From: Candidatus Nomurabacteria bacterium
Lineage (GTDB): Bacteria > Patescibacteriota > Minisyncoccia > Phycocordibacterales > UBA9973
Reading direction: 5' to 3'
Assembly (NCBI GenBank): GCA_016699365.1
Contig: CP064973.1
Span: forward strand, 639,916-703,915
DNA length: 64,000 bases
Shown piece after piece: positions 1 to 64,000 of this stretch (positions are counted from its first letter, which is position 1; each line of letters begins with the position of its first letter). The notes below the pieces were generated by a model. That model searched no databases. It was not told where the DNA came from and saw only the letters and a program-made list of their open reading frames with translations. The translations under genes were made by a program, and so were the position numbers.

Positions 1-1046
1 ATAGGAATCAACTGCTGAACAGATCCTTTGCCATAAGTTTTATTACCTATGAGGGTCGCTTTTCCATATTCTTGGAGAGCTCCAGCAAATATCTCTGATG
101 CAGATGCAGATCCTTCATCTACAAGTATAACCATATTTAAGGCACCTTTGCCAATATTGTAGCCGTGACTTCTATATACTACATCCTCTACATCTCCACC
201 ATATGACTCTATGGCAACAACCTGACCTTTTGGTATAAACCAACTAGATATATCAACAGCTCCATCTAAATATCCTCCTGGATTACCGCGCACGTCGACG
301 ATAAGTTTATTTGTATTTGATTTACTAAATTCATACATAGCCTGATCAAATAAATCTGTTGCGTTAGAAGAGAAATTGTACAAAGATATCACAAATATTC
401 CATCATCATTCATCTTATATGAAAGTGTGGGTATCTCTATTATCTGACCGACCACAGAAACTTCTCTAGACTCTTCAGAGCCGAGCGACAAAACTGTCAA
501 TTTAACTTCTGTGCCTATATCTCCACGAATAAGCTCAATCGCCTCATCAAGGGTCATATCTGCAGTTGAAACTGAATTTATCTTCAATATAAGATCGCCT
601 GATCTAAGACCTGCTTTATCTGCCGGAGTATTCTCTAGTGGTGCAATAACAACCAAAACACCGTCTTTCTGACCTATCTCAATTCCTATTCCACTAAATT
701 CACCATTTATACTTTCTTCAAAAGACTTAGTTTCCTTTGGATCAAAGAAATTTGAATGTGGATCACCCAAAGACTCAACTAGACCCTTTGTTGCTCCCCA
801 AATCTTGTCCTGATTGCTAATATTTTTTGCATCTGGATATTTTTCTTCAATCTCATTCCACACTTCCCAAAACGGAGCGAAATCTGCCTCTTCAGTAGAT
901 ATTTCTGCTTCTTTATTTGTTACTGCAATAACTTTATCTACAGCAGGCCGATTGTTATAGCCGAAAGATACACCAGCAAAAAATATAACTACTATTATTA
1001 CTAGACTTGCAAATACATATTTAAAATTTGTTTTAATCTTTTCCAT
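1..1046 (-). CDS. carboxy-terminal processing peptidase, S41 family (N-terminal ~348 aa; 3' end beyond window start)
   Basis: Own translation of the minus strand from ATG 1046-1044 gives MEKIKTNFKYVFASLVIIVV... It has an N-terminal TM anchor, a PDZ-like segment (GLRSGDLILKINS) and an S41 core (VDVRGNPGGYLDGAVD, DEGSASASEIFAGALQ). The gene is not in the ORF track because it runs off the window. Confidence 0.7.
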   Translation of the reverse strand, partial: MEKIKTNFKYVFASLVIIVVIFFAGVSFGYNNRPAVDKVIAVTNKEAEISTEEADFAPFWEVWNEIEEKYPDAKNISNQDKIWGATKGLVESLGDPHSNFFDPKETKSFEESINGEFSGIGIEIGQKDGVLVVIAPLENTPADKAGLRSGDLILKINSVSTADMTLDEAIELIRGDIGTEVKLTVLSLGSEESREVSVVGQIIEIPTLSYKMNDDGIFVISLYNFSSNATDLFDQAMYEFSKSNTNKLIVDVRGNPGGYLDGAVDISSWFIPKGQVVAIESYGGDVEDVVYRSHGYNIGKGALNMVILVDEGSASASEIFAGALQEYGKATLIGNKTYGKGSVQQLIP

Positions 1047-1053
1047 AATTTTA

Positions 1054-2226
1054 TTATTCGTTTAATGCTGCTTTAGTGTAAGTGTTTGCTGGGTCCCATA
1101 GAAGCCATGAGTCTATACCCAAGTCTTCTGTAGCATCTATCTGCTCCCTAACCATACTTGGCGTATAAGTGGCCCCCATATTGAAATCTTGTAGCCAAGG
1201 TCTTAACTTGTTTATATCTTCTCCGATTGCAATAGTTCTGTCTACCGCACCTTGCATGGAAAGTTTTATAACTTCATATGGATTTGCTGCTGGGTTTGCA
1301 AATCCATTCCATGTTGCCGGATAATGTGAGGGATATACCATAGGAGAAACATAATCAAAATTTCTTACTGCATCTTCTAGTATTTGACCTATGTTGAGAT
1401 CATCTGTATTGGTTGTCGTCATACCAAATATATCTGCTGAAATAGGTATACCCTCTTCTTCAAAAGAACTGTTTAAATGTTCAAAAAAAGATCTCATTAC
1501 ATCTGCTTTCACCAACCCTTCACTTACTGGATAATATATATCCTTCATGTTTCCATCAGACGGAAATCTAATGTAATCAAAATTTAATTCATCAAAACCT
1601 CTGTTGTAAGCCTCTTTCCCGACGGCTACATTGTAGTCCCATACCTTGGTAGAACCTGCATCAATCCAGTGCATTCCTTTTCTATCTCCCCAAGCGATAC
1701 TTTTATCACTAGATTTTTTTACTGCTTCAGATGGCCATTCTTTTACCAAATAAGGGTCTTGAAAAACTGCAATTCGAGCTATTACATATATACCTTTTGA
1801 GTGTAGTAGTTCTATGAGTCCATCTACATCTCTGATTCTATTTTCTGAAGCACCAATTTCTGTTAAATAAGGATCGTTGGTCGCAAAAGATATTCTACCT
1901 GTAGAATCCTTAACATCTATAACTACTGCATTTACTTCTGTAGTATCTATAATCTCAATCATACTGTCTCTGAAATCAGTAGTCCCTGCTACCCAACTAG
2001 ACATATACAAACCCTTAACTACTTCTGGAGTTTCTATATGAGAAACTTTCTTTGTCTCTACAAGTTCACTTATTATACTGTCTTCTACCTCTTGTTTTGC
2101 AGCTTCTTCTGCAAAATTTGTTGAGTTATATCTATTTGCAAAAACATATGGCACAGCAAAGTATAGTCCTACAGCTATAGAAACAAAAAATATTGCTGTA
2201 ACTGCCTTGTGCGCCAAATTTCTCAT
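1054..2226 (-). CDS. putative glycoside-hydrolase-like protein (DUF4015/YngK-like), N-terminal signal anchor
   Basis: 390-aa ORF with an N-terminal TM segment. A GHL-type TIM-barrel-like pattern (WIDAGS, FDELNFDYIRFP) is recalled from memory. No catalytic assignment was verified. Confidence 0.45.
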   Translation of the reverse strand: MRNLAHKAVTAIFFVSIAVGLYFAVPYVFANRYNSTNFAEEAAKQEVEDSIISELVETKKVSHIETPEVVKGLYMSSWVAGTTDFRDSMIEIIDTTEVNAVVIDVKDSTGRISFATNDPYLTEIGASENRIRDVDGLIELLHSKGIYVIARIAVFQDPYLVKEWPSEAVKKSSDKSIAWGDRKGMHWIDAGSTKVWDYNVAVGKEAYNRGFDELNFDYIRFPSDGNMKDIYYPVSEGLVKADVMRSFFEHLNSSFEEEGIPISADIFGMTTTNTDDLNIGQILEDAVRNFDYVSPMVYPSHYPATWNGFANPAANPYEVIKLSMQGAVDRTIAIGEDINKLRPWLQDFNMGATYTPSMVREQIDATEDLGIDSWLLWDPANTYTKAALNE

Positions 2227-2438
2227 ATGCTTTCTATTGTCGGAGTATTATTTTCTTTTATTTTTATATCTGGTCTTGAGCGTATAGATTTTTTATAAAA
2301 TACGTATGCTATAAAACACACTCCTAAGCCTGATATGATAAATAATATCCTTCGTACTGAAACTGGAAACCCTAAAAATGATAATAACGCTATCCAAATA
2401 CCTAGGAAAAATAAAATTCTTTCGTATGACATATTCAT
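2223..2438 (-). CDS. small hypothetical membrane protein (71 aa, 2 TM)
   Basis: ORF track. Hydrophobic and overlaps the downstream gene start by 4 nt (operon coupling). Confidence 0.35.
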   Translation of the reverse strand: MNMSYERILFFLGIWIALLSFLGFPVSVRRILFIISGLGVCFIAYVFYKKSIRSRPDIKIKENNTPTIESI

Positions 2439-2476
2439 AATTATATATTATTTTAAAATAATAAAGAAACTCGGGA

Positions 2477-3160
2477 TTATCTACCACTAACCACTACCAC
2501 AAATTCTCCGCGAACCTTGTCTTTGTTGGTTAAAAAGTAATTCTGTATATATTCGGCATCTCCTCTAACAACTTCTTCAAAATGCTTTGTAAGCTCCCGA
2601 CTAATTGCGACTATACGGTCTTTGTCTAAATATTTTACAAGCTCTGCAATAGTCTTTTCTATCCTATGAGGAGATTCATAAAACATGACAGTCCTTTTTG
2701 ATTCAGATATTTCTTTGAATAAAGTTTCTCTACCTTTTTTATGAGGCAAGAAACCTAAAAAAGTAAATTCATTTCCACTTATACCAGATATTGAGTAAGC
2801 GCTAGTTAGCGCACTTGCACCAGGAACCGCTACTATCTTTACTTCACCTGCCAAATCTTTATGAACTCGCTCTACAAGTAAAACTCCTGGATCAGAAATC
2901 GCAGGAGTTCCTGCATCAGATACGAGTGCTACGTCTTTCCCATCTTTCAAAAGATCAATTATGTGTTCTTCTTTACCTTTTGTACTGTGACTGTGATAAC
3001 TAGTAGTAGGAGTTTTTATACCGTAATGATCCAATAAAACTTTTGTGGTCCTTGTATCTTCACAGGCAATTATAGAAACTTCTTTGAGTATTCGAATAGC
3101 TCTAAAAGTCATATCTTCTAGATTGCCTATAGGAGTTGCGACAACAAAAAGTGTAGACAT
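2477..3160 (-). CDS. rsmI: 16S rRNA (cytidine1402-2'-O)-methyltransferase
   Basis: The motif MSTLFVVATPIGNLEDMTFRAIRILKEV...ACEDTR...DAGTPAISDPG is the RsmI/tetrapyrrole-methylase fold. The start was reset to the internal ATG at 3160-3158, which overlaps the upstream stop by 1 nt (TAATG). Confidence 0.85.
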   Translation of the reverse strand: MSTLFVVATPIGNLEDMTFRAIRILKEVSIIACEDTRTTKVLLDHYGIKTPTTSYHSHSTKGKEEHIIDLLKDGKDVALVSDAGTPAISDPGVLLVERVHKDLAGEVKIVAVPGASALTSAYSISGISGNEFTFLGFLPHKKGRETLFKEISESKRTVMFYESPHRIEKTIAELVKYLDKDRIVAISRELTKHFEEVVRGDAEYIQNYFLTNKDKVRGEFVVVVSGR

Positions 3161-3570
3161 TAGGAAAACAATCTCATAATCCAATAATACATGAAGGCTA
3201 CTATAGCAGACAGGACTCCTCCCCAAAGAGTATCGACAATGAGTAGTGACTTTGGCCAAAATGCTAGGGTGCTGTAATTTGTAAATTCATATACACCATA
3301 TATACATACCCCCAAAATAAACGCGGACACTACACCTGTCAAAAGCCCTTTAGTCTCAATTGCTGGGTATATAAAATACGCAAACGCAAAAGAAAGTAGT
3401 ACGTACACCACAAGAGCTGGTGCTATGTTTACAGTTAACAATCCATCCTTCATTTTACCTATTGGAGCGAGTGCTTCTGAATAAAATTTGCGAGTTATAT
3501 TACCTATCCAAACCCAATCAAGCCCAATAAACAAAACAAACGATATTAGAAACGAATATATATATTGCAT
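3160..3570 (-). CDS. DUF2177-like integral membrane protein
   Basis: 136 aa with 4 predicted TM helices. The family assignment is from memory of the DUF2177 pattern. Confidence 0.4.
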   Translation of the reverse strand: MQYIYSFLISFVLFIGLDWVWIGNITRKFYSEALAPIGKMKDGLLTVNIAPALVVYVLLSFAFAYFIYPAIETKGLLTGVVSAFILGVCIYGVYEFTNYSTLAFWPKSLLIVDTLWGGVLSAIVAFMYYWIMRLFS

Positions 3571-3618
3571 AGATTTATTTTAGCAAAAAAGGCTTAATTT
3601 ATAAAGAAATCAATATAC

Positions 3619-3647
3619 TTGACAATATCATATATATATGATATACT
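3619..3647 (+). promoter_or_regulatory. sigma70-like promoter (TTGACA-17 bp-TgaTATACT)
   Basis: Perfect -35 TTGACA at 3619-3624, a 17-bp spacer, an extended -10 at 3642-3647, and an intrinsic terminator about 110 nt downstream. Confidence 0.5.
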
Positions 3648-3654
3648 TTCTGGG

Positions 3655-3766
3655 TATGAAGAAATGTTCTCTGCTTTACAGGTGTCTGTAAAAAACACCT
3701 AATTATTGGAAGAAATTCCGTGGACTCGCGCCTTTTGAAAAAAGGGCGCGTTTTTTTATTTAATTT
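3655..3766 (+). ncRNA. candidate small transcript 1 (promoter-to-terminator unit, ~110 nt)
   Basis: Bounded by the 3619 promoter and the hairpin GGACTCGCGCC-TTTTGAAAAAA-GGGCGCG followed by T7 (3729-3766). Contains only an 11-codon ORF. Confidence 0.3.
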
Positions 3767-3784
3767 ATTGAAGAATTAAAGTAC

Positions 3785-3813
3785 TTGACAAAAGTATCGC
3801 AATATGATACTAT
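3785..3813 (+). promoter_or_regulatory. sigma70-like promoter (TTGACA-17 bp-TACTAT)
   Basis: Second copy of the same promoter architecture, 166 bp downstream of the first. The spacer ends in atatgaTAC as in unit 1. Confidence 0.45.
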
Positions 3814-3819
3814 ATACAC

Positions 3820-3950
3820 ATACCAGTACAAATGAAAGCTTACGAAAAATGCCGTGGACCCACAGTCTCGGCAAAAAACAACTTAGAGGAATAAACCCCT
3901 CAGTCGACTCGCAGTTATCCTACAAGATAGCTGCGTTTTTTTTATTTGGT
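3820..3950 (+). ncRNA. candidate small transcript 2 (~130 nt)
   Basis: Promoter at 3785 and terminator GCAGTTATC-CTACAA-GATAGCTGC followed by T8 (3910-3950). Shares the 8-mer CCGTGGAC with unit 1. Its best ORF is 20 codons. Confidence 0.3.
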
Positions 3951-4835
3951 TAAGATATTTTCAGATTTTTTGGCTAGACACTCATCTGAACAAAAACCTT
4001 CCCCACTTTCTGTTAAGCAATTTTCACAACAAATAAAATGTCTGTGGCATGCTAGGTTTCCGCAGTTTACATAATGCTCAGATGGAGATTCACACCTATC
4101 ACAGCGACCTACAACCTCGTGTTTATCACCATTGAAATTCATAGTCACTCGCCCATCGAAAACATATAAACTTCCTTTGAAATTTTCACCTGGATATTTT
4201 TCCATATAACTTACAATCCCACCGTCGAGTTGGTATACATCTTTGAATCCTTCTTTTTTCAAAAATCCTGAAGCCTTTTCACAACGCACTCCGCCAGTAC
4301 ATACAGTCAAAACGGTCTTGTCTTTCAATTCAGCTAGTGCGTCTACTTTTTCGCGTAGATCACGAAAATTTTCTAGTCCAGGAAAAATCGTTCCTTCAAA
4401 TTTTCCAGTTTTCAACTCATAGTCGTTGCGCATATCTACAATATAAAAATCTTTATTTTCTTCATACCATTTTTTGAGTTCGTATGGTTTCAATCTCTTA
4501 CCTGTAAGTTTATTTGGATTTATATCACCCTCCTCACCTAAATGAAGTGAGACAATTTCCGGACGAACCTTTACAGACAGCCTTGGAAACGCATTACCAG
4601 TACCTTCGCTTCTCTTCCAGTGAATATCAGAAAAGCCTCGGCGTCCACTCATCCATGTTATGTATTTCTCTATATTCTCAGTCGTACCTTCAAGAGTCGC
4701 ATTGATTCCCTCCTCTGCCACTATAGTGCGTCCAGTAAGCCCTAAAACCTCAGATATGCCCCTTTGCATACCCATTTCAACCTTGGGGTCCTTGACCTTC
4801 GTGTATTTATAAAATAGTAGTATTGTGTATTTCAC
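3942..4835 (-). CDS. trhO: tRNA uridine(34) hydroxylase / rhodanese-domain protein (UPF0176, YceA)
   Basis: N-terminal LLFYKY...DP, rhodanese Cys loop TVCTGGVRCEKAS, and a C-terminal Cys-rich tail typical of TrhO. Confidence 0.75.
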   Translation of the reverse strand: MKYTILLFYKYTKVKDPKVEMGMQRGISEVLGLTGRTIVAEEGINATLEGTTENIEKYITWMSGRRGFSDIHWKRSEGTGNAFPRLSVKVRPEIVSLHLGEEGDINPNKLTGKRLKPYELKKWYEENKDFYIVDMRNDYELKTGKFEGTIFPGLENFRDLREKVDALAELKDKTVLTVCTGGVRCEKASGFLKKEGFKDVYQLDGGIVSYMEKYPGENFKGSLYVFDGRVTMNFNGDKHEVVGRCDRCESPSEHYVNCGNLACHRHFICCENCLTESGEGFCSDECLAKKSENILTK

Positions 4836-4867
4836 CCTTTTAATATATACGTTTTGGATAAAAAAAT

Positions 4868-4889
4868 AAACCCCTCAATTGAGGGGTTT
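4868..4889 (-). terminator. intrinsic terminator (AAACCCCTC-AATT-GAGGGGTTT, T-rich on minus strand)
   Basis: Perfect palindromic GC stem immediately 3' of the prs stop. Confidence 0.6.
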
Positions 4890-4897
4890 AAAGTACA

Positions 4898-5881
4898 TTA
4901 GAAATCTTCTACTAGACCATTAACGGATTCTCCAGTATGAATACGATATATAATATCGGCAAGTCTTGGAGCAACAGAAAGTATTTTCAAACCTGGAAAC
5001 ATTTTTTCTTTTGGAATAGGAATGGTGTCCGTAATGATTACTTCTTTAAAATCTTGATCTGCTAATTTGTCTAAGCCACCATCAGATCCTATCATGTGTG
5101 TAATAGCGAGAATTACGCTTTTAGCACCTTTTTCCATAAGAGATTTTTTGGCGGTGAAAATGGTATTACCAGTGTCGAAAATATCGTCGATCAATATCAC
5201 ATCGCATCCTTCGACATCTCCAATCAACGTCATCTCGCCAACAATATTTGTACCAGGACGATCTTTATCGTAAATTACTCTCGATAAGTGATACCTGTCT
5301 GCAATTTTTCTTGTAGGCTTAGTTGACCCTAGGTCAGGACCACACAATCTATATCCGTCAGGGTTATGTCTTACATATTTTTCGACAATGTAATCCATGA
5401 TCAAAGAATTCGTGCTGATATTATCGCACGGGATATCAAAGAAACCTTGAATTGTAGGATTGTGAAGTTTTACTGTTACAAACTGATTCACTCCTGCTCT
5501 TTCTAACTGATTGGCAAGTAATCTTGCGCTGATCGGATGACGAGGCTTGTCTTTACGATCCTGACGAGTATACGGCATATGCGGCATTACCAAACATATA
5601 GAACCCGCTGACGCCAATTTCAAAGCATCAACCAGAATCAATGATTCCCAAATATGAGAATGCACATCATCCCCAAACGCTGACTGGATTATGAAAGTAT
5701 CACAGCCTCTGACTGATTCGAGAGGTCTTGTCATAATCTCGCCACACTTAAATTTGAAAAATTCCTTGTCTGTAATTTTCAAACCAAGATCATTATTATT
5801 TTTGATTATCTCAGCAATAATCTCTGTTGTCAGATCATGAGAAGTGCTCCCTGCAAAAATCTTTAATTTGCCATTTTTCAT
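4898..5881 (-). CDS. prs: ribose-phosphate pyrophosphokinase (PRPP synthetase)
   Basis: Prs N-terminus KLKIFAGSTSHDLT, PRPP-binding loop ILIDDIFDTGNT, and the flexible loop MPYTRQDRKDKPRHPISARL. The track ORF starts at GTG 5923. The ATG at 5881 (MKNGKLKIF) is the better start. Confidence 0.9.
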   Translation of the reverse strand: MKNGKLKIFAGSTSHDLTTEIIAEIIKNNNDLGLKITDKEFFKFKCGEIMTRPLESVRGCDTFIIQSAFGDDVHSHIWESLILVDALKLASAGSICLVMPHMPYTRQDRKDKPRHPISARLLANQLERAGVNQFVTVKLHNPTIQGFFDIPCDNISTNSLIMDYIVEKYVRHNPDGYRLCGPDLGSTKPTRKIADRYHLSRVIYDKDRPGTNIVGEMTLIGDVEGCDVILIDDIFDTGNTIFTAKKSLMEKGAKSVILAITHMIGSDGGLDKLADQDFKEVIITDTIPIPKEKMFPGLKILSVAPRLADIIYRIHTGESVNGLVEDF

Positions 5882-5920
5882 ATCTTTATTTTTTGTGAAA
5901 AGAACAGGTACATCATAGCA

Positions 5921-5943
5921 CACTTTACATATTTAGTAAAGTG
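5921..5943. promoter_or_regulatory. 23-bp perfect palindrome CACTTTAC-N7-GTAAAGTG overlapping the predicted prs promoter (candidate operator)
   Basis: Read directly. On the minus strand the prs promoter TTTACT-17-TgcTATGAT sits over the palindrome. The same half-site recurs at 45196-45212. Confidence 0.4.
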
Positions 5944-5983
5944 TGTTTAAAAGTAATATTTAGAAAAAACTATAAACTAGTGA

Positions 5984-6794
5984 TTATTTATGAAATCTAC
6001 CGAAAATCTTCTTTCCTGGATAAAGTGGTATAAGAGAACTTGTTACTTTTTTGTATTCATCAAACTCAGCATTACCTTTGTATCTTGCTTCTGTCATAGG
6101 AACACCGGAAACTTTCGTTATGAGATATGTGATAGTGAGCGGTCCAACTATACTCCACCAAGGAACGCCCGCAGATAGCGAAACTATCCACACTCCCCAC
6201 CACATAGTCACTTCACCGAAATAGTTCGGATGTCGAGTGAGGGACCAAAGGCCACTTTTCATAATCTTGCCTTTGTTTGCAGGATCTTTGAGAAACGTCG
6301 CAAGCTGTTTATCTCCTACTGATTCATATATGAATCCAATCACCCATATTCCCAAGGCCAACTATGTCCAAAACTGTCGGAAACATATTGCCTGCATTTT
6401 TCGACACAAGCATCACTGGTATAGATATGAGAAGTAGTAAAAAACCTTGAAGCAAGAATACTTGTAAGTAACTTCGTAAATAAAACCACTTTCCCCAATC
6501 CATTCTCCATTTTGCGTAACGAGGATCTTCGGCTTTGTTTTTGTTACGAGCATATATATGAGTAGCGAGCCTCATACCCCAGATGAAAACTAATAAAGCC
6601 AAAAATACACTTCGGATATCTAAAGAGCCGCTAATTATATATCCATAAAAAACAGAAACTACAGCAACTATTATAAAACCGAGCCCCCAACCTATGTCTG
6701 CAATATCATTGCGCTTGTTTATGATAGCGGCAACATACAAAAGAGACATGTAAACAAATATGAGTAATGAACAAATTATGAAAATGTTTTGCAT
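5984..6794 (-). pseudogene. DUF1295 family membrane protein (RHPNYFGE motif; steroid-5alpha-reductase/ICMT-like) disrupted by a +/-1 frameshift near 6340-6352
   Basis: Two overlapping minus-strand ORFs (6324-6794 and 5984-6361) in different frames together make one ~270-aa DUF1295-like protein. The junction reads ...TVLDIVGL | ALGIWVIGF... Confidence 0.55.
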
Positions 6795-6962
6795 AAACCA
6801 ATTTTAACAAAAATAGTCCCAAACAGCTATTTCATACTTTGTACTTTCGGGTTCCCGTTTTGAGGTTTGAAGTTTCTGAACTATGAATACATAATAGTAC
6901 TTTTATTTTACTGGCATTTACAATATTAACGATCCGTAGTATAAATACAAAAATTATTTAAT

Positions 6963-7544
6963 ATGCTAAGAAACATAATCAACCTGGTTCTGAAGATTTT
7001 AGGACTTGGTCTTATTCGCAAAACGTATTACAAAGCTTTTGAACCGAACAACATAAGTTTGGAATACCGCATTATTGCCTACAAATCTGGAAATAAAGAG
7101 AGATTCGTTATAGAAAAACGTAAAGTGACCGACATTATCTGGACACCACTCTTGAAAGATTGTTTGGATGTATATACAAAACGTTGGGAAATGAATGATT
7201 ACGGATATGCTTGGAAGGAAAACAAGTATACATACAGAGATAGGCATGGCCGTGGCTTCGCAATCGTCAAAAGTAATGGTAATTGTGAGACTTATGAGCA
7301 AGCTCTTGAGTTTATTTCTTACCAACCCGGACAAGTACATATGCAAAATGAAGATGGTGAGTCTGTAATCCAATTGTGGGCAAACAACCAAATCGCTAGA
7401 AATTTTGTAGGTGATACTCGCGTCGAAAAACATGTATCACGTATTGGAATATTTTATTCAAATAAAGATACATTTTTTGAAAGTAACGGACCCTATTGGG
7501 AAGAATATTTTGAGAGAGTGTATAATCACAAAAAAATTGCTTAA
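6963..7544 (+). CDS. hypothetical protein (193 aa)
   Basis: Intact ORF with its own terminator. No recognisable motifs. Confidence 0.45.
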   Translation: MLRNIINLVLKILGLGLIRKTYYKAFEPNNISLEYRIIAYKSGNKERFVIEKRKVTDIIWTPLLKDCLDVYTKRWEMNDYGYAWKENKYTYRDRHGRGFAIVKSNGNCETYEQALEFISYQPGQVHMQNEDGESVIQLWANNQIARNFVGDTRVEKHVSRIGIFYSNKDTFFESNGPYWEEYFERVYNHKKIA

Positions 7545-7561
7545 TAAAAAGCACAAAACGC

Positions 7562-7590
7562 AAATGCTGACAGATTGTCAGCATTTTTTA
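7562..7590. terminator. bidirectional intrinsic terminator (AATGCTGACA-GAT-TGTCAGCATT)
   Basis: 10-bp perfect stem between the convergent genes 6963-7544 and atpC. Confidence 0.6.
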
Positions 7591-8025
7591 TTACATTCGA
7601 TATTTTCTATTCTTCCATTTGTCAGCGATTTTGACTCGAGTGAGAGAACGTTCGAGTTCGGCTTCGTAGTGCTCGAAGTCGACAACAGATGCGTCGTCTT
7701 TCATGCGCTTGAGCTCTTCTGCACGTGCGCGAGCTTTGGTTACTGCATCGTCTGAGAGATCACTAACATGCTCAGCGAAGTCAGCAAGTATTTTGACTTG
7801 ATCGTTTGATACTTCGATGAATCCTCCTGAGACTGCCATCGGCACGTCTTCACCATTTACTCGAGCAACAATGTCGCCTGAAGCAAGTGAGGAGATAAGT
7901 GCGATGTGTCCTGGAAGAACTGTTATCTCCCCTTCTCCTGTCGGCAAAACAACCTGATCGACTGCTTCGTCGAGGACGATACGTTCTGGAGTGATTATTT
8001 TTAATTGTAATTGTTTAATACTCAT
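7591..8025 (-). CDS. atpC: F1Fo ATP synthase subunit epsilon
   Basis: LKIITPERIVLDEAVDQVVLPTGEGEITVLPGH matches the epsilon beta-sandwich, followed by a C-terminal helical hairpin. Confidence 0.85.
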   Translation of the reverse strand: MSIKQLQLKIITPERIVLDEAVDQVVLPTGEGEITVLPGHIALISSLASGDIVARVNGEDVPMAVSGGFIEVSNDQVKILADFAEHVSDLSDDAVTKARARAEELKRMKDDASVVDFEHYEAELERSLTRVKIADKWKNRKYRM

Positions 8026-8030
8026 AAGTA

Positions 8031-9973
<1,943 letters not shown>

Positions 9974-9980
9974 ATATTTT

Positions 9981-10886
9981 TTAACTCACACTCGCCATAC
10001 CGGCACTAATTTCTGATATTTCTTTTGTGATCGCAGCCTGGCGTGCTTTGTTGAACGCTAGTGTCAGATCGTCGATCATCTCCCCAGCAGCCTCCGAAGC
10101 ATTCTTCATCGCCATCATGCGAGAAGACTGTTCAGATGCAGAAGATTCTAGAATCATCTGGTATACCTGCGCTCGTGCAATCTTTTCAACAAGCTTTGAC
10201 ATAAGAGCGTCGTAGCCCGGTTCGAAGACATAACTTACAGTTGACGGTTCTGAGACTACAGAAGGCTCAGAATCATTTTTACCCAAATGTTCAACAGACT
10301 CTTTCACTTCAGTTTTAGATATTGGGAGAATTGGTTTGATTGTTGGTTTGGAAACGAGAGCGGAAACAAAGTCTGTATATGCAATATACACTTTATCAAA
10401 TGAACCATTTGCAAAATCTTCAATCAAAAGGTTTCCGATTGGTGCAACGTCACGAAGTGTTGCGTTGTCTGGAAGTTCTGTAAATGATGCTACGATGTTT
10501 TGTCCGATACGACGAAGCGCTGCTTCTCCTTTTTTTCCAACAGCAACGAAACTCAGATTAACTTCTGTGTCGTTTTTTATCATATCAATAACACGTCGGA
10601 TGATCTGTGCATTGTATGCACCACAGAGTCCACGATTGGATGAAATGAGAACAACAAGAACATTCTTGACCTCGCGCTTTTTGAGTAGCGGATGCTCGCT
10701 TTCTGTTGAAATAGCAGACAAAGACTCGAGTATTTCCCATGATGCTCGTGCATATGGACGAGCAGAAAGAGTTGCGTTGACTGCACGCTTCATTTTGGAA
10801 GCAGAAACCAGCTCCATCGCTTTGGTTATCTTCTTCGTGTTTTTGACCGATTTGATTCGGCGCTTAATGTCTAGTGATCCTGCCAT
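9981..10886 (-). CDS. atpG: F1Fo ATP synthase subunit gamma
   Basis: N-terminal MAGSLDIKRRIKSVKNTKKITKAMELVSASKMKRA and C-terminal ...ITKEISEI match the gamma termini. Confidence 0.9.
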   Translation of the reverse strand: MAGSLDIKRRIKSVKNTKKITKAMELVSASKMKRAVNATLSARPYARASWEILESLSAISTESEHPLLKKREVKNVLVVLISSNRGLCGAYNAQIIRRVIDMIKNDTEVNLSFVAVGKKGEAALRRIGQNIVASFTELPDNATLRDVAPIGNLLIEDFANGSFDKVYIAYTDFVSALVSKPTIKPILPISKTEVKESVEHLGKNDSEPSVVSEPSTVSYVFEPGYDALMSKLVEKIARAQVYQMILESSASEQSSRMMAMKNASEAAGEMIDDLTLAFNKARQAAITKEISEISAGMASVS

Positions 10887-10890
10887 AAAA

Positions 10891-11208
10891 TTAGGAACCT
10901 ACTGAAAATAATAATATTATTCCTGCCACTGCAAATACACAGTTAACAGTTGAAACAGCCATCAATGTTATATCTTCTTTTATACGTCCAACATTCTCAG
11001 TCTTTCGCACATAGTTTATCAGGAACTTAATTACTCCGGTAAGCGAAAAAATAATAGTTAAAACTAATAGAGAAATTAGCGCAAGGAAAAGTAGGCGTAC
11101 CAAATCGCCAAGTTCATCTTGTTTGGCGAGCAAAAAAGTAAAAGACAATGATTCTGCAATCCAGAGAATCATAAGTCCAATATTAATTTTTAGCAGTCCG
11201 TTTTTCAT
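10891..11208 (-). CDS. hypothetical membrane protein (105 aa, 3 TM)
   Basis: ORF inside the atp operon between atpA and atpG. Confidence 0.35.
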   Translation of the reverse strand: MKNGLLKINIGLMILWIAESLSFTFLLAKQDELGDLVRLLFLALISLLVLTIIFSLTGVIKFLINYVRKTENVGRIKEDITLMAVSTVNCVFAVAGIILLFSVGS

Positions 11209-11232
11209 ATCAATTTATCCTTGGTATAAATA

Positions 11233-11451
11233 TTATCTAATTACTTGCTTACAGTAGTCCAGAGGATTATTTCTTTCTATTTTACCTATATTTATCCAAT
11301 CAATTTCTTTTGATATATTAGTAATGCATTCCTCATACGCCTTAAAAATAATCTTTTGATTAAAATAAAATCCAATAATTGCACAAATTCCAAAAAACAC
11401 TGGTAATCCAAGAATAAAAATTTTAAAAATAATATCTTTATAATTTTTCAT
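11233..11451 (-). CDS. hypothetical small membrane protein (72 aa)
   Basis: ORF inside the atp operon, one TM helix. Confidence 0.3.
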   Translation of the reverse strand: MKNYKDIIFKIFILGLPVFFGICAIIGFYFNQKIIFKAYEECITNISKEIDWINIGKIERNNPLDYCKQVIR

Positions 11452-11459
11452 AAAAATAA

Positions 11460-12962
11460 TTAATTAAACGTACTCTTAAAACTCTCAATTGTTTCTTTTA
11501 ATTTAGCTTCACTTGCATCCTCCCACATTTTCTTCTCAACAACATCAGCAATAAATTCTTTACAGTTTGCTTCTACATAGTCGATAAGCCCTGCTTCAAA
11601 TTCCTTGATCTTTGCTACAGGGATCGTGTCCATATATCCACGTGTGAGTGCGTAGAGAGATACCACTTGGTGCTGGACGAGCATTGGTGAGTATTGTGTT
11701 TGCTTCAATAGTTCAACTGCGCGACGTCCGCGTTCGATTTGGTTACGAGTGGCTTGGTCGAGGTCTGAACCGAATTGTGAGAACGCTTCGAGTTCACGGA
11801 ACTGTGCAAGGTCGAGCTTGAGTGTACCTGCAACTTTCTTCATAGCTTTGATTTGAGCAGAACCTCCCACACGTGACACAGAGAATCCGACGTTGACCGC
11901 AGGACGTACACCTTTGTAGAAAAGATCGGTTTCCAAGAATATTTGTCCGTCAGTAATAGAGATCACGTTTGTTGGGATGTATGCAGAGATGTCTCCAGCT
12001 TGAGTTTCGATGATAGGAAGAGCTGTGATAGATCCGCCTCCGTGTTCCTTGTTTCGTCGACACGCACGCTCCAAAAGTCGTGAGTGAAGGTAGAAAACAT
12101 CTCCAGGATACGCTTCACGTCCTGGTGGACGGCGAAGAAGAAGTGAGATTTCGCGATATGCAACTGCATGCTTTGAAAGATCATCGTAGATAATGAGTAC
12201 GTCTTGTCCTTTGTGCATGAAGTATTCTGCAACAGTCACACCTGCGTACGGTGCAAGGTATTGCATCGGAGATGGATCAGATGCTCCAGCTGAGACGATA
12301 ACAGTGTAGTCCATCGCCCCTGCTTCACGTAGACGAGTCTCGAGTGCGCGAAGTTTTGAATCTTTTTGTCCGATAGCGACATACACACAAGTCATATTCT
12401 GACCACGCTGGTTTAGTATTGCATCGATAGCAATAGCGGTCTTTCCAGTTTGACGGTCACCGATAATAAGTTCGCGCTGTCCTCGTCCAACTGGTACGAG
12501 TGCGTCGATAGCCTTGATACCTGTTTGCACTGGTTGGTCGACTGACTGTCGTGAGATAACACCCGGAGCAACAGATTCGATAGGCATTGTTTTTTCAACT
12601 TTAAAATCACCCTTACCATCGATTGGCTTTCCAAGTGGATCAACAACACGTCCAATAATACTGTCGCCTACTCCGATTTCAAGAATACGCCCTGTAAGAC
12701 GAACTTCCTGGCCTTCTTTGATACCAGTCTGACTTCCTAGGACGATAATACCCACTGTGTCGTCTTCAAGGTTTAGAGCAACACCAGTTGCACCACCTTC
12801 AAAAGTAACCATTTCTGACATTTTAACTCCACGAAGACCAGACACGCGCGCGATACCGTCACCGACTTCGAGCACTGTTCCGATTTCTTCACGAGTAACA
12901 TCACCATGGAAACCGGCGATTTCACTTTTCAATTGTTCAATTATGTGTTTTGTGTTGGACAT
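11460..12962 (-). CDS. atpA: F1Fo ATP synthase subunit alpha
   Basis: Walker [14 protein letters not shown], 500 aa. Confidence 0.95.
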
Positions 12963-12966
12963 ATGT

Positions 12967-13371
12967 TTATTTGGTTAGTGCTTGTCTAAATCTGTTTATT
13001 CGACCACTCAAGCTTGCGTCAATCAGGTACTCGTTTGTTTTTACTTTCCATCCCGCAAGAAGTGTTTTGTCTATTTTTTTATCTACTTCTACATCATCTG
13101 CTCCTACTTCTTTTTTAAAAATGCGAATTATTTCTTTTTCATGAGACTCGGATATTTTTTCAGGAGTTATAAGTTTCGCATACACTATCTTTTGTTGACC
13201 CGATGCGATTTTCTCAAATTTGGTAAGTATACTACCAAGCTTACCGAGCATCTTTCTTTTTTTTAGAAATCGCGCGTATGTATGTACTATCTTTGATACA
13301 TCTTCTACGCTATGTCCTTTTGATACTTCGTACAAAATATCAGCGTATTCTGTTGTGCTGTGTTTTTTCAT
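12967..13371 (-). CDS. atpH: F1Fo ATP synthase subunit delta (short form)
   Basis: C-terminal OSCP-like [33 protein letters not shown]. Sits in the canonical position between atpF and atpA. Confidence 0.65.
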
Positions 13372-13373
13372 CC

Positions 13374-13871
13374 TTAATTAAATTCTTTTACTGCTTCATC
13401 TGATATTTTTGATTTGATTTTTTCATCCATAACAGTGCCCAGTATCTTTTCTGCACTAGATACTACTAAGTTCGCCAATTCTTTTTTGGCTTCAACTATC
13501 ATCTTTGCTTTCTCTGCTTCTAATTCCATACGGCCGTTTTCAACTAGCTTCTGTGAATCAAGAGTTGCTTTTACTATCAGATCCTCACGGACTCTCTCTG
13601 CATCCCTCTTTGCCTCTGATAAGAGAACCTGCGACTCCTTGCGAGCTTCGGCTATAACTTTCTTGTATTCTTCTTCAGTTTCAGAAAGAAGTTCTTTGTG
13701 CTTTTTTGCATCAGTAAGACCACTTGCAATCTTTACGCTTCGTTCATCCATGAGCTTACCGAGAGGCTTGATTGCAAACTTGTATAAAACAATAATCACA
13801 ATCGCAAAGTTCACCATCTGCGCAATGATAAGTTTCCAGTCTATATGAAATGTGTCTATAAGTGCGTCCAT
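13374..13871 (-). CDS. atpF: F1Fo ATP synthase subunit b
   Basis: N-terminal TM followed by a long charged helix. Canonical operon position. Confidence 0.75.
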   Translation of the reverse strand: MDALIDTFHIDWKLIIAQMVNFAIVIIVLYKFAIKPLGKLMDERSVKIASGLTDAKKHKELLSETEEEYKKVIAEARKESQVLLSEAKRDAERVREDLIVKATLDSQKLVENGRMELEAEKAKMIVEAKKELANLVVSSAEKILGTVMDEKIKSKISDEAVKEFN

Positions 13872-13887
13872 TTTTATTTAAATTAAT

Positions 13888-14205
13888 TTATACTTCTCCG
13901 TAATAATCTTTAACTCTTTTTACAAATTCTTCGATATCGTCTTTATGCAACATATAATCATGATATGAACCAGTCCCTGTACCATTTTTATCGAAAACAT
14001 TTTTAAAATTTAAACCCTCACCAAGAAACTCATACTCTGAATCAAGTTTGTCGACAAGTCTACTTATGTATTCAGTATCTCTACCACCCAGAAGTCTGTA
14101 GGCTATATCAGCAAGCTTTACAAAACCCTCTTCATCATATACTAGGCCTTCTTTTGTAAAATTTTTATTTGTCTCGTTTTCTCTAACCATAATATTAGTC
14201 TGCAA
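13888..14205 (-). CDS. hypothetical soluble protein inserted between atpE and atpF
   Basis: 105-aa ORF with no TM segment and no recognisable motif. Confidence 0.4.
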   Translation of the reverse strand: MQTNIMVRENETNKNFTKEGLVYDEEGFVKLADIAYRLLGGRDTEYISRLVDKLDSEYEFLGEGLNFKNVFDKNGTGTGSYHDYMLHKDDIEEFVKRVKDYYGEV

Positions 14206-14269
14206 TTAGCAGGTACAGATCTACGATCTTGATTGATAGGACCATGATCGTAAACCTAAAATCTACTAA

Positions 14270-14536
<267 letters not shown>

Positions 14537-14566
14537 CTACGATATTCATAGAGTATGCGCAAACAC

Positions 14567-15490
14567 CTATGCGTGTACTTGCTTTGGTGACTCATGATGT
14601 TCGTGCTCGTGCTCATCATGATCTTGTGATGCAATAGTAAAGTATACGAGCGTAAGCATTGAAAATATCAAAGCCTGTATTACACCAACTAGTATTTCTA
14701 AAAACAAAAATGGTACTGGTACGGCATATGCAACAAGCGCTGCCATAGATGCGAGCAAGACTTCTCCTGCAAATACGTTTCCAAACAAACGAAAAGATAG
14801 AGATGCTATTTTTGCAAATTCACCTATTATCTCAAGCACTCCAACAAAGAATGTAATTGGCGCAACAATCAAAATGGTTGGTTCGTGGCGAACCTTTGTA
14901 AATATATGCCCCAATGCCTTTAAATTAACATATTTGTTGAACATTTTCCACCCACCTATTGTGATGATACCGAAAATATTTGCACCAATAACTGCTATTA
15001 TCGCAAGAGCAATTGTCGTGTTTATGTCTGCTGTTCCGCCACGTAAAAATGGCACAAGAAGGTTCTCTCCGTGATGCTCTACAACCTGACCAACAGAACC
15101 TGAACCAGGTAAAATTCCTAGCCAGTTGTTTATAAGAACGAAGAAGAAAAGTGATATAGATAATGGAAAAACTTTTTTAGTAAGTTTGCGATCATTTGTA
15201 ACCTGATCTGCTAGACTAAGCGCTCCTTCTACTATGATTTCAAAAATATTTTGTAATTTTCCTGGAACTTCTTTTAGATTTTTTCTTAATAGAACTGACA
15301 ATATTACAATTATCAAAACAGCACCCCAAGAAGTTACAAGAGAATTTGTAATAGGAAATTCTTTTATACTTCCAATAGGCTCTGCAAAGAGAGTTATTTC
15401 GTGAACAATCTCCTCGCTATGCGAAGTAGATGATTCATCCAATATTTCCAATTCAGTATTTATATTGGTTGTTTCTGTAGCTACTGACAT
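14567..15490 (-). CDS. atpB: F1Fo ATP synthase subunit a, with C-terminal His/Glu-rich tail
   Basis: Conserved Arg region LSFRLFGNVFAGEVLL. The tail HDEHEHEHHESPKQVHA was read directly. Confidence 0.9.
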   Translation of the reverse strand: MSVATETTNINTELEILDESSTSHSEEIVHEITLFAEPIGSIKEFPITNSLVTSWGAVLIIVILSVLLRKNLKEVPGKLQNIFEIIVEGALSLADQVTNDRKLTKKVFPLSISLFFFVLINNWLGILPGSGSVGQVVEHHGENLLVPFLRGGTADINTTIALAIIAVIGANIFGIITIGGWKMFNKYVNLKALGHIFTKVRHEPTILIVAPITFFVGVLEIIGEFAKIASLSFRLFGNVFAGEVLLASMAALVAYAVPVPFLFLEILVGVIQALIFSMLTLVYFTIASQDHDEHEHEHHESPKQVHA

Positions 15491-15491
15491 T

Positions 15492-15779
15492 TTATTTTAT
15501 TTCTAAATTAACTTTATTCTCATTTTCAATATCTGCAATCGCCTTCTTGGACTCTCTGACTATAAAAATTAGAGAACTAACAAAAGCTAGGGCAATAAGA
15601 GAAAAGAAAAAAGTTCTACCTGTAGAAAAATAATTGTCCAAGAATTTACCTAGTAGAACCGCAATAATTATCGGACCGGCTATATAGCCTGATACTCGAA
15701 CAAAAAACAAAACAGCCCCGCGCCACCAAATAGTATTATTTTTTTTATCCTTTTCTATTTGTGTACTGTTTTGATCCAT
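15492..15779 (-). CDS. AtpZ/AtpI-like small membrane protein
   Basis: 95 aa, 2 TM, immediately upstream of atpB as AtpI/AtpZ proteins are. Sequence similarity was not verified. Confidence 0.4.
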   Translation of the reverse strand: MDQNSTQIEKDKKNNTIWWRGAVLFFVRVSGYIAGPIIIAVLLGKFLDNYFSTGRTFFFSLIALAFVSSLIFIVRESKKAIADIENENKVNLEIK

Positions 15780-15855
15780 TATTTATTTGAATAGTTTAAT
15801 TTTTTGTTTTTTATTACTGTCATTGTGATCACAGATAATTTACTCGTCACCACTC

Positions 15856-15935
15856 GTAAATTTCTGCGATCCCGCCTCCTCGACCCCGTCGGGTCTGCGG
15901 CTCTCACAATGTGCCCCACACATTGTGAGCGTGGA
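15856..15935 (-). other. GC-rich structured trailer 3' of tRNA-Ile (11-bp stem CTCACAATGTG/CACATTGTGAG, GNRA-like hairpin GACCC-GACG-GGGTC, AATTTAC/GTAAATT stem)
   Basis: Read directly. A local GC spike in an AT-rich genome. The first stem shares nucleotides with the tRNA 3' acceptor strand. Confidence 0.35.
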
Positions 15936-15997
15936 TGGAATCGGACCATCGACCTCTGTCTTATCAGGACAGCGTTCTACCACTGAACTACACGCTC
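15926..15997 (-). tRNA. tRNA-Ile (anticodon GAU), 72 nt, CCA not encoded
   Basis: Manual fold of the minus strand. The acceptor stem GAGCGTG/CACGCTC is perfect. D-arm is GTTC-AGTGGTA-GAAC. Anticodon arm is CTGTC-CTGATAA-GACAG. T-arm is GATGG-TCCGATT-CCATC, with an atypical C at position 55. Discriminator is A. Confidence 0.8.
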
Positions 15998-16063
15998 AAA
16001 ACCCAATCTTTGAATTAAAAATGCCAAATGACTGGCGAAAAAACTATAGCAAAAAAAGCTCAT

Positions 16064-16094
16064 ATTAGCAAACAAAAAACCCTCACTTTCGTAA
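16064..16094 (-). terminator. intrinsic terminator downstream of the RRM-protein gene
   Basis: AAAACCCTTAC-GAAAG-TGAGGGTTTT followed by a T-run on the minus strand. Confidence 0.55.
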
Positions 16095-16113
16095 GGGTTT
16101 TTTGTATAAAAGC

Positions 16114-16422
16114 TTAGAACTCGCGTCTTTGTGGTCTGAAACCTCCTGAGCGTGCTCCGCCTTGTGGTCTATCACCTAGAGGACGTGCTTCGCTAACAGT
16201 TAGATTGCGTCCACCGAAATCTTTGCCGTTAAACATTTGGATAGCAGAATCTGCATCTGCGTCTTGATCCATCTCAACAAAGCCGAAACCTTTTGAGCGA
16301 CCAGACATCTTATCCATGATAATTGTTGCAGATAGAACTGCTCCTGCTTGCTCAAAATGTGATTTGAGCTCGTTGTCAGTTGTACTATAAGGTAAACCTC
16401 CAACGTATAATTTTTTTGCCAT
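16114..16422 (-). CDS. RRM-type RNA-binding protein (RNP1/RNP2) with Gly/Arg-rich tail
   Basis: RNP2 LYVGGLPY, RNP1 KGFGFVEM, C-terminal RPQGGARSGGFRPQRREF. Start reset to MAKKLYVGGL. Confidence 0.8.
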   Translation of the reverse strand: MAKKLYVGGLPYSTTDNELKSHFEQAGAVLSATIIMDKMSGRSKGFGFVEMDQDADADSAIQMFNGKDFGGRNLTVSEARPLGDRPQGGARSGGFRPQRREF

Positions 16423-16604
16423 ACATTGCATCACGCTCCCATCTTGCGATAGTGCGGACAAACTACTCTAGGAAACCTAGAAATTAATAAAGTACTCACA
16501 GCACTGTTACTTAAAACGTTGAGGTTTAACCCCCGAAACGAACAAGACTAACTAGACGCGAGAATACGTTTAGAAATATACCACAGTTGTATTAAATGAA
16601 CAAG

Positions 16605-17576
16605 TTATTCCTCTTCCGCATCTCCTACGGTTCCTGACATAAGACTATCTACAATCTTATCAATATTTCCAAGCATTATGTTCGGTATATTAGACCAAGA
16701 CTGCCTAATGCGATGATCTGTAACACGATCTTGTGGGAAGTTGTATGTGCGAATTTTCTCACTTCTATCCCCTGTTCCAATCTGACTTTTTCTATCTGCT
16801 GAATATTTTTTTGCATCCTCTTCTTCTTTCATTTGCTCCAATTTTGCCGACAAAATAGTAAGAGCTTTCTCGCGATTCTTCAACTGAGTTCTTTCAGAAG
16901 TACATCTCACATCTATTCCTGTAGGTTTATGGATAAGACGAACTGCAGTCTCAACCTTGTTTACGTTTTGTCCTCCAGCTCCTCCTGAACGGGAATATTC
17001 CATATCTAAGTCTGCCAAATTAATTTGGAATTTAATCTTCTTTTTTATAGGCAATACTGCAACAGAAGCAGTTGAGGTGTGTATTCGTCCATTCTTTTCG
17101 GTAGCAGGAACACGTTGAACTCTATGAACCCCAGTTTCATAACGAAGTTTTTTATATACATCATTACCCCTAATCTCGAAAGAGGCTTCTTTGTAGCCAC
17201 CAGTATCATTCATTGATTCATAGTTTTTTGTCCAACTCCAGCCTTCTTTTGCTGCGTATCGTTCATACATTTCAGCAAGCTGAAATGCAAACAACGAAGC
17301 TTCGTCACCTCCTGCTCCAGCTCTAACTTCAAGTACGATTTCATTTGGGAATTCCTCTTCTTCAACTTCTCGCGCGAGTATTGATTCGATCTGTTTAAAT
17401 AAACCCTCTTTTTCTATACGAAGTGTTTCAAGGTCGTTTTCTGCAAGTTCTTTTAGACTCGGATCAGAATCAAGCAACTCTTTTACAGATGCTTCGTTCT
17501 CCTCGATACGCTCAAGACTTTCAATTAGAAAACTTGTTTTGTAATCCTTCTTCAATTCTTCTCGATTTATTTCCAT
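16605..17576 (-). CDS. prfA: peptide chain release factor 1
   Basis: GGQ motif [11 protein letters not shown] and the RF1-specific PAT tripeptide in [12 protein letters not shown]. No programmed frameshift. Confidence 0.9.
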
Positions 17577-17647
17577 AGACTTATATTAACGTCCTAAATA
17601 CAAAAAAGAAACCCTTTTGGCCTCTTTTTTGTATAAATTAATTTTAG

Positions 17648-17863
17648 TTATTTTTTTGCAGCACTTTTTAGAGCACGCTTCTTGAATCTATCAACACGTC
17701 CAGCCGTATCTAGAACCTTTTCAGTTCCAGTAAAGTATGGGTGACATTGACTACAGATTTCAACAGTAATTGCTTCTTTTGTTGAGCCTACAGGAAAAGA
17801 CGCTCCGCATGCGCAAGAAACAAGTGCGTTTGTATAGTGTGTTGGGTGTATGTCTTTCTTCAT
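17648..17863 (-). CDS. rpmE: 50S ribosomal protein L31
   Basis: [10 protein letters not shown]...[13 protein letters not shown]...[10 protein letters not shown] is the L31 zinc-ribbon. Start reset to MKKDIHP. Confidence 0.85.
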
Positions 17864-17885
17864 ATCTGAGTACAATAGCACGATT

Positions 17886-19268
17886 TTATAAACCTTGCAA
17901 CGGGTCTATCATAGTTTCTTGGATAGTAGCCGCCTTGACCATAACCTGGTTTCCATAGAAGGAGTTTGCTGGTGAAGCTGCGTCACAAGATCTTCCAGAA
18001 TAGTATCTACAAGCAGCATTTCTTTCAGCTGTATAGGTTTTTGCATTTGCACCCAAATCTCCTAGATATATAGATGAAGCCATAAAAGCATCAGCTGGAT
18101 TCCATGGGTCAGGTACAGTTTTTCCTACAGCAGCACCGATTCTAGCCTGAAATAGCGCCCATGTTGAAGGTATAAACTGCGCAGGCCCCATAGCTCCTCC
18201 ATAACCGACTGTCCAAGGACAAGAAACTCGAGTTTTATACGGATCTCTTCCCAATGCTTTTGTAATATTCAAAAATGGAGTAACATCACGAGTTGGTTTC
18301 ATAACATTTAAAATAGTAGTTCCAGTATTTGCACCTACACCAGCCCCAGTCAAAGGATCAGACAAATAACATGAACCGACGTTTTTACCCAAGTTAGACT
18401 CCTGAGTCAAAATCGCCAACACAAAGGCTGGTCTCACACCTGTTTTCAAAGAAGCAGCCTCTGCGTATTTTAGAGCATCACCGAAAGGAATTGCACCTGT
18501 ATCACGAAGAGCAAAAAGTGCACTACGAATTTGCGCAGCTTTTTTCTGTCTCTCTGCTAGAAGTGCCTGGTATTCTTTTTCTTTGTTTTTACTAATTGAG
18601 AGAAGTTTTTGTTTCTCACTTTCAGATGTCTCAACTTTACGCTTAGCGCTTTCTATCTCTGCTTTTGCATCAAGCTCTTGATCTTGTTTCTTTCTCAACT
18701 CTTCTTTTTCATTTACAGTTATACCCTTCACCTCTTTTATCTCATCTACAGATTCTTTTATAGATTCTTGGATTGAAGAAAATGTATCTACGTCGTTATA
18801 AAAATCTGAAACAGTAGAATTTGTAAGTATCACATGCACAAAATTTGCATCATCAATTTGATGAGTCTTTCTAATTAGTTGAGCTAAAGATTCTTTAGTT
18901 TTGAAAAGTTTGTCATCTAAGTTGGTTATTGTTTTATTCTTTTCGTTTATTTCGCTCGTTAACTTACTTATAACCAAGTTTTTTGCTTTTATATTTAACT
19001 TAGCTTTTTCAATTTGAGTAGTTAGCACTTTTATGTCACCAGATATAGATGCTGACTGACCTTTTTGACTATTTAGTTCGGATGTCTTTTGGGCTATTTC
19101 TGCCTCCAGTTTGGCCAATTCTGCTTCCAAAACCTTCTTTTGGTCTTCAGCTATAGAAAGCTCTGAGGCGTAGACAGTATTTGGACCCGCCGCATAGAAA
19201 TAAGGTGATCCGACCAAGCTAATCAGAGTTAAAATCACTATTATTTTTGAGGTTATGTTCTTGAACAT
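17886..19268 (-). CDS. secreted coiled-coil protein with C-terminal lytic transglycosylase (MltB/SLT_2-like) domain
   Basis: Signal peptide [20 protein letters not shown], ~250 aa of heptad-rich sequence, then ...[11 protein letters not shown]...[13 protein letters not shown]. The start was reset because the track ORF overlaps rplY. Confidence 0.65.
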
Positions 19269-19341
19269 GTGGGTTATATTATAACATAACGAAAAACCCA
19301 CCTGTCTTGTGACAAGTGGATTTCTTTTTGGTTCAAAAATA

Positions 19342-19980
19342 TTATTCTGCTCCCTCTGCTCCTTCCTCTTCTTCTTTCTTGCCCTTCTTTTCAACTTCAA
19401 TTGCTGATAGATCGATTGGAGCTTCTTCTTTTTCTTCTTGCATAGGAGTAACTAACGCCACAACTTCATCTGGGGAAGTAACTAGAGTAACTCCACTTGG
19501 TAGAGATACATCTTTAGCGTGTATTTGATCGTCGAGAGTCTTTAGAACACTCAAGTCTACGCGCAATTCTTGTGGTAAATCTTTTGGTAGAGCACTTATT
19601 TCTATTTCGTACATAACCTTTGCTAGAGTTCCTAGACCATCCTTTACAGCATCTGAAACACCTTCAAATTCTATAGGAACATTTACAGTAACAGCCTTGT
19701 TTGTATCGATAGCAAGAAAGTCTACGTGTATAGGAGCGCCACTAACTGGATCAGTTTGTAGATCGTGTATAAGTGTAGCAACTTCTCCATCTGGAGTTTC
19801 TAGTGTTACCTGTGAAGATTCTCCTGCTTCTCTCCATACTTTCTTAAACGCCTTCATATCTACTGTTATTTACGTTGCCTCTTTTTTGAAACCATAAAAA
19901 ACAGCTGGTATTCTACCCTCTTTTCTAATATCTATTAGTTTGTCTCCCGCCTTGCGAGCTAATGCATTAAGTTTAAACAT
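19342..19980 (-). pseudogene. rplY: 50S ribosomal protein L25/Ctc (long form) interrupted by an in-frame TAA at 19872-19870
   Basis: The N-terminal 36 codons (MFKLNALARKAGDKLIDIRKEGRIPAVFYGFKKEAT) and the 171-aa ORF are in the same frame. They are separated only by TAA. Both halves align to Thermus TL5/L25 (recalled). Confidence 0.6.
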
Positions 19981-20022
19981 ATCTGGATAGTATACTCAAA
20001 AATTAAAATTGTAAAGCTTTTC

Positions 20023-21759
20023 TTAAGAAGAATGCTGGGTTATGGGCTGTTTTGGGTCAATAATATGGGTTTCTAGGTAGTTTTTGTCCTCAAAAACCTT
20101 CTTGTGAGGATTGAATATACCTTTGGGGTCAAACGTATTTTTAACTACCTCAAAAAGAGCACAGACTTCTTTGCCATACATTTTTTTCAAAAATGGTGTA
20201 CGAATCAGGCCGTCATTGTGCTCTGCGTCTATTGAACCATGATATGAAAGCACGAGCTCGTAAACTTTCTCTGAAAGCTCTAGAATTACAGGCTTAGTTT
20301 TTGGATCATTGAAATCCATAAGTGGAATTATGTGAAAATTCCCATTACCAGCATGTCCTGCAATTGTATAAGTAATTGTAGGATATTGATTCAATAATGT
20401 GTTTAGTTTTGGGAGAAATTCTGGCAGATGTTCTGGGCGCACAATAATATCATCAATGAAAGGTGCAGTTCTCCGACCCTTAACATGCTTGCGAAGTAGT
20501 GCAAAACTATCTCTACGTATTGTCCAATATTTTTCCGCTTCTTGGATACTTTTTGTAACACGTCCACGTAATTTAAATGGAGTGAGTTTATTCAGCACAT
20601 TTCTACATTTAACATCCAATTCTTCTTCGGTGCTACCAGTGTATTCAATCAATAAAATCAATTTTGGAACGCCACCTGTGAGAACAAGCCATAACTCAGG
20701 TAGAAAAGATAAGCCAAATTTTATAGTTCCAAATAATCCTTTGGTTTTTATAAAATCCATAAAGAATCTTACAGCTAGCATAAAGGTCTTGTTGTCGTAG
20801 CTTTCTACAGACTCTGGGTTTGTCTCAAGTATTGTATCTACAATCTCGCCGAGATTGTCTAGCTTGTCTAAAAATACTACTGCCAATTTAGAAGCAGAAG
20901 GTTTTTCGACTAGATAAAAAGTTATCTCTGTGTTTATACCAAGAGTGTCCTGAGAACCAACCAAAAGTTTAGTGAGATCAAATATATTTTCCTGTTCGTT
21001 TGTATTTTTCTTTAAAACATTCCAGAGATAATACCCTGCTGAATTTTTTGAAACATTTGGTCGCGCAGCATCGATAAGCGCCTGATTGTTTTCTATTAAA
21101 TCAAAAACTTTTTTATGAATTTGACCTTCTATATCTACTTGAGCAATTTTTGAATAAAGTTCTCTGCGATTTTCTGGACCAACTGTGTATGTGTGTCCAT
21201 CAGAAAAAACAGTTCGGAGACTTGCAACATAGTCCTCAGTCTTTCCATAGCGAAGAGTTAGCTCCCCACCAGAATTATTTCCAACCATTCCTCCAACTGC
21301 GTTTATGCTTTTAGACGCCGTATAGCAAGGTAGTAAAAGATTCAATTTATCTGCTTCTATTTCAAAATCTCTATAAAAACATCCAGGTTCAACAACAGCC
21401 TTACCTACAACTGTCACCGGTTTCGCTCCAGGAAAGAGAGGTTGAATAGTAAACGGGATTACTCGTTCAATCTTTTTGATTTTATTCATGTACTTTGTAA
21501 AGTCCATGATTATAGATTCATTGAGTGGACCGCCAGACATACAAGTACCTGCCGCACGCGCAGTAAGCGAAAGATCGGGATATTTTGCCTTGTTATCGTT
21601 TACCCATTGAACCAAGTTTTCTATATCCTTTTCGTTTTTAGGAAAAACGACTAGCTTTGGGCGTACTTCGAACAAACTCGCATCGTGCGAATATTTCGTA
21701 AGTACTTCATCACTGTCTTCAACATCGCCCGCAAAAAACTTTTTTATTTCTTCTTTCAT
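20023..21759 (-). CDS. FAD-binding oxidoreductase (PCMH-type FAD_binding_4 + FAD-oxidase C; GlcD/D-lactate dehydrogenase-like)
   Basis: 578 aa with an FAD-binding PCMH segment (VVFPKNEKDIENLVQWVN...ARAAGTCMSGG). Confidence 0.65.
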   Translation of the reverse strand: MKEEIKKFFAGDVEDSDEVLTKYSHDASLFEVRPKLVVFPKNEKDIENLVQWVNDNKAKYPDLSLTARAAGTCMSGGPLNESIIMDFTKYMNKIKKIERVIPFTIQPLFPGAKPVTVVGKAVVEPGCFYRDFEIEADKLNLLLPCYTASKSINAVGGMVGNNSGGELTLRYGKTEDYVASLRTVFSDGHTYTVGPENRRELYSKIAQVDIEGQIHKKVFDLIENNQALIDAARPNVSKNSAGYYLWNVLKKNTNEQENIFDLTKLLVGSQDTLGINTEITFYLVEKPSASKLAVVFLDKLDNLGEIVDTILETNPESVESYDNKTFMLAVRFFMDFIKTKGLFGTIKFGLSFLPELWLVLTGGVPKLILLIEYTGSTEEELDVKCRNVLNKLTPFKLRGRVTKSIQEAEKYWTIRRDSFALLRKHVKGRRTAPFIDDIIVRPEHLPEFLPKLNTLLNQYPTITYTIAGHAGNGNFHIIPLMDFNDPKTKPVILELSEKVYELVLSYHGSIDAEHNDGLIRTPFLKKMYGKEVCALFEVVKNTFDPKGIFNPHKKVFEDKNYLETHIIDPKQPITQHSS

Positions 21760-22493
21760 TTGGATCCTTCTATTATATCTAAAACATCTTTTGCAGAATT
21801 TTCTCCAATAAATTTCTCAAACAAATGGAGATTGTCTAGATTGTAAAGTATAGCTACAACAGAAATTATTGATACCACGAATGCGGATTTTAAAACTGAA
21901 CCAAGAAGAAAGCCAACAGAAGGAATAACTGTAACTGTTGCCAATAGTATAAACATAAAAAAGAATATCAAAAACCATTGAAATACGGGAATACGTTCTT
22001 GAAAAATCATAACCATATTTTTTCGCAAAACCTGACAATCACTCAAGTTTGAGAGTACTCTCCCTAGAGATTGGTTACGTAAACTTTCTTGCTTGTTATT
22101 TCCTACTTCTTCTTCTAAAATATCGTGCATTCTGGTTATGGTATTGGATTTGTGAGTAAAGTGATAATCCCAAGATTTGGAATCTACAACTTTTTGATAA
22201 TGATCTTTTATTATTTCTCCAAATCTATCTTGGATACTTTTTGAAATATTTCCAGAAACTCTATATATACCTGACATCTTACCGTCAAAAGTACTTATAA
22301 TTTCTCGTATTTTTGTATATCGATTCCCTTGTCTGGTTATGAAAAATCCAGTAAAGATTGAGAAAAAGAAAGTTGTAATAGTTATAAAAACTCTATCTGT
22401 ATTTTCAGCTCCAACCGGCACCATAAAGTATATATATGATAGAACAATAAAAAGTAAGACTAGGATTATTTCGATTTTATTCCTTATGTGCAT
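21756..22493 (-). CDS. hypothetical membrane protein (245 aa)
   Basis: ORF track, multiple TM helices, overlaps the downstream gene by 4 nt. Confidence 0.45.
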   Translation of the reverse strand: MHIRNKIEIILVLLFIVLSYIYFMVPVGAENTDRVFITITTFFFSIFTGFFITRQGNRYTKIREIISTFDGKMSGIYRVSGNISKSIQDRFGEIIKDHYQKVVDSKSWDYHFTHKSNTITRMHDILEEEVGNNKQESLRNQSLGRVLSNLSDCQVLRKNMVMIFQERIPVFQWFLIFFFMFILLATVTVIPSVGFLLGSVLKSAFVVSIISVVAILYNLDNLHLFEKFIGENSAKDVLDIIEGSK

Positions 22494-22495
22494 AA

Positions 22496-23368
22496 TTATT
22501 GTAAATGATTAAATAATTTTAATCTCGCTTCTACTACTGCCTCGATTGCATCTACTGCTGGTCCTAAAATCTTTGCTGGAGTTATTTCGTTTGGATTTTC
22601 TTCTATGGCTTCTTTTACTTCATCTCTGAAGGCGAGACGTATCTCTGAGTTTATGTGCACAACTGAAACCCCAGCCTTGATTGCATTCGTAAAGTCCTCA
22701 TCTCGAAGACCTGAACCACCGTGCAATACAAGAGGAATCTTTACTGTGTCTTTTATTTCTTTCACCAAGTCTGCATCTATATGAGGCTTGCCGGATTTTA
22801 TAAGTCCATGGATAGAACCAACAGATGGAGCGAACATGTCCACTCCTGTCTCGTCAACAAACTTCTTTGCGTCTTCAGGTTTAGTCAAAACTCCAGCACC
22901 CTCTGGAATAGAATCTTTTATATCTGAACCAGAACCTATGTAGCCGAGCTCAGCTTCAACTAAAATATCTCGGCCAGTATTTTTACTAACCTCGCGTGCA
23001 TAATCTACACACTGTTTAGTTATTTTTACATTTTCATCGAAAGATAGCTTTGCTCCATCAAATATAACCATATCAAATCCTGCATCTATACAGACCCTAA
23101 CTGATTCGAATGATCCGTGGTGATCAGCGTTCAAGAAAATAGGATAATCATCGCGTTCGCGAATAGTTTTTACAAGTGCGGCAACCTCTTCGATTCCAGC
23201 AAATTTTTGCTCCCCTTCTGAAACTCCGATTATAACTGGTAAATTTAATTTCTTTGCTGCATTGTATATTCCATGCAATGCCTCTAGGTTTGAAATATTG
23301 AAGTGCCCTATAGCAACTCCCTTCGTATCAGCATCTTGTATATATTCACGTAATGTTTTCATATGCAC
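22496..23368 (-). CDS. fba: class II fructose/tagatose-bisphosphate aldolase
   Basis: GHFNISNLE, HxDHG-type metal site ADHHGSF, LVLHGGSG. Confidence 0.85.
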   Translation of the reverse strand: MHMKTLREYIQDADTKGVAIGHFNISNLEALHGIYNAAKKLNLPVIIGVSEGEQKFAGIEEVAALVKTIRERDDYPIFLNADHHGSFESVRVCIDAGFDMVIFDGAKLSFDENVKITKQCVDYAREVSKNTGRDILVEAELGYIGSGSDIKDSIPEGAGVLTKPEDAKKFVDETGVDMFAPSVGSIHGLIKSGKPHIDADLVKEIKDTVKIPLVLHGGSGLRDEDFTNAIKAGVSVVHINSEIRLAFRDEVKEAIEENPNEITPAKILGPAVDAIEAVVEARLKLFNHLQ

Positions 23369-23415
23369 AGTATACCCTATAGAATAATCAGCTCAAACTC
23401 TGTTATAATATCCAT

Positions 23416-24423
23416 ATGTTATTTAGTAAAAAACCCTATGACTTTGTCGCGATCGGAGATATTGTAACCGACGCATTTATAAAACTAAAAGATGCATCTA
23501 CACACTGCAAGCTCGACCAGAGTGCATGTGAGCTTTGTGTGCGCTTTGGAGACAAAGTACCATTTGAATCTGTAGAAATAATTCCTGCTGTTGGAAACTG
23601 TGCAAATGCGGCCGTATCTGCAAGTCGACTTGGTTTAAAAAGTGCTCTAGTGTCAACCGTTGGAGATGACCAAAACGGAAAAGACTGTCTGATGGCTCTA
23701 GAAAAAAATGGAGTTTCTACAGATTATATGCGCACCAATAGTGAATTCCCAACAAACTATCACTATGTACTTTGGTATGACGTGGAGCGAACAATACTTG
23801 TAAAGCATGCACCATTCCCCCACTCTCTTCCAAAAAATATGCGAGCTCCAAAGTGGATATATCTAACATCTCTCGGTGAGAATTCTGTAGAATTTCATGA
23901 AGAAATCGCAAATTATTTAAAATCTCATCCAGAAACTAAGCTCGCATTTCAACCGGGAACTTTCCAAATAAAACTAGGAACTGAAAAACTGAAACACATC
24001 TATTCAGTTACGGAAATATTTTTCTGTAACGTAGAAGAAGCACAGAGAATTCTAAACTCAACCGAAACAGACAAGTTGAAACTTATGGACATGCTTCACG
24101 TACTTGGACCAAAGATAATCGTAATGACTGACGGGATAGCGGGTGCATATGCACGAGAAGAATCTGGAACAAGCTGGTTTATGCCAGTATACCCTCACAC
24201 ACCTTTTGAGCGCACTGGAGCGGGTGATGCTTTTGCTTCAACTATCGCAAGTACAATTGCTATGGGTAAAAGTCTAAAAGAAGCTCTGTATTGGGCACCT
24301 ATAAACGCAATGTCAGTAACACTACAAGTCGGCGCGCAAAAAGGACTATTAACAAAAAACAAAATCGAAGAGCTTCTCGCACAAGCACCTAGCGACTACA
24401 AACTCAAAAACCTGCGTAACTAG
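23416..24423 (+). CDS. PfkB-family carbohydrate kinase
   Basis: N-terminal GDIVTD...GG..N.A and the C-terminal anion hole GAGDAFASTI. Confidence 0.75.
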   Translation: MLFSKKPYDFVAIGDIVTDAFIKLKDASTHCKLDQSACELCVRFGDKVPFESVEIIPAVGNCANAAVSASRLGLKSALVSTVGDDQNGKDCLMALEKNGVSTDYMRTNSEFPTNYHYVLWYDVERTILVKHAPFPHSLPKNMRAPKWIYLTSLGENSVEFHEEIANYLKSHPETKLAFQPGTFQIKLGTEKLKHIYSVTEIFFCNVEEAQRILNSTETDKLKLMDMLHVLGPKIIVMTDGIAGAYAREESGTSWFMPVYPHTPFERTGAGDAFASTIASTIAMGKSLKEALYWAPINAMSVTLQVGAQKGLLTKNKIEELLAQAPSDYKLKNLRN

Positions 24424-24470
24424 TTTGACCAAACTAGAATTTCCTAGTATAGTTTTAAAAAAGTAAAAAG

Positions 24471-24977
24471 ATGGGAGAACTTACAGAAGGTACATTGAAA
24501 CGCCTTTCTTTTGATTCAGCAGAAAGAGCGATAAATTTTTGTATAAAAAGTAGCGAGGGAAAGACTCATATAACTGGAGGAAGATTCAAAATATTCCTTC
24601 CTTATATTGAATCTATTGGGGAAAACCTACCCTTGCGATGGAAAGAAATAAACAGAGATATCGTATGCAAAGAAGCAATTTTAAGAACGCTTCTAAGAGA
24701 CATCGACACTGAACTGGAAATCCGAAAAGTGTTGATATGGCATCTAAATGATATAAATTTATTTCGTGATATCTGCGCAATGAAAAAATCGCATCTATCA
24801 AAAAAAGAAACAGCTAAAGCTGAATGCCTCGACTGGATTCTTGCGGAGCTAAATATATCTCGGCAATATCTACAAGACGAATTAAAGAAAATAGAAGAAA
24901 AAATTTTTTCTATGAAGTCTACTCAAGAACGTTCCCATAATACACTTATGGAAATGCGAAATAGACTTCTAAACTAA
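24471..24977 (+). CDS. hypothetical protein (168 aa)
   Basis: Intact ORF with a terminator downstream. Confidence 0.45.
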   Translation: MGELTEGTLKRLSFDSAERAINFCIKSSEGKTHITGGRFKIFLPYIESIGENLPLRWKEINRDIVCKEAILRTLLRDIDTELEIRKVLIWHLNDINLFRDICAMKKSHLSKKETAKAECLDWILAELNISRQYLQDELKKIEEKIFSMKSTQERSHNTLMEMRNRLLN

Positions 24978-25003
24978 AAAAAGGTCCCATTTGGGACCTT
25001 TTA
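24978..25003. terminator. bidirectional intrinsic terminator (AAAGGTCCCA-TT-TGGGACCTTT)
   Basis: Perfect stem between the convergent genes. Confidence 0.6.
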
Positions 25004-25005
25004 AT

Positions 25006-25995
25006 TTATCTATTCAAAACTTTTTGTATTGCGTCTTTTATAGCTTCGCGTCCCATACCATAGTGCTCTATGAGCTCAAGAGGCGTTCCTGACTGACCAA
25101 ACTTATCTTTTACTCCGATAAATTCTATTGGTACTGGGAACTCCTCTGCGAGTACTTCCGCCACAGCTGAACCCATACCTCCCATAACCTGATGTTCCTC
25201 TACAGTCACGATATGTTTTGTTTCTTTTGCGAGCGCTATGATTCCACTCCTATCTATCGGCTTGATTGTTGCAAGATTCATCACTTTCACTTTTATTCCT
25301 TTTTTTTCTAAATCGCGTGCAGCGAGTATTGCATTTCGAACAAGTGCACCAGTTGCGATCACACCAACATGTGCGATGCCGTCTGGTTCATAAAAGATTT
25401 GTGACTTACCAATTTCAAATGGAGTCTCATCTGTTGTCATAATACCAGTCTTCTCACGAGCAAGGCGTAAGTATGCAGGCTTTCCAAGCTTCGCAAGTGC
25501 CAAAGTTGCTTTGCGAGCCTCTGTTGCGTCACATGGCGAAATTACAACCATGTTTGGCATCGTGCGCATGATAGCCATGTCTTCGATAGCCTGGTGCGTT
25601 CCACCGTCTGGGCCGACAGAGATTCCTGCATGACTTCCGACGATTACCACCGGTCGATCATTGTAAGCGATAGTAGTGCGTATCTGTTCCCAGTTTCTTC
25701 CAGGAGAAAACATTGCATAACTAGAGCAAAATGGAACCTTCCCCATCGCAGCCATACCTGAAGCAACAGTTACAAGATTTTGTTCTGCTACACCAATCTC
25801 TACAAATCTTTCCGGAAATTTTGCCTTAAACTTATCCATCTTTGTACTCTCAGTCAGATCAGCACAGAGCGCTACAACATTTTTATCTTCTTCCCCAGCT
25901 TTTACTAAGCCATCACCAAAGCCAGAACGAATTGGAATTTGTTCCACATCATCATTGAAAAGTTTTGTATTCAGTTTTAATTTAGGATTTAACAT
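25006..25995 (-). CDS. transketolase, C-terminal (pyrimidine-binding) subunit
   Basis: 329 aa split-type transketolase C-terminal half. Confidence 0.85.
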   Translation of the reverse strand: MLNPKLKLNTKLFNDDVEQIPIRSGFGDGLVKAGEEDKNVVALCADLTESTKMDKFKAKFPERFVEIGVAEQNLVTVASGMAAMGKVPFCSSYAMFSPGRNWEQIRTTIAYNDRPVVIVGSHAGISVGPDGGTHQAIEDMAIMRTMPNMVVISPCDATEARKATLALAKLGKPAYLRLAREKTGIMTTDETPFEIGKSQIFYEPDGIAHVGVIATGALVRNAILAARDLEKKGIKVKVMNLATIKPIDRSGIIALAKETKHIVTVEEHQVMGGMGSAVAEVLAEEFPVPIEFIGVKDKFGQSGTPLELIEHYGMGREAIKDAIQKVLNR

Positions 25996-25997
25996 TT

Positions 25998-26246
25998 TTA
26001 ATTTTCACTTACAAAAGTAAATCTTTCTATACTTTTTCCATCTATATCTTTTTTACCTAAAAAATTATCTTTGTTCCTACAGTATATTCTCCAGCCTGTA
26101 TGCGCTAGATCAGTAAGTCTCTCGTAAACTACAACATCTGTCAGGTCCGCGTCTTTAAATTTAGCAAGAGTTACTATCTTGTACGTATCTCCTTTGTAGT
26201 GTTTCCAAATTTGTCCAGGTTTAATTTCCATATTATTGATGCTCAC
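25998..26246 (-). CDS. DUF1653-like small protein inserted between the transketolase halves
   Basis: The pattern QIWKHYKGDTYKI...VVYE is the DUF1653 signature (from memory). Confidence 0.45.
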   Translation of the reverse strand: MSINNMEIKPGQIWKHYKGDTYKIVTLAKFKDADLTDVVVYERLTDLAHTGWRIYCRNKDNFLGKKDIDGKSIERFTFVSEN

Positions 26247-27096
26247 TTTTAATTTTCCCTCCCAAAGTTCGAAGTTCTTTTAATGCCATATCAGCCTGCT
26301 CCTTGTTTGGCGGAATTCCATGCCATTTGAAATCTCGTTCAAATTCTTTTACACCTTTACCTGGAATTGTACGTGCGATTATGATTGATGGTTTTTCATA
26401 AACTGCTTTTGCTTTCATGATCGCAGACTCCATCGCCAAAAAATTATGTCCATCTACTTCCTGAACATGCCAGTTAAAACTCTCGAATTTTTTTACCAAA
26501 TCATCGAGCGGCATTATGTCTTCGGTATATCCATCTATTTGAATATTATTTCTATCAACTATAGCGATCAGATTGTGGAGTCTTTCCTTTGCACCAAGCA
26601 TCACGGCTTCCCAATTGTTTCCTTCGTTTAGCTCACCATCACCTAACAAGCAATAAAAATATTTATCGCTTCTGTTAGTGTTGTCTATTCTATCTGCTAT
26701 TGCCATACCAACTGCTTGCGAGAGCCCTGAACCAAGAGGTCCAGAACTTGTCTCAAGCCAAGGCATGAATTCACGATGAGGATGGCCTTGCAAGCGAGAA
26801 CCAAACTTCCGTAAAGTTTTCAATTCTTCCAGAGGAAAATACCCCGCGTGCGCCATAGTCGCATAGTACACAGGACAAATATGTCCGTTTGATAACACCA
26901 CTCGATCACGCTCTGACCAATCAGACTTTTTAGGATCATGTTTTAGTATATGAAAAAAAAGTAGAGTAAAAATATCACTCATACCTAAAGGTCCAGCAGT
27001 ATGACCACTTCCAGCTTCTAGTAACATTTCAATTATAGACTTACGAATATCGTTTGCCTTTAATTCAAGCTCTTCGATTTTTTTATCACTCAACAT
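26233..27096 (-). CDS. transketolase, N-terminal (TPP-binding) subunit
   Basis: GHTAGPLGMSD, GDGELNEGNNWEA. Confidence 0.85.
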   Translation of the reverse strand: MLSDKKIEELELKANDIRKSIIEMLLEAGSGHTAGPLGMSDIFTLLFFHILKHDPKKSDWSERDRVVLSNGHICPVYYATMAHAGYFPLEELKTLRKFGSRLQGHPHREFMPWLETSSGPLGSGLSQAVGMAIADRIDNTNRSDKYFYCLLGDGELNEGNNWEAVMLGAKERLHNLIAIVDRNNIQIDGYTEDIMPLDDLVKKFESFNWHVQEVDGHNFLAMESAIMKAKAVYEKPSIIIARTIPGKGVKEFERDFKWHGIPPNKEQADMALKELRTLGGKIKSEHQ

Positions 27097-27115
27097 CTAT
27101 AAAAATATTATAGCA

Positions 27116-27814
27116 TTATCCTAGATCTTTTAGAGCAATTATAACTGCACGAGGATCTTGTGATTTCCAAATTGCAGAACCAACTACAAGTATATTTGCA
27201 CCTGCATCTATTATCTTCGGCGCAGTTTCTAAATTTACAGAGCCATCTACACTAATAGACAAATCTTTATATTGACTTCGGAGGAGGCGAATCCTGTCTA
27301 GAACTCGCTCATCGAACTCTTCACCTTGAAAACCTATTTCATCTATACCCATAAGCTGAACAAAATCTACATGATTCAAAAACGGATATATATCCTCAAG
27401 AGGTGTATCCATTCCAATCGATATGCCAATTTTTAAAATTTCACGAGTATACACATCGATCGCTTCTATAAATTCCTTGAAAGCGCCAGGTTCAGAATTT
27501 TCAGCCTCTAGATGAAAAACCACCCTCTTTGCACCCATTTTTATAAAAGTATCAAATTGTTTTTCAGAATTCCTAACCATCAAATCAAATTCGAAATCTA
27601 CTCTATCCCAAAAAGGTAGTCCTTCTTCTTCAGCGAGAATCTGCTCAAATTGATAATCATCGTTTCCGTTATACGGCCAAGTCTGATTTGGAACAAAATC
27701 TCCATCCATTAAATCTAGTTGAATAGTAGAAACAAGATCAGAAACTAATCCGATTTTTGACTTAATATCTTCTATGCCCTTCGGCATAATTGCAGGAATT
27801 ATTTCTACACTCAT
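27116..27814 (-). CDS. rpe: ribulose-phosphate 3-epimerase-like (with internal insertion)
   Basis: Motifs IIPAIMP, LDLMDGDFVPN, VQLMGIDEIGFQGEEF, SVDGSVN, VVGSAI. The start was reset to MSVEIIPAIMP, which overlaps the rpiB stop. Confidence 0.7.
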   Translation of the reverse strand: MSVEIIPAIMPKGIEDIKSKIGLVSDLVSTIQLDLMDGDFVPNQTWPYNGNDDYQFEQILAEEEGLPFWDRVDFEFDLMVRNSEKQFDTFIKMGAKRVVFHLEAENSEPGAFKEFIEAIDVYTREILKIGISIGMDTPLEDIYPFLNHVDFVQLMGIDEIGFQGEEFDERVLDRIRLLRSQYKDLSISVDGSVNLETAPKIIDAGANILVVGSAIWKSQDPRAVIIALKDLG

Positions 27815-27815
27815 A

Positions 27816-28262
27816 TTATTCTTGGTCAATTTTATTAATTCTTCGTACATGACGCTCGTCACCTGAAAAAGGTCTATCGAGCCAGAGCTTAACCGCTTCC
27901 ATAGCTTCACTTTCAAGTATCATTCGAGCTCCGATAGACAATATATTTGAATCATTGTGTTCTCGAGAGAGCGCTATAATATCAAGTGGACCTCCATAAT
28001 AAACACAGGCCCGAATTCCTTTTACACGATTTGCAACTATAGCCTCCCCTTGTCCAGAACCGCCCAAAACAATTCCACGAGACAGAGCTTCGTTTGCCAC
28101 TGCTACGGCAACAGGTTTACACATATCAGGATAATCATCTTGTGAATCATACGTATCAGAACCTAGATCAATTACCTCGTACCCGAGCGAAGTGACAAAG
28201 GGCTTTAATTTTTCTTTTAGCTCAAAGCCTGCGTGATCTGAACCTATGTATATCTTTTTCAT
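27816..28262 (-). CDS. rpiB: ribose-5-phosphate isomerase B
   Basis: IYIGSDHAGFELKE...GIVLGGSGQGEAIVANRVKGIRA. Confidence 0.85.
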   Translation of the reverse strand: MKKIYIGSDHAGFELKEKLKPFVTSLGYEVIDLGSDTYDSQDDYPDMCKPVAVAVANEALSRGIVLGGSGQGEAIVANRVKGIRACVYYGGPLDIIALSREHNDSNILSIGARMILESEAMEAVKLWLDRPFSGDERHVRRINKIDQE

Positions 28263-28268
28263 AAATAA

Positions 28269-28592
28269 TTAATTCGTATCCTTTGGATAAGTCTCACTCA
28301 CTATATAATCTTCTCTATCCAATGGACCACTATCTTTTAATTTAAATACCGTACCTAGATCAACAGGTGATACATTTTTCAATAATTTTTTTATTTTTGT
28401 AACCCCATTTTCATCTTGCTCCTCTATGAATTCAATTTCATAACTTATGTTTAGTTTTGGGTTAAAATATTTTTTTACCAAATTACCTCCACCTTCAACA
28501 GTTTTTAGAACCTTCATAGGCACCTTGAGCTCTTCGCTTGTTGTATTTATTGGTTTTGGTGCTTTTTTTAAATTAAAATTTAATCCCATCAT
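28269..28592 (-). CDS. hypothetical protein (107 aa)
   Basis: ORF track only. Confidence 0.4.
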   Translation of the reverse strand: MMGLNFNLKKAPKPINTTSEELKVPMKVLKTVEGGGNLVKKYFNPKLNISYEIEFIEEQDENGVTKIKKLLKNVSPVDLGTVFKLKDSGPLDREDYIVSETYPKDTN

Positions 28593-28597
28593 ATATA

Positions 28598-29188
28598 TTA
28601 GTTTAATGTTTCTTCTAAAATAATCTTATTACTAAACCCACCTTTCTTTTCAAATTTTTCTAATCTCCTAAGTTCTATTTCTTTTTTGGAAAAACCTTTG
28701 TAAGCACAGATCGCATCTACAACTTCTAGTACATCAGCTACCTCATCAATATTCTTATCTTTAGCCAGCTCAGATGCTTCTTCTTTTAATTTAGCAAACA
28801 GTTTATCTTCATATTCTATATCATCTGCTATATGTGTTTTAAATTCAACTCCGTTACTAGCCAAATGTTCAGGGATCAGATCTCTAACAAGTTTGTCATA
28901 AGAAATCTTTACCATATCTCCTATTTGAACTGCAGATATATTTTCCGAAACAGAATCATCTTTTTTAGATGAAATAGTTGGAACAAGGGATATAAAATAA
29001 GACAAGATATATGAATTTACAAGCAACAAAAAAACCTCGAGTAAATTCCTGTTTGTAGTACTTTGAATTAACTCAGAAAAAGAATTATCTTCGCCTTTAT
29101 TGAATATCACAAGTAAAATCAATCCGCTCGCAACAAAAACGGAAAGCCAAGTGATCAAATGTTTTTTTGTGGGATGTAAAAATTTCAT
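28598..29188 (-). CDS. membrane-anchored MazG-like nucleotide pyrophosphohydrolase domain protein
   Basis: N-terminal TM segments, then an all-helical EExxE region (LKEEASELAKD...VADVLEVVDAICA) like MazG/HisE. Confidence 0.45.
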   Translation of the reverse strand: MKFLHPTKKHLITWLSVFVASGLILLVIFNKGEDNSFSELIQSTTNRNLLEVFLLLVNSYILSYFISLVPTISSKKDDSVSENISAVQIGDMVKISYDKLVRDLIPEHLASNGVEFKTHIADDIEYEDKLFAKLKEEASELAKDKNIDEVADVLEVVDAICAYKGFSKKEIELRRLEKFEKKGGFSNKIILEETLN

Positions 29189-29239
29189 CTTTATTTGTTA
29201 TTCTAAAATTTCTTAAATACCACCTTTTGTTTCTATTTT

Positions 29240-29407
29240 AATTTCCAGACATTATAAAGTAAGACCGCTCCCAACAATACCTCAAAAGCTCTCAACCAAA
29301 TACTATTTGTAAATAAATCACCAAATGGTTGCATTGCACCAGTTACACCAGCGACAATAAAAGTCAGCGCTCCGATAATTGATAGAATTTTTATAATTAT
29401 GTTCATG
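29240..29407 (-). CDS. small membrane protein (55 aa; DUF378-like), not in ORF track
   Basis: Own translation gives MNIIIKILSIIGALTFIVAGVTGAMQPFGDLFTNSIWLRAFEVLLGAVLLYNVWKLK. Confidence 0.3.
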
Positions 29408-29428
29408 TGTTTTTATTAGTTAATAAAA

Positions 29429-30454
29429 TTATTCAATCGTCTCCCCTGTCTTGATCACATGATCCACAAGTGTGTATGTGTACCCCATTTCATTGTCATA
29501 CCAACCCATCACTTTCACTAGATTGCCACCAACAACACGAGTTAGTTCCAAATCTGCAATAGATGCATGTGATTCACCAAGTATGTCACTTGATACAAGT
29601 GGTTCATCTGTAACTGCAAAAATATCTTTCCACCGAGAATCCTTTGAAGCTTTCACTAAAATTTCATTTACCTCCTCGCGAGTAGTATCGCGCTTCGCAA
29701 TAAATGTAATATCTACTATAGATCCCGCTGGTACTGGAACGCGGATTGATATTCCATCAAATTTGTTTTCCAAAACAGGAAAAGCTTTTGTAACTGCAAT
29801 TGCGGCTCCAGTGGAAGACGGCACGATGTTCTGCGCAGCAGCACGACCTTCGCGTAAATCTTTTTTACTTGGACCGTCTACTAGCGCCTGAGACGCTGTA
29901 TATCCATGCACTGTGTTTAAAATAGCTTTTTCAATTCCTATAGATTCATGCATGATAGCAATAAGAGGACTAGCAGCATTTGTAGTACAAGATGCATTAC
30001 TAGTTATATCGCATGTTCCAAATTTGTCTTCATTTACACCAAGAAGTATTGTTTCGCCAGGAGCAGATGGATCCTCAGATTTTGCAGGAGCTGAAATCAC
30101 AACTTTCTTTGCACCTTGGTCTATATGAAATCGTGCTTTATCAAAACCAGCAAACAATCCTGTAGATTCTACTACAACATCTATACCTAGTGGTCCCCAC
30201 GGAAGTTTAGAAGTATCTTTTTCTGATATAAACTTCACTCGCTTGCCATCTATAATCAAGTCCGCACCATCGACTAGAACTTTATGTCCCCAGTTTCTAT
30301 ATACAGTGTCGTGGCGGAGTAAATACGCAAGACTCTCGATCGAGCCAAGGTCATTTACTGCAACTATATCTATCTCGGGACGTTCCCAGGCAATTTTTAA
30401 AAATGCTCGACCAATTCGTCCAAAGCCATTTATGGCAACTCGTGTTTTTTTCAT
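29429..30454 (-). CDS. gap: glyceraldehyde-3-phosphate dehydrogenase, type I
   Basis: INGFGRIGR, ASCTTN catalytic Cys. Confidence 0.9.
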   Translation of the reverse strand: MKKTRVAINGFGRIGRAFLKIAWERPEIDIVAVNDLGSIESLAYLLRHDTVYRNWGHKVLVDGADLIIDGKRVKFISEKDTSKLPWGPLGIDVVVESTGLFAGFDKARFHIDQGAKKVVISAPAKSEDPSAPGETILLGVNEDKFGTCDITSNASCTTNAASPLIAIMHESIGIEKAILNTVHGYTASQALVDGPSKKDLREGRAAAQNIVPSSTGAAIAVTKAFPVLENKFDGISIRVPVPAGSIVDITFIAKRDTTREEVNEILVKASKDSRWKDIFAVTDEPLVSSDILGESHASIADLELTRVVGGNLVKVMGWYDNEMGYTYTLVDHVIKTGETIE

Positions 30455-30515
30455 TTTCCTATTATAACACTAGATTATTGTGTTCAATAGTGTGCAATTA
30501 GTATTCCTTATAATC

Positions 30516-30539
30516 AAAAAGAGGCTTATGCCTCTTTTT
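30516..30539. terminator. intrinsic terminator (AAAAAGAGGC-TTAT-GCCTCTTTTT)
   Basis: Between the gap start region and the DUF1003 gene. Confidence 0.5.
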
Positions 30540-30541
30540 GA

Positions 30542-31045
30542 TTATTTATCTTCACTTTCTATTGCTCGTTTTATCTCTTTGATATCTGTCTTCTGTTTCA
30601 TTTCCCTAAGCTCATCATCATCCTCTGGTGATAATCCCAAGTGATCATGGATTTCATCCAACATATTTAATATTCTTGTGATTTCTGCCTCTGCGCGCAA
30701 GTTTAGCTCAAAATCAACTTCTTCACGCATATCTGCAATCTTTGATGATCTATTCTGACTCATTAAAACTATGACTGACAAGAAAATTGCTTCGAGGGAC
30801 ACTGTCATTGTAAGAAAAGTAAACGGATATGGATCAAAAGGCACCAAGCCTGGTATGATTCCCATATTCCAGACTATCCAAAATATAAAAACAATAGTAT
30901 TTATAGCCAAAAACCAGGTCGATCCAAAATTCTCAGTCAACATGTCCGCAAAGCGCCCCATTTTAGTTTTCTTGTCTTTTATGCGAGCACGAAATCCGAC
31001 AATGGTTTCAGTTTTTGAATTTATTTTTTTATTTGGTTCGTACAT
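30542..31045 (-). CDS. DUF1003 family membrane protein
   Basis: FGSTWFLAINTIVFIFWIVWN...FDPYPFTFLTMTVSLEAIFLSVIVLMSQNR (DUF1003 pattern from memory). Confidence 0.55.
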   Translation of the reverse strand: MYEPNKKINSKTETIVGFRARIKDKKTKMGRFADMLTENFGSTWFLAINTIVFIFWIVWNMGIIPGLVPFDPYPFTFLTMTVSLEAIFLSVIVLMSQNRSSKIADMREEVDFELNLRAEAEITRILNMLDEIHDHLGLSPEDDDELREMKQKTDIKEIKRAIESEDK

Positions 31046-31047
31046 AT

Positions 31048-31533
31048 TTATTTTGATTGATATGAAATAACTATATCATCTTTGTCTCGCAATACTGTAT
31101 TTTCAAAAGTATCTACAATCTCCCCATTCACAGATACAACTATTGTATGAGTATCATCTGTTTGGAAAGAGAGAATATTTTGACTATCAAAAGGCTTATC
31201 CCAAACTGCAAAGAAATCAGAAAGTGTAAAATCTCTTTGTATCGGTGATTCAACGTGGATCACACCACCACCTTCGTGTGTATGAATAGAGTTCATACAA
31301 GTAACATTTATACCTATATTTGCAGGTATTTCTTGTTTTTGTCCATTTATGATTATGGTCAGATTGGGATGGATATGAAACTCTGTTGCCATGTCTGTAG
31401 TACAAAGAAGCGCAACCTCTCTGTTGGTAAGTGGCTCACTTATATCACTATTTTCAAATCTAAAAAAACCTTTAAAAGCTAGGATCGACATAGCTAATAC
31501 AAAAATTAAAACAAATATACTTCTTTTACTCAT
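31048..31533 (-). CDS. hypothetical secreted protein (161 aa)
   Basis: N-terminal signal peptide. Confidence 0.4.
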   Translation of the reverse strand: MSKRSIFVLIFVLAMSILAFKGFFRFENSDISEPLTNREVALLCTTDMATEFHIHPNLTIIINGQKQEIPANIGINVTCMNSIHTHEGGGVIHVESPIQRDFTLSDFFAVWDKPFDSQNILSFQTDDTHTIVVSVNGEIVDTFENTVLRDKDDIVISYQSK

Positions 31534-31535
31534 AT

Positions 31536-32150
31536 TTATATTAGATTTATTATTATCATAGCAATCGACATAAATACCATAATCACATTTTCAACCACTG
31601 TCACATAAGACAATGGCAAGGAAAATTTTGTACCCGCACAAGAACATTTGATATCTGCACCATTTTTTAAAACCTTGATAATACCGAGAGTTTGAATACC
31701 AAGCATTGGGATTGTAAGTATAGATACGATCATAGAGGCCTTGTGAAAATGCAGCAGTAAGCCAAAGAAAAAAAATACAAAAGGATACAGGCCTGCATAC
31801 CACGAAAACTTCTGTGCTATTGGATGGTATTTCTTTAGAACTTCACTAGTAGAAGACAGAGAGTAAAGTTGCATTGCTCCAAAAAACATAAAGAAGCCAG
31901 CCATAAAGTCATTGAGAATGTTGTCTAGCCCGTAGTTTGAAAGAAAATAATATCTACCGAGCATATACAAAAATATCAAGCCAATCAAAACAAAAAGTAT
32001 ACGATAAGTCTTTAAGCCAGATAGAATCCTCGATTGATTTATTCTCTTTGATCCAGACGGAGCATGGTGTTTGCAATAATTATGCACCAAACCATCCTTG
32101 TCTATAAATAGATGGGTGGAATCCATTGAACATAGTTCACATTTTGTCAT
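31536..32150 (-). CDS. hypothetical membrane protein with N-terminal Cys/His cluster
   Basis: CELCS...YCKHH, then 4-5 TM helices. Confidence 0.4.
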   Translation of the reverse strand: MTKCELCSMDSTHLFIDKDGLVHNYCKHHAPSGSKRINQSRILSGLKTYRILFVLIGLIFLYMLGRYYFLSNYGLDNILNDFMAGFFMFFGAMQLYSLSSTSEVLKKYHPIAQKFSWYAGLYPFVFFFFGLLLHFHKASMIVSILTIPMLGIQTLGIIKVLKNGADIKCSCAGTKFSLPLSYVTVVENVIMVFMSIAMIIINLI

Positions 32151-32155
32151 ATATT

Positions 32156-33586
32156 TTATTGTAGCATTTCTTTTAATATTTTTTGTACGATTGCAGGGTT
32201 TGCAGAGCCTTTTGATTCTTTCATAACAGCCCCAACTAGAGACATGAGTGCATTTTCCTTACCACCTTTATATGTAGCAACGATTTCTGTATTTGCATCG
32301 ATTATTTTCTGTACGATCTCTTTGAGTGCACCTTCGTCATTTTTCTGCAATAAATCTTTTTCAGTCGCAATTTTAAGCGGAGATTCATCGTCCAAAGAAA
32401 TCATCGCCAAAATATCTTTTGCTGCACGGGAACTTATTTTTCCATCTGAAACAAGAGCTATTAGTTCACTAAAATTTTCAGATGAAGGTACTTTAATTTC
32501 AGAGTTATTTTTTTTCAAACCAAGAAAATCAGAAGTAACGTAATTTGATGCAGTCTTCATTTTATCTTTATCACCCAACAATTTTGCAACATCCTCAAAC
32601 CACAACCCAAGCTCTGAATCATTTACAAAACTCTCTATATCCTCATCTTTAATCCCAAATTCAGTTCGATATCTTTCCCTCTTCTCAGCAGGCAATTCCG
32701 GAAGTTCTGATTTCAAATTTTCAATATCAAAAAGCTTGCTCAAATAAAGCTTCGGGATATCTGGATCTGGAAAATATCTATAGTCATTTGCATTCTCTTT
32801 CGAACGCTGAGAAAAAGTAGCTTGCTTTGCCTCATTCCACCCACGAGTTTCTTGGACTATCTTATCCCCTTCACCTGCTTCTATAAGCTTTATCATTCTG
32901 TCTGTTTCAAAAAGTATTGCACGTTCAGCACTTCTAAAAGAGTTCAAATTTTTTACTTCAACTTTAGTTCCATAAACACTTTTATCATCTGATACAGACA
33001 TGTTCACTTCTACACGCATCTCACCCTTGTCCATATTTGCTTCTGATACTCCAAGTGCCAATAGTAGAAGTTGCAACTCACGAGCAAATCTTCCAGCAGC
33101 CTTTGAAGCCAATTCTGCACTATCAAATGTATGTGGTTCAGTTACAAGCTCCATAAGCGGCACACCTGCGCGATTGAAATCTACCAGAGAAAAATCACCT
33201 CTATCATGCTTGGATGTACCAGTGTCTTCTTCTAGATGAATTCTAGTCACATCAAAATCTGCCAAGTGTCCACCTGAAACAATTGGAAATTTATACTGAC
33301 TAATCTGATAACCTTTTGGAATATCTGGATAAAAATAATTCTTGCGATCAAACTCTGTAAAATCAGCAATCTTGCCTCCGATAGCTAAACCAACTTTAAT
33401 CACATTTTCTATAGCGGCTTTGTTTGGCACTGGTAAAGTACCTGGATGCGCCATACAGACAGGACAGATATTTGTATTCGGTTTTTTCTCGTTAGGGTCA
33501 TTGAAGCAAGCACAAAACATCTTACTTTTCGTAGAAAGCTCTGCATGTATCTCAAGACCTATAGTTGTATAGAAAGTTTTACTCAC
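32156..33586 (-). CDS. gatB: Asp-tRNA(Asn)/Glu-tRNA(Gln) amidotransferase subunit B
   Basis: N-terminal YTTIGLEIHAEL and C-terminal GatB/YqeY domain, 476 aa. Confidence 0.9.
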   Translation of the reverse strand: MSKTFYTTIGLEIHAELSTKSKMFCACFNDPNEKKPNTNICPVCMAHPGTLPVPNKAAIENVIKVGLAIGGKIADFTEFDRKNYFYPDIPKGYQISQYKFPIVSGGHLADFDVTRIHLEEDTGTSKHDRGDFSLVDFNRAGVPLMELVTEPHTFDSAELASKAAGRFARELQLLLLALGVSEANMDKGEMRVEVNMSVSDDKSVYGTKVEVKNLNSFRSAERAILFETDRMIKLIEAGEGDKIVQETRGWNEAKQATFSQRSKENANDYRYFPDPDIPKLYLSKLFDIENLKSELPELPAEKRERYRTEFGIKDEDIESFVNDSELGLWFEDVAKLLGDKDKMKTASNYVTSDFLGLKKNNSEIKVPSSENFSELIALVSDGKISSRAAKDILAMISLDDESPLKIATEKDLLQKNDEGALKEIVQKIIDANTEIVATYKGGKENALMSLVGAVMKESKGSANPAIVQKILKEMLQ

Positions 33587-33669
33587 GAAAAAAGTATAGC
33601 AAAAATAGTACTTTTCTATTAATTGACATGCTAATTAAAAAATAGTACTTTGAAATCAAACGCACCTTT

Positions 33670-34614
33670 ATGAAAATAAAAAATAACCCAATTTACTCTG
33701 GTATCTATGGCGAGATGATGGGACGTCCATTTGAATTCGCATATTTTTATGTTGAAAAAGTGATCAACCCTCTAAACGACAAAGATATCGATCCTGAAAA
33801 GTACTCCTTGCTTCTGCCGATTTTACGTACAGGTATGTATGAAAAAATACATGCAGGTGTAGAAAAATACTTTCCAAAAAAATTGAAGGGACTCGAAGAA
33901 TTTGTATATGGGAAAAAAATGTCACACTTTTTCACAGATGACACAGTACTCACTGTAGCAACTATGGACGCACTACTGGAAGACAATGAAAATCCAGATT
34001 TCCAAAAATTCTATTTGAAATGGGCACGTGCCTATCCGAATACTGGATATGGAAGAGTGTTCCGTGAATGGATTGAGAGCAACGACCCAAAGCCATACGG
34101 AAGTCTTGGTAACGGTGGAGCGATGAGAGTTTCTCCTGTAGCTTTTATATCAAACGATATTCTTGATGTTGAAAGACTCGCAGAATTATCTGCAAGAGTA
34201 ACGCACGACCACCCCGAAGGAATCGACGGTGCGATCGCTGTAGCCGGAGCAGTCTTTTTAGCAAAAAGACAATTTGGGAAAAAATATATTCACAAATACA
34301 TATCCGGATTCCCAAACTACAACATGCAAAGAAAATTGAGTGACATTCGTAAAAATTACAATTTTTATTCAGAAGCACTAAAAAGTGTCCCTGAATCAAT
34401 AATCTGTTTTTACGAAGCAAGGTCTTCAAAGGAGGCTATATCCAACGCGCTTTCACTAGCCGGTGACACAGACACCATGGCAATGATCGCCGGAGTACTT
34501 GCTGGAACTTACTACAAAGATACCGAAGATCATATGGTGGGCTTCTGTAGAATGAGACTTCCAGAAGAAATGTTATATATAATTGATGAATTTGAAGAAA
34601 AATTCATCCGATAA
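33670..34614 (+). CDS. ADP-ribosylglycohydrolase family protein
   Basis: FTDDT, GNGGAMRVSPVA, GDTDTMAMIAG di-metal site motifs. Confidence 0.75.
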   Translation: MKIKNNPIYSGIYGEMMGRPFEFAYFYVEKVINPLNDKDIDPEKYSLLLPILRTGMYEKIHAGVEKYFPKKLKGLEEFVYGKKMSHFFTDDTVLTVATMDALLEDNENPDFQKFYLKWARAYPNTGYGRVFREWIESNDPKPYGSLGNGGAMRVSPVAFISNDILDVERLAELSARVTHDHPEGIDGAIAVAGAVFLAKRQFGKKYIHKYISGFPNYNMQRKLSDIRKNYNFYSEALKSVPESIICFYEARSSKEAISNALSLAGDTDTMAMIAGVLAGTYYKDTEDHMVGFCRMRLPEEMLYIIDEFEEKFIR

Positions 34615-34638
34615 AAAAAATCTGCCCTATGGGCAGAT
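34605..34638. terminator. bidirectional intrinsic terminator (AAATCTGCCC-TAT-GGGCAGATTT)
   Basis: Between convergent genes. Confidence 0.6.
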
Positions 34639-35610
34639 TTATTTTTTTAGTAAAGCAACAAGTTCATCCGAAATTTTCTTTACAGACTTCTCATCAAAAA
34701 GAGTCACAGTGTAAATCGGTTTTTTAAGTTTTGTAAATTCTTTTATCTTTGCTTTCAATTCTTTCTCATCGATTGCGTCAGTTTTTGTAAGAATTATTAT
34801 CTCATCTTTTGTAGACAATCCCTCGCCATAAGCTTCAAGCTCACTACGAACTTGCTTATAAGCTTTCATCATGTTCATTCCGTTCTCACAAGAAACCAAG
34901 TGTGCAAGTATTTTTGTGCGTTTTATGTGACGCAAGAATTTTATTCCTACACCCTTACCTTCGTGTGCACCTTCTATAAGACCAGGAATATCAGCGATGA
35001 TATATCCATATAAATCTCCCAAGTTTGGGTCAAGTGTTGTAAAAGCATAATCACCGACTTTTGCTTTTGCATTTGTAATTGCATTTAAAAGACTAGACTT
35101 ACCGGCATTTGGTAATCCTATAAAACCAATATCAGCAAGTATCTCTACTACTACTTTAAATTTTGATTTCTCTCCTGCTTTACCTGGCGTAGCTTTTTCT
35201 GGAGTTGTGTTACGAGAACTTTTAAATTGTTCATTTCCTCTTCCTCCTGGACCACCCTTCAAAATCTTTTCTACTTGTCCTTCTTCTGTGAGCTCTATCT
35301 CAAGACCTGTTCCAAGATTTGTAATTTTAGTTCCTACTGGGAAATCAAAGATGAAATCTTTTCCATCTGCTCCGTGTTTTTTGCCACCCATACCAGCCTC
35401 ACCTGGAGAAGCTTTATAAACCTTTTCGGCAACATATTTCGATAGTGCATCCAAATCACGTATTGCACGTACATATACATCTCCACCAGCACCACCATCA
35501 CCTCCAGATGGACCGCCTTTTGGAATAAATTTTTCCCGGCGCCATCGAACAACACCGTTTCCACCACGGCCTGCTTCTGCAGATATTATCATTTCATCAA
35601 TAAATCTCAT
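34639..35610 (-). CDS. obg: GTPase Obg
   Basis: Gly-rich Obg fold GGNGVVRWRREKFIPKGGPSGGDGGAGGDVYV, G1 GLPNAGKSSL. Confidence 0.9.
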   Translation of the reverse strand: MRFIDEMIISAEAGRGGNGVVRWRREKFIPKGGPSGGDGGAGGDVYVRAIRDLDALSKYVAEKVYKASPGEAGMGGKKHGADGKDFIFDFPVGTKITNLGTGLEIELTEEGQVEKILKGGPGGRGNEQFKSSRNTTPEKATPGKAGEKSKFKVVVEILADIGFIGLPNAGKSSLLNAITNAKAKVGDYAFTTLDPNLGDLYGYIIADIPGLIEGAHEGKGVGIKFLRHIKRTKILAHLVSCENGMNMMKAYKQVRSELEAYGEGLSTKDEIIILTKTDAIDEKELKAKIKEFTKLKKPIYTVTLFDEKSVKKISDELVALLKK

Positions 35611-35619
35611 GTTTTTTTA

Positions 35620-35967
35620 TTAGTTAATTTCTTTTTTCTTGCCCTCTAATATGTCTATATGATCTTGTAATTCTCGAGAATTTAATATCGATATGTTGTA
35701 CATATAATCTCCTTTGTGATCTGGGAAACTAGATCTCATATACGATGCAAAACCTTGTCCGTATATTTTGTTTATTTGATCTACTGTAACCCTTACTCCA
35801 GACTCATATTTATTCGTCAAAACAAACTTTTCCTTAAGCTCTGGGTAAATACTTTCAATCCTTGTGAGAGTATTCTTCAGTTTATCAACTTCACTAAGTT
35901 CCCTTTCATTTCTAGGTGGAATTTGTGGAATATCCTTATTTTGATGCTTAAATATGTCTAGTTGCAT
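35620..35967 (-). CDS. hypothetical protein (115 aa)
   Basis: ORF track only. Confidence 0.4.
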   Translation of the reverse strand: MQLDIFKHQNKDIPQIPPRNERELSEVDKLKNTLTRIESIYPELKEKFVLTNKYESGVRVTVDQINKIYGQGFASYMRSSFPDHKGDYMYNISILNSRELQDHIDILEGKKKEIN

Positions 35968-35974
35968 AATTACC

Positions 35975-36865
35975 CTACATTTTATTCGCTTCTAAAGCAA
36001 GCTGGGCTAGAGCCAGGGCCCCGTCTTTGGTTTTTGCGACACAGAAAAATCTTTTGTTATGACAAAACATCGCCCCCTCAACTCCAGTAACTTTTTCCAA
36101 TTCTTCATTGACGAGCCCTGCCCATTCTACGGGGAAATATATCCGACTTTCAAATTGTCTAAACGCAGCTGGCACCATCTCAGTACCCCAGCTTTTATCT
36201 TGTCTCGGGTATACAACAATTAACGAATCTTCATATTCAGTCAAAACTTTTTTCCATGGAAGATATTGTGGTAACTCAACAATCCGTTTATCTGAAGTAT
36301 TCTTGTATATATCTCGCACTAGCTCCTGTGCTTCAATCAGATCTTTTGTCTTTTTTATAATTCGATCTAGCACAACTCGTGCATATGATACCAATTTAAC
36401 AAATTCAGCATCAACATCTATCACCTCTTTCCAACTCGGAAGAAAGAGTGAATATAAATTATGAAAATCAAAAGGTAAAGCATCTTCTCGAGTTGTTTTA
36501 TAAAGCTCTACTCCATTATCAGGAGCGTCGATCGCTTGCACAAGCTGTTTGTCTACAGCACCTGCAACTTCCCTGCTTCCACAAAGCTTCTCTCCATACT
36601 TTTTCCATACAAGCCCAAACGATGCATACGGAATTCCATTTTCTCTGATACCCGCTCCACCTTTCTGATGATGATCGAATCTCTCTATACCCTCATCATA
36701 CACACCTCCTACATCCACAACAAAATCTGCGCTTTTTATTATCTCCTCATCTCGAGTTCTAACTATCTTTATTTTCTCATCCGGAAAACTTGCGAGTATT
36801 GTTGCACACGCAAAAATATCATCAGCGTGAAAAGTTCCATTGTGTGCAAGTAAAATCTTCTCCAT
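35975..36865 (-). CDS. MYG1/UPF0160 family metal-dependent hydrolase
   Basis: LLAHNGTFHADDIFACA...DHHQKG matches the MYG1 signature (recalled from human MYG1 THNGTFHCDE). Start reset to MEKILLAHNG. Confidence 0.65.
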   Translation of the reverse strand: MEKILLAHNGTFHADDIFACATILASFPDEKIKIVRTRDEEIIKSADFVVDVGGVYDEGIERFDHHQKGGAGIRENGIPYASFGLVWKKYGEKLCGSREVAGAVDKQLVQAIDAPDNGVELYKTTREDALPFDFHNLYSLFLPSWKEVIDVDAEFVKLVSYARVVLDRIIKKTKDLIEAQELVRDIYKNTSDKRIVELPQYLPWKKVLTEYEDSLIVVYPRQDKSWGTEMVPAAFRQFESRIYFPVEWAGLVNEELEKVTGVEGAMFCHNKRFFCVAKTKDGALALAQLALEANKM

Positions 36866-36866
36866 A

Positions 36867-37211
36867 TTAATCTCTATCACCAAGCACCTTATCTCCGATC
36901 CAACTAAGTATAGATACAATGAGCGCTCCGATTATTGCTGCTGTAAAATTGTCTATATTGAATCCGTCTATAAGTGTTGCTACAAACCAGAAAAACAATC
37001 CGTTCAATATAATTGAGAAAAGACCAAGTGTTAAAATATTTATAGGCAAGGTAAGTATTTTTACTACCGGTTTTACAATCAAATTTATAAAACCAAGTAC
37101 CGCACCAACTATTATTGCAGTAAGCAATGTATCAACATGTATTCCGTCGACGACATAAGGTACAGCTAAAACCGCAAGTGTGATTATGAGCCAATGAGCT
37201 AAAATTTTCAT
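36867..37211 (-). CDS. DUF360/holin-like (YvlD-type) membrane protein
   Basis: 114 aa, 3-4 TM, pattern from memory. Confidence 0.45.
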   Translation of the reverse strand: MKILAHWLIITLAVLAVPYVVDGIHVDTLLTAIIVGAVLGFINLIVKPVVKILTLPINILTLGLFSIILNGLFFWFVATLIDGFNIDNFTAAIIGALIVSILSWIGDKVLGDRD

Positions 37212-37224
37212 ATTGTTTAAAAAA

Positions 37225-37683
37225 TTAAATAAATAATGAATCGACTACATTTTTTACATCTCCTCCGTCTGCCTTACCCTTAAGCTCTTTCATAAGCTCA
37301 GACATAAGCATTCCTTTTTTTGTTGCATCGGTGATACCAAGAGATTCTTTTTTTGCGCGAGCAATATTTTCAATTTCAGATTTTTCCATCATCTTTGGTA
37401 AATACACTTCAAGTATAGCAAGTTGAGCTTCTTCTTCTTTTACCAAGTCTTCCCTTCCTCCATTTTTAAATTGCTCAATAGAGTCTTTGCGCTGTTTTGC
37501 GAGTCTTGTAATAACTGCGATTACTTCTTCGTCAGTGAGTGCATCTTGTGGAGTACGTCCTTTTGAAACAAGTTCATTTGTCATAGCGGCACTGATACCT
37601 CGGAGCACTTCAAGCCTCACTGCTTCTTTTGCAAGCATCGCTTCTTTTATACTTTCTTTTATTTTTTGTTGAAGGTTTTGCAT
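37225..37683 (-). CDS. GatB/YqeY domain protein
   Basis: 152 aa, all-helical, YqeY-like (EVYLPKMM..., LMKELKGKADG). Confidence 0.65.
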   Translation of the reverse strand: MQNLQQKIKESIKEAMLAKEAVRLEVLRGISAAMTNELVSKGRTPQDALTDEEVIAVITRLAKQRKDSIEQFKNGGREDLVKEEEAQLAILEVYLPKMMEKSEIENIARAKKESLGITDATKKGMLMSELMKELKGKADGGDVKNVVDSLFI

Positions 37684-37719
37684 CTTTTAACTATATCAAA
37701 TCATGGTAGAATCTACTAT

Positions 37720-38442
37720 ATGCAATACAAACTTCTATTTTTAGATACAGAAACAACTGGCAACGAAGCAAAAGACCGACTTTGCCAGGTTGCTTATAGT
37801 GATGGAAAAAATCGTATCGAGGCGCTCTTCAAGCCCCCAGTTCCTATATCTATAGAATCCATGGCCGTCCACCACATAACTCCAAAGATGGTTCTAGATA
37901 AGCCGGCTTTCAAATTTAGTGAGGAGCATGCATTTCTCGCTAAAAAATTCAAAGAAGAAGAAACTATCGTAGTCGCCCACAATGCAATATTTGACCTAGA
38001 AATGCTCGCCAAAGAGGATTTGATTCCTGATAAATTTATTTGCACACTTCGCGTAGCTAGATATTTAGACCCAGAAGAAAAAATCCCTTCATATAGACTT
38101 CAATATCTACGCTACTTTTTAGATATTGAAATTGAAGCAACTGCACATGATGCGCTTGGAGATGTACTCGTGCTAGAAAAATTGTTTGAAAGATTGTTTC
38201 GCAAGATTGCCGATAGCGAGGAACTAACCGAATCTCAAACATATGAAAAGATGATTGAAATTTCTAAAACACCTTCACTTATAAGAACTTTCAGATTTGG
38301 AAAATATAACGGACAAAAAGTAGAAGAAGTGGCAAAGATTGATCGCGGATATCTAGAATGGATGCTCGCCCAAAAATCTGCAGTAGATAGTGGCGAAGAA
38401 GATTGGATCTACACCTTGAATCACTTTTTAGGTAAAAATTAA
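37720..38442 (+). CDS. DEDDh 3'-5' exonuclease (DnaQ-like) fused to DUF3820-like C-terminal domain
   Basis: Exo I LFLDTETTG, Exo II VVAHNAIFDL, Exo III HDALGD, C-terminal FRFGKYNGQKVEEVAKIDRGYLEWM. Start reset to MQYKLLF. Confidence 0.7.
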   Translation: MQYKLLFLDTETTGNEAKDRLCQVAYSDGKNRIEALFKPPVPISIESMAVHHITPKMVLDKPAFKFSEEHAFLAKKFKEEETIVVAHNAIFDLEMLAKEDLIPDKFICTLRVARYLDPEEKIPSYRLQYLRYFLDIEIEATAHDALGDVLVLEKLFERLFRKIADSEELTESQTYEKMIEISKTPSLIRTFRFGKYNGQKVEEVAKIDRGYLEWMLAQKSAVDSGEEDWIYTLNHFLGKN

Positions 38443-38476
38443 AACGACCACCAGGGGTCGTTTTTGAATTTCTTGA

Positions 38477-38785
38477 TTAATCACCACAGCCACAGTCGAA
38501 GAATGCAGTTGTATTTTCTTCTTCTTGTGACGTGCATTGGTAGACCGATATTTGTGGTTTCGGCGTACTTCGGATGCCGAAAAAAATAGCTCCCAAAACC
38601 ACTAAGATAACGATCATATAAGCAAGCCTATGAATAGGTCTGCGGCTACTTTGAAATGGGGAAATAAATTTACCCCACACCATCTTAAACCAAGAGGCTT
38701 TTGCCAAAACAAATGCGGCAATAATGAATGTAAATGGTATTGCCATTACAACCAGTCCTGCGGCAGTACACGATGAAATTTGCAT
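38477..38785 (-). CDS. hypothetical membrane protein with C-terminal CxxxxxxxxxxxxxxxCGCGD tail
   Basis: ORF track, 2 TM. Confidence 0.35.
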   Translation of the reverse strand: MQISSCTAAGLVVMAIPFTFIIAAFVLAKASWFKMVWGKFISPFQSSRRPIHRLAYMIVILVVLGAIFFGIRSTPKPQISVYQCTSQEEENTTAFFDCGCGD

Positions 38786-38868
38786 AGATCTTTATTTTTT
38801 ATAATTATACTTAAATATAAATAAATGTCAATAAAACAAAATCCCCCATCTGAGTGAGGGATTTTAAA

Positions 38869-39174
38869 TTATTTTTTATTTTTTATTTTTTTTAGGATTC
38901 TGTGTCTTAGGTCCTGATCGAACCATCGCAGCCATTCTGGCATATCATATCTATCCTCCCAGTTCATCGCTTTAAAAATCCGACGAACTATAAGTAGTAT
39001 AAATATCAAAATCGCAACTCCGTGAGACACGTTCTCCCCGGCTGTCATAAAGACCAAAAAACGACTAGTGAACTCAGCCCATATAAATGGTATTCCTAAG
39101 AAATGAAATAAAAAAACAGGTATTGAAATGATGTCGTAGAAGAACTCTAGAACGCTTTGTATGTATTTATTCAT
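38869..39174 (-). CDS. hypothetical membrane protein (101 aa)
   Basis: ORF track. The terminator hairpin AAAATCCC...GGGATTTT lies at 38837-38864. Confidence 0.35.
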   Translation of the reverse strand: MNKYIQSVLEFFYDIISIPVFLFHFLGIPFIWAEFTSRFLVFMTAGENVSHGVAILIFILLIVRRIFKAMNWEDRYDMPEWLRWFDQDLRHRILKKIKNKK

Positions 39175-39259
39175 AGTGTGAACATTTGTATGACAATACC
39201 ATTATATACAGATTGCGTCAAATGCAGCTAATCTCATAAATGTTTGTTATAATTTACAA

Positions 39260-40312
39260 ATGCAAAATATAACTTTCGGAATCATTGGGGCAATAGTAGC
39301 CGGGCTTCTAGTCTACTTTCTAACTCGAAATAAAAAAGATAACTCAAGTATAACCAACGACAAAAGTCTGGGGCTGTTGTTGCAACAAATGAACGAACTT
39401 ACTCGCACAGTAGACGCAAAACTCGGTGAATCTCAAAAGCATGTTTCCGAATCTATGCGTTTCCAGTCTACAGAGACTTCACGTATCATCGCCGACATAA
39501 CAGAGCGTCTAACTCGACTCGACGAAACAAACAAACAGGTTGTATCTTTTACTGACCAACTCCAGAGCTTGCAAGATATTTTAAAAAATCCAAAACAACG
39601 TGGAATACTAGGCGAATACTATCTAGAAACACTTTTGAAAAATGTAATGCCCCCAGGATCCTACCAGATGCAATATCCTTTTTCTGACGGGACGATTGTA
39701 GACGCAGCTGTTTTTGTAAAAGACAAAATTATTCCAATCGATTCAAAATTCTCTCTTGAAAACTATAACCGAATATCAGAAACAAATGATCCAAACGAGA
39801 AAGAGCGCTTAGAGAAAGTTTTTACAAACGACCTAAAGAATCGTATCGTAGAAACCTCAAAGTACATACAACCAGAAAATGGAACTATGGAATTTGCTTT
39901 TATGTTTATACCTCATGAAGCGATCTACTATGATTTGATAGTAAACAAAATCGGAGCAATTACTGAAGACACGGAAAATCTTATTCAACGTGCTGCAAGT
40001 AAATACAAAGTAATTATAGTTTCACCTACTTCATTCCTTGCATACTTGCAGACTGTTCTACAAGGATTAAAAGCAATGCAAATAGAAGAAAGCGCAAAGG
40101 ATATAGTAAAACGTGTAGGAGAACTCGGTAAACATTTAAAATCTTATGAAGATTTTCACAATAAACTTGGGAACGCTCTCGGCACAACAATCAATCATTA
40201 CAACAACGCCGGAAAAGAACTCAAGAAAGTAGACAAAGATATTTTGCGCATTACTGGAATGCAAAATGAAATTGAACCCGTGTTGTTAGAAAAACTAGAT
40301 AAAGAAGAATAA
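39260..40312 (+). CDS. rmuC: DNA recombination protein RmuC
   Basis: N-terminal TM, long coiled coil, C-terminal RmuC nuclease-like domain. Confidence 0.75.
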   Translation: MQNITFGIIGAIVAGLLVYFLTRNKKDNSSITNDKSLGLLLQQMNELTRTVDAKLGESQKHVSESMRFQSTETSRIIADITERLTRLDETNKQVVSFTDQLQSLQDILKNPKQRGILGEYYLETLLKNVMPPGSYQMQYPFSDGTIVDAAVFVKDKIIPIDSKFSLENYNRISETNDPNEKERLEKVFTNDLKNRIVETSKYIQPENGTMEFAFMFIPHEAIYYDLIVNKIGAITEDTENLIQRAASKYKVIIVSPTSFLAYLQTVLQGLKAMQIEESAKDIVKRVGELGKHLKSYEDFHNKLGNALGTTINHYNNAGKELKKVDKDILRITGMQNEIEPVLLEKLDKEE

Positions 40313-40920
40313 TGGAAGTTATAATTGGAACAATAGCCGGCGCAAGCGCACTTGCCGGATTAAAAAAAGTTTTCGACCGAGCTCCGAAACGTAAAATCCC
40401 AGAGAGTGGAATTGTTTCCCCTGCTTCAGGAAAAGTAATTGAAATTGTAGATATAGATCCGACAAAATTTGAATTTGTAAAAAAGAAAATAAAGAATTCT
40501 GTCTCACTTCCTGGGCTTGGCACAAGCGCTAAAATGATTGTAATAGAAATGAATATCCGCGATGTCCACGTCCAGCGCGCACCAATCGAAGGAGTAGTCA
40601 CCTACTCAAAACATTTTTCTGGAAAACACAAAAATGTAATCCACAGCAAAGGCAAAAAAGATTCTGTATACATAAACGAAAAACAAATCACTGTTATAAA
40701 AGGTAGAGATTTTTCGACTTGTGTAATCCAAGTTGCTGGCTTTGTAGCCAGACGTATAAGATCTCGAGTTCATATAAATCAATTCGTAAAAAAAGGTGCA
40801 GTCATCGGTAAAATCTCTTTCGGATCTCAGACAATACTTATATTACCTAATACACTAAATATAAAAATCCGTATAGGCGACAGAGTTACAGACGGAGAAA
40901 CTCTAATAACACAAAATTAA
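40312..40920 (+). CDS. phosphatidylserine decarboxylase-related protein (short archaeal-type)
   Basis: SPASGKV, HVQRAP, FGSQTILIL (candidate GS self-cleavage site). Confidence 0.55.
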   Translation: MEVIIGTIAGASALAGLKKVFDRAPKRKIPESGIVSPASGKVIEIVDIDPTKFEFVKKKIKNSVSLPGLGTSAKMIVIEMNIRDVHVQRAPIEGVVTYSKHFSGKHKNVIHSKGKKDSVYINEKQITVIKGRDFSTCVIQVAGFVARRIRSRVHINQFVKKGAVIGKISFGSQTILILPNTLNIKIRIGDRVTDGETLITQN

Positions 40921-40946
40921 AACCGCTCGATTGAGCGGTTTGCTTT

Positions 40947-41765
40947 TTATATATTTAAAATAAATTTGCATTGCCTGATAACTTCTATTGGACCGTGGTT
41001 GCGTTCAATAAAATATCTCACTGCATCATAAACATATCTTTCGTGACCTGCATGAAGAGCAAGTCCTTCTGATACAGGAATCCAGCTAACACTTTCAACT
41101 TCACTTTTATCAAGACCGTAAAAGGTGTCGATAAATTTATCCTTCGGAAGAAAGGCAAAGAATACGGTTGTCTCAATCCATGCGTTATCGGTATTCCGAT
41201 AATCATCGGAATATTTCCTATACATTCTCTTCACAAGACGCTGGTCGAAATTTTTAAATTGAGGAACCTCTTCGCCAAGCTCACGTAGAGCGGCTGTGAC
41301 TTTTGACTCACCTTTGTCTACCATTCCACCTACAACAGCATTCATACCGTTGTCTGCGCGTTTGATTGCTAAAAAACAAAGCAAGCCAGTTCTTGGATGA
41401 ACTGTAACCATGACAATATCCACTGCACGATTGGCTCCCCATTGATACAAAAGCCCTCTACCTCTAATACCTGTTCTTCCACAAGGATTAAGGGGTCGAC
41501 CTTCTATATCGTGAGCTATCCTATGGATAACTTTACTAAATCTCTGGTTGATATTTTTATAAGCATCCTCGGCTTCAATTTCTCCAGCCATGCTCTTTTT
41601 AAGAACAGAATCATGCACAAAATATGGAGGATCGTACTCAGGCCAATCAATAGCCCAGCACCCTTTATCTTCTGGAACGAAAAACCTTTCTGGATAACTA
41701 TCCGGCTTTTTTGTTCTAGCAATATTATGAACCTTTTTTAATATCTCTAAATTTCTTCTTGGCAT
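40947..41765 (-). CDS. NUDT9-like ADP-ribose pyrophosphatase (Nudix)
   Basis: NPCGRTGIRGRGLLYQWGANRAVDIVM matches NUDT9 [26 protein letters not shown] (memory). Nudix box GGMVDKGESKVTAALRELGEEV. Start reset to MPRRN. Confidence 0.65.
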   Translation of the reverse strand: MPRRNLEILKKVHNIARTKKPDSYPERFFVPEDKGCWAIDWPEYDPPYFVHDSVLKKSMAGEIEAEDAYKNINQRFSKVIHRIAHDIEGRPLNPCGRTGIRGRGLLYQWGANRAVDIVMVTVHPRTGLLCFLAIKRADNGMNAVVGGMVDKGESKVTAALRELGEEVPQFKNFDQRLVKRMYRKYSDDYRNTDNAWIETTVFFAFLPKDKFIDTFYGLDKSEVESVSWIPVSEGLALHAGHERYVYDAVRYFIERNHGPIEVIRQCKFILNI

Positions 41766-41774
41766 ATTATGAAT

Positions 41775-41803
41775 TTGACAAAGTATACAATATTTCGTAC
41801 AAT
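41775..41803 (+). promoter_or_regulatory. sigma70-like promoter for nadE (TTGACA-17-TACAAT)
   Basis: Read directly. Confidence 0.5.
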
Positions 41804-41841
41804 ATATCAAGACCTGAGGTCATTTTAAATTATTTCCTCAG

Positions 41842-41862
41842 ATAGTGTACTTTATACTCTAA
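41842..41862. promoter_or_regulatory. candidate NrtR operator A: ATAGTGTACTTTATACTCTAA (palindromic arms TAGTGTA/TACTCTA, GT-N7-AC core)
   Basis: Read directly. Lies 19 bp upstream of the nadE ATG in the divergent region shared with the NUDT9-like gene. 16/21 identical to site B. Confidence 0.45.
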
Positions 41863-41880
41863 ATACTATATACTAAAGAT

Positions 41881-43857
41881 ATGAAAAAAGCAAAACTAAC
41901 ACCAAGAGAACTAGGATTTGTAAGAGTTGGCGCAGCCGTTCCCTCTTTAAAAATTGGGGATATCTCCCACAACTTAGACGAGCTAGAAAAGCTCGCCAAG
42001 GCAAGTTTCCAAAATGGATCATCTATCACTGTATTCCCTGAGCTTTGTATCACCGGATACACGGTCGGTGACCTGTTTCAGCAAAAAATCATGATTCAAA
42101 AATCCCTTGAAGGTCTTTTTGACTTAGCAGGTAGAACTGGAAACCTATCAGGGGTTTTCATTGTAGGCCTACCTATCGAATATCAGGGTGCGCTATATAA
42201 CTGCGCAGCTCTAATAGGAGGAGGTGAAGTTCTCGGTATTGTGCCAAAAAGCTACTTACCAAACTACAGTGAATTTTATGAAAAAAGATGGTTCACAGAA
42301 GGCATTCATGTTCCAAAAGGTGCAACTATCAAGAAAAATTATTTGGGACAAGAAATTCCATTTGGAACAGACATTATCTTTGAAGACAGGGACAACAAAA
42401 ATCTCGTTCTTGGAATCGAAATCTGTGAAGACGTGTGGACAGTGATCAAGCCAAGCTCAAAATTAGCACTGGCTGGAGCGACTATTCTTGCAAATCTTTC
42501 AGCATCAAACGAAATTGTAGGCAAGGTCACTTATAGAAGAGACCTTGTGCGACAACAGTCAGCTGATACGATAAGTGCTTATGTTTACACTTCATCTGGC
42601 CCAGGCGAATCAAGTACTGATTTAGTTTTCTCGGGTCATGCAATAATCGCTGAAAACGGTTCGATACTTTCTGAAAACGAACGCTTCAAATTCGATAGTC
42701 AAATTGTCTATGCTGATATCGATATTGATTTGATAGCGATGAATCGCAGACGAAATATTAGTTTTGGTGAGTCGAAACGTGAAATCAATCCTGAAAACTT
42801 TAGAACTGTAATCGTAAACATGAATTGTTATTACGAAAAGTTCAAAACGCTCGGACGAAATATCACAAAGACACCATTTGTTCCTACAGACGAAAAGACT
42901 CGTTTTGAAATCACGGAAGAGATTTTCCAAATCCAAGCGACAGCGCTCGCGACTAGAATGCGCAATTCAAACATCCACAAACTCATCTTGGGTCTGTCAG
43001 GTGGACTGGATTCTACACTCTCTATGCTTGTGGCTATAAGATCCTTGGAGATCCTTGGTCTACCAAAAGAGAATCTGACACTGATTACGATGCCAGGATT
43101 TGGTACAACAAAAAAGACCAAGACTAACGCCGAAAAACTTGCAGAAGCTTTCGGAATAAAACTCGAAAGCATAAGTATCGAAAATGGGTCAAAAATTCAG
43201 TTAAGAGATGTAGGACATGATGGCGAAAAACAAAATGTAACGTTTGAAAATGTACAGGCTCGCTATCGCATGATGACCTTGCAAGATATCGCAAACGAAC
43301 GCGGTGGGCTTGTACTCGGAACCGGTGACTTATCAGAACTTGCACTTGGATGGTGTACATTTGGTGGAGACCACACTGTTACATACAATGTGAACGGTGG
43401 AGTTCCAAAAACACTTGTTCAGCATGTCGTACGATATGCAGGCAAAGTTTACGGTGGATCTATTGAAGAAGTTTTGAATGAAATCCTTGGCACACCGATA
43501 TCGCCAGAGCTTTTACGTGGAGACAAAGATAACCCAACGCAGAAGACAGAGGATGTTGTCGGGCCTTATGAATTGCACGATTTCTTCTTGTTTCATTTTT
43601 TACGTCGCGGAGAGAATCCATCAAAAATTCTTTACCTAGCAAAATATGCTTTTGGTGAAGAGTATGAGACAGAAACAATCCGTAAATGGTTGGGGGAATT
43701 CTTGAAAAGATTTTTTTCTCAACAATTCAAGCGCTCAATCATCCCAGACGGACCAAAAGTTGGATCGGTAACACTATCATCACGCGGAGACTGGCGCATG
43801 CCATCTGATGCTAGCGCCAAAATGTGGATAGAAGAATTGAATAATGTTATTATTTAA
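41881..43857 (+). CDS. nadE: glutamine-dependent NAD+ synthetase
   Basis: N-terminal CN-hydrolase domain, C-terminal PP-loop GLSGGLDSTL, 658 aa. Confidence 0.9.
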   Translation: MKKAKLTPRELGFVRVGAAVPSLKIGDISHNLDELEKLAKASFQNGSSITVFPELCITGYTVGDLFQQKIMIQKSLEGLFDLAGRTGNLSGVFIVGLPIEYQGALYNCAALIGGGEVLGIVPKSYLPNYSEFYEKRWFTEGIHVPKGATIKKNYLGQEIPFGTDIIFEDRDNKNLVLGIEICEDVWTVIKPSSKLALAGATILANLSASNEIVGKVTYRRDLVRQQSADTISAYVYTSSGPGESSTDLVFSGHAIIAENGSILSENERFKFDSQIVYADIDIDLIAMNRRRNISFGESKREINPENFRTVIVNMNCYYEKFKTLGRNITKTPFVPTDEKTRFEITEEIFQIQATALATRMRNSNIHKLILGLSGGLDSTLSMLVAIRSLEILGLPKENLTLITMPGFGTTKKTKTNAEKLAEAFGIKLESISIENGSKIQLRDVGHDGEKQNVTFENVQARYRMMTLQDIANERGGLVLGTGDLSELALGWCTFGGDHTVTYNVNGGVPKTLVQHVVRYAGKVYGGSIEEVLNEILGTPISPELLRGDKDNPTQKTEDVVGPYELHDFFLFHFLRRGENPSKILYLAKYAFGEEYETETIRKWLGEFLKRFFSQQFKRSIIPDGPKVGSVTLSSRGDWRMPSDASAKMWIEELNNVII

Positions 43858-43860
43858 GAT

Positions 43861-44541
43861 ATGAAATTCGATACATCAAAACTTCTAAATCCGTGGGTAT
43901 CTGTAGACGTAGTTGTCTTCACTTTGGAAAACAACGAACTCAAAGTACTTCTTACAAAACGCGCTAGTGATCCATTTATGGGATCATGGGCTCTTCCTGG
44001 TGGATTCCTGTTAAAAGGAGAAACTACAGAAATTGCTGCACGTCGAGTACTCAAGCAAAAAGCTGGGGTTAGTAGTGATGTATATTTAGAACAACTTTAT
44101 ACTTTTGATACACCGGGACGCGATCCGCGCGCTCCGGTGTTTTCTATTACTTATTTTGCTCTTGTGCCTATCGAAGATATCAAATTTGCAAAAACAGACA
44201 AAACTGAGAGCCCAGAATTCATATCTATAAACCATCTACCTCGCTTAGCTTTTGATCATAAAGATATTGTGAATTACTCAATTAAACGTCTGCAAGCAAA
44301 GATTCAATACACGAACGCTGCATATTCTATACTTCCAAAACTTTTTACTTTCTCTCAATTACAAAAAGTTTATGAAGCGATACTAGAACGCGCTATAGAC
44401 AAAAGAAACTTCCGTAAAAAATTCATGCAACTTGGTCTGATCAAAGAAACCAAGAAAATGCTTCGCGGCGGCAAGCAGCGTCCTGCAAAACTATATGAAT
44501 TTATCTCACACAAACCAGCTGAGCTAAAAAAGTTTTTCTAG
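43861..44541 (+). CDS. nrtR: Nudix-related transcriptional regulator NrtR (degenerate Nudix box + C-terminal winged helix)
   Basis: Nudix fold with non-catalytic box GGFLLKGETTEIAARRVLKQKAGV (REUxEE replaced by RVLKQK). The C-terminal FTFSQLQKVYEAILERAIDKRNFRKKFMQLGLIKET...RPAKLYEF matches the NrtR DNA-binding domain pattern (memory). Embedded in NAD genes. Confidence 0.7.
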   Translation: MKFDTSKLLNPWVSVDVVVFTLENNELKVLLTKRASDPFMGSWALPGGFLLKGETTEIAARRVLKQKAGVSSDVYLEQLYTFDTPGRDPRAPVFSITYFALVPIEDIKFAKTDKTESPEFISINHLPRLAFDHKDIVNYSIKRLQAKIQYTNAAYSILPKLFTFSQLQKVYEAILERAIDKRNFRKKFMQLGLIKETKKMLRGGKQRPAKLYEFISHKPAELKKFF

Positions 44542-45107
44542 GAATATAAATTTTTACTAACTATATACTCATAGACACCGTCGGCAATACTGTCAGGTTT
44601 TTCTCCTTTTTTAATTTTTTCACGTATCAGGGTTGCAGACATCGAACCGACAGGTTCTATCTCGGTACAAGAAATCTTAGCTAGAATTTCCCCATCTATA
44701 TTTCCATCACGTCCGACAACATAAAAGTGGTGCGAAAGTATCTCATCTGCAAATTCCCAAGTTGGAATAGAATTTACAACATCGGTACCTGTAATAATCG
44801 AGAACTTGTGATCAGAGTATTTTTTATGAAGATGCCTGAGTGTTTGAAATGTATATGACGGGGTCGGCAAATCAAATTCAACCCTAGACACAAATACGCT
44901 ATCTAGGTCATTTACCGCAAGCTCTACCATCTGTGCACGATCTTCACTAGGAGCAAGCGAGTTTGCGGGTTTGTCTGGATTTATTGGAGACACAACAACC
45001 CAGATTTCATCTGGAGAATTTTCATGATTTCTGACCTTTTGAATTACTTTTTTATGGTCGTCATGAATCGGGTTAAAAGATCCAAAGTATAGAGCTATGT
45101 GTTTCAT
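44538..45107 (-). CDS. nadD: nicotinate-nucleotide adenylyltransferase
   Basis: GSFNPIHDDH (GxFxPxHxxH), 189 aa. Confidence 0.8.
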   Translation of the reverse strand: MKHIALYFGSFNPIHDDHKKVIQKVRNHENSPDEIWVVVSPINPDKPANSLAPSEDRAQMVELAVNDLDSVFVSRVEFDLPTPSYTFQTLRHLHKKYSDHKFSIITGTDVVNSIPTWEFADEILSHHFYVVGRDGNIDGEILAKISCTEIEPVGSMSATLIREKIKKGEKPDSIADGVYEYIVSKNLYS

Positions 45108-45195
45108 ATGGTGGATTATATCAAAATTTATAAAGCTTTCTCTTTGACAAAATGACCTAAATATGATAGAATACTGTTAGATATGTGCACTTGTT

Positions 45196-45212
45196 GCACT
45201 TTTAAAAAGTGC
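45196..45212. promoter_or_regulatory. 17-bp perfect palindrome GCACTTTT-A-AAAAGTGC in nadD/pncA divergent region
   Basis: Read directly. Shares the CACTTT/AAAGTG half-sites with the prs-upstream palindrome. Confidence 0.4.
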
Positions 45213-45217
45213 ATGAT

Positions 45218-45238
45218 ATAGTGTATATAATACATTAA
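45218..45238. promoter_or_regulatory. candidate NrtR operator B: ATAGTGTATATAATACATTAA (GT-N7-AC core)
   Basis: Read directly. 21 bp upstream of the pncA ATG, and downstream of the predicted pncA promoter TTGACA(45144)-17-TAGAAT. Confidence 0.45.
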
Positions 45239-45258
45239 GTAAATTAAAAAACAAATAT

Positions 45259-45861
45259 ATGAAAGAAGCTAAAAAAGCACTCTTAATCATAGATGTGCAA
45301 AACGATTTTTGTCCTGGAGGCTCACTTGCTGTCACTGATGGTGATCGTGTGGTAGAACCATTGAACAACATGATCAAGCTTGCCCGCGAAAACGGCTGGC
45401 TTGTCATCGCCTCTCGTGACTGGCACCCAAAAGATACTGCCCACTTCAAAGAATTCGGCGGTATCTGGCCCGCACATTGTATCGAAGGTACTGGTGGAGC
45501 AAAGTTCAAACATGGACTTCTTTTTCCAGAAAAAACAGTAATCATCAATAAAGGTACTTCTAAAAAAGATGATGGTTACTCCCCTTTTGAAGGAACCGAT
45601 ACTGTACTTGATTTACCCCTTGCTCAAATTTTAAACATCAAGGGTATTACCGATATATTTATCGGAGGCCTTGCAACAGACTATTGCGTAAAAGCAGGAG
45701 TTCTGGATGCATTAAAAAATGGTTATGGTGTGTATCTTTTAGAAGATGCCATCAAAGCCGTAAATCTTAAACCCGATGATGGCGCAAATGCAATTGCAGA
45801 AATGCAAAATGCCGGTGCAATCATCACAACAACAACGGAGGTAATCAATGAAAAACGATAA
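45259..45861 (+). CDS. pncA: nicotinamidase / isochorismatase-family hydrolase
   Basis: LLIIDVQNDFCPGGSL, catalytic Cys in GGLATDYCV. Confidence 0.85.
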   Translation: MKEAKKALLIIDVQNDFCPGGSLAVTDGDRVVEPLNNMIKLARENGWLVIASRDWHPKDTAHFKEFGGIWPAHCIEGTGGAKFKHGLLFPEKTVIINKGTSKKDDGYSPFEGTDTVLDLPLAQILNIKGITDIFIGGLATDYCVKAGVLDALKNGYGVYLLEDAIKAVNLKPDDGANAIAEMQNAGAIITTTTEVINEKR

Positions 45862-47141
45862 CTTTAATTTCCATCGTCTCGATGAAGAGACTATGGAAGG
45901 CAATATTGTTGAGTCAGTACTCGACGATGACTTCTACAAATTCTCGATGGGCCAGTTTATCTGGGATCATCCTGAATTGAAAGAAACAGAAGTTGAGTGG
46001 CACTTCAACAATCGGACAAAATCGATACAGCTGGGCAATATTATTTCCGAAAAAGATTTCTTTGATCAAATCGAAGGGATTAAAAATTTCGGGATCGATA
46101 GTTCAGGGTTTCGTTTCTTGCGAGGGCTTGAAATCTACGGAGACAAAATGTTTTCCGATGATTATCTAAATTTCCTCAAAGGAATTAAATTCCCGGAAAT
46201 TAGTTTCGGAAGAACCGATGAAGGCCAGCTTGATATAAAGTGGAAAGATACATGGAACACTTCTATGCATGCAGAAATGCCAATACTACGTATTGTTAGT
46301 GGTCTGTATGTTCGAGCTCAACTCAAAAACAAGAGCAAGCTCGAACGCGAAGCATTCTATGCCGAAGGAATCAAAAGACTTGCGCTAAAAGTAGCAAGGT
46401 TGAAAGAACACAAAAATGTTGTGTTCTCAGATTTTGCAAACCGCAGAACACCTTCGCCAATACTTCATGAATACATGGTAGTAAGAGCCGCTGAAGAACT
46501 CGGCAAACAGTTCAAAGGAACTTCCAAAACGAGTCTTGCGATGAAGCACGGACTTGACCCTATTGGAACTTGGGGCCCATGAGCTTGCAATGATTATCAC
46601 AGCACTTCGTTTTGATGGCAGCCGCCAATCAATCGAGCAAGCTCAGATAGAGTTGCATACAAAATGGCTCAACCAGTTCGGTGAGGGTATCGCCCTGTCA
46701 CTGCCAGACACATACGGCACACAGTTCACACTGGATACACTGCCAGATGAAATCGTGAGCAAACTAAAAGGTTTCAGGATTGATTCTGAAGATCCGTTTG
46801 TATCGATCCCGAGATTTCAAGAGAGATTCGTCAGAGCCGGTATCGATTACAAAAACAAATTATTCGTGCCGAGTGATGAACTCAATCTCGACAAGATGAT
46901 CGCCATCAGTGATGCGTTCGGCGCATCGAGTATGATTAGTCACGGCTGGGGTGGAGGATTTGGAAACGACTTTGGTTTCAATAAAGTTTCAATTATCTGT
47001 AAACCATATTCGGCAAATGGAAAGTTTTGCGTAAAACTCTCCGACAATGTCGAAAAGGCAATCGGTGAATACGGAACTGTTAAAAAATACAAAGAAGCGC
47101 TCAACTACAAAGGCGAGTATGCAAAAGTTTGTATTTCATAA
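45848..47141 (+). pseudogene. pncB: nicotinate phosphoribosyltransferase with +1 frameshift in G4 run (46572-46575)
   Basis: ORF 45848-46582 (DFYKFSM at the N-terminus) and ORF 46554-47141 (FRIDSEDP, GWGGGF) are consecutive PncB segments. Removing one G restores ...DPIGTWAHELAMI, matching the PncB GTxAHSW motif. Confidence 0.65.
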
Positions 47142-47147
47142 GTTCAC

Positions 47148-47172
47148 AAAGGCGGGAAAATTCCCGCCTTTT
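47148..47172 (+). terminator. intrinsic terminator (AAAGGCGGGAA-AA-TTCCCGCCTTTT)
   Basis: After the pncB stop. Confidence 0.6.
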
Positions 47173-47196
47173 ATTATTAATGTATAATCAATCTAT

Positions 47197-48039
47197 ATGA
47201 CACACAAATTCGATAGAGTAGCTATTTTCTACAGACCCGACATCTCTGGCGGCAGCACATGGGAGAAGAAAATCATATCAAAACTAAAATCTTTAAATAA
47301 AAAAATTGAAATCGGGTCTAAGCGTCCGAAGGTGGTTATTGCTCTAGGTGGAGATGGAACAATCATGGAAGCCATCCGCAATTTTAAACACTTCTCCCCT
47401 CTTTTTATAGGACTGAACTTGGGCCACGTCGGATTCCTCGCGACTATTCGCGAGAAGAAAAATTTTCTAAAAGGCATCGAAAAAATATACAAAGGTGAAT
47501 ATACAGTTTCAGAGCGAATGATGCTCCACGTCGGAGTCGTACGTAAAGGCAAAGAGATCTACGAGACCCAAGCTCTCGGCGATATGTATATTCAAAACCT
47601 CACAGGACTTCTCGATCTCGATATCCATATCGATGAGCATCTAGTTCAGCGTGTTCATGGAACAGGTGCTATAGCAAGCACCGCGAGTGGTTCTACGGCC
47701 TACAACTTGTCACTACATGGTCCGATAGTTATGCCAGATATAAACTGTATCGTAGTGAACGAAATCCTCGATCACAACACTCCGACACCTTCTATGATTA
47801 TCAAGAAAACTAAACGTGTTTCTTTCCATATTAAAAATTTCCGCCGACGCAACGAAGTACTGCTCGCAAAAGATGGCCTAGATATTGACGTAGGTATGTG
47901 GACCGATGGAGTGCTCGTCATGCGCCTGCTTCCAGGCGACATAGTCCATGTAGCGCGCGCTCGCGGGAAAATAAAACTCGCCGAGATAGAAAAAGATTAT
48001 TTCTTCAAAAGTATCCAACAAAAATTCACATTCAAATAG
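47197..48039 (+). CDS. nadK: NAD kinase
   Basis: VIALGGDGTIMEA (GGDG), NE/D motif region, 280 aa. Confidence 0.85.
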   Translation: MTHKFDRVAIFYRPDISGGSTWEKKIISKLKSLNKKIEIGSKRPKVVIALGGDGTIMEAIRNFKHFSPLFIGLNLGHVGFLATIREKKNFLKGIEKIYKGEYTVSERMMLHVGVVRKGKEIYETQALGDMYIQNLTGLLDLDIHIDEHLVQRVHGTGAIASTASGSTAYNLSLHGPIVMPDINCIVVNEILDHNTPTPSMIIKKTKRVSFHIKNFRRRNEVLLAKDGLDIDVGMWTDGVLVMRLLPGDIVHVARARGKIKLAEIEKDYFFKSIQQKFTFK

Positions 48040-48042
48040 TAG

Positions 48043-48070
48043 AAAAGGCGGACAATTGTCCGCCTTTTTG
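48043..48070. terminator. bidirectional terminator (AAAAGGCGGACA-AT-TGTCCGCCTTTTT)
   Basis: Between convergent genes. Confidence 0.6.
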
Positions 48071-49033
48071 TTATTTAATTTTTTCAACATTCTCACCAGC
48101 TTTTTCTTTACTGGTAATATATGTGAAATGAAATTCTTTTGCCACTTCCGGCATTACTACCATACCTTCACATTCTGCCAATGCTTGTTTGCAATGCCTG
48201 AAAAATATTGGCATATAATTTTTTGGAAGATTAAGCATAGCAATCATTGATCGTACGTTTTTCAACACATTCATCTCGTAACGCTCCTGGCGCAATCCGA
48301 TTACACTAAAAGAAATATAGTCTTCCAGTATCCGCTCATACTCGAGCACAGGTAAAGTTAAGCGCTCTTCGGAATACGATCTGTTTATTGTTGGTAGATT
48401 TTCATACCAGAGCTTGCACCAAGCCGCATTGTTTTTACGAAACTTGCGCAAATAACCTAAAACCTTATCTGCGTCTGGATGCTGATTCATAAGACCAATA
48501 ACGTTATCTTCCGGCGCACTTAAGATAATCCTCTGTCGAAAGTCGAGCATTTCATTCGCAGTAGGCTTTTTATGACGACCAGCAAACCTAAGGAGATCGT
48601 ACATGATTGTGTAATCGAGAGATTTTTCACGCATCTCCGGAATCCGGTAATAAGTGAATATCTCGGTCTCGTTTGACGCAACCCATTCGTTTACATTCAT
48701 GATTTCAGCAAATGACTCAAAGGTCATATTGGCCCGCGGTGAAAGCGGATTGCGGAAAAGCATGTGAGTAAAGTCGTGAGCAAAATACATATCACGCACG
48801 AAATCATTTTTATAGTAATCTCCTCTGTCCAGCACAAAATTGAAGTACTGGGTGAAATGAGAAAATTCTTCAGGGGTCGATTGTTCGAAGAATATCGGCG
48901 CCCGGTTATCGATCACAAATTGAATCAAACCTTTATAGAAAGGATTTGATTTAAATTCGCGTGTACGAAATACATGCGAGAAAATATAGTTTTCATACTC
49001 CTCGACCGTATCAAAGATTTTAAAGTTTTTCAT
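48071..49033 (-). CDS. hypothetical protein (320 aa)
   Basis: Intact ORF, no recognisable motif. Confidence 0.45.
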   Translation of the reverse strand: MKNFKIFDTVEEYENYIFSHVFRTREFKSNPFYKGLIQFVIDNRAPIFFEQSTPEEFSHFTQYFNFVLDRGDYYKNDFVRDMYFAHDFTHMLFRNPLSPRANMTFESFAEIMNVNEWVASNETEIFTYYRIPEMREKSLDYTIMYDLLRFAGRHKKPTANEMLDFRQRIILSAPEDNVIGLMNQHPDADKVLGYLRKFRKNNAAWCKLWYENLPTINRSYSEERLTLPVLEYERILEDYISFSVIGLRQERYEMNVLKNVRSMIAMLNLPKNYMPIFFRHCKQALAECEGMVVMPEVAKEFHFTYITSKEKAGENVEKIK

Positions 49034-49151
49034 AGTGTACGTTTGGTTGAATTATACCACATATATTAGTATTCTGCAAGTATATTCCCTTTGAACTAAA
49101 AGTATTGTATTATCATTCCGGCACAAAAACATTTCATTTAAAAAAACAAAT

Positions 49152-50507
49152 ATGGAAAAAGGTTACGTAGACGTACTTTTAGGTCTCCAATGGGGAGACG
49201 AAGGCAAAGGAAAAATCGTAGATTATCTTTCGCCACAATATGACATCATTGCCAGATTCCAAGGCGGCCCAAATGCTGGACATACCTTGTATGTAAAAAA
49301 CAAAGAAGGGAAACAGGAACGAATAGTTCTGCACGTTGTCCCATCTGGACTTACAAGAGAAGACGAGCTCATGGGGGTTCTCGGAAATGGTATGGTGATA
49401 TGCCCTATCGCATTCAAGGATGAGATAAAAAACATCTTTGATATAACAGGTATTGATGTATGTGAAAAACTCATCATCTCTACAAACGCACATATGATTG
49501 TTCCGACTCACAGGCTTTTAGACAAAGCGAGTGAGATTGCAAAAGGTAAAGGCGCAATCGGGACAACCGGTAAGGGTATCGGGCCATGCTATATGGACAA
49601 AGCTGGCAGAAACGGCATTCGATTTGAATCATTGATTGACTTGAGTAAATTCAACGAAGAATACTTAAGACTTGAAAACAAACATCGTGAAATACTCAAA
49701 CAACAATATGGGTACACCGATGAGCAAATCAATGCTGAGATCAAAGAGCAATGCTACAGCTTCAAAAGATCAATTCTTTTTATCAGAAGAAAAATGATTC
49801 GACAGATAAAGAGGACTGAGTATTGGCTGAACGAACAAATTCGTGAAGGCAAAAAAGTTCTCGCAGAAGGCGCACAAGGGACCATGCTCGACATCGACCA
49901 CGGAACATATCCGTTTGTAACTTCATCTAGCACTATTGCTGGTGGAGCTTGCACAGGACTTGGAATATCACCACTTTTGATTCGCAAAGTGATCGGTGTA
50001 ACCAAGGCCTATTGTACACGTGTAGGCAACGGAGAATTTCCGACAGAAATTACAGACCAAATCGGTGAACAGATCCGCAAAGACGGAAATGAGTTTGGTT
50101 CAACTACTGGTCGCCCGCGTCGCTGTGGCTGGATGGACTTCCCTGCTCTTGAATATTCGTTTTTGATAAACGGCGTGACAGATCTGATCATCACTAAAAT
50201 TGATGTATTCAAAAACCTCTCTGGTTTTAAGGTATGTAGCGAATACATGGTGCAAGATAAAGTAAGTAGAGAATATCCAGTGGATTGCGACAAGGCCCTA
50301 CCTCTGTATGAACAATTTGAATTCGACGAACACGAAAGAATGAATCTCGGAAACATCACCGACGAAGAAGAGTTTGGAAAAGGTATGAAGCAATTTATTT
50401 TCTTCATGAGATTGAAACTCGAGAACACAGGTGTTCAACTGGCTGGAGTATCAAACGGACCAGAGTGCGAAAAGTATATTGATATAAAGAGTCTGCAAAC
50501 TGTATAA
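49152..50507 (+). CDS. purA: adenylosuccinate synthetase
   Basis: GLQWGDEGKGKIVD P-loop, GGPNAGHT. Confidence 0.9.
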   Translation: MEKGYVDVLLGLQWGDEGKGKIVDYLSPQYDIIARFQGGPNAGHTLYVKNKEGKQERIVLHVVPSGLTREDELMGVLGNGMVICPIAFKDEIKNIFDITGIDVCEKLIISTNAHMIVPTHRLLDKASEIAKGKGAIGTTGKGIGPCYMDKAGRNGIRFESLIDLSKFNEEYLRLENKHREILKQQYGYTDEQINAEIKEQCYSFKRSILFIRRKMIRQIKRTEYWLNEQIREGKKVLAEGAQGTMLDIDHGTYPFVTSSSTIAGGACTGLGISPLLIRKVIGVTKAYCTRVGNGEFPTEITDQIGEQIRKDGNEFGSTTGRPRRCGWMDFPALEYSFLINGVTDLIITKIDVFKNLSGFKVCSEYMVQDKVSREYPVDCDKALPLYEQFEFDEHERMNLGNITDEEEFGKGMKQFIFFMRLKLENTGVQLAGVSNGPECEKYIDIKSLQTV

Positions 50508-50510
50508 AAC

Positions 50511-50535
50511 AAAAACCCGAGTTAATCTCGGGTTT
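50511..50535 (+). terminator. intrinsic terminator (AAAACCCGAG-TTAAT-CTCGGGTTTT)
   Basis: After purA. Confidence 0.6.
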
Positions 50536-50653
50536 TAATATTTTTAGAGAAAAGTTTCTCCAATTTGTCTCCAACTTTCAAATCGGTGAGGTATGTCAGT
50601 TATTGACTTATTTGAAATAATGTTATACAATACTAATATAAAAAGTACAAATA

Positions 50654-50998
50654 ATGAAGACAGAAAAAACCAGATACCGCACTATTTCCGATGGACATGT
50701 AGAATTTCTACAATATTATCGCACCTACAAAGTATTCTTTGGGCTCATCAAATTAAGCGCATGGACCAATGTTTGGTACCCTTACTTTGACAAGCTATGG
50801 GGACGAACACTCGACTCCTCTGGATATAACGGATATGCTTGCACTTACAATACAAACCTTGAAAAATTCAAGGATGATTGGCCAAACATAGAAGACTACT
50901 TCAAATGGGCAGAAGAACAGCAGAAAATACTTGAAGCAGAGGCAAAAGAGTATAAGGAAGAGATAGAGAAAAAGAAAGGTGAAGTAAAGATGTTGTAA
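50654..50998 (+). CDS. hypothetical protein (114 aa)
   Basis: ORF track, followed by a terminator at ~51020-51052. Confidence 0.4.
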   Translation: MKTEKTRYRTISDGHVEFLQYYRTYKVFFGLIKLSAWTNVWYPYFDKLWGRTLDSSGYNGYACTYNTNLEKFKDDWPNIEDYFKWAEEQQKILEAEAKEYKEEIEKKKGEVKML

Positions 50999-51155
50999 AA
51001 ATACAATAACTAAACTTCTTAAAGCATCATTTTTAAAGTGATGCTTTTTTATTTGATTTGCGTCACGAATACTAAGTCTACTAGTATTACTTCGAAACAC
51101 TGGACGGATTAAGTACTTGCTTGTGATCCACAATAATTTGTTCGCCATCGCTCTA

Positions 51156-51220
51156 TGTGGTCACGAATCACTAAGTATTTTATTTCGATTACTCATAAAA
51201 TACAAAGTGTTCGCGACCCC
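51156..51220. repeat. 65-bp direct repeat copy 1 (internally an imperfect hairpin GTCACGAA...GTATTTTAT-N11-ATAAAATAC...TTCGCGAC)
   Basis: Identical to 51304-51368. A degenerate third copy lies at ~51062-51105. Confidence 0.7.
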
Positions 51221-51303
51221 ACCTCGCCTGTCGCAGGGCGACATGACTGCGGCTTCACCGCGTAGCAAAAAATCCCAAGCAGTTGGGATTTTTCTGTTGT
51301 GCT

Positions 51304-51368
51304 TGTGGTCACGAATCACTAAGTATTTTATTTCGATTACTCATAAAATACAAAGTGTTCGCGACCCC
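51304..51368. repeat. 65-bp direct repeat copy 2
   Basis: Perfect identity with copy 1, 148-bp period. Confidence 0.7.
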
Positions 51369-51410
51369 GGCTCGTGGTTTTGTGTGCTCACAAAACATCA
51401 CTGCGCCCGT

Positions 51411-51458
51411 CACACATAACAAAAAGACTGGAGCAGTCCAGTCTTTTTGTTATGTGTG
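51411..51458. terminator. exceptionally long hairpin (22-bp perfect stem CACACATAACAAAAAGACTGGA/TCCAGTCTTTTTGTTATGTGTG, loop GCAG)
   Basis: Read directly. T-rich on both flanks. Confidence 0.5.
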
Positions 51459-51502
51459 AGCCTAATCGAGATGCGACCCAAAGATTCATTGCCCTGTAAG
51501 GA

Positions 51503-51697
51503 TTATTTTAACCTTTCCTTGGCGTCAGATCGACCCTTCTCGAGAGTAGCTTTCTTTGTATACAAATGAGGGTTTTGCTTCCTATCTTGATCTAGTAACC
51601 ATCGAAATACTGCGACCACTCTATCACTTTCTTCTTTAGTCCAATTTTTAGGATTTCTTTTATCTTCTTGGTTCATAAAAAGTGACAAAAGTGACAC
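51503..51697 (-). CDS. hypothetical protein (64 aa)
   Basis: ORF track. Last gene of the minus-strand operon. Confidence 0.3.
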   Translation of the reverse strand: MSLLSLFMNQEDKRNPKNWTKEESDRVVAVFRWLLDQDRKQNPHLYTKKATLEKGRSDAKERLK

Positions 51698-51740
51698 AGG
51701 TTCGACTATAAAAGTTACAGATTACTGTAACTTTTATAGT

Positions 51741-52283
51741 CTACAAACCCCAAGAATCATGAGCTTCTTTTGTGTAATGATTTAAAGTTGTTTTTGGGTG
51801 ATTATTCATATCAAATTGAGAGATTGCATCTGCTATCGGTTCCTTTTTAAAAGGGATATGAATAATTCCAACCTGCCTGTTGCTTATTGCTTTAGATAAT
51901 TCAGCAGGCCATAGATGCGAAAGAGCTGATGGATCCATAATTCTGTTGTATCCAGTGTAAGTAACTATAATTGGGATTTTGCAAGTTTCGACAGCGTACT
52001 TAATTTCAAAAGGAACCCAGTCAGTATCCAGTTTTGTAGTTTGACCAATAATCAAAAGTAAATGTTTTGAATTATTCATTCTTGCTATCAATGCTCGACG
52101 TAGAGTTTCCTTTCTACTTGAATCTCTAACAGCTCCTGTCTTTTCATGACTATTAGCAAAGCTAAAGTCATCATCTCTTACTCTCCAACCTTTCAGTAAA
52201 CTGTAGTACTTCATATCTGAAGCGGTTGGGTTTGTTTCTCCGTCTGCATGAAAAGCTATGTATGTTCCACTTCTGTATGCCAT
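51741..52283 (-). CDS. TIR-like domain protein (ThsB-like, DUF1863-type), paralogue 1
   Basis: YIAFHADGE..., ...SKHLLLIIGQTTKLDTDWVPFEIKYAVETCKIPIIV matches the ThsB pattern (memory of B. cereus ThsB). Confidence 0.65.
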   Translation of the reverse strand: MAYRSGTYIAFHADGETNPTASDMKYYSLLKGWRVRDDDFSFANSHEKTGAVRDSSRKETLRRALIARMNNSKHLLLIIGQTTKLDTDWVPFEIKYAVETCKIPIIVTYTGYNRIMDPSALSHLWPAELSKAISNRQVGIIHIPFKKEPIADAISQFDMNNHPKTTLNHYTKEAHDSWGL

Positions 52284-52286
52284 AAA

Positions 52287-53129
52287 TTAATTATGTAAAG
52301 ACTTTAAAAAATCTTGAATTTCTAATAAATTAACCTTTTCTTTATCTTCTTCTCGTATTATCAAAACCAGTTCCTTTGAAATTGTCTCAACTCTTGAGTT
52401 AATGATAAATGACAAAAGAATTAGATTGATTGGTAGCTTAAATGAAATACCAGGAACTCTTGCTAGGTTTGTACCCATAACAGGCATAACGATAGTTTTT
52501 TGCTCTCCTTCAATTCTGATCTTAGTCCAAAGGTTTTGAAGCGATACCCATAGGCTATTTATATCCGAGGTGGCTTTTAGATCAGATCCCATTCGGCTAT
52601 AAGCACAGCAAAAAAACTTCCTATTCGGTGTTGAGAGTGCTACTACTGTGCCAATTTTATATCTCTTATTTTTACCTCGAGTTTTCTCTGTGTCTTCTTC
52701 TGATTCTTCATTTTGTAATAATGTATCAAGATCAGTATCAAGTTTGTTTTGATTATTTTCATACATTGAAACTAAAAACTGACCTTGCATACTATCCTTA
52801 CTTACAACATCACCTATCTCTGTATCAAAAGTATCACTGAACCCAATCACAAGATGTCCAGATTGGTCGAATATATTACCAACCTTTATACCGATTTTTA
52901 CATCAGGATTTGAAAATGATTCAGAAAAACTAGTTTGTGGCCATGCTCTAAAGAGAGCAATAATCGCAGATATAATGATCACTGAAACCCACCCTTTCCA
53001 TCCATAACTAGGAAGATTTGTATAACTAAAAGTAACTACCTGAATGATCCCACTAATCACACCAACTGACACAAGAAAGTTCGTACCAAATTTACGAAAC
53101 ATTCTTCTTGAAAGAATAGAATTTATCAT
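52287..53129 (-). CDS. 2TM + Macro-domain protein (ThsA-like effector of type II Thoeris)
   Basis: Two N-terminal TM helices. The C-terminal motif order fits a Macro fold (IGIKVGNIF...HLVIGFSDTF...GDVV; KIGTVVALSTPN...KFFCCAY; TIVMPVMGTNLARVP). Confidence 0.55.
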   Translation of the reverse strand: MINSILSRRMFRKFGTNFLVSVGVISGIIQVVTFSYTNLPSYGWKGWVSVIIISAIIALFRAWPQTSFSESFSNPDVKIGIKVGNIFDQSGHLVIGFSDTFDTEIGDVVSKDSMQGQFLVSMYENNQNKLDTDLDTLLQNEESEEDTEKTRGKNKRYKIGTVVALSTPNRKFFCCAYSRMGSDLKATSDINSLWVSLQNLWTKIRIEGEQKTIVMPVMGTNLARVPGISFKLPINLILLSFIINSRVETISKELVLIIREEDKEKVNLLEIQDFLKSLHN

Positions 53130-53638
53130 AAGCCGAGTTGTTGATACACAGAATCAGTATATGTATATCGATGATCTTGATAATCTATATGATTCTTCCA
53201 TTTATGATAATTATCTGGAAAATGATCTAAGGCATACTGAATCGCCTTTAATTTAAAAGGTACTGAAATAGTATATTTCCAGTCTTTAATGGCAGAAGGA
53301 CAAAGGTTATCATCGTAACCTTTTTTATTATTTAAATTAACAATTACTATCGGTATGTCTTTTTTTCTTGCCAACTCAATTTCCCATGGTAAAAATTTTC
53401 TCAGATACTTAGTATTATCTCCGACCAATAAAAGCATTTGTTTAGAGTTTGCCATTCGTACTCTAAGTTGAGCTTTTATTGATTCTTCGGTGCTTGTATC
53501 CCTCGCACTATTTAGGTCATGAGCATTTAAAAAATCAAATTCAATATGATCATGTTCTTTCCATGCAGTCATTAAGCGATAATATTTCATATTGTTATCT
53601 CCATCGAAAGCAACATAAGTTTTATTCTTGTAGGACAT
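53126..53638 (-). CDS. TIR-like domain protein (ThsB-like), paralogue 2
   Basis: YVAFDGDNN..., ...SKQMLLLVGDNTKYLRKFLPWEIELARKKDIPIVIV. Confidence 0.65.
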   Translation of the reverse strand: MSYKNKTYVAFDGDNNMKYYRLMTAWKEHDHIEFDFLNAHDLNSARDTSTEESIKAQLRVRMANSKQMLLLVGDNTKYLRKFLPWEIELARKKDIPIVIVNLNNKKGYDDNLCPSAIKDWKYTISVPFKLKAIQYALDHFPDNYHKWKNHIDYQDHRYTYTDSVYQQLGL

Positions 53639-53643
53639 ATTGT

Positions 53644-53874
53644 TTATCCACGAGGTGGAAATGGGTCATTTCCATAGCTGTTACGCTCTTGGATCTTTCC
53701 GTCTTTACCATGAATAAAATGTTCAACCTTTGATTTTTCGGCAACTTTTTCAGCTCTATCAAGAGCATTATTTTTTGTATGATGTGAAGAGACAGGAGTT
53801 GATGATCCCTCTTTTTTATTTTCCCACATACTACGATCCGAATTGTATACCGTGTGTATATTTTTGTTAGCCAT
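53644..53874 (-). CDS. DUF2188-like small protein
   Basis: 76 aa, pattern HTVYNSDRSMWENKKEGS...EHFIHGKDGKIQERNSYGNDPFPP (memory). Confidence 0.45.
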   Translation of the reverse strand: MANKNIHTVYNSDRSMWENKKEGSSTPVSSHHTKNNALDRAEKVAEKSKVEHFIHGKDGKIQERNSYGNDPFPPRG

Positions 53875-53885
53875 ATATTTATAAA

Positions 53886-54572
53886 TTAACTTTTAATAAT
53901 TCCGACAACCTTTCCACTTAACTGGAAATCATCACCCTCATGAATAAATATCGGGAGATATTTATCAGTTGAATCCGCTTCAAGAACGATACGATTGTTT
54001 GCTTTGTCATTTTTGTATCTCTTGATAGTTGCCATTCCGTCTATAACAGCGACAACGATATCTCCGTTCTTGTAGTTTTTATACCCACTATCTACCAAAA
54101 CGAAATCTCCGCTCTCTATAGTATTCTTGTCATCTACTTTTGCGAGATTCATACTGTTACCGTCTGCGATAACAGAGTAGAGATCTTTCTTGTTGTATGG
54201 CAACATAGAAGATGAAACCTTGAGATACTGCTGAATATTTTGTTCGGCAAATATAGTTGCAGGACCACAGTTTGCAGATCCAACAACAGGGAGTGAGAAC
54301 ACTATATTGACGGTTGATTTCACAAGACCTCGCTTTACAGGCTTTATAACCCCTTGTTCAAGGTTCATCTGAATCATTCCAGCCTTTTCAAGCTGTAATA
54401 AGTGATATTTCACTATCTGCGGTTTGTCAGGCACGCCAATTTTATCGGCTATTGTTCTAAGGCTGTATGATCCAATGTTGTTCGGATCACTATCTATGAG
54501 AGCTAAAAGCTGTTTCTGTTTGTTGTGCATACACTCATTATAGCATACTTTTAAACCTGCAACAATATCCAT
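53886..54572 (-). CDS. LexA/CI-like repressor (N-terminal wHTH + S24 peptidase)
   Basis: Ser nucleophile in GNSM and Lys in KRYK of the S24 autopeptidase domain. The wHTH is LRTIADKIGV. Confidence 0.75.
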   Translation of the reverse strand: MDIVAGLKVCYNECMHNKQKQLLALIDSDPNNIGSYSLRTIADKIGVPDKPQIVKYHLLQLEKAGMIQMNLEQGVIKPVKRGLVKSTVNIVFSLPVVGSANCGPATIFAEQNIQQYLKVSSSMLPYNKKDLYSVIADGNSMNLAKVDDKNTIESGDFVLVDSGYKNYKNGDIVVAVIDGMATIKRYKNDKANNRIVLEADSTDKYLPIFIHEGDDFQLSGKVVGIIKS

Positions 54573-54605
54573 TTGACAGTTTTAACACCCTTTTGGTATA
54601 CTTTC
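54573..54605 (+). promoter_or_regulatory. sigma70-like promoter (TTGACA-18-TATACT) giving a leaderless transcript at ATG 54609; divergent from the repressor gene
   Basis: Read directly. Confidence 0.4.
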
Positions 54606-54608
54606 CCT

Positions 54609-55028
54609 ATGGAGCAAAGTTTGCAATTAAATCGAGTAGCACAGCTTCCAAAGAAAGGTGAAAAAGTCATCGTTCTTCAGCTTACCGACATTCAATTGCA
54701 CTCTAATGCAAGACCTACCCAATCGGTTGGTGGTGCAATACGACGCTCCATAGAAAATAATAAGCCTGGTCGTATCTTTTCTTCTCTTGAGAAGAAGCAA
54801 GAATCGAGTGTTGATCAAAATTCAATAGAGTTCACAATGCCGTTTGCAATGAACGATCCTGTTCTAAGACAAACAATCCATGATTACCAACAACAAGGTT
54901 ATCGTGTGTTGATTCAAATGCCGAAGTCAGGATTACCAATTCATCTTGGCAAGGATGCTGTCGAATTTATGAACAGTACTCGAGGAAAGCGAATCTTGAG
55001 GAAGATAAAGAAAGACAAAGGAAATTAA
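54609..55028 (+). CDS. hypothetical protein (139 aa; first gene of the rightward operon)
   Basis: ORF track, start reset to MEQSLQL. Confidence 0.4.
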   Translation: MEQSLQLNRVAQLPKKGEKVIVLQLTDIQLHSNARPTQSVGGAIRRSIENNKPGRIFSSLEKKQESSVDQNSIEFTMPFAMNDPVLRQTIHDYQQQGYRVLIQMPKSGLPIHLGKDAVEFMNSTRGKRILRKIKKDKGN

Positions 55029-55187
55029 ATAAATACGCGTCGTAAAAGCGAATAGTGCAACGCCACAAGCCATGCCTATTCCGCGCAAGAAGTAGTTTGA
55101 GGTTTTTCGGACCTCTACTTATTTCGTGTGTGGAATAGGCTTTTTCTATATCCATACATTTTATTAAAGATTAATTAATAAAATGCT

Positions 55188-56462
55188 ATGAAAAAACTTT
55201 CATGGACTACAGGAGTTCGAGAGGTCAAAGACCTACTCCCTTGGCAAGAAAACCCAAGAAAAATCTCAAAGGTTGCGTTAGATAAATTAAAGAAGAAGAT
55301 CGTACAAAACGGCTTCCACAGTGTGATAGTGATTGATACTGACAATACGATTCTGTCAGGCAACCAAAGAAAGACCGCTCTCACAGAACTTGATATCAGC
55401 ACCGTAGATGTGATGATCCCTAGTCGTAAGCTAAGTGATGCGGAACGAAGAAGGATCGGTATTGAAAGCAATATCAATGACGGCGAATGGGATTTTGAGA
55501 AATTGAAGTCATTTGATTTGGAACTGCTCCAATTTGCAGGATTCGATGAAAAAGAATTAGTGAAGTTTTGGGACGAAGAAAAAGACACTAAAGACGACAA
55601 GTTCGATGTAGACAAGGAGCTTAAGAAAATTAAAACACCTCAAACAAAGTTGGGTGATCTTATTGTCATGGGCAATCATAAGTTGCTTTGCTCAAGCTCG
55701 ACCGATATCACTGCGGTTAAAAAACTGTTCGGAGATGATAGAGCTACTGCTATCTACAGTGATCCACCTTTTAATATCGGGCTTTCCTATGACAAAGGTG
55801 TCGGCAATAAATCCAACTACGGAGGGACATTTGATGATAATCAGTCGCCTGAAGCGTACAAGGAATTTATACGCCAAGTTCTTACGTCATCACTCGCCAT
55901 ATCAACCAAAGATACTCATGTCGCATTTTGGTGTGATGAAGCGTGGGTGTGGGTTTTTCAAACCCTGTATATGGAACTAGGCGTAAAGAACCGAAGACTG
56001 AACATTTGGATCAAGAACAACTCTTCGCCTATACCAACCGTCGCATTTAACAAGTGTGCGGAGTATTGCGTGTATGGGACAAAAGGGTCGCCTTACTTGT
56101 CTGATCTAATCAAAAATCTTAATGAGATTCAAAACAAGGATTGTACTACTGGCAATCAACTTCTTGAAGATATCTCTAATATCTGGGCAACCAAGCGACT
56201 ACCATCGAACCAAATGGAACACCCTACAAGCAAAAATCCTGAACTACACCACAAGTTCATCATGCGATGCACGAAGCCAGGAGACATAATCTTTGACGCT
56301 TTTTCTGGTTCTGCCAGCACCATGATTTGTGCGGAACAATTGGATCGCAAGGTGTACTCTCTTGAAATTGAACCCGTGTTCTGCGACTTGGCAATTCGCA
56401 GATACGAAAAACTGACTGGTCGCAAAGCAAAAGTAATCAAGAACTTCTATGAAAAAGAATAA
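55188..56462 (+). CDS. ParB-like nuclease domain fused to DPPF-type (N6-adenine/N4-cytosine) DNA methyltransferase
   Basis: ParB-N region (VIVIDTDNTILSGNQR). MTase motif IV IYSDPPFN and motif I FDAFSGSAST. Confidence 0.7.
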   Translation: MKKLSWTTGVREVKDLLPWQENPRKISKVALDKLKKKIVQNGFHSVIVIDTDNTILSGNQRKTALTELDISTVDVMIPSRKLSDAERRRIGIESNINDGEWDFEKLKSFDLELLQFAGFDEKELVKFWDEEKDTKDDKFDVDKELKKIKTPQTKLGDLIVMGNHKLLCSSSTDITAVKKLFGDDRATAIYSDPPFNIGLSYDKGVGNKSNYGGTFDDNQSPEAYKEFIRQVLTSSLAISTKDTHVAFWCDEAWVWVFQTLYMELGVKNRRLNIWIKNNSSPIPTVAFNKCAEYCVYGTKGSPYLSDLIKNLNEIQNKDCTTGNQLLEDISNIWATKRLPSNQMEHPTSKNPELHHKFIMRCTKPGDIIFDAFSGSASTMICAEQLDRKVYSLEIEPVFCDLAIRRYEKLTGRKAKVIKNFYEKE

Positions 56463-56787
56463 ATTTCAAGATCAGTTCCTTGATGAACTGCGAAAAGTAC
56501 CGATTGTTCAAGTGGCTTGTGAGAAGACAGGATTATCTCGCAATAGTATTTATCGTTGGAGAAAAGATGATAAAGAATTTCTCAAGAAAATGGATGATGC
56601 CCTTGCCGAGGGTGTCGCATTGGTAAACGACATGAGTGAAAGCCAACTACTCACACTCATTAAGGAGAAGAATTATCCTGCAATTAGCTTCTGGCTTAAA
56701 CACCGCAATGATAACTATAAAAATAAGCTAGAGATCACTACTAAAGAAGATTCCGAACAGCTTACACCGTCACAGCAAAAATCGTGA
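56449..56787 (+). CDS. HTH-domain protein, possible terminase small subunit
   Basis: N-terminal HTH CEKTGLSRNSIYRWRK. Position immediately upstream of TerL. Confidence 0.4.
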   Translation: MKKNKFQDQFLDELRKVPIVQVACEKTGLSRNSIYRWRKDDKEFLKKMDDALAEGVALVNDMSESQLLTLIKEKNYPAISFWLKHRNDNYKNKLEITTKEDSEQLTPSQQKS

Positions 56788-56802
56788 AGCAGGCACTTAA
56801 AC

Positions 56803-58353
56803 TTGCCAACATCACAAAGTCGAAATCAATTAAAAACATTAATTCTAAAAAGCACCATGACTAAAATAATTCCAAATGCATTGGTGAATACCATGCTCAA
56901 AGATCGTTCTGTTCGTACCTCTATTACCAAAGACAGTTTTCTGTATTTCTTCCACTTCTACTACGCCCACTATGTGAAATACGAAACTGCTGACTTTCAA
57001 AAAGAGATTATTCATAATCTTGAAAAAAGCTCGACAGAGAATATGTACGTTGTCGCATTCCGTGGATCAGGAAAATCTACTCTGGTAACAACTGCATATC
57101 CTATCTGGGCAATACTTGGAAAACAGCAAAAGAAGTTCTGTATTATCTTTTGCCAAACTCGTGCACAAGCAAAACAGCACATGATGAATATCCGTACTGA
57201 GCTTGAGGGTAACGATGTTCTTAAAAAGGATCTTGGACCATTCCAAGAAGAAAGTGATGAGTGGGGTTCGTTCTCATTAGTATTCAAAAAGCACGGAGCA
57301 AGAATCACCGTAGCTTCTGCCGAGCAAAGTATCCGTGGTATTCGCCACAACGAACACCGTCCAGACTTAATAATCTGTGATGACGTTGAGGACGTGCAAT
57401 CTACCAAAAACCGTGAGGGACGAGACAAAACATATCACTGGCTTCGAGGTGAAGTTATCCCTGCTGGCGATAGAAACACTCGACTAATTATTGTTGGAAA
57501 CTTACTCCACGAAGATTCACTCTTGATGCGTATTAAAGACGAAATTGCCAAAGGTAAAGCAAAAGGAATATTCAAAGAGTACCCACTGATAGATAATCAC
57601 GGCGTGTGCTTATGGTCAGGTAAATACAAAAGCGAGAAAGACCTTGAGGATGAAAAGTTGAAGGTTTCTAGCGATATATCATGGCAACGAGAATACCTGT
57701 TACGCATTATTCCAGACGATGATCAAGTTATTTATCCTGAATGGATCAACTACTATGACGAATTGCCTGGCGAAAAGCACCGAGGATATCGAGGTACTTA
57801 TGCAGGTGTCGATCTTGCGATTTCAGCTTCAGAAACTGCCGATGATACTGCTGTTGTATTTGCTCATATATATTCACGCCGTGAGAAAATGCGAATATAC
57901 ATATTGCCTAACCCTATCGCAAAGAAACTTAACTTTCCTGCACAAGTAGATCTCATGAAAGATATTCGTAGCACCATGCTCATAAAAAGTACCGATGAAC
58001 TGTTTGTGGAAAGCGTAGCGTATCAGGAAGCACTACCGCAAATGCTTGAACACCAAGGTGTTAAGGCGACAGCAATCAAACCTAAAGGAGACAAACGAAC
58101 TCGACTTGCCCTAACTTCGACTGCAATAAAATCATCAAAGATATTATTCCCAAGACAAGGATGCGAGAGACTTATTGAGCAACTTGTAGGGTTTGGAGTA
58201 GAAAAGCATGATGACCTTGCCGATGCATTTTCGTTGCTGATAAACTCAACTATGGATAAGCATGCCAAAGATTCAACATGGCTTATGTACTGGATGGGAG
58301 ATGAAGAACCTTTGTACTATAGAGATTATGTTGATATGGACATAAAAAAGTAG
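56803..58353 (+). CDS. phage terminase large subunit
   Basis: Walker A FRGSGKST, Walker B LIICDD. C-terminal RNaseH-like nuclease (GVDLAISASETADDTAVVFA). Confidence 0.7.
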   Translation: MPTSQSRNQLKTLILKSTMTKIIPNALVNTMLKDRSVRTSITKDSFLYFFHFYYAHYVKYETADFQKEIIHNLEKSSTENMYVVAFRGSGKSTLVTTAYPIWAILGKQQKKFCIIFCQTRAQAKQHMMNIRTELEGNDVLKKDLGPFQEESDEWGSFSLVFKKHGARITVASAEQSIRGIRHNEHRPDLIICDDVEDVQSTKNREGRDKTYHWLRGEVIPAGDRNTRLIIVGNLLHEDSLLMRIKDEIAKGKAKGIFKEYPLIDNHGVCLWSGKYKSEKDLEDEKLKVSSDISWQREYLLRIIPDDDQVIYPEWINYYDELPGEKHRGYRGTYAGVDLAISASETADDTAVVFAHIYSRREKMRIYILPNPIAKKLNFPAQVDLMKDIRSTMLIKSTDELFVESVAYQEALPQMLEHQGVKATAIKPKGDKRTRLALTSTAIKSSKILFPRQGCERLIEQLVGFGVEKHDDLADAFSLLINSTMDKHAKDSTWLMYWMGDEEPLYYRDYVDMDIKK

Positions 58354-58425
58354 TCGCGAGTATGCGACGTATCTCTAGTTCTGCATAGACTATGCACCAC
58401 CAACTGGTCTGTCATTAATTAATAT

Positions 58426-59706
58426 ATGACAGAAGTCGAACAAAGCCAGATGAAATATTGCTTGTACGCTCGTAAATCAACCGAAGCAGAAGAAAAGCAA
58501 GCCCTTTCTATTGATTCCCAAATCAAGGAAATGAAGCAGATTGCCGAGCGAGAAAATCTAACCATAGTTGAGATCCGTAAGGAATCTCACTCTGCAAAAG
58601 AATCTGGACAAAGACCAGTATTTGAGGAGATCGTAAAAGATATTGATACGGGGATATTCAACGGAATCATTACATGGGCACCTGATAGATTATCTCGTAA
58701 TGCAGGTGATCTTGGAAAACTTGTAGATAGAATGGATCAAAGGAAACTGATTCAGATCAAAACTTTTGGTCAGACTTTTTCCAATTCACCAAGTGATAAG
58801 TTCTTGTTGATGATCCTTTGTAGTCAGGCAAAACTCGAAAATGATAACAAGAGTATTAATGTAAAGCGTGGTATGAGAGCTAGATGTGAAATGGGTTTAT
58901 GGCCAGTACAACCACCAACAGGATACAGAAAGCCTAATCAACGACTAGCTAAGTGTGAGGTAGAAATCGATCCAGAACGATCTGATACCATACGACAAAT
59001 ATTCGAGAAGATTAGTTATGAAAAATGGAGCGTATCGAAAGTACACGCATGGCTACGATACGATCTTGATTTCAAAACCCATAGAGGTTTTCATCTAAGT
59101 TTAGGAAATGTATTCAAAATTATAAATAATACTTTCTACTATGGTCGCTTTGAGTTCCCACAAGGATCAGGTGTTTGGTATGAGGGAAAGCATAAACCCA
59201 TTATCACTAAAGAGTTGTTTGATGAGACCAGAAATTCTATCAAGTCGCAGACGATAAAATCACAAGGTAAGGAGTTCGCCTTTACGCGAATTATGAAATG
59301 TGGAGCTTGCGGATCAGGTATTACTGCCGATGAAAAATTCAAGAAGTTATTGAATGGTGGAGTTAACCGACATGTATATTATCGATGCACAAAAGCCAAA
59401 GACAGGAATTGTAAAAATCCTGCATTAAACGAAACTGAGCTTATCGAATCACTACTCGATATGGTTGATACCTTGAACATAAACAAGGTAAAACTCACCG
59501 CAAAGCTTGATATTGAAATTCAAAAGTTTAAGAAATTGCAGGCAATGTTCTTAGGAAAGAAAAAGACAGAAAAAATAGAACCGATTGATCTCAAGGACTA
59601 CACAAAATTTGTACTAAAAGAGGGATCTCCACTAGAGCAGAGATCCATCTTGGAATGTATCAGTAGTGAGTTGGTTTTGAAGAATAAAATAATAAAAATT
59701 ACTTAA
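58426..59706 (+). CDS. large serine recombinase (integrase)
   Basis: N-terminal catalytic YARKSTEAEEKQ...SIDSQ, recombinase domain, zinc-ribbon CGACGSG...YYRCTKAKDRNC, C-terminal coiled coil. Confidence 0.8.
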   Translation: MTEVEQSQMKYCLYARKSTEAEEKQALSIDSQIKEMKQIAERENLTIVEIRKESHSAKESGQRPVFEEIVKDIDTGIFNGIITWAPDRLSRNAGDLGKLVDRMDQRKLIQIKTFGQTFSNSPSDKFLLMILCSQAKLENDNKSINVKRGMRARCEMGLWPVQPPTGYRKPNQRLAKCEVEIDPERSDTIRQIFEKISYEKWSVSKVHAWLRYDLDFKTHRGFHLSLGNVFKIINNTFYYGRFEFPQGSGVWYEGKHKPIITKELFDETRNSIKSQTIKSQGKEFAFTRIMKCGACGSGITADEKFKKLLNGGVNRHVYYRCTKAKDRNCKNPALNETELIESLLDMVDTLNINKVKLTAKLDIEIQKFKKLQAMFLGKKKTEKIEPIDLKDYTKFVLKEGSPLEQRSILECISSELVLKNKIIKIT

Positions 59707-60847
59707 TCTTAATTATTGATTCAGTTGTTTTATCGTAAGTGTAGTTAACAATCTCTCCCTTTATTATTAGTTCAATCACATTTCCGATCACCATAATTGG
59801 TGCAATAAACCACTCTTTCGGAGTGTAGTTTTTTCCATTGTTGTCAGTGATTTCAATATCTAGACAGGAATCACTAAAGAAGCGATGTATCAATCGTTCA
59901 AATCTTTGAGGATTCATATTGAAACATCTATAGGTCGCAACAATAGACACTGGAGCCATGAGATAAGTTGGATCTTGCTGTGCGTTTTTTATACGATCTT
60001 CAACACTCGTAGTCGAGAACCCAATCTTGAAAAGATTTTTTGTACTAGAAATTCTAGGATTATCACTTAATGACTTAAGTACATAGATATAGCCAGTTTC
60101 TGAATCTCCGTCTTCAACGCTTGCAATATCTTGATTATCTTTTACGGCATAGCCCGCGTCAGACAATCTCTTTCCTAATGATCGCAAAAGCACACTTGAT
60201 TCAGTACCGTTTTCGTAAATACAACGAGTTCGTCGGTTTATCTTTTGACTGTTTCCTCGATATGGATCATAGATCTTTTCTAGATATATTAAGACACCAC
60301 TAAGAACAAAGAAGTCTCCTTGCTTCATCTCGCTTTCAACGAAAGTGGCAAGTTTTTTAGTACCATTTTTTAAATCTCTCTGAGTCTGTGCAAATAAATG
60401 CTCATACTGGTCAAAATCAGCACAAATCTCTCTTTGAGCCACGAAGTCAGGATCAGAACGATCTTGTCGTATCTCTGGAACATTCTTTATGTTAAAAACA
60501 GAACTATCTTCAATAGAAAGTAAGTCCAGATCATCATCTTCAAAAATATCACTTACTGTATCAATATCTTTTTTCTCAATCTTTAAAAGACCATGAGTAT
60601 CATACTTACTTAGGAAGTCTCGTTGCTCTTTATTTTCTCTGATGTGCTTAAGGCGTGATGCGAGTTTGTGTTCATGAATATCTCCGCCACTTTTAGGTTC
60701 AGCATTATGTACTGCAAAGAACTCATTTATTTCCATAAATGATTCTGTTAAACGATCATCAGGCGTAGCAGAAACAGCTTTCTTGTCTATGTCGAGAAGA
60801 CCTAAGTCATCATCATTTATTAAATCTAGTAAATCGTTTTTATCCAT
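59699..60847 (-). CDS. T5orf172/GIY-YIG-like nuclease domain protein with acidic repeat N-terminus
   Basis: C-terminal GYIYVLKSLSDN...KIGFSTTSVEDRIKN. N-terminal repeated DDDLxLL(D/S)I(D/E) motifs. Confidence 0.5.
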   Translation of the reverse strand: MDKNDLLDLINDDDLGLLDIDKKAVSATPDDRLTESFMEINEFFAVHNAEPKSGGDIHEHKLASRLKHIRENKEQRDFLSKYDTHGLLKIEKKDIDTVSDIFEDDDLDLLSIEDSSVFNIKNVPEIRQDRSDPDFVAQREICADFDQYEHLFAQTQRDLKNGTKKLATFVESEMKQGDFFVLSGVLIYLEKIYDPYRGNSQKINRRTRCIYENGTESSVLLRSLGKRLSDAGYAVKDNQDIASVEDGDSETGYIYVLKSLSDNPRISSTKNLFKIGFSTTSVEDRIKNAQQDPTYLMAPVSIVATYRCFNMNPQRFERLIHRFFSDSCLDIEITDNNGKNYTPKEWFIAPIMVIGNVIELIIKGEIVNYTYDKTTESIIKIK

Positions 60848-60848
60848 A

Positions 60849-62786
60849 TTAATTTTGAATTTGTTCAGCCTTGAGCTTCTTCAAGTACAGTACCGCTTCC
60901 GCCAAACGCTTCTCAAGGGGGTCAGACGAAGATATGTCTGGCTTTCGACCTGTTTGTATTGTGAACTCCTTAGCTTTAGGCCATAGGATCTTAACTTCTT
61001 CTGGTGTCATCTCGATTCGAGATGAATCAATTGTATCTTGAATAACCTTAAGGATACTTGAAGTCACTGATTTTGAGAGAATCTCAAAAGCTTCTTGGAA
61101 CGGATTGATACTGTCGATAAGGTCAATATTTAGATCATCAATATTCACAAACTGACCTGCCATACGAACAAATTTCTTATCACCAACTTCTTTGATTTCT
61201 CCGTTCTTGATTACAGAATCAACAACAACGTGTTGACGAACTTCCTCTACTTCAAGATCTGTTAGATCAGGGTATTTCATTTGAATAATCTTTGGGATCA
61301 TTACTTTGTTGATTACCTCGGGATCAACATTTCCAGGCAACGCTTTAATCATTTGATCATCTTGAAGAATTGAAGCTTTGAGGTCGTTGATATCAGATTC
61401 AATAATCTCTCGCACACGATCAGTACTTGGTGCTTTAAAACCCTTTATTTTTATTTCACCTGGAGTAAAGGTAGTGTCATCATTTGGGAATCGTGGTTTG
61501 AAGTTATAGTGCGGAGCCATGACTTGTTCCATAAGCAAAGAACAAGTGATCGCCTTGAGCATGTTGTTTACTGACACTTTAACCTCGCCGTCTTTTGCAT
61601 CAGGCTGAGCAATAAGATTAGTAAATTGTGCATGAGTTTTGTTTGCACTGTCACGAGTACAGCGACCGATAATCTGAATGATCTCCGTGAGAGAGCTTCG
61701 GTAGCCCACAGTCAAAGCATGTTCACAGTATGGCCAGTCAAATCCTTCCTTTGCCATACCAAGAGCAATAATGATATCCATGTCATCCTCCTTTTTCATT
61801 GTGCGGAGGTAGTTTGAAATCTTATCTCGATCAACTGAATCATCGACAAGGTTTGCTACTTTAAGCATCTTTCCGTCACCGTCACGCTTTACATAGATAA
61901 CACCGGTCTCATGATCTTGATGATCTACTTCTCCAATAATGTCCAAGATTAGATCAACCTCGTTGAGCTTGTCTTTTGTAGATTCTCCAGAGTTTACGTT
62001 TGGAATGTGTAAAATCGTTTTCTTATTCGTATCCAAAACCTCAGCAATCGCTGATGTGTATTTACCTTGATAAAAGTGATATCCAATACCCAAGGTTTTT
62101 AAATAGGTATAACCGTTCAATTGCTGATAGTAGTTGTATGTCACTTTCTGGAACTTTGCCTCATCTTGTGGCAACAGAACTGCAACACCATCGCCTCGAA
62201 AATATGATCCAGTCATCGCAATGATATGAGCATTCGAGTTCGTCATTATTCCATGCAGAACTCGTCCCAAAATACTGCTTTCCTTGTCGGCAGACACATG
62301 ATGAAATTCATCGATCGCAATGAGAATGTCATTAAATTTTGCATCTTCAATTTGCTCACATGCAAAACGAAGAGTGGCATGAGTACAGATAAGAATCTTC
62401 TCATCGTTATCCATAAAATTCTTGAATGCCTCAACCTTTCCTTTGGCATTATCAAGACCTGGGGTACAAAGGTTATAGTTATCATTTGGTTTCCAGTCTG
62501 CGAAAAATCCATTATCAGTTAGATTGGTTTCGCTAAATGATCCACCAATTGATTTTTCAGGAACGGCGACAATCACTTTTTTGATACCTTGATTAGTCAG
62601 CTTATCTAGAGCAAGGAACATCAAAGCACGAGATTTTCCCGATGCTGGAGGAGCTTTCAAAAGTAGGTATTGAGCTGTTCTTTTCTCAAATGCTTTTGCC
62701 TGCATTTCACGCATACCAAAATTATTGATTTTGGTACTTTCTCCTGTTTGGGCATATGTTGCTTCTGCAACTTGAATGGTTTTCAT
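60849..62786 (-). CDS. SF2 DExH helicase (ResIII-like N-terminus + Helicase_C)
   Basis: Motif I APPASGKS, motif II IDEFHH, motif VI IIQIIGRCTR. ~200-aa uncharacterised C-terminus. Confidence 0.7.
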   Translation of the reverse strand: MKTIQVAEATYAQTGESTKINNFGMREMQAKAFEKRTAQYLLLKAPPASGKSRALMFLALDKLTNQGIKKVIVAVPEKSIGGSFSETNLTDNGFFADWKPNDNYNLCTPGLDNAKGKVEAFKNFMDNDEKILICTHATLRFACEQIEDAKFNDILIAIDEFHHVSADKESSILGRVLHGIMTNSNAHIIAMTGSYFRGDGVAVLLPQDEAKFQKVTYNYYQQLNGYTYLKTLGIGYHFYQGKYTSAIAEVLDTNKKTILHIPNVNSGESTKDKLNEVDLILDIIGEVDHQDHETGVIYVKRDGDGKMLKVANLVDDSVDRDKISNYLRTMKKEDDMDIIIALGMAKEGFDWPYCEHALTVGYRSSLTEIIQIIGRCTRDSANKTHAQFTNLIAQPDAKDGEVKVSVNNMLKAITCSLLMEQVMAPHYNFKPRFPNDDTTFTPGEIKIKGFKAPSTDRVREIIESDINDLKASILQDDQMIKALPGNVDPEVINKVMIPKIIQMKYPDLTDLEVEEVRQHVVVDSVIKNGEIKEVGDKKFVRMAGQFVNIDDLNIDLIDSINPFQEAFEILSKSVTSSILKVIQDTIDSSRIEMTPEEVKILWPKAKEFTIQTGRKPDISSSDPLEKRLAEAVLYLKKLKAEQIQN

Positions 62787-62790
62787 AAAA

Positions 62791-64000
62791 TTATTTGTTA
62801 GTTTTTCTAGTAATCATCTCTTCATAAAGTTTGAACAAGTGAGCTAGTCGATCCTCGTCACCTTCAAACGGTTTGCTTCGGTATATCTGATCTATTGCTT
62901 GATCTAAATATTTGTGAGCTTCTCGCAATCCGTCAGGCATTTTATTTGGATCATATAATTCAGCTATTGTTTTGTCTGGATATCTTTCTCGCTCGCTGAG
63001 AATATTATATGCATGGGTACTAAGTGCTTCTTTTTGTTTTTCTGTAATAGCAGGAAAAGGAAACGTATTGTACGACAACGCAGTCAGGTATCGAATACTT
63101 TCTCCTAATTTTCCCGAGGTCAACCTTACCCACAGTAGATGCATTTTTGAACTTATTACTGAAAATATGTAGGTTGGCGGATCATAAATAACTGCTGCCG
63201 AACTCAAAACTATTACATCTTTTGATGAAAAACCTATTGGCATGTATTCTCTTCTTTCAGAAAAAACAATTGGAATAATTATTAAAGAATTTTTTGCAGT
63301 ATGAGTATATCTAAATTGATGTGGTCTCTTAACAAGACCTCTTGCCACATCGCCACCGTTCATTCTAAATTCTCTAACTCGATTAATTCTTTCTGCAATT
63401 TCAGGTATTCGCTCTGCATCCTTACGGTCCTCATCATTAATCCATAGACACCACCTATCAATATGGTTAATGAATTCATCTGATCCAATTGCTCTTCTCA
63501 GAAACTTTCTTGCATCTGGGTATTGATTTTGGAGCTTATTCTTTTCTGTTGTATTTAATGTTAAATTTCCAGCTTCATAAGGACTATTACCAGTAATCAT
63601 GACTGGGAAGTTAGAAATTGGTTTTAAAGATTTAGAAATATAAAAATCATCACCATTAACTAAGTAACCGTTTATATTTTTTACTTCCAATTTAATATTT
63701 CCTGTATAAAGATATTTTTTACCCTTAGATCTATTCCTTATGCCAATGATAGAACAAGTAACACCTGCTTTATTCTTTGCATTATTACTCCATGTAAAGG
63801 GCTTGTATGCAAAAAAGATTTCTTTGTTTAAAATAGAGATTTTAGGCCACATCTGTTCGACCTGAGATCCTTCACATAACGAACTCGTAGTAACAAAAGC
63901 AAACTTACAACTGTCTGTTATGTACAAGGCCGCTTTTATAAACCAACAAGCAACATAGTCCAATTCTTTATAATTACCGATTTTGTCAAAACAAATACCC
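62791..64000 (-). CDS. gamma-class N6-adenine DNA methyltransferase, C-terminal part with TaqI-like target-recognition domain (5' end beyond window)
   Basis: The frame continues upstream of the track's TTG start (..GICFDKIGNYKELDYVACWFIKAALYI..KFAFVTTSS). This matches the post-NPPY helix/strand of TaqI-type MTases. The C-terminal ...RLAHLFKLYEEM tail is as in MmeI-like enzymes (memory). Confidence 0.55.
   Translation of the reverse strand, partial: GICFDKIGNYKELDYVACWFIKAALYITDSCKFAFVTTSSLCEGSQVEQMWPKISILNKEIFFAYKPFTWSNNAKNKAGVTCSIIGIRNRSKGKKYLYTGNIKLEVKNINGYLVNGDDFYISKSLKPISNFPVMITGNSPYEAGNLTLNTTEKNKLQNQYPDARKFLRRAIGSDEFINHIDRWCLWINDEDRKDAERIPEIAERINRVREFRMNGGDVARGLVKRPHQFRYTHTAKNSLIIIPIVFSERREYMPIGFSSKDVIVLSSAAVIYDPPTYIFSVISSKMHLLWVRLTSGKLGESIRYLTALSYNTFPFPAITEKQKEALSTHAYNILSERERYPDKTIAELYDPNKMPDGLREAHKYLDQAIDQIYRSKPFEGDEDRLAHLFKLYEEMITRKTNK

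What the first reader, a model, noticed from the sequence alone, without database searches (positions are those of the whole stretch)
51741..53638. Thoeris-like defence module with two TIR (ThsB-like) paralogues bracketing a 2TM-Macro effector
Three co-oriented minus-strand genes are packed with a -4 nt overlap and a +3 nt gap. The outer two (180 and 170 aa) are paralogues. Both carry the ThsB/DUF1863 TIR-like pattern: an N-terminal YxAF strand and the block SK(Q/H)(M/L)LL(L/I)(V/I)G..T..S.WV..EI......IPI(I/V)V. The middle gene has two TM helices plus a domain whose motif order fits a Macro fold. TIR plus TM-Macro is the architecture reported for 'type II' Thoeris, in which the TIR sensor makes an ADP-ribose-derived signal that a Macro effector binds. 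That mechanism and the Bacillus ThsB comparison are from memory. What stands out here: there are duplicated, diverged TIR sensors; the host is a small low-GC, CPR-like genome; and the module is cargo of a tiny integrative element. If real, it may be a compact Thoeris variant with two sensor specificities feeding one membrane effector.
Basis: partly seen in the sequence, partly recalled or inferred. Interest (0 to 1): 0.85.

Follow-up and report, generated by a model that had tools for sequence, protein, structure and literature searches.

The report
Type II Thoeris on a CPR island
The three genes are a standard type II Thoeris anti-phage system (two TIR sensor genes around one membrane-anchored Macro-domain effector) carried on a mobile island in a Pacebacteria (CPR) genome; automated tools would call it, so it is a correct find, not a new kind of system.

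Summary
Three co-oriented minus-strand ORFs (170, 280 and 180 aa) have a 4-nt overlap and a 3-nt gap. The outer two are 35 % identical. Both match Pfam ThsB_TIR and full-length PADLOC ThsB models. The middle gene matches ThsA_Macro (2.8e-54) and PADLOC ThsA (4e-82), has two N-terminal TM helices, and its model superposes on the solved ThsA Macro structures (TM 0.81-0.84).

The catalytic Tyr8/Glu pair is kept in both ThsBs. The ThsA pocket keeps the invariant Arg that contacts the histidine carboxylate of His-ADPR.

This is an ordinary type II Thoeris. The two ThsBs belong to different old subfamilies (EcThsB2-like and 3HYN/9UV0-like). The same ordered triad occurs outside CPR bacteria. Type II systems with two ThsBs have already been characterised in E. 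coli.

The host is a Pacebacteria (CPR) bacterium. The module lies directly downstream of an S24 repressor, on an integrative element that also carries a ParB-methylase, TerS, TerL and a serine integrase. Same-species contigs show an empty site. The element is not tiny: the insertion runs from 51453 past the window end (at least 12.5 kb).

Novelty: new member of a known kind. The element family is the more interesting part.

The parts
53126..53638 (-). thsB-b: 170-aa ThsB TIR-like sensor of the EcThsB2 type ('subfamily 9'). Active-site Tyr8 and Glu86. C-terminal aromatic tail YTYTDSVYQQLGL.
   Evidence: Pfam PF08937 1.2e-15. PADLOC ThsB PDLC00429 8.7e-70, full length. PDB 8V6T (EcThsB2) 4e-37 over residues 1-170, with Y8, the catalytic Glu and the tail tyrosines aligned (residue roles from PMC11204291).
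52287..53129 (-). thsA: 280-aa effector. Two N-terminal TM helices (about 14-37 and 41-68), then a ThsA-type Macro domain (79-259+). Pocket residues G84, N85, F101-D102-T103, S113, Q115, G116, S178, G219, R224.
   Evidence: Pfam PF20016 2.8e-54, profile positions 1-183/183. PADLOC ThsA 4e-82. PDB 8V6Q/8R66/9UUZ 1e-15 to 1e-17. AF2 model pLDDT 86.6. Foldseek top hits EcThsA, BaThsA:His-ADPR and PcThsA, TM 0.81-0.84. Hydropathy. Family alignments.
51741..52283 (-). thsB-a: 180-aa ThsB TIR-like sensor of the 3HYN/9UV0 type. Tyr8 and W89xxxE93 are invariant in its family.
   Evidence: Pfam PF08937 8.1e-15. PADLOC ThsB PDLC00421 4e-64. PDB 3HYN 1.5e-15 and 9UV0 (ThsB) 3.4e-15. More than 1158 homologues. 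Alignment A3. AF2 pLDDT 83.5. Foldseek 3HYN TM 0.73, then TIR and DNPH1/NDT folds.
53644..53874 (-). DUF2188 gene (76 aa) between the repressor and thsB-b. An optional neighbour, not a Thoeris core gene.
   Evidence: Pfam PF09954 6.3e-19. PADLOC candidate PDC-S16 5e-27. Present in L001-L003, L010 and L021. Absent in L012, L013, L016 and L019.
53886..54572 (-). LexA/CI-like S24 autoproteolytic repressor, the first gene of the co-directional run repressor-DUF2188-thsBb-thsA-thsBa. Intergenic gaps are 11, 5, -4 and 3 nt.
   Evidence: Pfam Peptidase_S24 1.8e-20. TIGR00498 LexA 4e-23, below its cut-off. PHROG 4 repressor 1e-19. Coordinates.
54573..54602 (+). Strong sigma-70-like promoter (TTGACA-18-TATACT with TG, 11/12) for the divergent operon. 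It abuts the annotated repressor start codon.
   Evidence: sequence.
54573..55028 (+). Conserved gene of unknown function, the first gene of the divergent operon. It probably starts at the ATG at 54611 (139 aa).
   Evidence: No family hits. Conserved in L001, L003, L010, L014, L019, L024 and L025. Called as 139 aa in L001 and L003.
55188..56462 (+). ParB-N-domain / N6-N4 DNA methyltransferase fusion.
   Evidence: Pfam N6_N4_Mtase 2.2e-27. PHROG 498 3.6e-72 and ParB-like PHROGs.
56449..56787 (+). Small terminase-like HTH protein.
   Evidence: PHROG 4044 TerS 6.4e-10. HTH Pfam hits.
56803..58353 (+). Large terminase subunit.
   Evidence: PHROG 38 TerL 2.3e-76. Terminase_6C and Terminase_6N weak hits.
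58426..59706 (+). Large serine recombinase (integrase).
   Evidence: Pfam Resolvase 3.6e-20, Recombinase and Zn_ribbon_recom. PHROG 95 integrase 7.8e-62.
51503..51697 (-). Conserved 64-aa ORF at the element's left end, function unknown.
   Evidence: Conserved after thsB-a in L001-L003 and L010-L013. No family hit.
51704..51741 (.). Perfect 17-bp inverted repeat with a 4-nt loop, overlapping the thsB-a stop codon. Possibly a terminator or an operator.
   Evidence: Inverted repeat I4.
51449..51459 (.). Left junction of the inserted element. Homology to the empty site ends at 51452. The conserved element terminus GTGAGCCTAATCGAGATGCGACCC starts at 51456.
   Evidence: The empty-site contigs L027-L029 diverge after 51452. 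L030 and L034 are occupied. The flanks differ in L002 and L010.
59699..64000 (-). Further inserted DNA: a T5orf172 protein, an SF2 helicase, and a type IIG (MmeI-family) restriction-methylase gene that runs off the window end.
   Evidence: Pfam. PADLOC REase_MTase_IIG 9.4e-136, model positions 517-911/912. The reading frame is open to base 64000. The right flank of the empty site is not found in the window.

Best explanation

Shown here:
- The 280-aa protein is a full-length member of the TM-Macro ThsA family. It has two N-terminal transmembrane helices and a ThsA-type Macro fold.
- Both flanking proteins are ThsB TIR-like proteins. Both have the Tyr8/Glu active-site pair that is typical of ThsBs found with TM-Macro effectors.
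- The two ThsBs belong to different subfamilies, one EcThsB2-like and one 3HYN/9UV0-like.
- The genes form one tight co-directional run behind an S24 (LexA/CI-like) repressor, on an integrative element in a Pacebacteria genome.

Inferred from characterised homologues:
- On phage infection, either ThsB is activated and converts NAD+ into an ADP-ribose conjugate. His-ADPR is the signal in the B. amyloliquefaciens system.
- The ligand binds the ThsA Macro pocket. That pocket here includes the invariant Arg224, the equivalent of the Arg that holds the histidine carboxylate.
- Binding drives Macro-domain oligomerisation and clustering of the TM helices. The membrane is perturbed, and the cell dies or stops growing before the phage completes its cycle.
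- Two different ThsBs most likely widen the range of phages sensed while sharing one effector.
- Because the genes follow the repressor gene with 11-, 5-, -4- and 3-nt spacings, they are probably transcribed with it while the element is integrated. This would resemble cI-rexAB in lambda.
For: - Profiles: Pfam ThsA_Macro 2.8e-54 over the whole model; ThsB_TIR 8e-15 and 1e-15. PADLOC ThsA 4e-82, ThsB 4e-64 and 9e-70, all full length.
- Solved relatives: ThsA against 8V6Q/8R66/9UUZ/8V6S. ThsB-b against 8V6T EcThsB2, 4e-37 end to end. ThsB-a against 3HYN and 9UV0.
- Folds: the ThsA model (pLDDT 86.6) has helices 8-35 and 44-62 plus a Macro domain. The top Foldseek hits are the ThsA Macro crystal structures, TM 0.81-0.84. 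The ThsB-a model matches 3HYN, then TIR and DNPH1/NDT folds.
- Residues: Y8 and E93 are invariant in the ThsB-a family and are present as Y8 and E86 in ThsB-b. G84, F101-D102-T103, S113, Q115, G116, G219 and R224 are invariant in 34 ThsA relatives, and S178 is nearly invariant.
- Mechanism from homologues: His-ADPR and its pocket residues in bioRxiv 10.1101/2024.01.03.573942. Oligomerisation and TM clustering in PMC11204291. ThsA plus a subgroup-9 ThsB2 is sufficient for defence and the TM helices are essential, in bioRxiv 10.64898/2026.01.22.701046.
- Conservation: the ThsA protein is identical on 7 contigs. The triad is kept in Pacebacteria, Saccharibacteria and other MAGs down to 55 % ThsA identity, and in a non-element context, L036.
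- Context: the genes sit next to a type IIG R-M gene, a helicase and a T5orf172 gene, on a mobile element with a demonstrated empty site.
Against: - Nothing functional was tested.
- Two pocket positions differ from the two liganded structures. The adenine-N6 Asp (BaThsA D100, EcThsA D83) is Asn85 here and in the closest relatives only. The distal-ribose Asn (Ba N133, Ec N114) is Gln115 throughout this clade. The adenine-stacking Tyr/His is Arg259. The exact ligand could therefore differ.
- Purified EcThsB2, the closest solved relative of ThsB-b, showed no NADase activity in vitro (PMC11204291).
- The outcome of effector activation is unsettled. It is reported as a pore or abortive infection in Bacillus, but as growth arrest without death markers in E. 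coli ATCC 25922.
- Co-transcription with the repressor is inferred from spacing only. The promoter scan is not informative on the minus strand.
Confidence: 0.9

Rival explanations
1. It is the same system, but the two ThsBs are not independent sensors. One would be a non-signalling regulator or an obligate partner (a hetero-oligomer) of the other.
For: EcThsB2, the relative of ThsB-b, had no NADase activity in vitro, and its C-terminal tail is predicted to block TIR self-association (PMC11204291). The pair is kept together in most copies of the element.
Against: Both proteins keep the Tyr/Glu active site. Each subfamily occurs alone with a TM-Macro ThsA: ThsB-b alone in L015 and L021, and ThsB-a alone in Bradyrhizobium (L035) and in a Desulfobacteraceae MAG (L037). 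An E. coli subgroup-9 ThsB2 plus ThsA is sufficient for defence. The alleles also reassort independently. In L016, ThsB-b is 73 % identical while ThsA and ThsB-a are 93-94 %. In L012, ThsB-b is 95 % while the other two are 82-86 %.
Confidence: 0.15
2. It is a type II-like system that uses a signal other than His-ADPR, for example another amino-acid or imidazole conjugate of ADPR. This would follow from a remodelled Macro pocket.
For: The substitutions D->N85, N->Q115 and Y/H->R259 lie at ligand-contacting positions. Type II ThsA Macro domains are already known to bind both His-ADPR and IAD (PMC11204291).
Against: Arg224, the contact of the histidine carboxylate, is invariant, and so are S178 and the glycine-rich loops. 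Asn and Gln can make the same hydrogen bonds as Asp and Asn. Q115 is a property of the whole clade, which includes non-CPR members such as Streptomyces.
Confidence: 0.15
3. The module is an inactive relic on a decaying prophage and has no present function.
For: The visible part of the element has no capsid, tail or replication genes. One relative (L021) lacks the integrase.
Against: All three ORFs are intact, with catalytic and pocket residues conserved. The same gene set is kept at 53-100 % protein identity in many MAGs and at different insertion sites. Occupied and empty alleles coexist in one species at 96-97 % nucleotide identity, which indicates recent mobility.
Confidence: 0.04

Closest known systems
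Type II Thoeris of Bacillus amyloliquefaciens Y2 (ThsA TM-Macro + one ThsB; signal His-ADPR; PDB 8R66)
   Same: The ThsA architecture is the same: 2 TM helices plus a ThsA-type Macro domain (Foldseek TM 0.82). The His-carboxylate Arg (R240 = R224 here), S194 (= S178) and the Q135 equivalent (Q117) are conserved. ThsB-a is nearest to 3HYN and 9UV0; 9UV0 is probably this system's ThsB.
   Different: There are two ThsBs here instead of one. Macro-domain sequence identity is only about 22-24 %. D100 is replaced by N85, N133 by Q115 and Y277 by R259. The host is a CPR bacterium, and the genes sit in a mobile-element repressor operon.
E. coli TM-Macro Thoeris with ThsB1 + ThsB2 (PMC11204291; E. coli ATCC 25922 system, bioRxiv 10.64898/2026.01.22.701046)
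   Same: One ThsA serves two different ThsBs. ThsB-b matches EcThsB2 (PDB 8V6T) end to end at E 4e-37, with the Y8/Glu active site and the aromatic C-terminal tail. The ThsA Macro domain is the best structural match (8V6Q).
   Different: The second E. coli ThsB (ThsB1) is a PF13676 TIR protein with an N-terminal extension. Here the second ThsB is another PF08937 Tyr-type protein. All three genes are co-oriented here, whereas thsB2 is inverted in ATCC 25922.
Lambda cI-rexA-rexB and other prophage or satellite immunity-operon defence cargo (P4 and PICI hotspots); comparison from general knowledge
   Same: A defence system lies immediately downstream of, and co-oriented with, the repressor of an integrated element. 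A related element holds a different system in the same slot: L022 has two TIR genes plus an 8xMP membrane protein.
   Different: The element backbone (S24 repressor, ParB-methylase, TerS, TerL, serine integrase, type IIG R-M) matched no satellite family. I ran no satellite-specific detection tool. Co-transcription was not shown.

Membership tests
Type II Thoeris | Effector with a C-terminal ThsA-type Macro domain | tested here: met
   PF20016 2.8e-54, 1-183/183. PADLOC ThsA 4e-82. Foldseek top hits are the ThsA Macro crystal structures, TM 0.81-0.84.
Type II Thoeris | N-terminal transmembrane helices on ThsA | tested here: met
   Kyte-Doolittle maxima at about 14-37 and 41-68. AF2 helices at 8-35 and 44-62. 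No dedicated TM predictor was available.
Type II Thoeris | One or more adjacent ThsB TIR-domain genes | tested here: met
   Two PF08937 genes flank thsA with a -4 nt and a +3 nt junction.
Type II Thoeris | Catalytic glutamate in the ThsB TIR domain, with the active-site tyrosine of TM-Macro-specific subfamilies | tested here: met
   Y8/E93 in ThsB-a and Y8/E86 in ThsB-b. Both positions are invariant in alignment A3 and align to Y8/E89 of EcThsB2 (PMC11204291).
Type II Thoeris | Macro pocket residues that bind His-ADPR/ADPR | tested here: inconclusive
   R224, S178, Q117 and the G84/G116/G219 loops are conserved. D->N85, N->Q115 and Y/H->R259 are substituted.
Type II Thoeris | ThsB makes His-ADPR (or a related ADPR conjugate) on infection, and the system protects against phage | not testable with these tools
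   This needs phage challenge and LC-MS.
ThsB 'subfamily 9' (EcThsB2-like) | About 170 aa, a single TIR-like domain, active-site Tyr H-bonded to the Glu, a roughly 20-residue C-terminal tail with conserved tyrosines, and association only with TM-Macro ThsA | tested here: met
   ThsB-b aligns to 8V6T over residues 1-170 at E 4e-37, including Y8, the Glu and the tail Y-x-Y...Y. It lies next to a TM-Macro ThsA. The tail fold itself was not modelled.
Phage satellite (PICI/P4-like sense) | Integrase, repressor and packaging gene(s), with no capsid or tail genes | tested here: inconclusive
   Integrase, S24 repressor, TerS and TerL are present. No structural genes lie in 51453-64000. The right end of the insertion lies beyond the window. 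No replication module was found.
Phage satellite (PICI/P4-like sense) | Helper-phage-dependent induction and packaging | not testable with these tools
   No helper phage is known. Related backbones do occur in IMG/VR contigs L022-L026.

The most novel reading that the evidence does not exclude
The Thoeris genes may be the immunity-operon cargo of an undescribed family of integrative elements in CPR bacteria. These elements carry terminase genes but no visible capsid genes, so they are candidate phage satellites. The backbone is S24 repressor | orfX-ParB-methylase-TerS-TerL-(cargo)-serine integrase-type IIG R-M. The slot behind the repressor exchanges different TIR-signalling systems: ThsB-ThsA(Macro)-ThsB here, and two TIR genes plus an 8xMP membrane protein in L022. 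If so, ultra-small episymbionts would acquire abortive-infection or signalling immunity through hyperparasitic elements of their own phages.
Probability: 0.3. Interest if true: 0.65.

Novelty: new member of a known kind. Interest (0 to 1): 0.3.

Why it matters
As a Thoeris system it adds little. PADLOC-type tools call it directly, and both the two-ThsB arrangement and the mechanism have been published.

It is useful as a clean example of TIR/Macro signalling immunity in a Pacebacteria (CPR) genome. The ThsA protein is identical in several metagenomes. Empty and occupied alleles coexist in one species, which shows that ultra-small symbionts gain such systems by recent horizontal transfer.

The carrier element could be worth a study of its own. 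It has a repressor-operon slot that swaps TIR systems, it encodes a terminase but no visible capsid genes, and it also carries a type IIG R-M gene. The natural pocket variants (N85, Q115, R259) could inform ligand-specificity work on ThsA Macro domains.

Tried and rejected
- NCBIfam gave no hit for the three Thoeris proteins. This reflects library coverage and is not evidence against the assignment.
- Thoeris on a phage: an IMG/VR scan with ThsA found no viral contig encoding a relative. The TerL scan found the backbone without Thoeris.
- Finding the right end of the element failed. No terminal repeat matches the left end. The integrase 3' end overlaps a convergent gene here and in L012 and L013. 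The right flank of the empty site (DUF1801 and glyoxalase genes) is absent from the window. An exact look-up of the helicase found nothing. An exact look-up of the window's own purA also found nothing; the empty site was reached through a 99 % identical homologue.
- tRNA-targeted integration is rejected. The only tRNA is at 15925-15997.
- The 71-nt tandem repeat and the hairpins at 51156-51459 were checked against Rfam. Nothing came near any gathering score. They belong to the host flank, because they are present in the empty-site contigs.
- 'Recent duplication of the TIR gene' is rejected. The two are 35 % identical, they match different PADLOC models and different PDB relatives, and the same ordered pair occurs in L036 at 49 % and 62 % identity.
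- DUF2188 as a fourth Thoeris component is rejected. It is missing from many otherwise identical operons.
- Literature searches for Thoeris in Patescibacteria, for satellites in Patescibacteria and for PDB 9UV0 returned nothing specific. One search call failed on term length.
Full report
**Observation.** The ORF scan reproduces the three minus-strand genes exactly as described: 53126-53638 (170 aa, here ThsB-b), 52287-53129 (280 aa, ThsA) and 51741-52283 (180 aa, ThsB-a). The first junction is an ATGA overlap of 4 nt and the second is a 3-nt gap. The two outer proteins are 35 % identical (E 2e-25). Both show the N-terminal T-Y-(I/V)-A-F strand and the SK..LL..G..T...(F/W)EI...IPI(I/V)V block. 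The middle protein has two hydrophobic segments, at about 14-37 and 41-68.

**What the genes are.**
- Pfam assigns both outer proteins to ThsB_TIR (PF08937; 8.1e-15 and 1.2e-15). It assigns the middle one to ThsA_Macro (PF20016; 2.8e-54, covering the whole 183-position model).
- PADLOC models match all three end to end: ThsA 4e-82, ThsB-a 4e-64 (PDLC00421) and ThsB-b 8.7e-70 (PDLC00429).
- Against the PDB, ThsA hits only ThsA Macro structures: 8V6Q/8V6R EcThsA, 8V6S PcThsA, 8R66 and 9UUZ.
- ThsB-b aligns over its full length to EcThsB2 (8V6T, 4e-37).
- ThsB-a is closest to 3HYN and to 9UV0, which is labelled ThsB (about 1e-15). 9UV0 was deposited next to 9UUZ, whose aligned sequence equals the B. 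amyloliquefaciens ThsA of 8R66. It is therefore probably that system's ThsB. This is my inference.
- An AlphaFold2 model of ThsA (34-sequence alignment, pLDDT 86.6, pTM 0.78) shows two long N-terminal helices (8-35, 44-62) and an alpha/beta domain. Its best Foldseek matches are the ThsA Macro crystal structures (TM 0.81-0.84), followed by generic macro domains.
- The ThsB-a model (pLDDT 83.5) matches 3HYN (TM 0.73), then TIR domains and DNPH1/nucleoside deoxyribosyltransferases. Shi et al. reported the same pattern for Tyr-containing ThsBs (PMC11204291).

**Functional residues.** EcThsB2's active site is Y8/E89. ThsB-b has Y8/E86 and ThsB-a has Y8/E93. Both positions are invariant in a 28-sequence alignment, and ThsB-a also keeps the WxxxE motif.

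I mapped the His-ADPR contacts of B. amyloliquefaciens ThsA (D100, N133, Q135, S194, R240, Y277) and the ADPR contacts of EcThsA (D83, N114, S175, H259) onto the window protein through the HMMER alignments and a 29-sequence alignment.
- R224 (= R240, the contact of the histidine carboxylate) is invariant.
- G84, F101-D102-T103, S113, G116 and G219 are invariant, and S178 (= S194) is nearly so. Q117 corresponds to Q135.
- Three positions differ. The adenine-N6 Asp is Asn85, in the closest relatives only. The distal-ribose Asn is Gln115, and this holds for the whole clade. The stacking Tyr/His is Arg259, a variable column.
- I read these as conservative variation, but they leave some room for a different ligand.

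**The two ThsBs are not a new duplication.**
- They match different PADLOC models and different solved relatives.
- The ThsB-a family has more than 1158 members across CPR, Bacteroidota, Desulfobacterota and Bradyrhizobium. In three non-CPR contexts examined it lies directly downstream of a ThsA_Macro gene.
- One of those contexts (L036) has the same ordered triad: ThsB-b-like (49 %), ThsA (32 %), ThsB-a-like (62 %).
- Each subfamily also occurs alone with ThsA: ThsB-b in L015 and L021, ThsB-a in L035 and L037.
- Within the element family the three genes reassort. In L016, ThsB-b is 73 % identical while ThsA and ThsB-a are 93-94 %. In L012, ThsB-b is 95 % while the other two are 82-86 %. In L019, both ThsBs are about 80 % but ThsA is 55 %.
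- All of this fits independent sensors sharing one effector.
- The idea is already in the literature. 'One or multiple ThsB genes' is part of the original definition of Thoeris (quoted in PMC11204291). E. coli type II systems with ThsB1 + ThsB2 have been studied structurally and genetically.

**Context.** The Thoeris genes are the distal part of a tight co-directional run: S24 LexA/CI-like repressor (53886-54572), DUF2188 (53644-53874), thsB-b, thsA, thsB-a, a perfect 17-bp hairpin, and a conserved 64-aa ORF.

The divergent strand starts with a strong sigma-70-like promoter at 54573-54602. It encodes a conserved unknown protein, a ParB-N6/N4 methyltransferase, TerS, TerL and a large serine recombinase. 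Beyond that lie a T5orf172 protein, an SF2 helicase and a type IIG R-M gene that runs off the window.

**Host.** The host is a Pacebacteria/Paceibacterota (CPR) bacterium.
- The adjacent purA is 99 % identical to one from a 'Candidatus Pacebacteria' MAG.
- The ThsA protein is identical in a Paceibacterota MAG contig (L008).
- Close relatives of the element occur in Patescibacteria and Saccharibacteria MAGs.

**Mobility.**
- Contigs from the same species (96-97 % nucleotide identity) exist in two states. L030 and L034 carry the element at the same site. L027-L029 lack it.
- In the empty contigs, homology to the window stops at 51452 and continues into DUF1801/glyoxalase genes that are nowhere in the window.
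- The conserved element terminus (GTGAGCCTAATCGAGATGCGACCC, from 51456) abuts three different flanks in the window, L002 and L010.
- The left end is therefore mapped to 51453 +/- 4. The right end lies beyond base 64000, so the insertion is at least 12.5 kb and is not 'tiny'.
- The backbone (repressor | orfX-methylase-TerS-TerL-(cargo)-integrase) recurs down to 53-55 % ThsA identity (L019, L021).
- It also recurs in IMG/VR contigs without Thoeris (L022-L026). In L022 the slot behind the repressor holds two ThsB-type TIR genes and an 8xMP membrane protein instead.
- I saw no capsid, tail or replication genes. The element could be a satellite-like island or a defence island with phage-derived packaging genes. 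I could not decide between these.

**Mechanism.**
- Shown: domain identities, TM helices, active-site and pocket conservation, operon-like packing, mobility.
- Inferred from homologues: phage-triggered activation of either ThsB, production of His-ADPR or a close ADPR conjugate from NAD+, binding to the ThsA Macro pocket, ligand-induced oligomerisation that clusters the TM hairpins, and membrane perturbation leading to death or growth arrest.
- Also inferred: expression together with the repressor in the integrated state.

**Comparison and verdict.** Every sequence-testable defining feature of type II Thoeris is met. Only the ligand-pocket test is inconclusive, and function is untestable here. 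ThsB-b also meets the published features of ThsB subfamily 9.

The finding is a correct identification of a known system in an under-studied host. It is a new member of a known kind, with interest about 0.3. The most novel reading still open is that the carrier is a new family of terminase-bearing satellites of CPR phages with a swappable TIR-system slot (probability about 0.3).

Noticed in passing
window 51453-64000+; L010, L012, L013, L016, L019, L021, L022-L026: There is a conserved integrative-element backbone in CPR MAGs and IMG/VR contigs: S24 repressor | unknown gene-ParB/N6N4 methylase-TerS-TerL-(variable cargo)-large serine recombinase. No capsid, tail or replication genes are visible. 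It is a possible new satellite-like family.
   Followed up: partly
L027-L029 (empty) versus window 51452/51453 and L030, L034 (occupied): Empty and occupied alleles of the insertion site coexist in one Pacebacteria species at 96-97 % nucleotide identity. The right flank of the empty site (DUF1801 and glyoxalase genes) is not in the window, so the insertion exceeds 12.5 kb.
   Followed up: yes
L022:3582-4907 (-): On a related backbone, the slot behind the repressor holds two ThsB-type TIR genes (PF08937 1e-14; the other weak at 1e-3) and an 8xMP octameric membrane protein (PF24838, 1e-45) instead of ThsB-ThsA-ThsB. This looks like a different TIR-signalling system in the same position.
   Followed up: partly
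L010-L013, L016, L019 versus window 51741-53638: Identity is mosaic across the three Thoeris genes. In L016, ThsB-b is 73 % while ThsA and ThsB-a are 93-94 %. In L012, ThsB-b is 95 % while the other two are 82-86 %. In L019, both ThsBs are about 80 % but ThsA is 55 %. This suggests recombinational shuffling of sensor and effector alleles.
   Followed up: partly
window 51156-51226 and 51304-51374 (plus hairpins 51359-51377 and 51410-51459): A 71-nt tandem direct repeat (97 % identical, 148 nt apart) lies in the host flank. Each copy is followed by a different GC-rich hairpin and a T-run. There is no Rfam match. Only one copy region aligns to the empty-site contigs. It may be small RNA genes or a promoter duplication.
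   Followed up: partly
window 50600-51239 versus L027:5100-5737: Between purA and the insertion site, the window carries a different segment from its sister contigs. The window has a 114-aa ORF plus the extra repeat copy. The sister contigs have a 207-aa minus-strand gene. This is a second local replacement next to the element.
   Followed up: no
window 59699-64000 (-): A T5orf172/MUG113 protein, an SF2 helicase (weak PbeA and Cas3 similarity) and an MmeI-family type IIG restriction-methylase (PADLOC 9e-136, C-terminal 390 aa, ORF open to the window end) lie tail to tail with the integrase. L012 also has a type IIG gene convergent with its integrase.
   Followed up: partly
window 53644-53874 (-): A DUF2188 protein (PADLOC candidate defence PDC-S16; PHROG 3220) is inserted between the repressor and thsB-b in some copies of the element and absent in others.
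   Followed up: partly
window 49152-50507 (+): Apart from three close Pacebacteria-like sequences (99, 77 and 72 % identity), the best purA homologues are about 50 % identical and come from Bacteroidota (Chitinophagaceae). This hints that the gene was acquired horizontally by this CPR lineage.
   Followed up: no
L016/L017:1865-3268: A diversity-generating-retroelement pair (RVT_1 reverse transcriptase + bAvd) and a ResIII/YagJ protein lie just beyond TerL in the copy of the element with 93 % ThsA identity.
   Followed up: no

What the first reader, a model, noticed from the sequence alone, without database searches (positions are those of the whole stretch)
59699..64000. Three-gene operon: N6A-MTase(+TRD) -> SF2 DExH helicase -> T5orf172/GIY-YIG protein (disassembled Type ISP/III-like system?)
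The three genes are transcribed on the minus strand with 4-nt gaps or overlaps: a gamma-class adenine MTase with a TaqI-like TRD (5' end outside the window), a 645-aa helicase (APPASGKS, DEFHH, QxxGRxxR), and a 382-aa protein ending in a T5orf172/GIY-YIG-like domain with acidic N-terminal repeats. Canonical Type III Res and Type ISP enzymes fuse helicase and a PD-(D/E)xK nuclease in one chain with the MTase. Here the nuclease would be a separate GIY-YIG-family protein. The operon ends convergently 8 nt inside the integrase stop. So it is either the insertion target or further cargo.
Basis: partly seen in the sequence, partly recalled or inferred. Interest (0 to 1): 0.6.

Follow-up and report, generated by a model that had tools for sequence, protein, structure and literature searches.

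The report
YeeA-YeeB-YeeC type restriction-modification cassette
The three genes form a real, co-inherited unit: a DNA methylase that recognises a target sequence, a motor protein and a separate DNA-cutting protein, a widespread kind of bacterial anti-virus cassette first described in 2009 whose mechanism is still unsolved, so this is a new copy of a known thing.

Summary
On the minus strand lie the 3' part of an MmeI-family methyltransferase (62791 to beyond 64000), a 645-aa SF2 DExH helicase (60849-62786) and a 382-aa T5orf172/GIY-YIG protein (59699-60847). The gaps are 4 nt and 1 nt. The last gene overlaps a convergent serine recombinase by 8 nt.

The triad belongs to the YeeA(DnmA)-YeeB-YeeC family. 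Morgan et al. 2009 defined it as MmeI homologues that lack the PD-ExK nuclease motif and are always followed by a helicase and a GIY-YIG gene. All 80 related loci from many phyla keep helicase then T5orf172; 72 also show the MmeI homologue upstream and the rest are cut short or degenerate.

The missing N-terminus was read from a metagenome contig, L089. Its protein is 98.5% identical to the window fragment and has NPPY but no D-X9-E-X-K.

Helicase and nuclease are under strong purifying selection (dN/dS 0.015 and 0.045). The block holding the target-recognition domain (TRD) is exchanged between otherwise near-identical cassettes.

The likeliest function is a Type I/ISP-like restriction system with the nuclease supplied in trans. 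This is inferred, and published phenotypes conflict. Verdict: new member of a known kind.

The parts
62791..64000 (-). 3' 1.2 kb of the yeeA/dnmA-like gene: C-terminal part of the MmeI-type gamma N6-adenine MTase domain, MmeI_TRD and MmeI_C. The 5' ~1.5 kb lies beyond the window end and holds a degenerate MmeI_N domain, the helical spacer and the NPPY motif.
   Evidence: One search gives the translation. One search gives the Pfam hits MmeI_Mtase, MmeI_TRD and MmeI_C. One search gives PADLOC REase_MTase_IIG, 460 bits, profile positions 508-911 of 912. Searches show that the L089 orthologue is 896 aa and 98.5% identical over the window part.
63073..64000 (-). Variable block of yeeA (MTase C-terminal part plus TRD), exchanged between otherwise near-identical cassettes. 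It presumably sets the recognition sequence.
Evidence: DNA homology to L001, L004, L006, L010, L018, L086 and L087 stops at 63072, at 63048 for L088 and at 63078 for L015. The block is 36% aa identical to L001, against 98% for the helicase.
62791..63072 (-). Conserved MmeI_C domain (last 93 codons plus the stop codon) of yeeA. It belongs to the conserved frame shared with the helicase and nuclease genes.
   Evidence: 85% aa identity to L001; MmeI_C, fragment residues 319-396.
60849..62786 (-). yeeB-like SF2 DExH helicase/translocase, 645 aa. The RecA1/RecA2 core is about residues 25-400. A conserved C-terminal region of about 250 aa has no known family.
   Evidence: About 70% identity across phyla. 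dN/dS 0.015. No solved relative.
59699..60847 (-). yeeC-like protein, 382 aa. It has N-terminal acidic DDLGLLD-type motifs and helices, a middle beta-rich domain (about 164-237), and a C-terminal T5orf172/GIY-YIG domain (252-360; GYIY 252-255, KIG 274-276, R285, E345 conserved).
   Evidence: AlphaFold model with pLDDT 76.6. BFVD Foldseek hits to T5orf172 and GIY-YIG proteins. dN/dS 0.045.
58426..59706 (+). Context, not part of the system: a large serine recombinase convergent with yeeC, overlapping it by 8 nt. It belongs to the phage-like element that carries the cassette.
   Evidence: The same arrangement is seen in L001 and L086. The recombinase lies on the other side of the cassette in L010, L011, L012 and L017.

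Best explanation
This is a member of the YeeA(DnmA)-YeeB-YeeC family: a restriction-modification-like defence cassette of three components, plus an HTH controller gene just outside the window.

Proposed mechanism:
1. YeeA is an MmeI-type single-chain specificity-plus-methyltransferase subunit. It recognises an asymmetric site through its TRD and methylates one adenine to mark self DNA.
2. Its N-terminal domain is a catalytically dead remnant of the MmeI PD-ExK nuclease domain. It probably serves as the docking or communication module.
3. When YeeA meets an unmodified site, it recruits or activates YeeB, a stand-alone SF2 DExH ATP-dependent translocase, and YeeC. The C-terminal GIY-YIG (T5orf172) domain of YeeC cuts the DNA. 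The conserved acidic N-terminal motifs of YeeC are candidate tethers to its partners.
4. Exchange of the TRD block diversifies specificity.
5. The HTH controller, with a palindromic operator, delays restriction when the cassette enters a new cell.

In this genome the cassette is cargo at the recombinase end of a phage-like integrated element in a CPR (Nomurabacteria-like) bacterium.

Shown here: gene content, family membership, loss of PD-ExK, intact MTase, helicase and GIY-YIG motifs, co-inheritance, purifying selection, TRD exchange and modularity.

Inferred: methylation-dependent self/non-self discrimination, translocation, cleavage by YeeC, the docking roles and the controller function.
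For: **Architecture and domains.**

**Conserved triad.** All 80 GTDB loci spanning Patescibacteria, Bacteroidota, Pseudomonadota, Campylobacterota, Planctomycetota, Spirochaetota and Actinomycetota keep helicase then T5orf172. The MmeI homologue lies upstream wherever enough flank is held, bar two degenerate loci (L027 truncated, L061 not extracted as one ORF). Junctions are mostly -23 to +23 nt.

**Loss of the nuclease motif.** D70 of MmeI falls in a deletion. E80 becomes K, H, Q or R (2 of 66 keep E). K82 becomes T, E, V, A and others, in none of the 66 full-length proteins. Phmmer aligns the L001 protein to MmeI (5hr4) only from residue 89. The L089 protein is 98.5% identical to the window fragment, has NPPY at 477 and no PD-ExK pattern.

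**Active genes, not relics.** Window versus L001: dS is about 1, with dN/dS 0.015 for the helicase and 0.045 for YeeC. Catalytic motifs are conserved.

**Co-divergence.** Spearman 0.78-0.87 between the YeeA core, YeeB and YeeC, against 0.14-0.18 for the TRD block. TRD exchange among near-identical cassettes is seen.

**Defence context.** Defence or accessory genes of the kind found inside Type I R-M operons sit between yeeA and yeeB in 24 loci: RhuM-Fic, Schlafen/AlbA_2, SIR2 plus HerA, Bro-N and KilA-N.

**Control and mobility.** A conserved palindrome TTGTTGTA..TACAACAA plus TATAAT lies in front of the HTH gene. The cassette is on 265 plasmids, 120 of them conjugative.

**Literature.** Morgan 2009 (PMC2731913) defined the family, found YeeA alone has no endonuclease activity, and proposed this mechanism. 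Inactivating yeeAB in Vibrio crassostreae restored phage sensitivity (bioRxiv 10.1101/2021.05.05.442762).
Against: - No restriction or cleavage has been shown for any member.
- In B. subtilis, the DnmA-YeeB-YeeC cluster did not restrict plasmid transformation (tested as a dnmA deletion) or three phages (tested as yeeB and yeeC single deletions). The DnmA motif is not depleted in phage genomes, and deleting dnmA is not toxic (PMC7261158, PMC9973331). The authors called it a relic.
- Non-toxicity of a dnmA deletion fits Type I-like dependence of restriction on the MTase subunit, but equally fits no restriction at all.
- The window itself lacks the N-terminus, so loss of PD-ExK rests on a 98.5%-identical proxy.
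- The helicase model was poor (pLDDT 54).
- No structural or sequence relative is solved, so the docking and tether roles are guesses.
- T5orf172 domains are annotated in places as DNA-binding rather than catalytic.
Confidence: 0.6

Rival explanations
1. The MTase is an orphan epigenetic enzyme and the rest is a decayed relic. YeeA only methylates DNA, for gene regulation, and YeeB and YeeC are non-functional leftovers. This was proposed for B. subtilis DnmA.
For: B. subtilis data show no restriction of plasmids or phages, no motif avoidance, and effects of m6A on promoters (PMC7261158, PMC9973331). Some loci are visibly degenerate, for example L027, where only YeeA residues 2-192 are detectable.
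Against: Helicase and YeeC show dN/dS of 0.015 and 0.045 at dS of about 1. All catalytic motifs are conserved across phyla. Synteny is kept in 80 loci. The TRD block is actively exchanged. A controller gene and operator are retained. Vibrio yeeAB gives phage resistance (10.1101/2021.05.05.442762).
Confidence: 0.1
2. This is a non-degradative, BREX-like exclusion system. YeeA marks self and senses unmodified sites. YeeB then remodels or blocks phage DNA replication, and the T5orf172 domain of YeeC acts mainly as a DNA binder rather than a nuclease.
For: No cleavage has ever been seen. The DnmA motif is not avoided by phages (PMC9973331). The MTase core is distantly related to PglX and DrmMI (weak hits). 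T5orf172 is often annotated as DNA-binding (descriptions).
Against: GIY-YIG-type residues (GYIY, KIG, R285, E345) are conserved at 95% or more. The fold matches GIY-YIG nucleases. C-protein-type control is typical of systems with a toxic nuclease. No PglZ, BrxC, DrmA or DrmB partners are present.
Confidence: 0.15
3. It is an ordinary MmeI-type Type IIL/IIG enzyme, with nuclease and MTase in one chain, that merely sits next to an unrelated helicase/GIY-YIG operon.
For: PADLOC calls the fragment REase_MTase_IIG (460 bits). A Pfam MmeI_N domain is detected in the full-length relatives. RefSeq sometimes names neighbours 'type IIL restriction-modification enzyme MmeI'.
Against: The catalytic D70, E80 and K82 are absent in 66 of 66 relatives and in the 98.5%-identical L089 protein. 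The neighbours are invariant and co-diverge. Morgan 2009 found no endonuclease activity for YeeA or MslORFHP (PMC2731913).
Confidence: 0.03
4. YeeB and YeeC form an independent, methylation-blind defence or abortive-infection pair, and YeeA is a hitch-hiking MTase. Alternatively, the cassette mainly serves the phage-like element, for addiction or for competition between elements.
For: The helicase and T5orf172 proteins are much more conserved than YeeA. The cassette travels on plasmids and phage-like elements. PADLOC lists a T5orf172-only candidate, PDC-S57, which gives a weak hit.
Against: No locus with enough flank shows YeeB-YeeC without YeeA. The YeeA N-terminal and MTase core co-diverges with YeeB and YeeC (0.79-0.87). 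The conserved, non-catalytic YeeA N-terminal domain is hard to explain without a partner.
Confidence: 0.1

Closest known systems
Bacillus subtilis DnmA (YeeA)-YeeB-YeeC cluster, and the 'second set' of MmeI homologues of Morgan et al. 2009 (PMC2731913; PMC7261158; PMC9973331). A Vibrio crassostreae yeeAB locus was reported to confer phage resistance (10.1101/2021.05.05.442762).
   Same: Same three proteins in the same order. The MmeI-like MTase/TRD has its first ~100 aa diverged and lacks PD-ExK. A DEAD/DExH helicase sits at +1 and a T5orf172/GIY-YIG protein at +2. No MTase gene directly flanks the triad (the nearest, a ParB-fused N6_N4 MTase, is three genes away). The locus looks horizontally acquired.
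   Different: This copy sits in a CPR bacterium, on a phage-like element with a serine recombinase. It carries an upstream HTH controller with a palindromic operator and has a TRD with no close match (61% at best in the word-indexed protein search; the one 98.5% match, L089, came from the metagenome DNA scan). Direct alignment to the B. subtilis proteins could not be done here. The B. subtilis YeeB and YeeC are reported to lack short C-terminal stretches and showed no defence.
MmeI and the Type IIL/IIG single-chain R-M enzymes (PDB 5HR4)
   Same: The syntenic L001 protein, used as proxy for the part outside the window, matches MmeI from MmeI residue 107 to the end (E 4.6e-193; DnmA itself is 38% identical per PMC7261158). 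It has the same helical spacer, gamma-class MTase, TRD and C-terminal domain. Modification of one strand only is likely.
   Different: The PD-ExK catalytic residues are lost. The enzyme is never stand-alone; it always comes with a helicase and a GIY-YIG gene.
Type ISP R-M enzymes LlaGI and LlaBIII (PMC3553950)
   Same: The same functional parts list: nuclease, SF2 helicase, gamma N6A MTase and TRD. A translocation-coupled cleavage model is plausible.
   Different: Type ISP enzymes are one polypeptide with an Mrr/PD-ExK nuclease. Here there are three separate proteins and a GIY-YIG nuclease. No significant sequence match of the helicase to any solved protein was found.
Type I R-M systems (HsdM/HsdS/HsdR)
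   Same: Separate modification/specificity and motor/nuclease components. Restriction probably depends on the MTase subunit. Specificity varies by TRD exchange. The same accessory genes (RhuM-Fic, Schlafen/AlbA_2 and others) are inserted inside the operon.
   Different: S and M are fused in one MmeI-type chain. The motor and the nuclease are two proteins. The nuclease is GIY-YIG, not PD-ExK. The recognition site is probably asymmetric and hemimethylated.
Type III R-M (Mod/Res), DISARM class 1 (DrmMI) and BREX (PglX)
   Same: An MTase plus an SF2 helicase. DrmMI and PglX share the MmeI-like MTase/TRD ancestry (weak hits).
   Different: Res fuses the helicase to a PD-ExK nuclease, and Mod is a beta-class MTase. 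DISARM needs DrmA, DrmB and DrmC. BREX needs PglZ, BrxC and others. None of these partners is present, and scores are far below the family cut-offs.

Membership tests
YeeA(DnmA)-YeeB-YeeC / MmeI-homologue 'second set' (Morgan 2009) | The MTase protein is highly similar to MmeI across the MTase, TRD and C-terminal domains. | tested here: met
   MmeI_Mtase 1.2e-32, MmeI_TRD 5.8e-70, MmeI_C 4.7e-25; the syntenic L001 protein matches 5hr4 MmeI at E 4.6e-193.
YeeA(DnmA)-YeeB-YeeC / MmeI-homologue 'second set' (Morgan 2009) | The first ~100 residues differ from MmeI and lack the PD-ExK motif (D70-X9-E80-X-K82). | tested here: met
   Not readable in the window itself, because the N-terminus lies beyond 64000. 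It was tested on L089, whose protein is 98.5% identical to the window's 402 aa: no D-X(8-12)-E-X-K in residues 1-160, and E80 becomes H and K82 becomes T. The same result holds in 66 of 66 cassette-linked full-length homologues. The MmeI N-terminus was verified against 5hr4.
YeeA(DnmA)-YeeB-YeeC / MmeI-homologue 'second set' (Morgan 2009) | A DEAD/DExH superfamily-2 helicase gene (YeeB-like) lies immediately downstream. | tested here: met
   The gap is 4 nt. Pfam gives ResIII, DEAD and Helicase_C. The arrangement is conserved in all 80 loci.
YeeA(DnmA)-YeeB-YeeC / MmeI-homologue 'second set' (Morgan 2009) | The next gene encodes a GIY-YIG-family (T5orf172) protein (YeeC-like). | tested here: met
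   The gap is 1 nt. Pfam gives T5orf172 2.6e-13 and MUG113 2.4e-13. The gene is present in every locus that extends far enough.
YeeA(DnmA)-YeeB-YeeC / MmeI-homologue 'second set' (Morgan 2009) | No second DNA methyltransferase belongs to the system. | tested here: met
   No MTase gene lies inside or directly flanking the cassette in the window, L001, L086 or L089. The nearest, a ParB-fused N6_N4 MTase at 55188-56462, belongs to the phage-like module and is absent from non-CPR loci.
YeeA(DnmA)-YeeB-YeeC / MmeI-homologue 'second set' (Morgan 2009) | Direct sequence homology to B. subtilis YeeB and YeeC. | not tested
Indirect support: JGI names homologues of the MTase 'YeeA', and RefSeq plasmids annotate the same triad as DNA methyltransferase, DEAD/DEAH helicase and GIY-YIG nuclease.
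MmeI-type Type IIL/IIG single-chain R-M enzyme | An N-terminal PD-ExK endonuclease with D70, E80 and K82, acting without partner genes. | tested here: not met
   Searches show the motif is absent. One search shows invariant partner genes.
Type ISP R-M (LlaGI/LlaBIII) | A single polypeptide combining Mrr nuclease, helicase, MTase and TRD. | tested here: not met
   There are three separate ORFs with stop codons between them, and the nuclease candidate is GIY-YIG.
Type III R-M | A Res subunit made of an SF2 helicase fused to a PD-(D/E)xK nuclease, and a beta-class Mod MTase. | tested here: not met
   The helicase has no nuclease domain by Pfam, NCBIfam or PADLOC. The MTase is the MmeI gamma type.
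DISARM class 1 / BREX | DrmA/DrmB/DrmC (DUF1998, PLD) or PglZ/BrxC partner genes, with the MTase reaching the family score cut-off. | tested here: not met
   DrmMI scores only 69.6 bits against 460 for REase_MTase_IIG. PglX models score 16-39 bits against cut-offs of 400-900. No partner genes appear in the neighbourhoods.

The most novel reading that the evidence does not exclude
The cassette is not a classical cutter. YeeA bound at unmodified sites would load the unusually conserved YeeB motor, and defence would work by translocation-driven interference with phage replication or packaging. YeeC would act mainly as a DNA-binding or nicking adaptor. This would explain why phages do not avoid the motif, why loss of the MTase is harmless, and why no cleavage has been seen. 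If so, this is a distinct fourth architecture of ATP-dependent, methylation-guided immunity, one that diversifies by TRD-block exchange and spreads as a controller-regulated module of about 6 kb, even into CPR bacteria.
Probability: 0.15. Interest if true: 0.7.

Novelty: new member of a known kind. Interest (0 to 1): 0.35.

Why it matters
The family is widespread. The capped helicase search scored 8000 candidate 90%-identity clusters, all significant. The cassette is on 265 plasmids and in many phyla. Yet its mechanism is still unknown 17 years after it was first noticed, and the best-studied copy, in B. subtilis, was written off as a relic.

This copy and its relatives argue that the family is active:
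- very strong purifying selection on the motor and the nuclease;
- exchange of the specificity block between near-identical cassettes;
- a controller gene with an operator;
- defence genes nested inside the operon.

The result also documents R-M-like immunity carried by a phage-like element in ultra-small CPR bacteria, next to a Thoeris-like system. It does not reveal a new kind of system.

Tried and rejected
- Exact-sequence look-ups of the window's helicase and of the 100%-identical P0001 found no contig on record.
- Megablast of 58400-64000 against phage genomes gave no match. tblastn against phages gave only 3 partial hits.
- A protein search with the window's MTase fragment found nothing above 61% identity and no full-length protein. 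This was solved later by a back-translated DNA pattern scan, which found nothing in viral contigs and one metagenome contig.
- The AlphaFold model of the helicase was too poor to use (pLDDT 54), because the allowed alignment was shallow.
- Foldseek of the YeeC model against the PDB gave no significant match. There were only weak eIF5A/EF-P-like hits for the middle beta domain, which I do not interpret.
- Profile searches of the PDB with helicase and YeeC alignments found nothing significant.
- hhalign of the YeeC alignment against the I-TevI catalytic domain, with the I-TevI sequence recalled from memory, gave no alignment. The mapping of GIY-YIG residues therefore rests on the Pfam T5orf172/MUG113 matches, on conservation, and on BFVD fold hits.
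- NCBIfam has no model for any of the three proteins. PADLOC has none for the helicase or YeeC beyond weak PbeA, Cas3 and PDC-S57 hits.
- I considered and rejected Type III, Type ISP, DISARM and BREX membership (see the membership test).

Full report
**1. The observation**

- A 382-aa ORF lies at 59699..60847.
- A 645-aa ORF lies at 60849..62786.
- A frame open from 62791 to the window end holds 402 codons.

The gaps are 4 nt and 1 nt. The 3' end of the last gene overlaps the convergent recombinase gene (58426..59706) by 8 nt.

Pfam assigns the truncated protein to MmeI_Mtase (C-terminal part only), MmeI_TRD and MmeI_C. It assigns the second protein to ResIII, DEAD and Helicase_C, and the C-terminus of the third to T5orf172 and MUG113. 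The 'integrase' is a large serine recombinase. PADLOC scores the fragment as REase_MTase_IIG at profile positions 508-911 of 912, so about 500 residues are missing beyond the window.

**2. The triad is a conserved unit**

The helicase has thousands of relatives. The closest (95-100% identity) come from Nomurabacteria, Magasanikbacteria, Paceibacterota and other CPR bacteria.

A 98%-identical copy on a 758-kb contig (L001) shows the whole arrangement: a 68-aa HTH gene, an 898-aa MmeI-family protein with MmeI_N, MmeI_hel, MTase, TRD and C domains, then the helicase, the T5orf172 protein, the convergent serine recombinase, a terminase-like gene and a ParB-type MTase.

A scan of one genome per species returned 80 loci, from Patescibacteria, Bacteroidota, Alpha-, Beta- and Gammaproteobacteria, Campylobacterota, Planctomycetota, Spirochaetota, Actinomycetota and one Methanosarcinaceae bin.
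- All 80 loci keep helicase then T5orf172.
- An MmeI homologue lies upstream in all 72 loci with enough upstream sequence.
- Junctions are usually overlaps or gaps of a few nucleotides.
- The serine recombinase and terminase are found only in the CPR group.

The same triad sits on 265 plasmids, 120 of them conjugative. RefSeq annotates it there as DNA methyltransferase, DEAD/DEAH box helicase and GIY-YIG nuclease family protein. It is almost absent from phage genome records.

**3. The decisive test: does the MTase carry its own nuclease?**

MmeI cuts with D70-X9-E80-X-K82. I checked its N-terminal sequence against PDB 5hr4.

The L001 protein aligns to MmeI only from residue 89 onward (E 4.6e-193). 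In an alignment of the N-termini of 66 full-length cassette-linked homologues:
- D70 falls in a deletion in all 66;
- E80 is K, H, Q or R in 64;
- K82 is never K.

The domain is still recognisably MmeI_N (FlxDff..fG and PRfxxVtDF are kept), so it is a degenerate nuclease domain.

Because the window's own TRD has no close match in the protein database (best 61%), I searched metagenome contigs with a back-translated peptide from the variable region. This found one contig, L089.
- L089 is 92% identical in DNA to window 59680-64000, right up to the window end.
- It encodes an 896-aa protein whose last 402 residues are 98.5% identical to the window fragment.
- Its N-terminus (MINLVTLQENL...KVLFHITTLEEDEH) has no D-X(8-12)-E-X-K in the first 160 residues.
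- NPPY is present at residue 477.

**4. This is a known family**

Morgan et al. 2009 (PMC2731913) split MmeI homologues into two sets. The second set, including B. subtilis YeeA, lacks the PD-ExK motif and differs in its first 100 residues. It is 'invariably' next to a DEAD-type helicase (YeeB-like) and a conserved protein with GIY-YIG motifs (YeeC-like). YeeA and MslORFHP showed no endonuclease activity. The authors speculated that the N-terminal domain binds the separate helicase and endonuclease, in a Type I-like system with single-strand modification.

Later work gives conflicting phenotypes.
- YeeA (renamed DnmA) methylates GACGAG and does not restrict plasmids (PMC7261158).
- The synteny is conserved, but the B. 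subtilis genes did not protect against three phages. The motif is not avoided by phages, so the cluster was called a relic (PMC9973331).
- In Vibrio crassostreae, inactivating yeeAB restored sensitivity to one phage group (bioRxiv 10.1101/2021.05.05.442762).

I found no paper giving a mechanism or a structure. No relative of the helicase or of YeeC is in the PDB.

**5. What the comparative data add**

*(a) The genes are under strong constraint.* Between the window and L001, synonymous sites are near saturation (dS about 1). dN/dS is 0.015 for the helicase, 0.045 for YeeC and 0.019 for the recombinase. Across phyla the helicase keeps about 70% identity along its whole length, including the unassigned C-terminal 250 residues. 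The GYIY, KIG, R285 and E345 positions of YeeC, and the first acidic motif (D13, G16, L17, L18), are conserved.

*(b) The specificity block is exchanged.*
- DNA homology between the window and relatives L001, L004, L006, L010, L018, L086 and L087 stops at 63072, at 63048 for L088 and at 63078 for L015. This is the TRD/MmeI_C junction.
- The block upstream is only 36% identical in protein to L001.
- Within the CPR clade the N-terminus, MTase core and C domain are 76-90% identical, but residues 481-595 are 59% and the TRD 43% identical.
- Four relatives that share 113 identical N-terminal residues (L001, L086, L087, L088) carry three different TRDs, since L086 and L087 encode the same protein.
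- Across 61 loci, pairwise divergence of the YeeA core, YeeB and YeeC is correlated (Spearman 0.78-0.87). The variable block is not (0.14-0.18). This figure is descriptive, because the pairs are not independent.

*(c) Extra genes are nested in the operon.* In 24 loci, extra same-strand genes lie between yeeA and yeeB: RhuM-Fic (9 loci), Schlafen/AlbA_2, Bro-N, KilA-N and a SIR2-HerA pair. From general knowledge, these are the kind of cargo nested in Type I R-M operons.

*(d) The CPR cassettes form a discrete module.* Homology between contexts begins about 46 nt before the HTH start codon. There, a conserved palindrome TTGTTGTA-N5/6-TACAACAA and a TATAAT box sit. Homology ends within 19 nt after the yeeC stop. 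A controller protein with a palindromic operator is the classical device that delays restriction in mobile R-M systems. This role is inferred here, not tested.

**6. Structure**

The YeeC model (mean pLDDT 76.6) has N-terminal helices, a disordered linker, a beta-rich middle domain and a confident C-terminal alpha/beta domain. The C-terminal domain matches T5orf172 and GIY-YIG proteins in the viral structure library. The PDB gave nothing significant. The helicase model was unusable.

**7. Context in the window**

The cassette lies at the end of a low-GC island that starts after purA (49152-50507). The island contains:
- a Thoeris-like trio (TIR, ThsA_Macro, TIR; 51741-53638);
- an S24 repressor;
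- a ParB-fused MTase;
- small and large terminase-like genes;
- the serine recombinase.

Relatives place the recombinase on either side of the cassette. In L010 the cassette lies between recombinase and terminase. L001, L086 and L089 have different sequence on the HTH side: tsaD, a Mur ligase gene and tRNA-Gln respectively. This favours 'cargo module of a phage-like element' over 'chromosomal insertion target'. The att sites were not mapped.

**8. Verdict**

But the system is the already described YeeA/DnmA-YeeB-YeeC family, so this is a new member of a known kind. The most likely function is a Type I/ISP-like restriction-modification system with a GIY-YIG nuclease in trans (confidence about 0.6). 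Restriction itself remains unproven, and published phenotypes disagree. Interest is moderate to low (0.35). The value lies in the evidence that the family is active and diversifying, and in its presence on a CPR mobile element.

Noticed in passing
window 51741-53638 (- strand): A Thoeris-like three-gene cluster: ThsB_TIR (180 aa), ThsA_Macro (280 aa) and ThsB_TIR (170 aa). It sits in the same low-GC island (GC 0.32-0.34) as the cassette. L001 carries different genes at this position, so the element has variable defence cargo.
   Followed up: partly
window ~50508-64000+: An integrated phage-like element without visible capsid genes. It contains an S24 LexA-like repressor (53886-54572), a ParB-fused N6_N4 MTase (55188-56462), an AlpA/HTH small protein (56449-56787), a terminase large subunit (56803-58353; phrog_38, 2.3e-76) and a serine recombinase. 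The left border lies between purA (ends 50507) and 51741. There is no tRNA in 40000-64000. It may be a satellite or a defective prophage of a CPR bacterium.
   Followed up: partly
window 63072 (TRD/MmeI_C junction): There is a sharp, recurrent recombination boundary. DNA homology to L001, L004, L006, L010, L018, L086 and L087 ends at this base, at 63048 for L088 and at 63078 for L015. Only L089 continues to the window end.
   Followed up: yes
L089 6480-6545; L001 7043-7090; L086 3036-3082 (outside the window, upstream of yeeA): A conserved palindrome TTGTTGTA-N5/6-TACAACAA followed by TATAAT lies directly before the 68-aa HTH gene. It looks like a C-box operator of a controller protein. The HTH gene is found only in the CPR-type cassettes.
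   Followed up: partly
L089 6363-6436: tRNA-Gln(CTG) lies immediately upstream of the cassette that shares the window's TRD. L015 has a homologous stretch. It is a possible integration hot-spot, and the yeeC side of L089 lacks the serine recombinase.
   Followed up: no
L020, L022, L036, L039, L046, L048, L049, L066, L068, L071, L072 and others (between yeeA and yeeB): Same-strand inserts of 0.5-3.9 kb: RhuM-Fic (9 loci), Schlafen/AlbA_2 with HATPase_c_4 (4-5 loci), Bro-N, KilA-N, SIR2 plus HerA, and two membrane or coiled-coil proteins with no Pfam match.
   Followed up: partly
helicase, window 60849-62786 and 80 loci: The helicase shows unusual conservation for a defence protein. It is about 70% identical across bacterial phyla over its full length, with mean pairwise identity 0.74, against 0.50 for YeeC and 0.42 for the TRD.
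   Followed up: partly
P0510 (709 aa, from the representative library): A protein with MmeI_N, MmeI_hel and a truncated MmeI_Mtase joined to the C-terminal ~200 residues of the helicase. It is either a deletion derivative or an assembly artefact.
   Followed up: no
L008, L010, L013, L055; P0344: Near-identical CPR-type cassettes (89-95% helicase identity) occur in bins labelled Izemoplasmatales, Bdellovibrionales and Gammaproteobacteria. More distant copies occur in Methanosarcinaceae and Woesearchaeota bins. This reflects either recent wide transfer or mis-binning of a mobile contig.
   Followed up: no
window 59680-59706: The last ~9 codons of the serine recombinase lie inside sequence that is homologous to the cassette's 3' flank in L089. 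The recombinase C-terminus may therefore have been created by the junction with the cassette.
   Followed up: no
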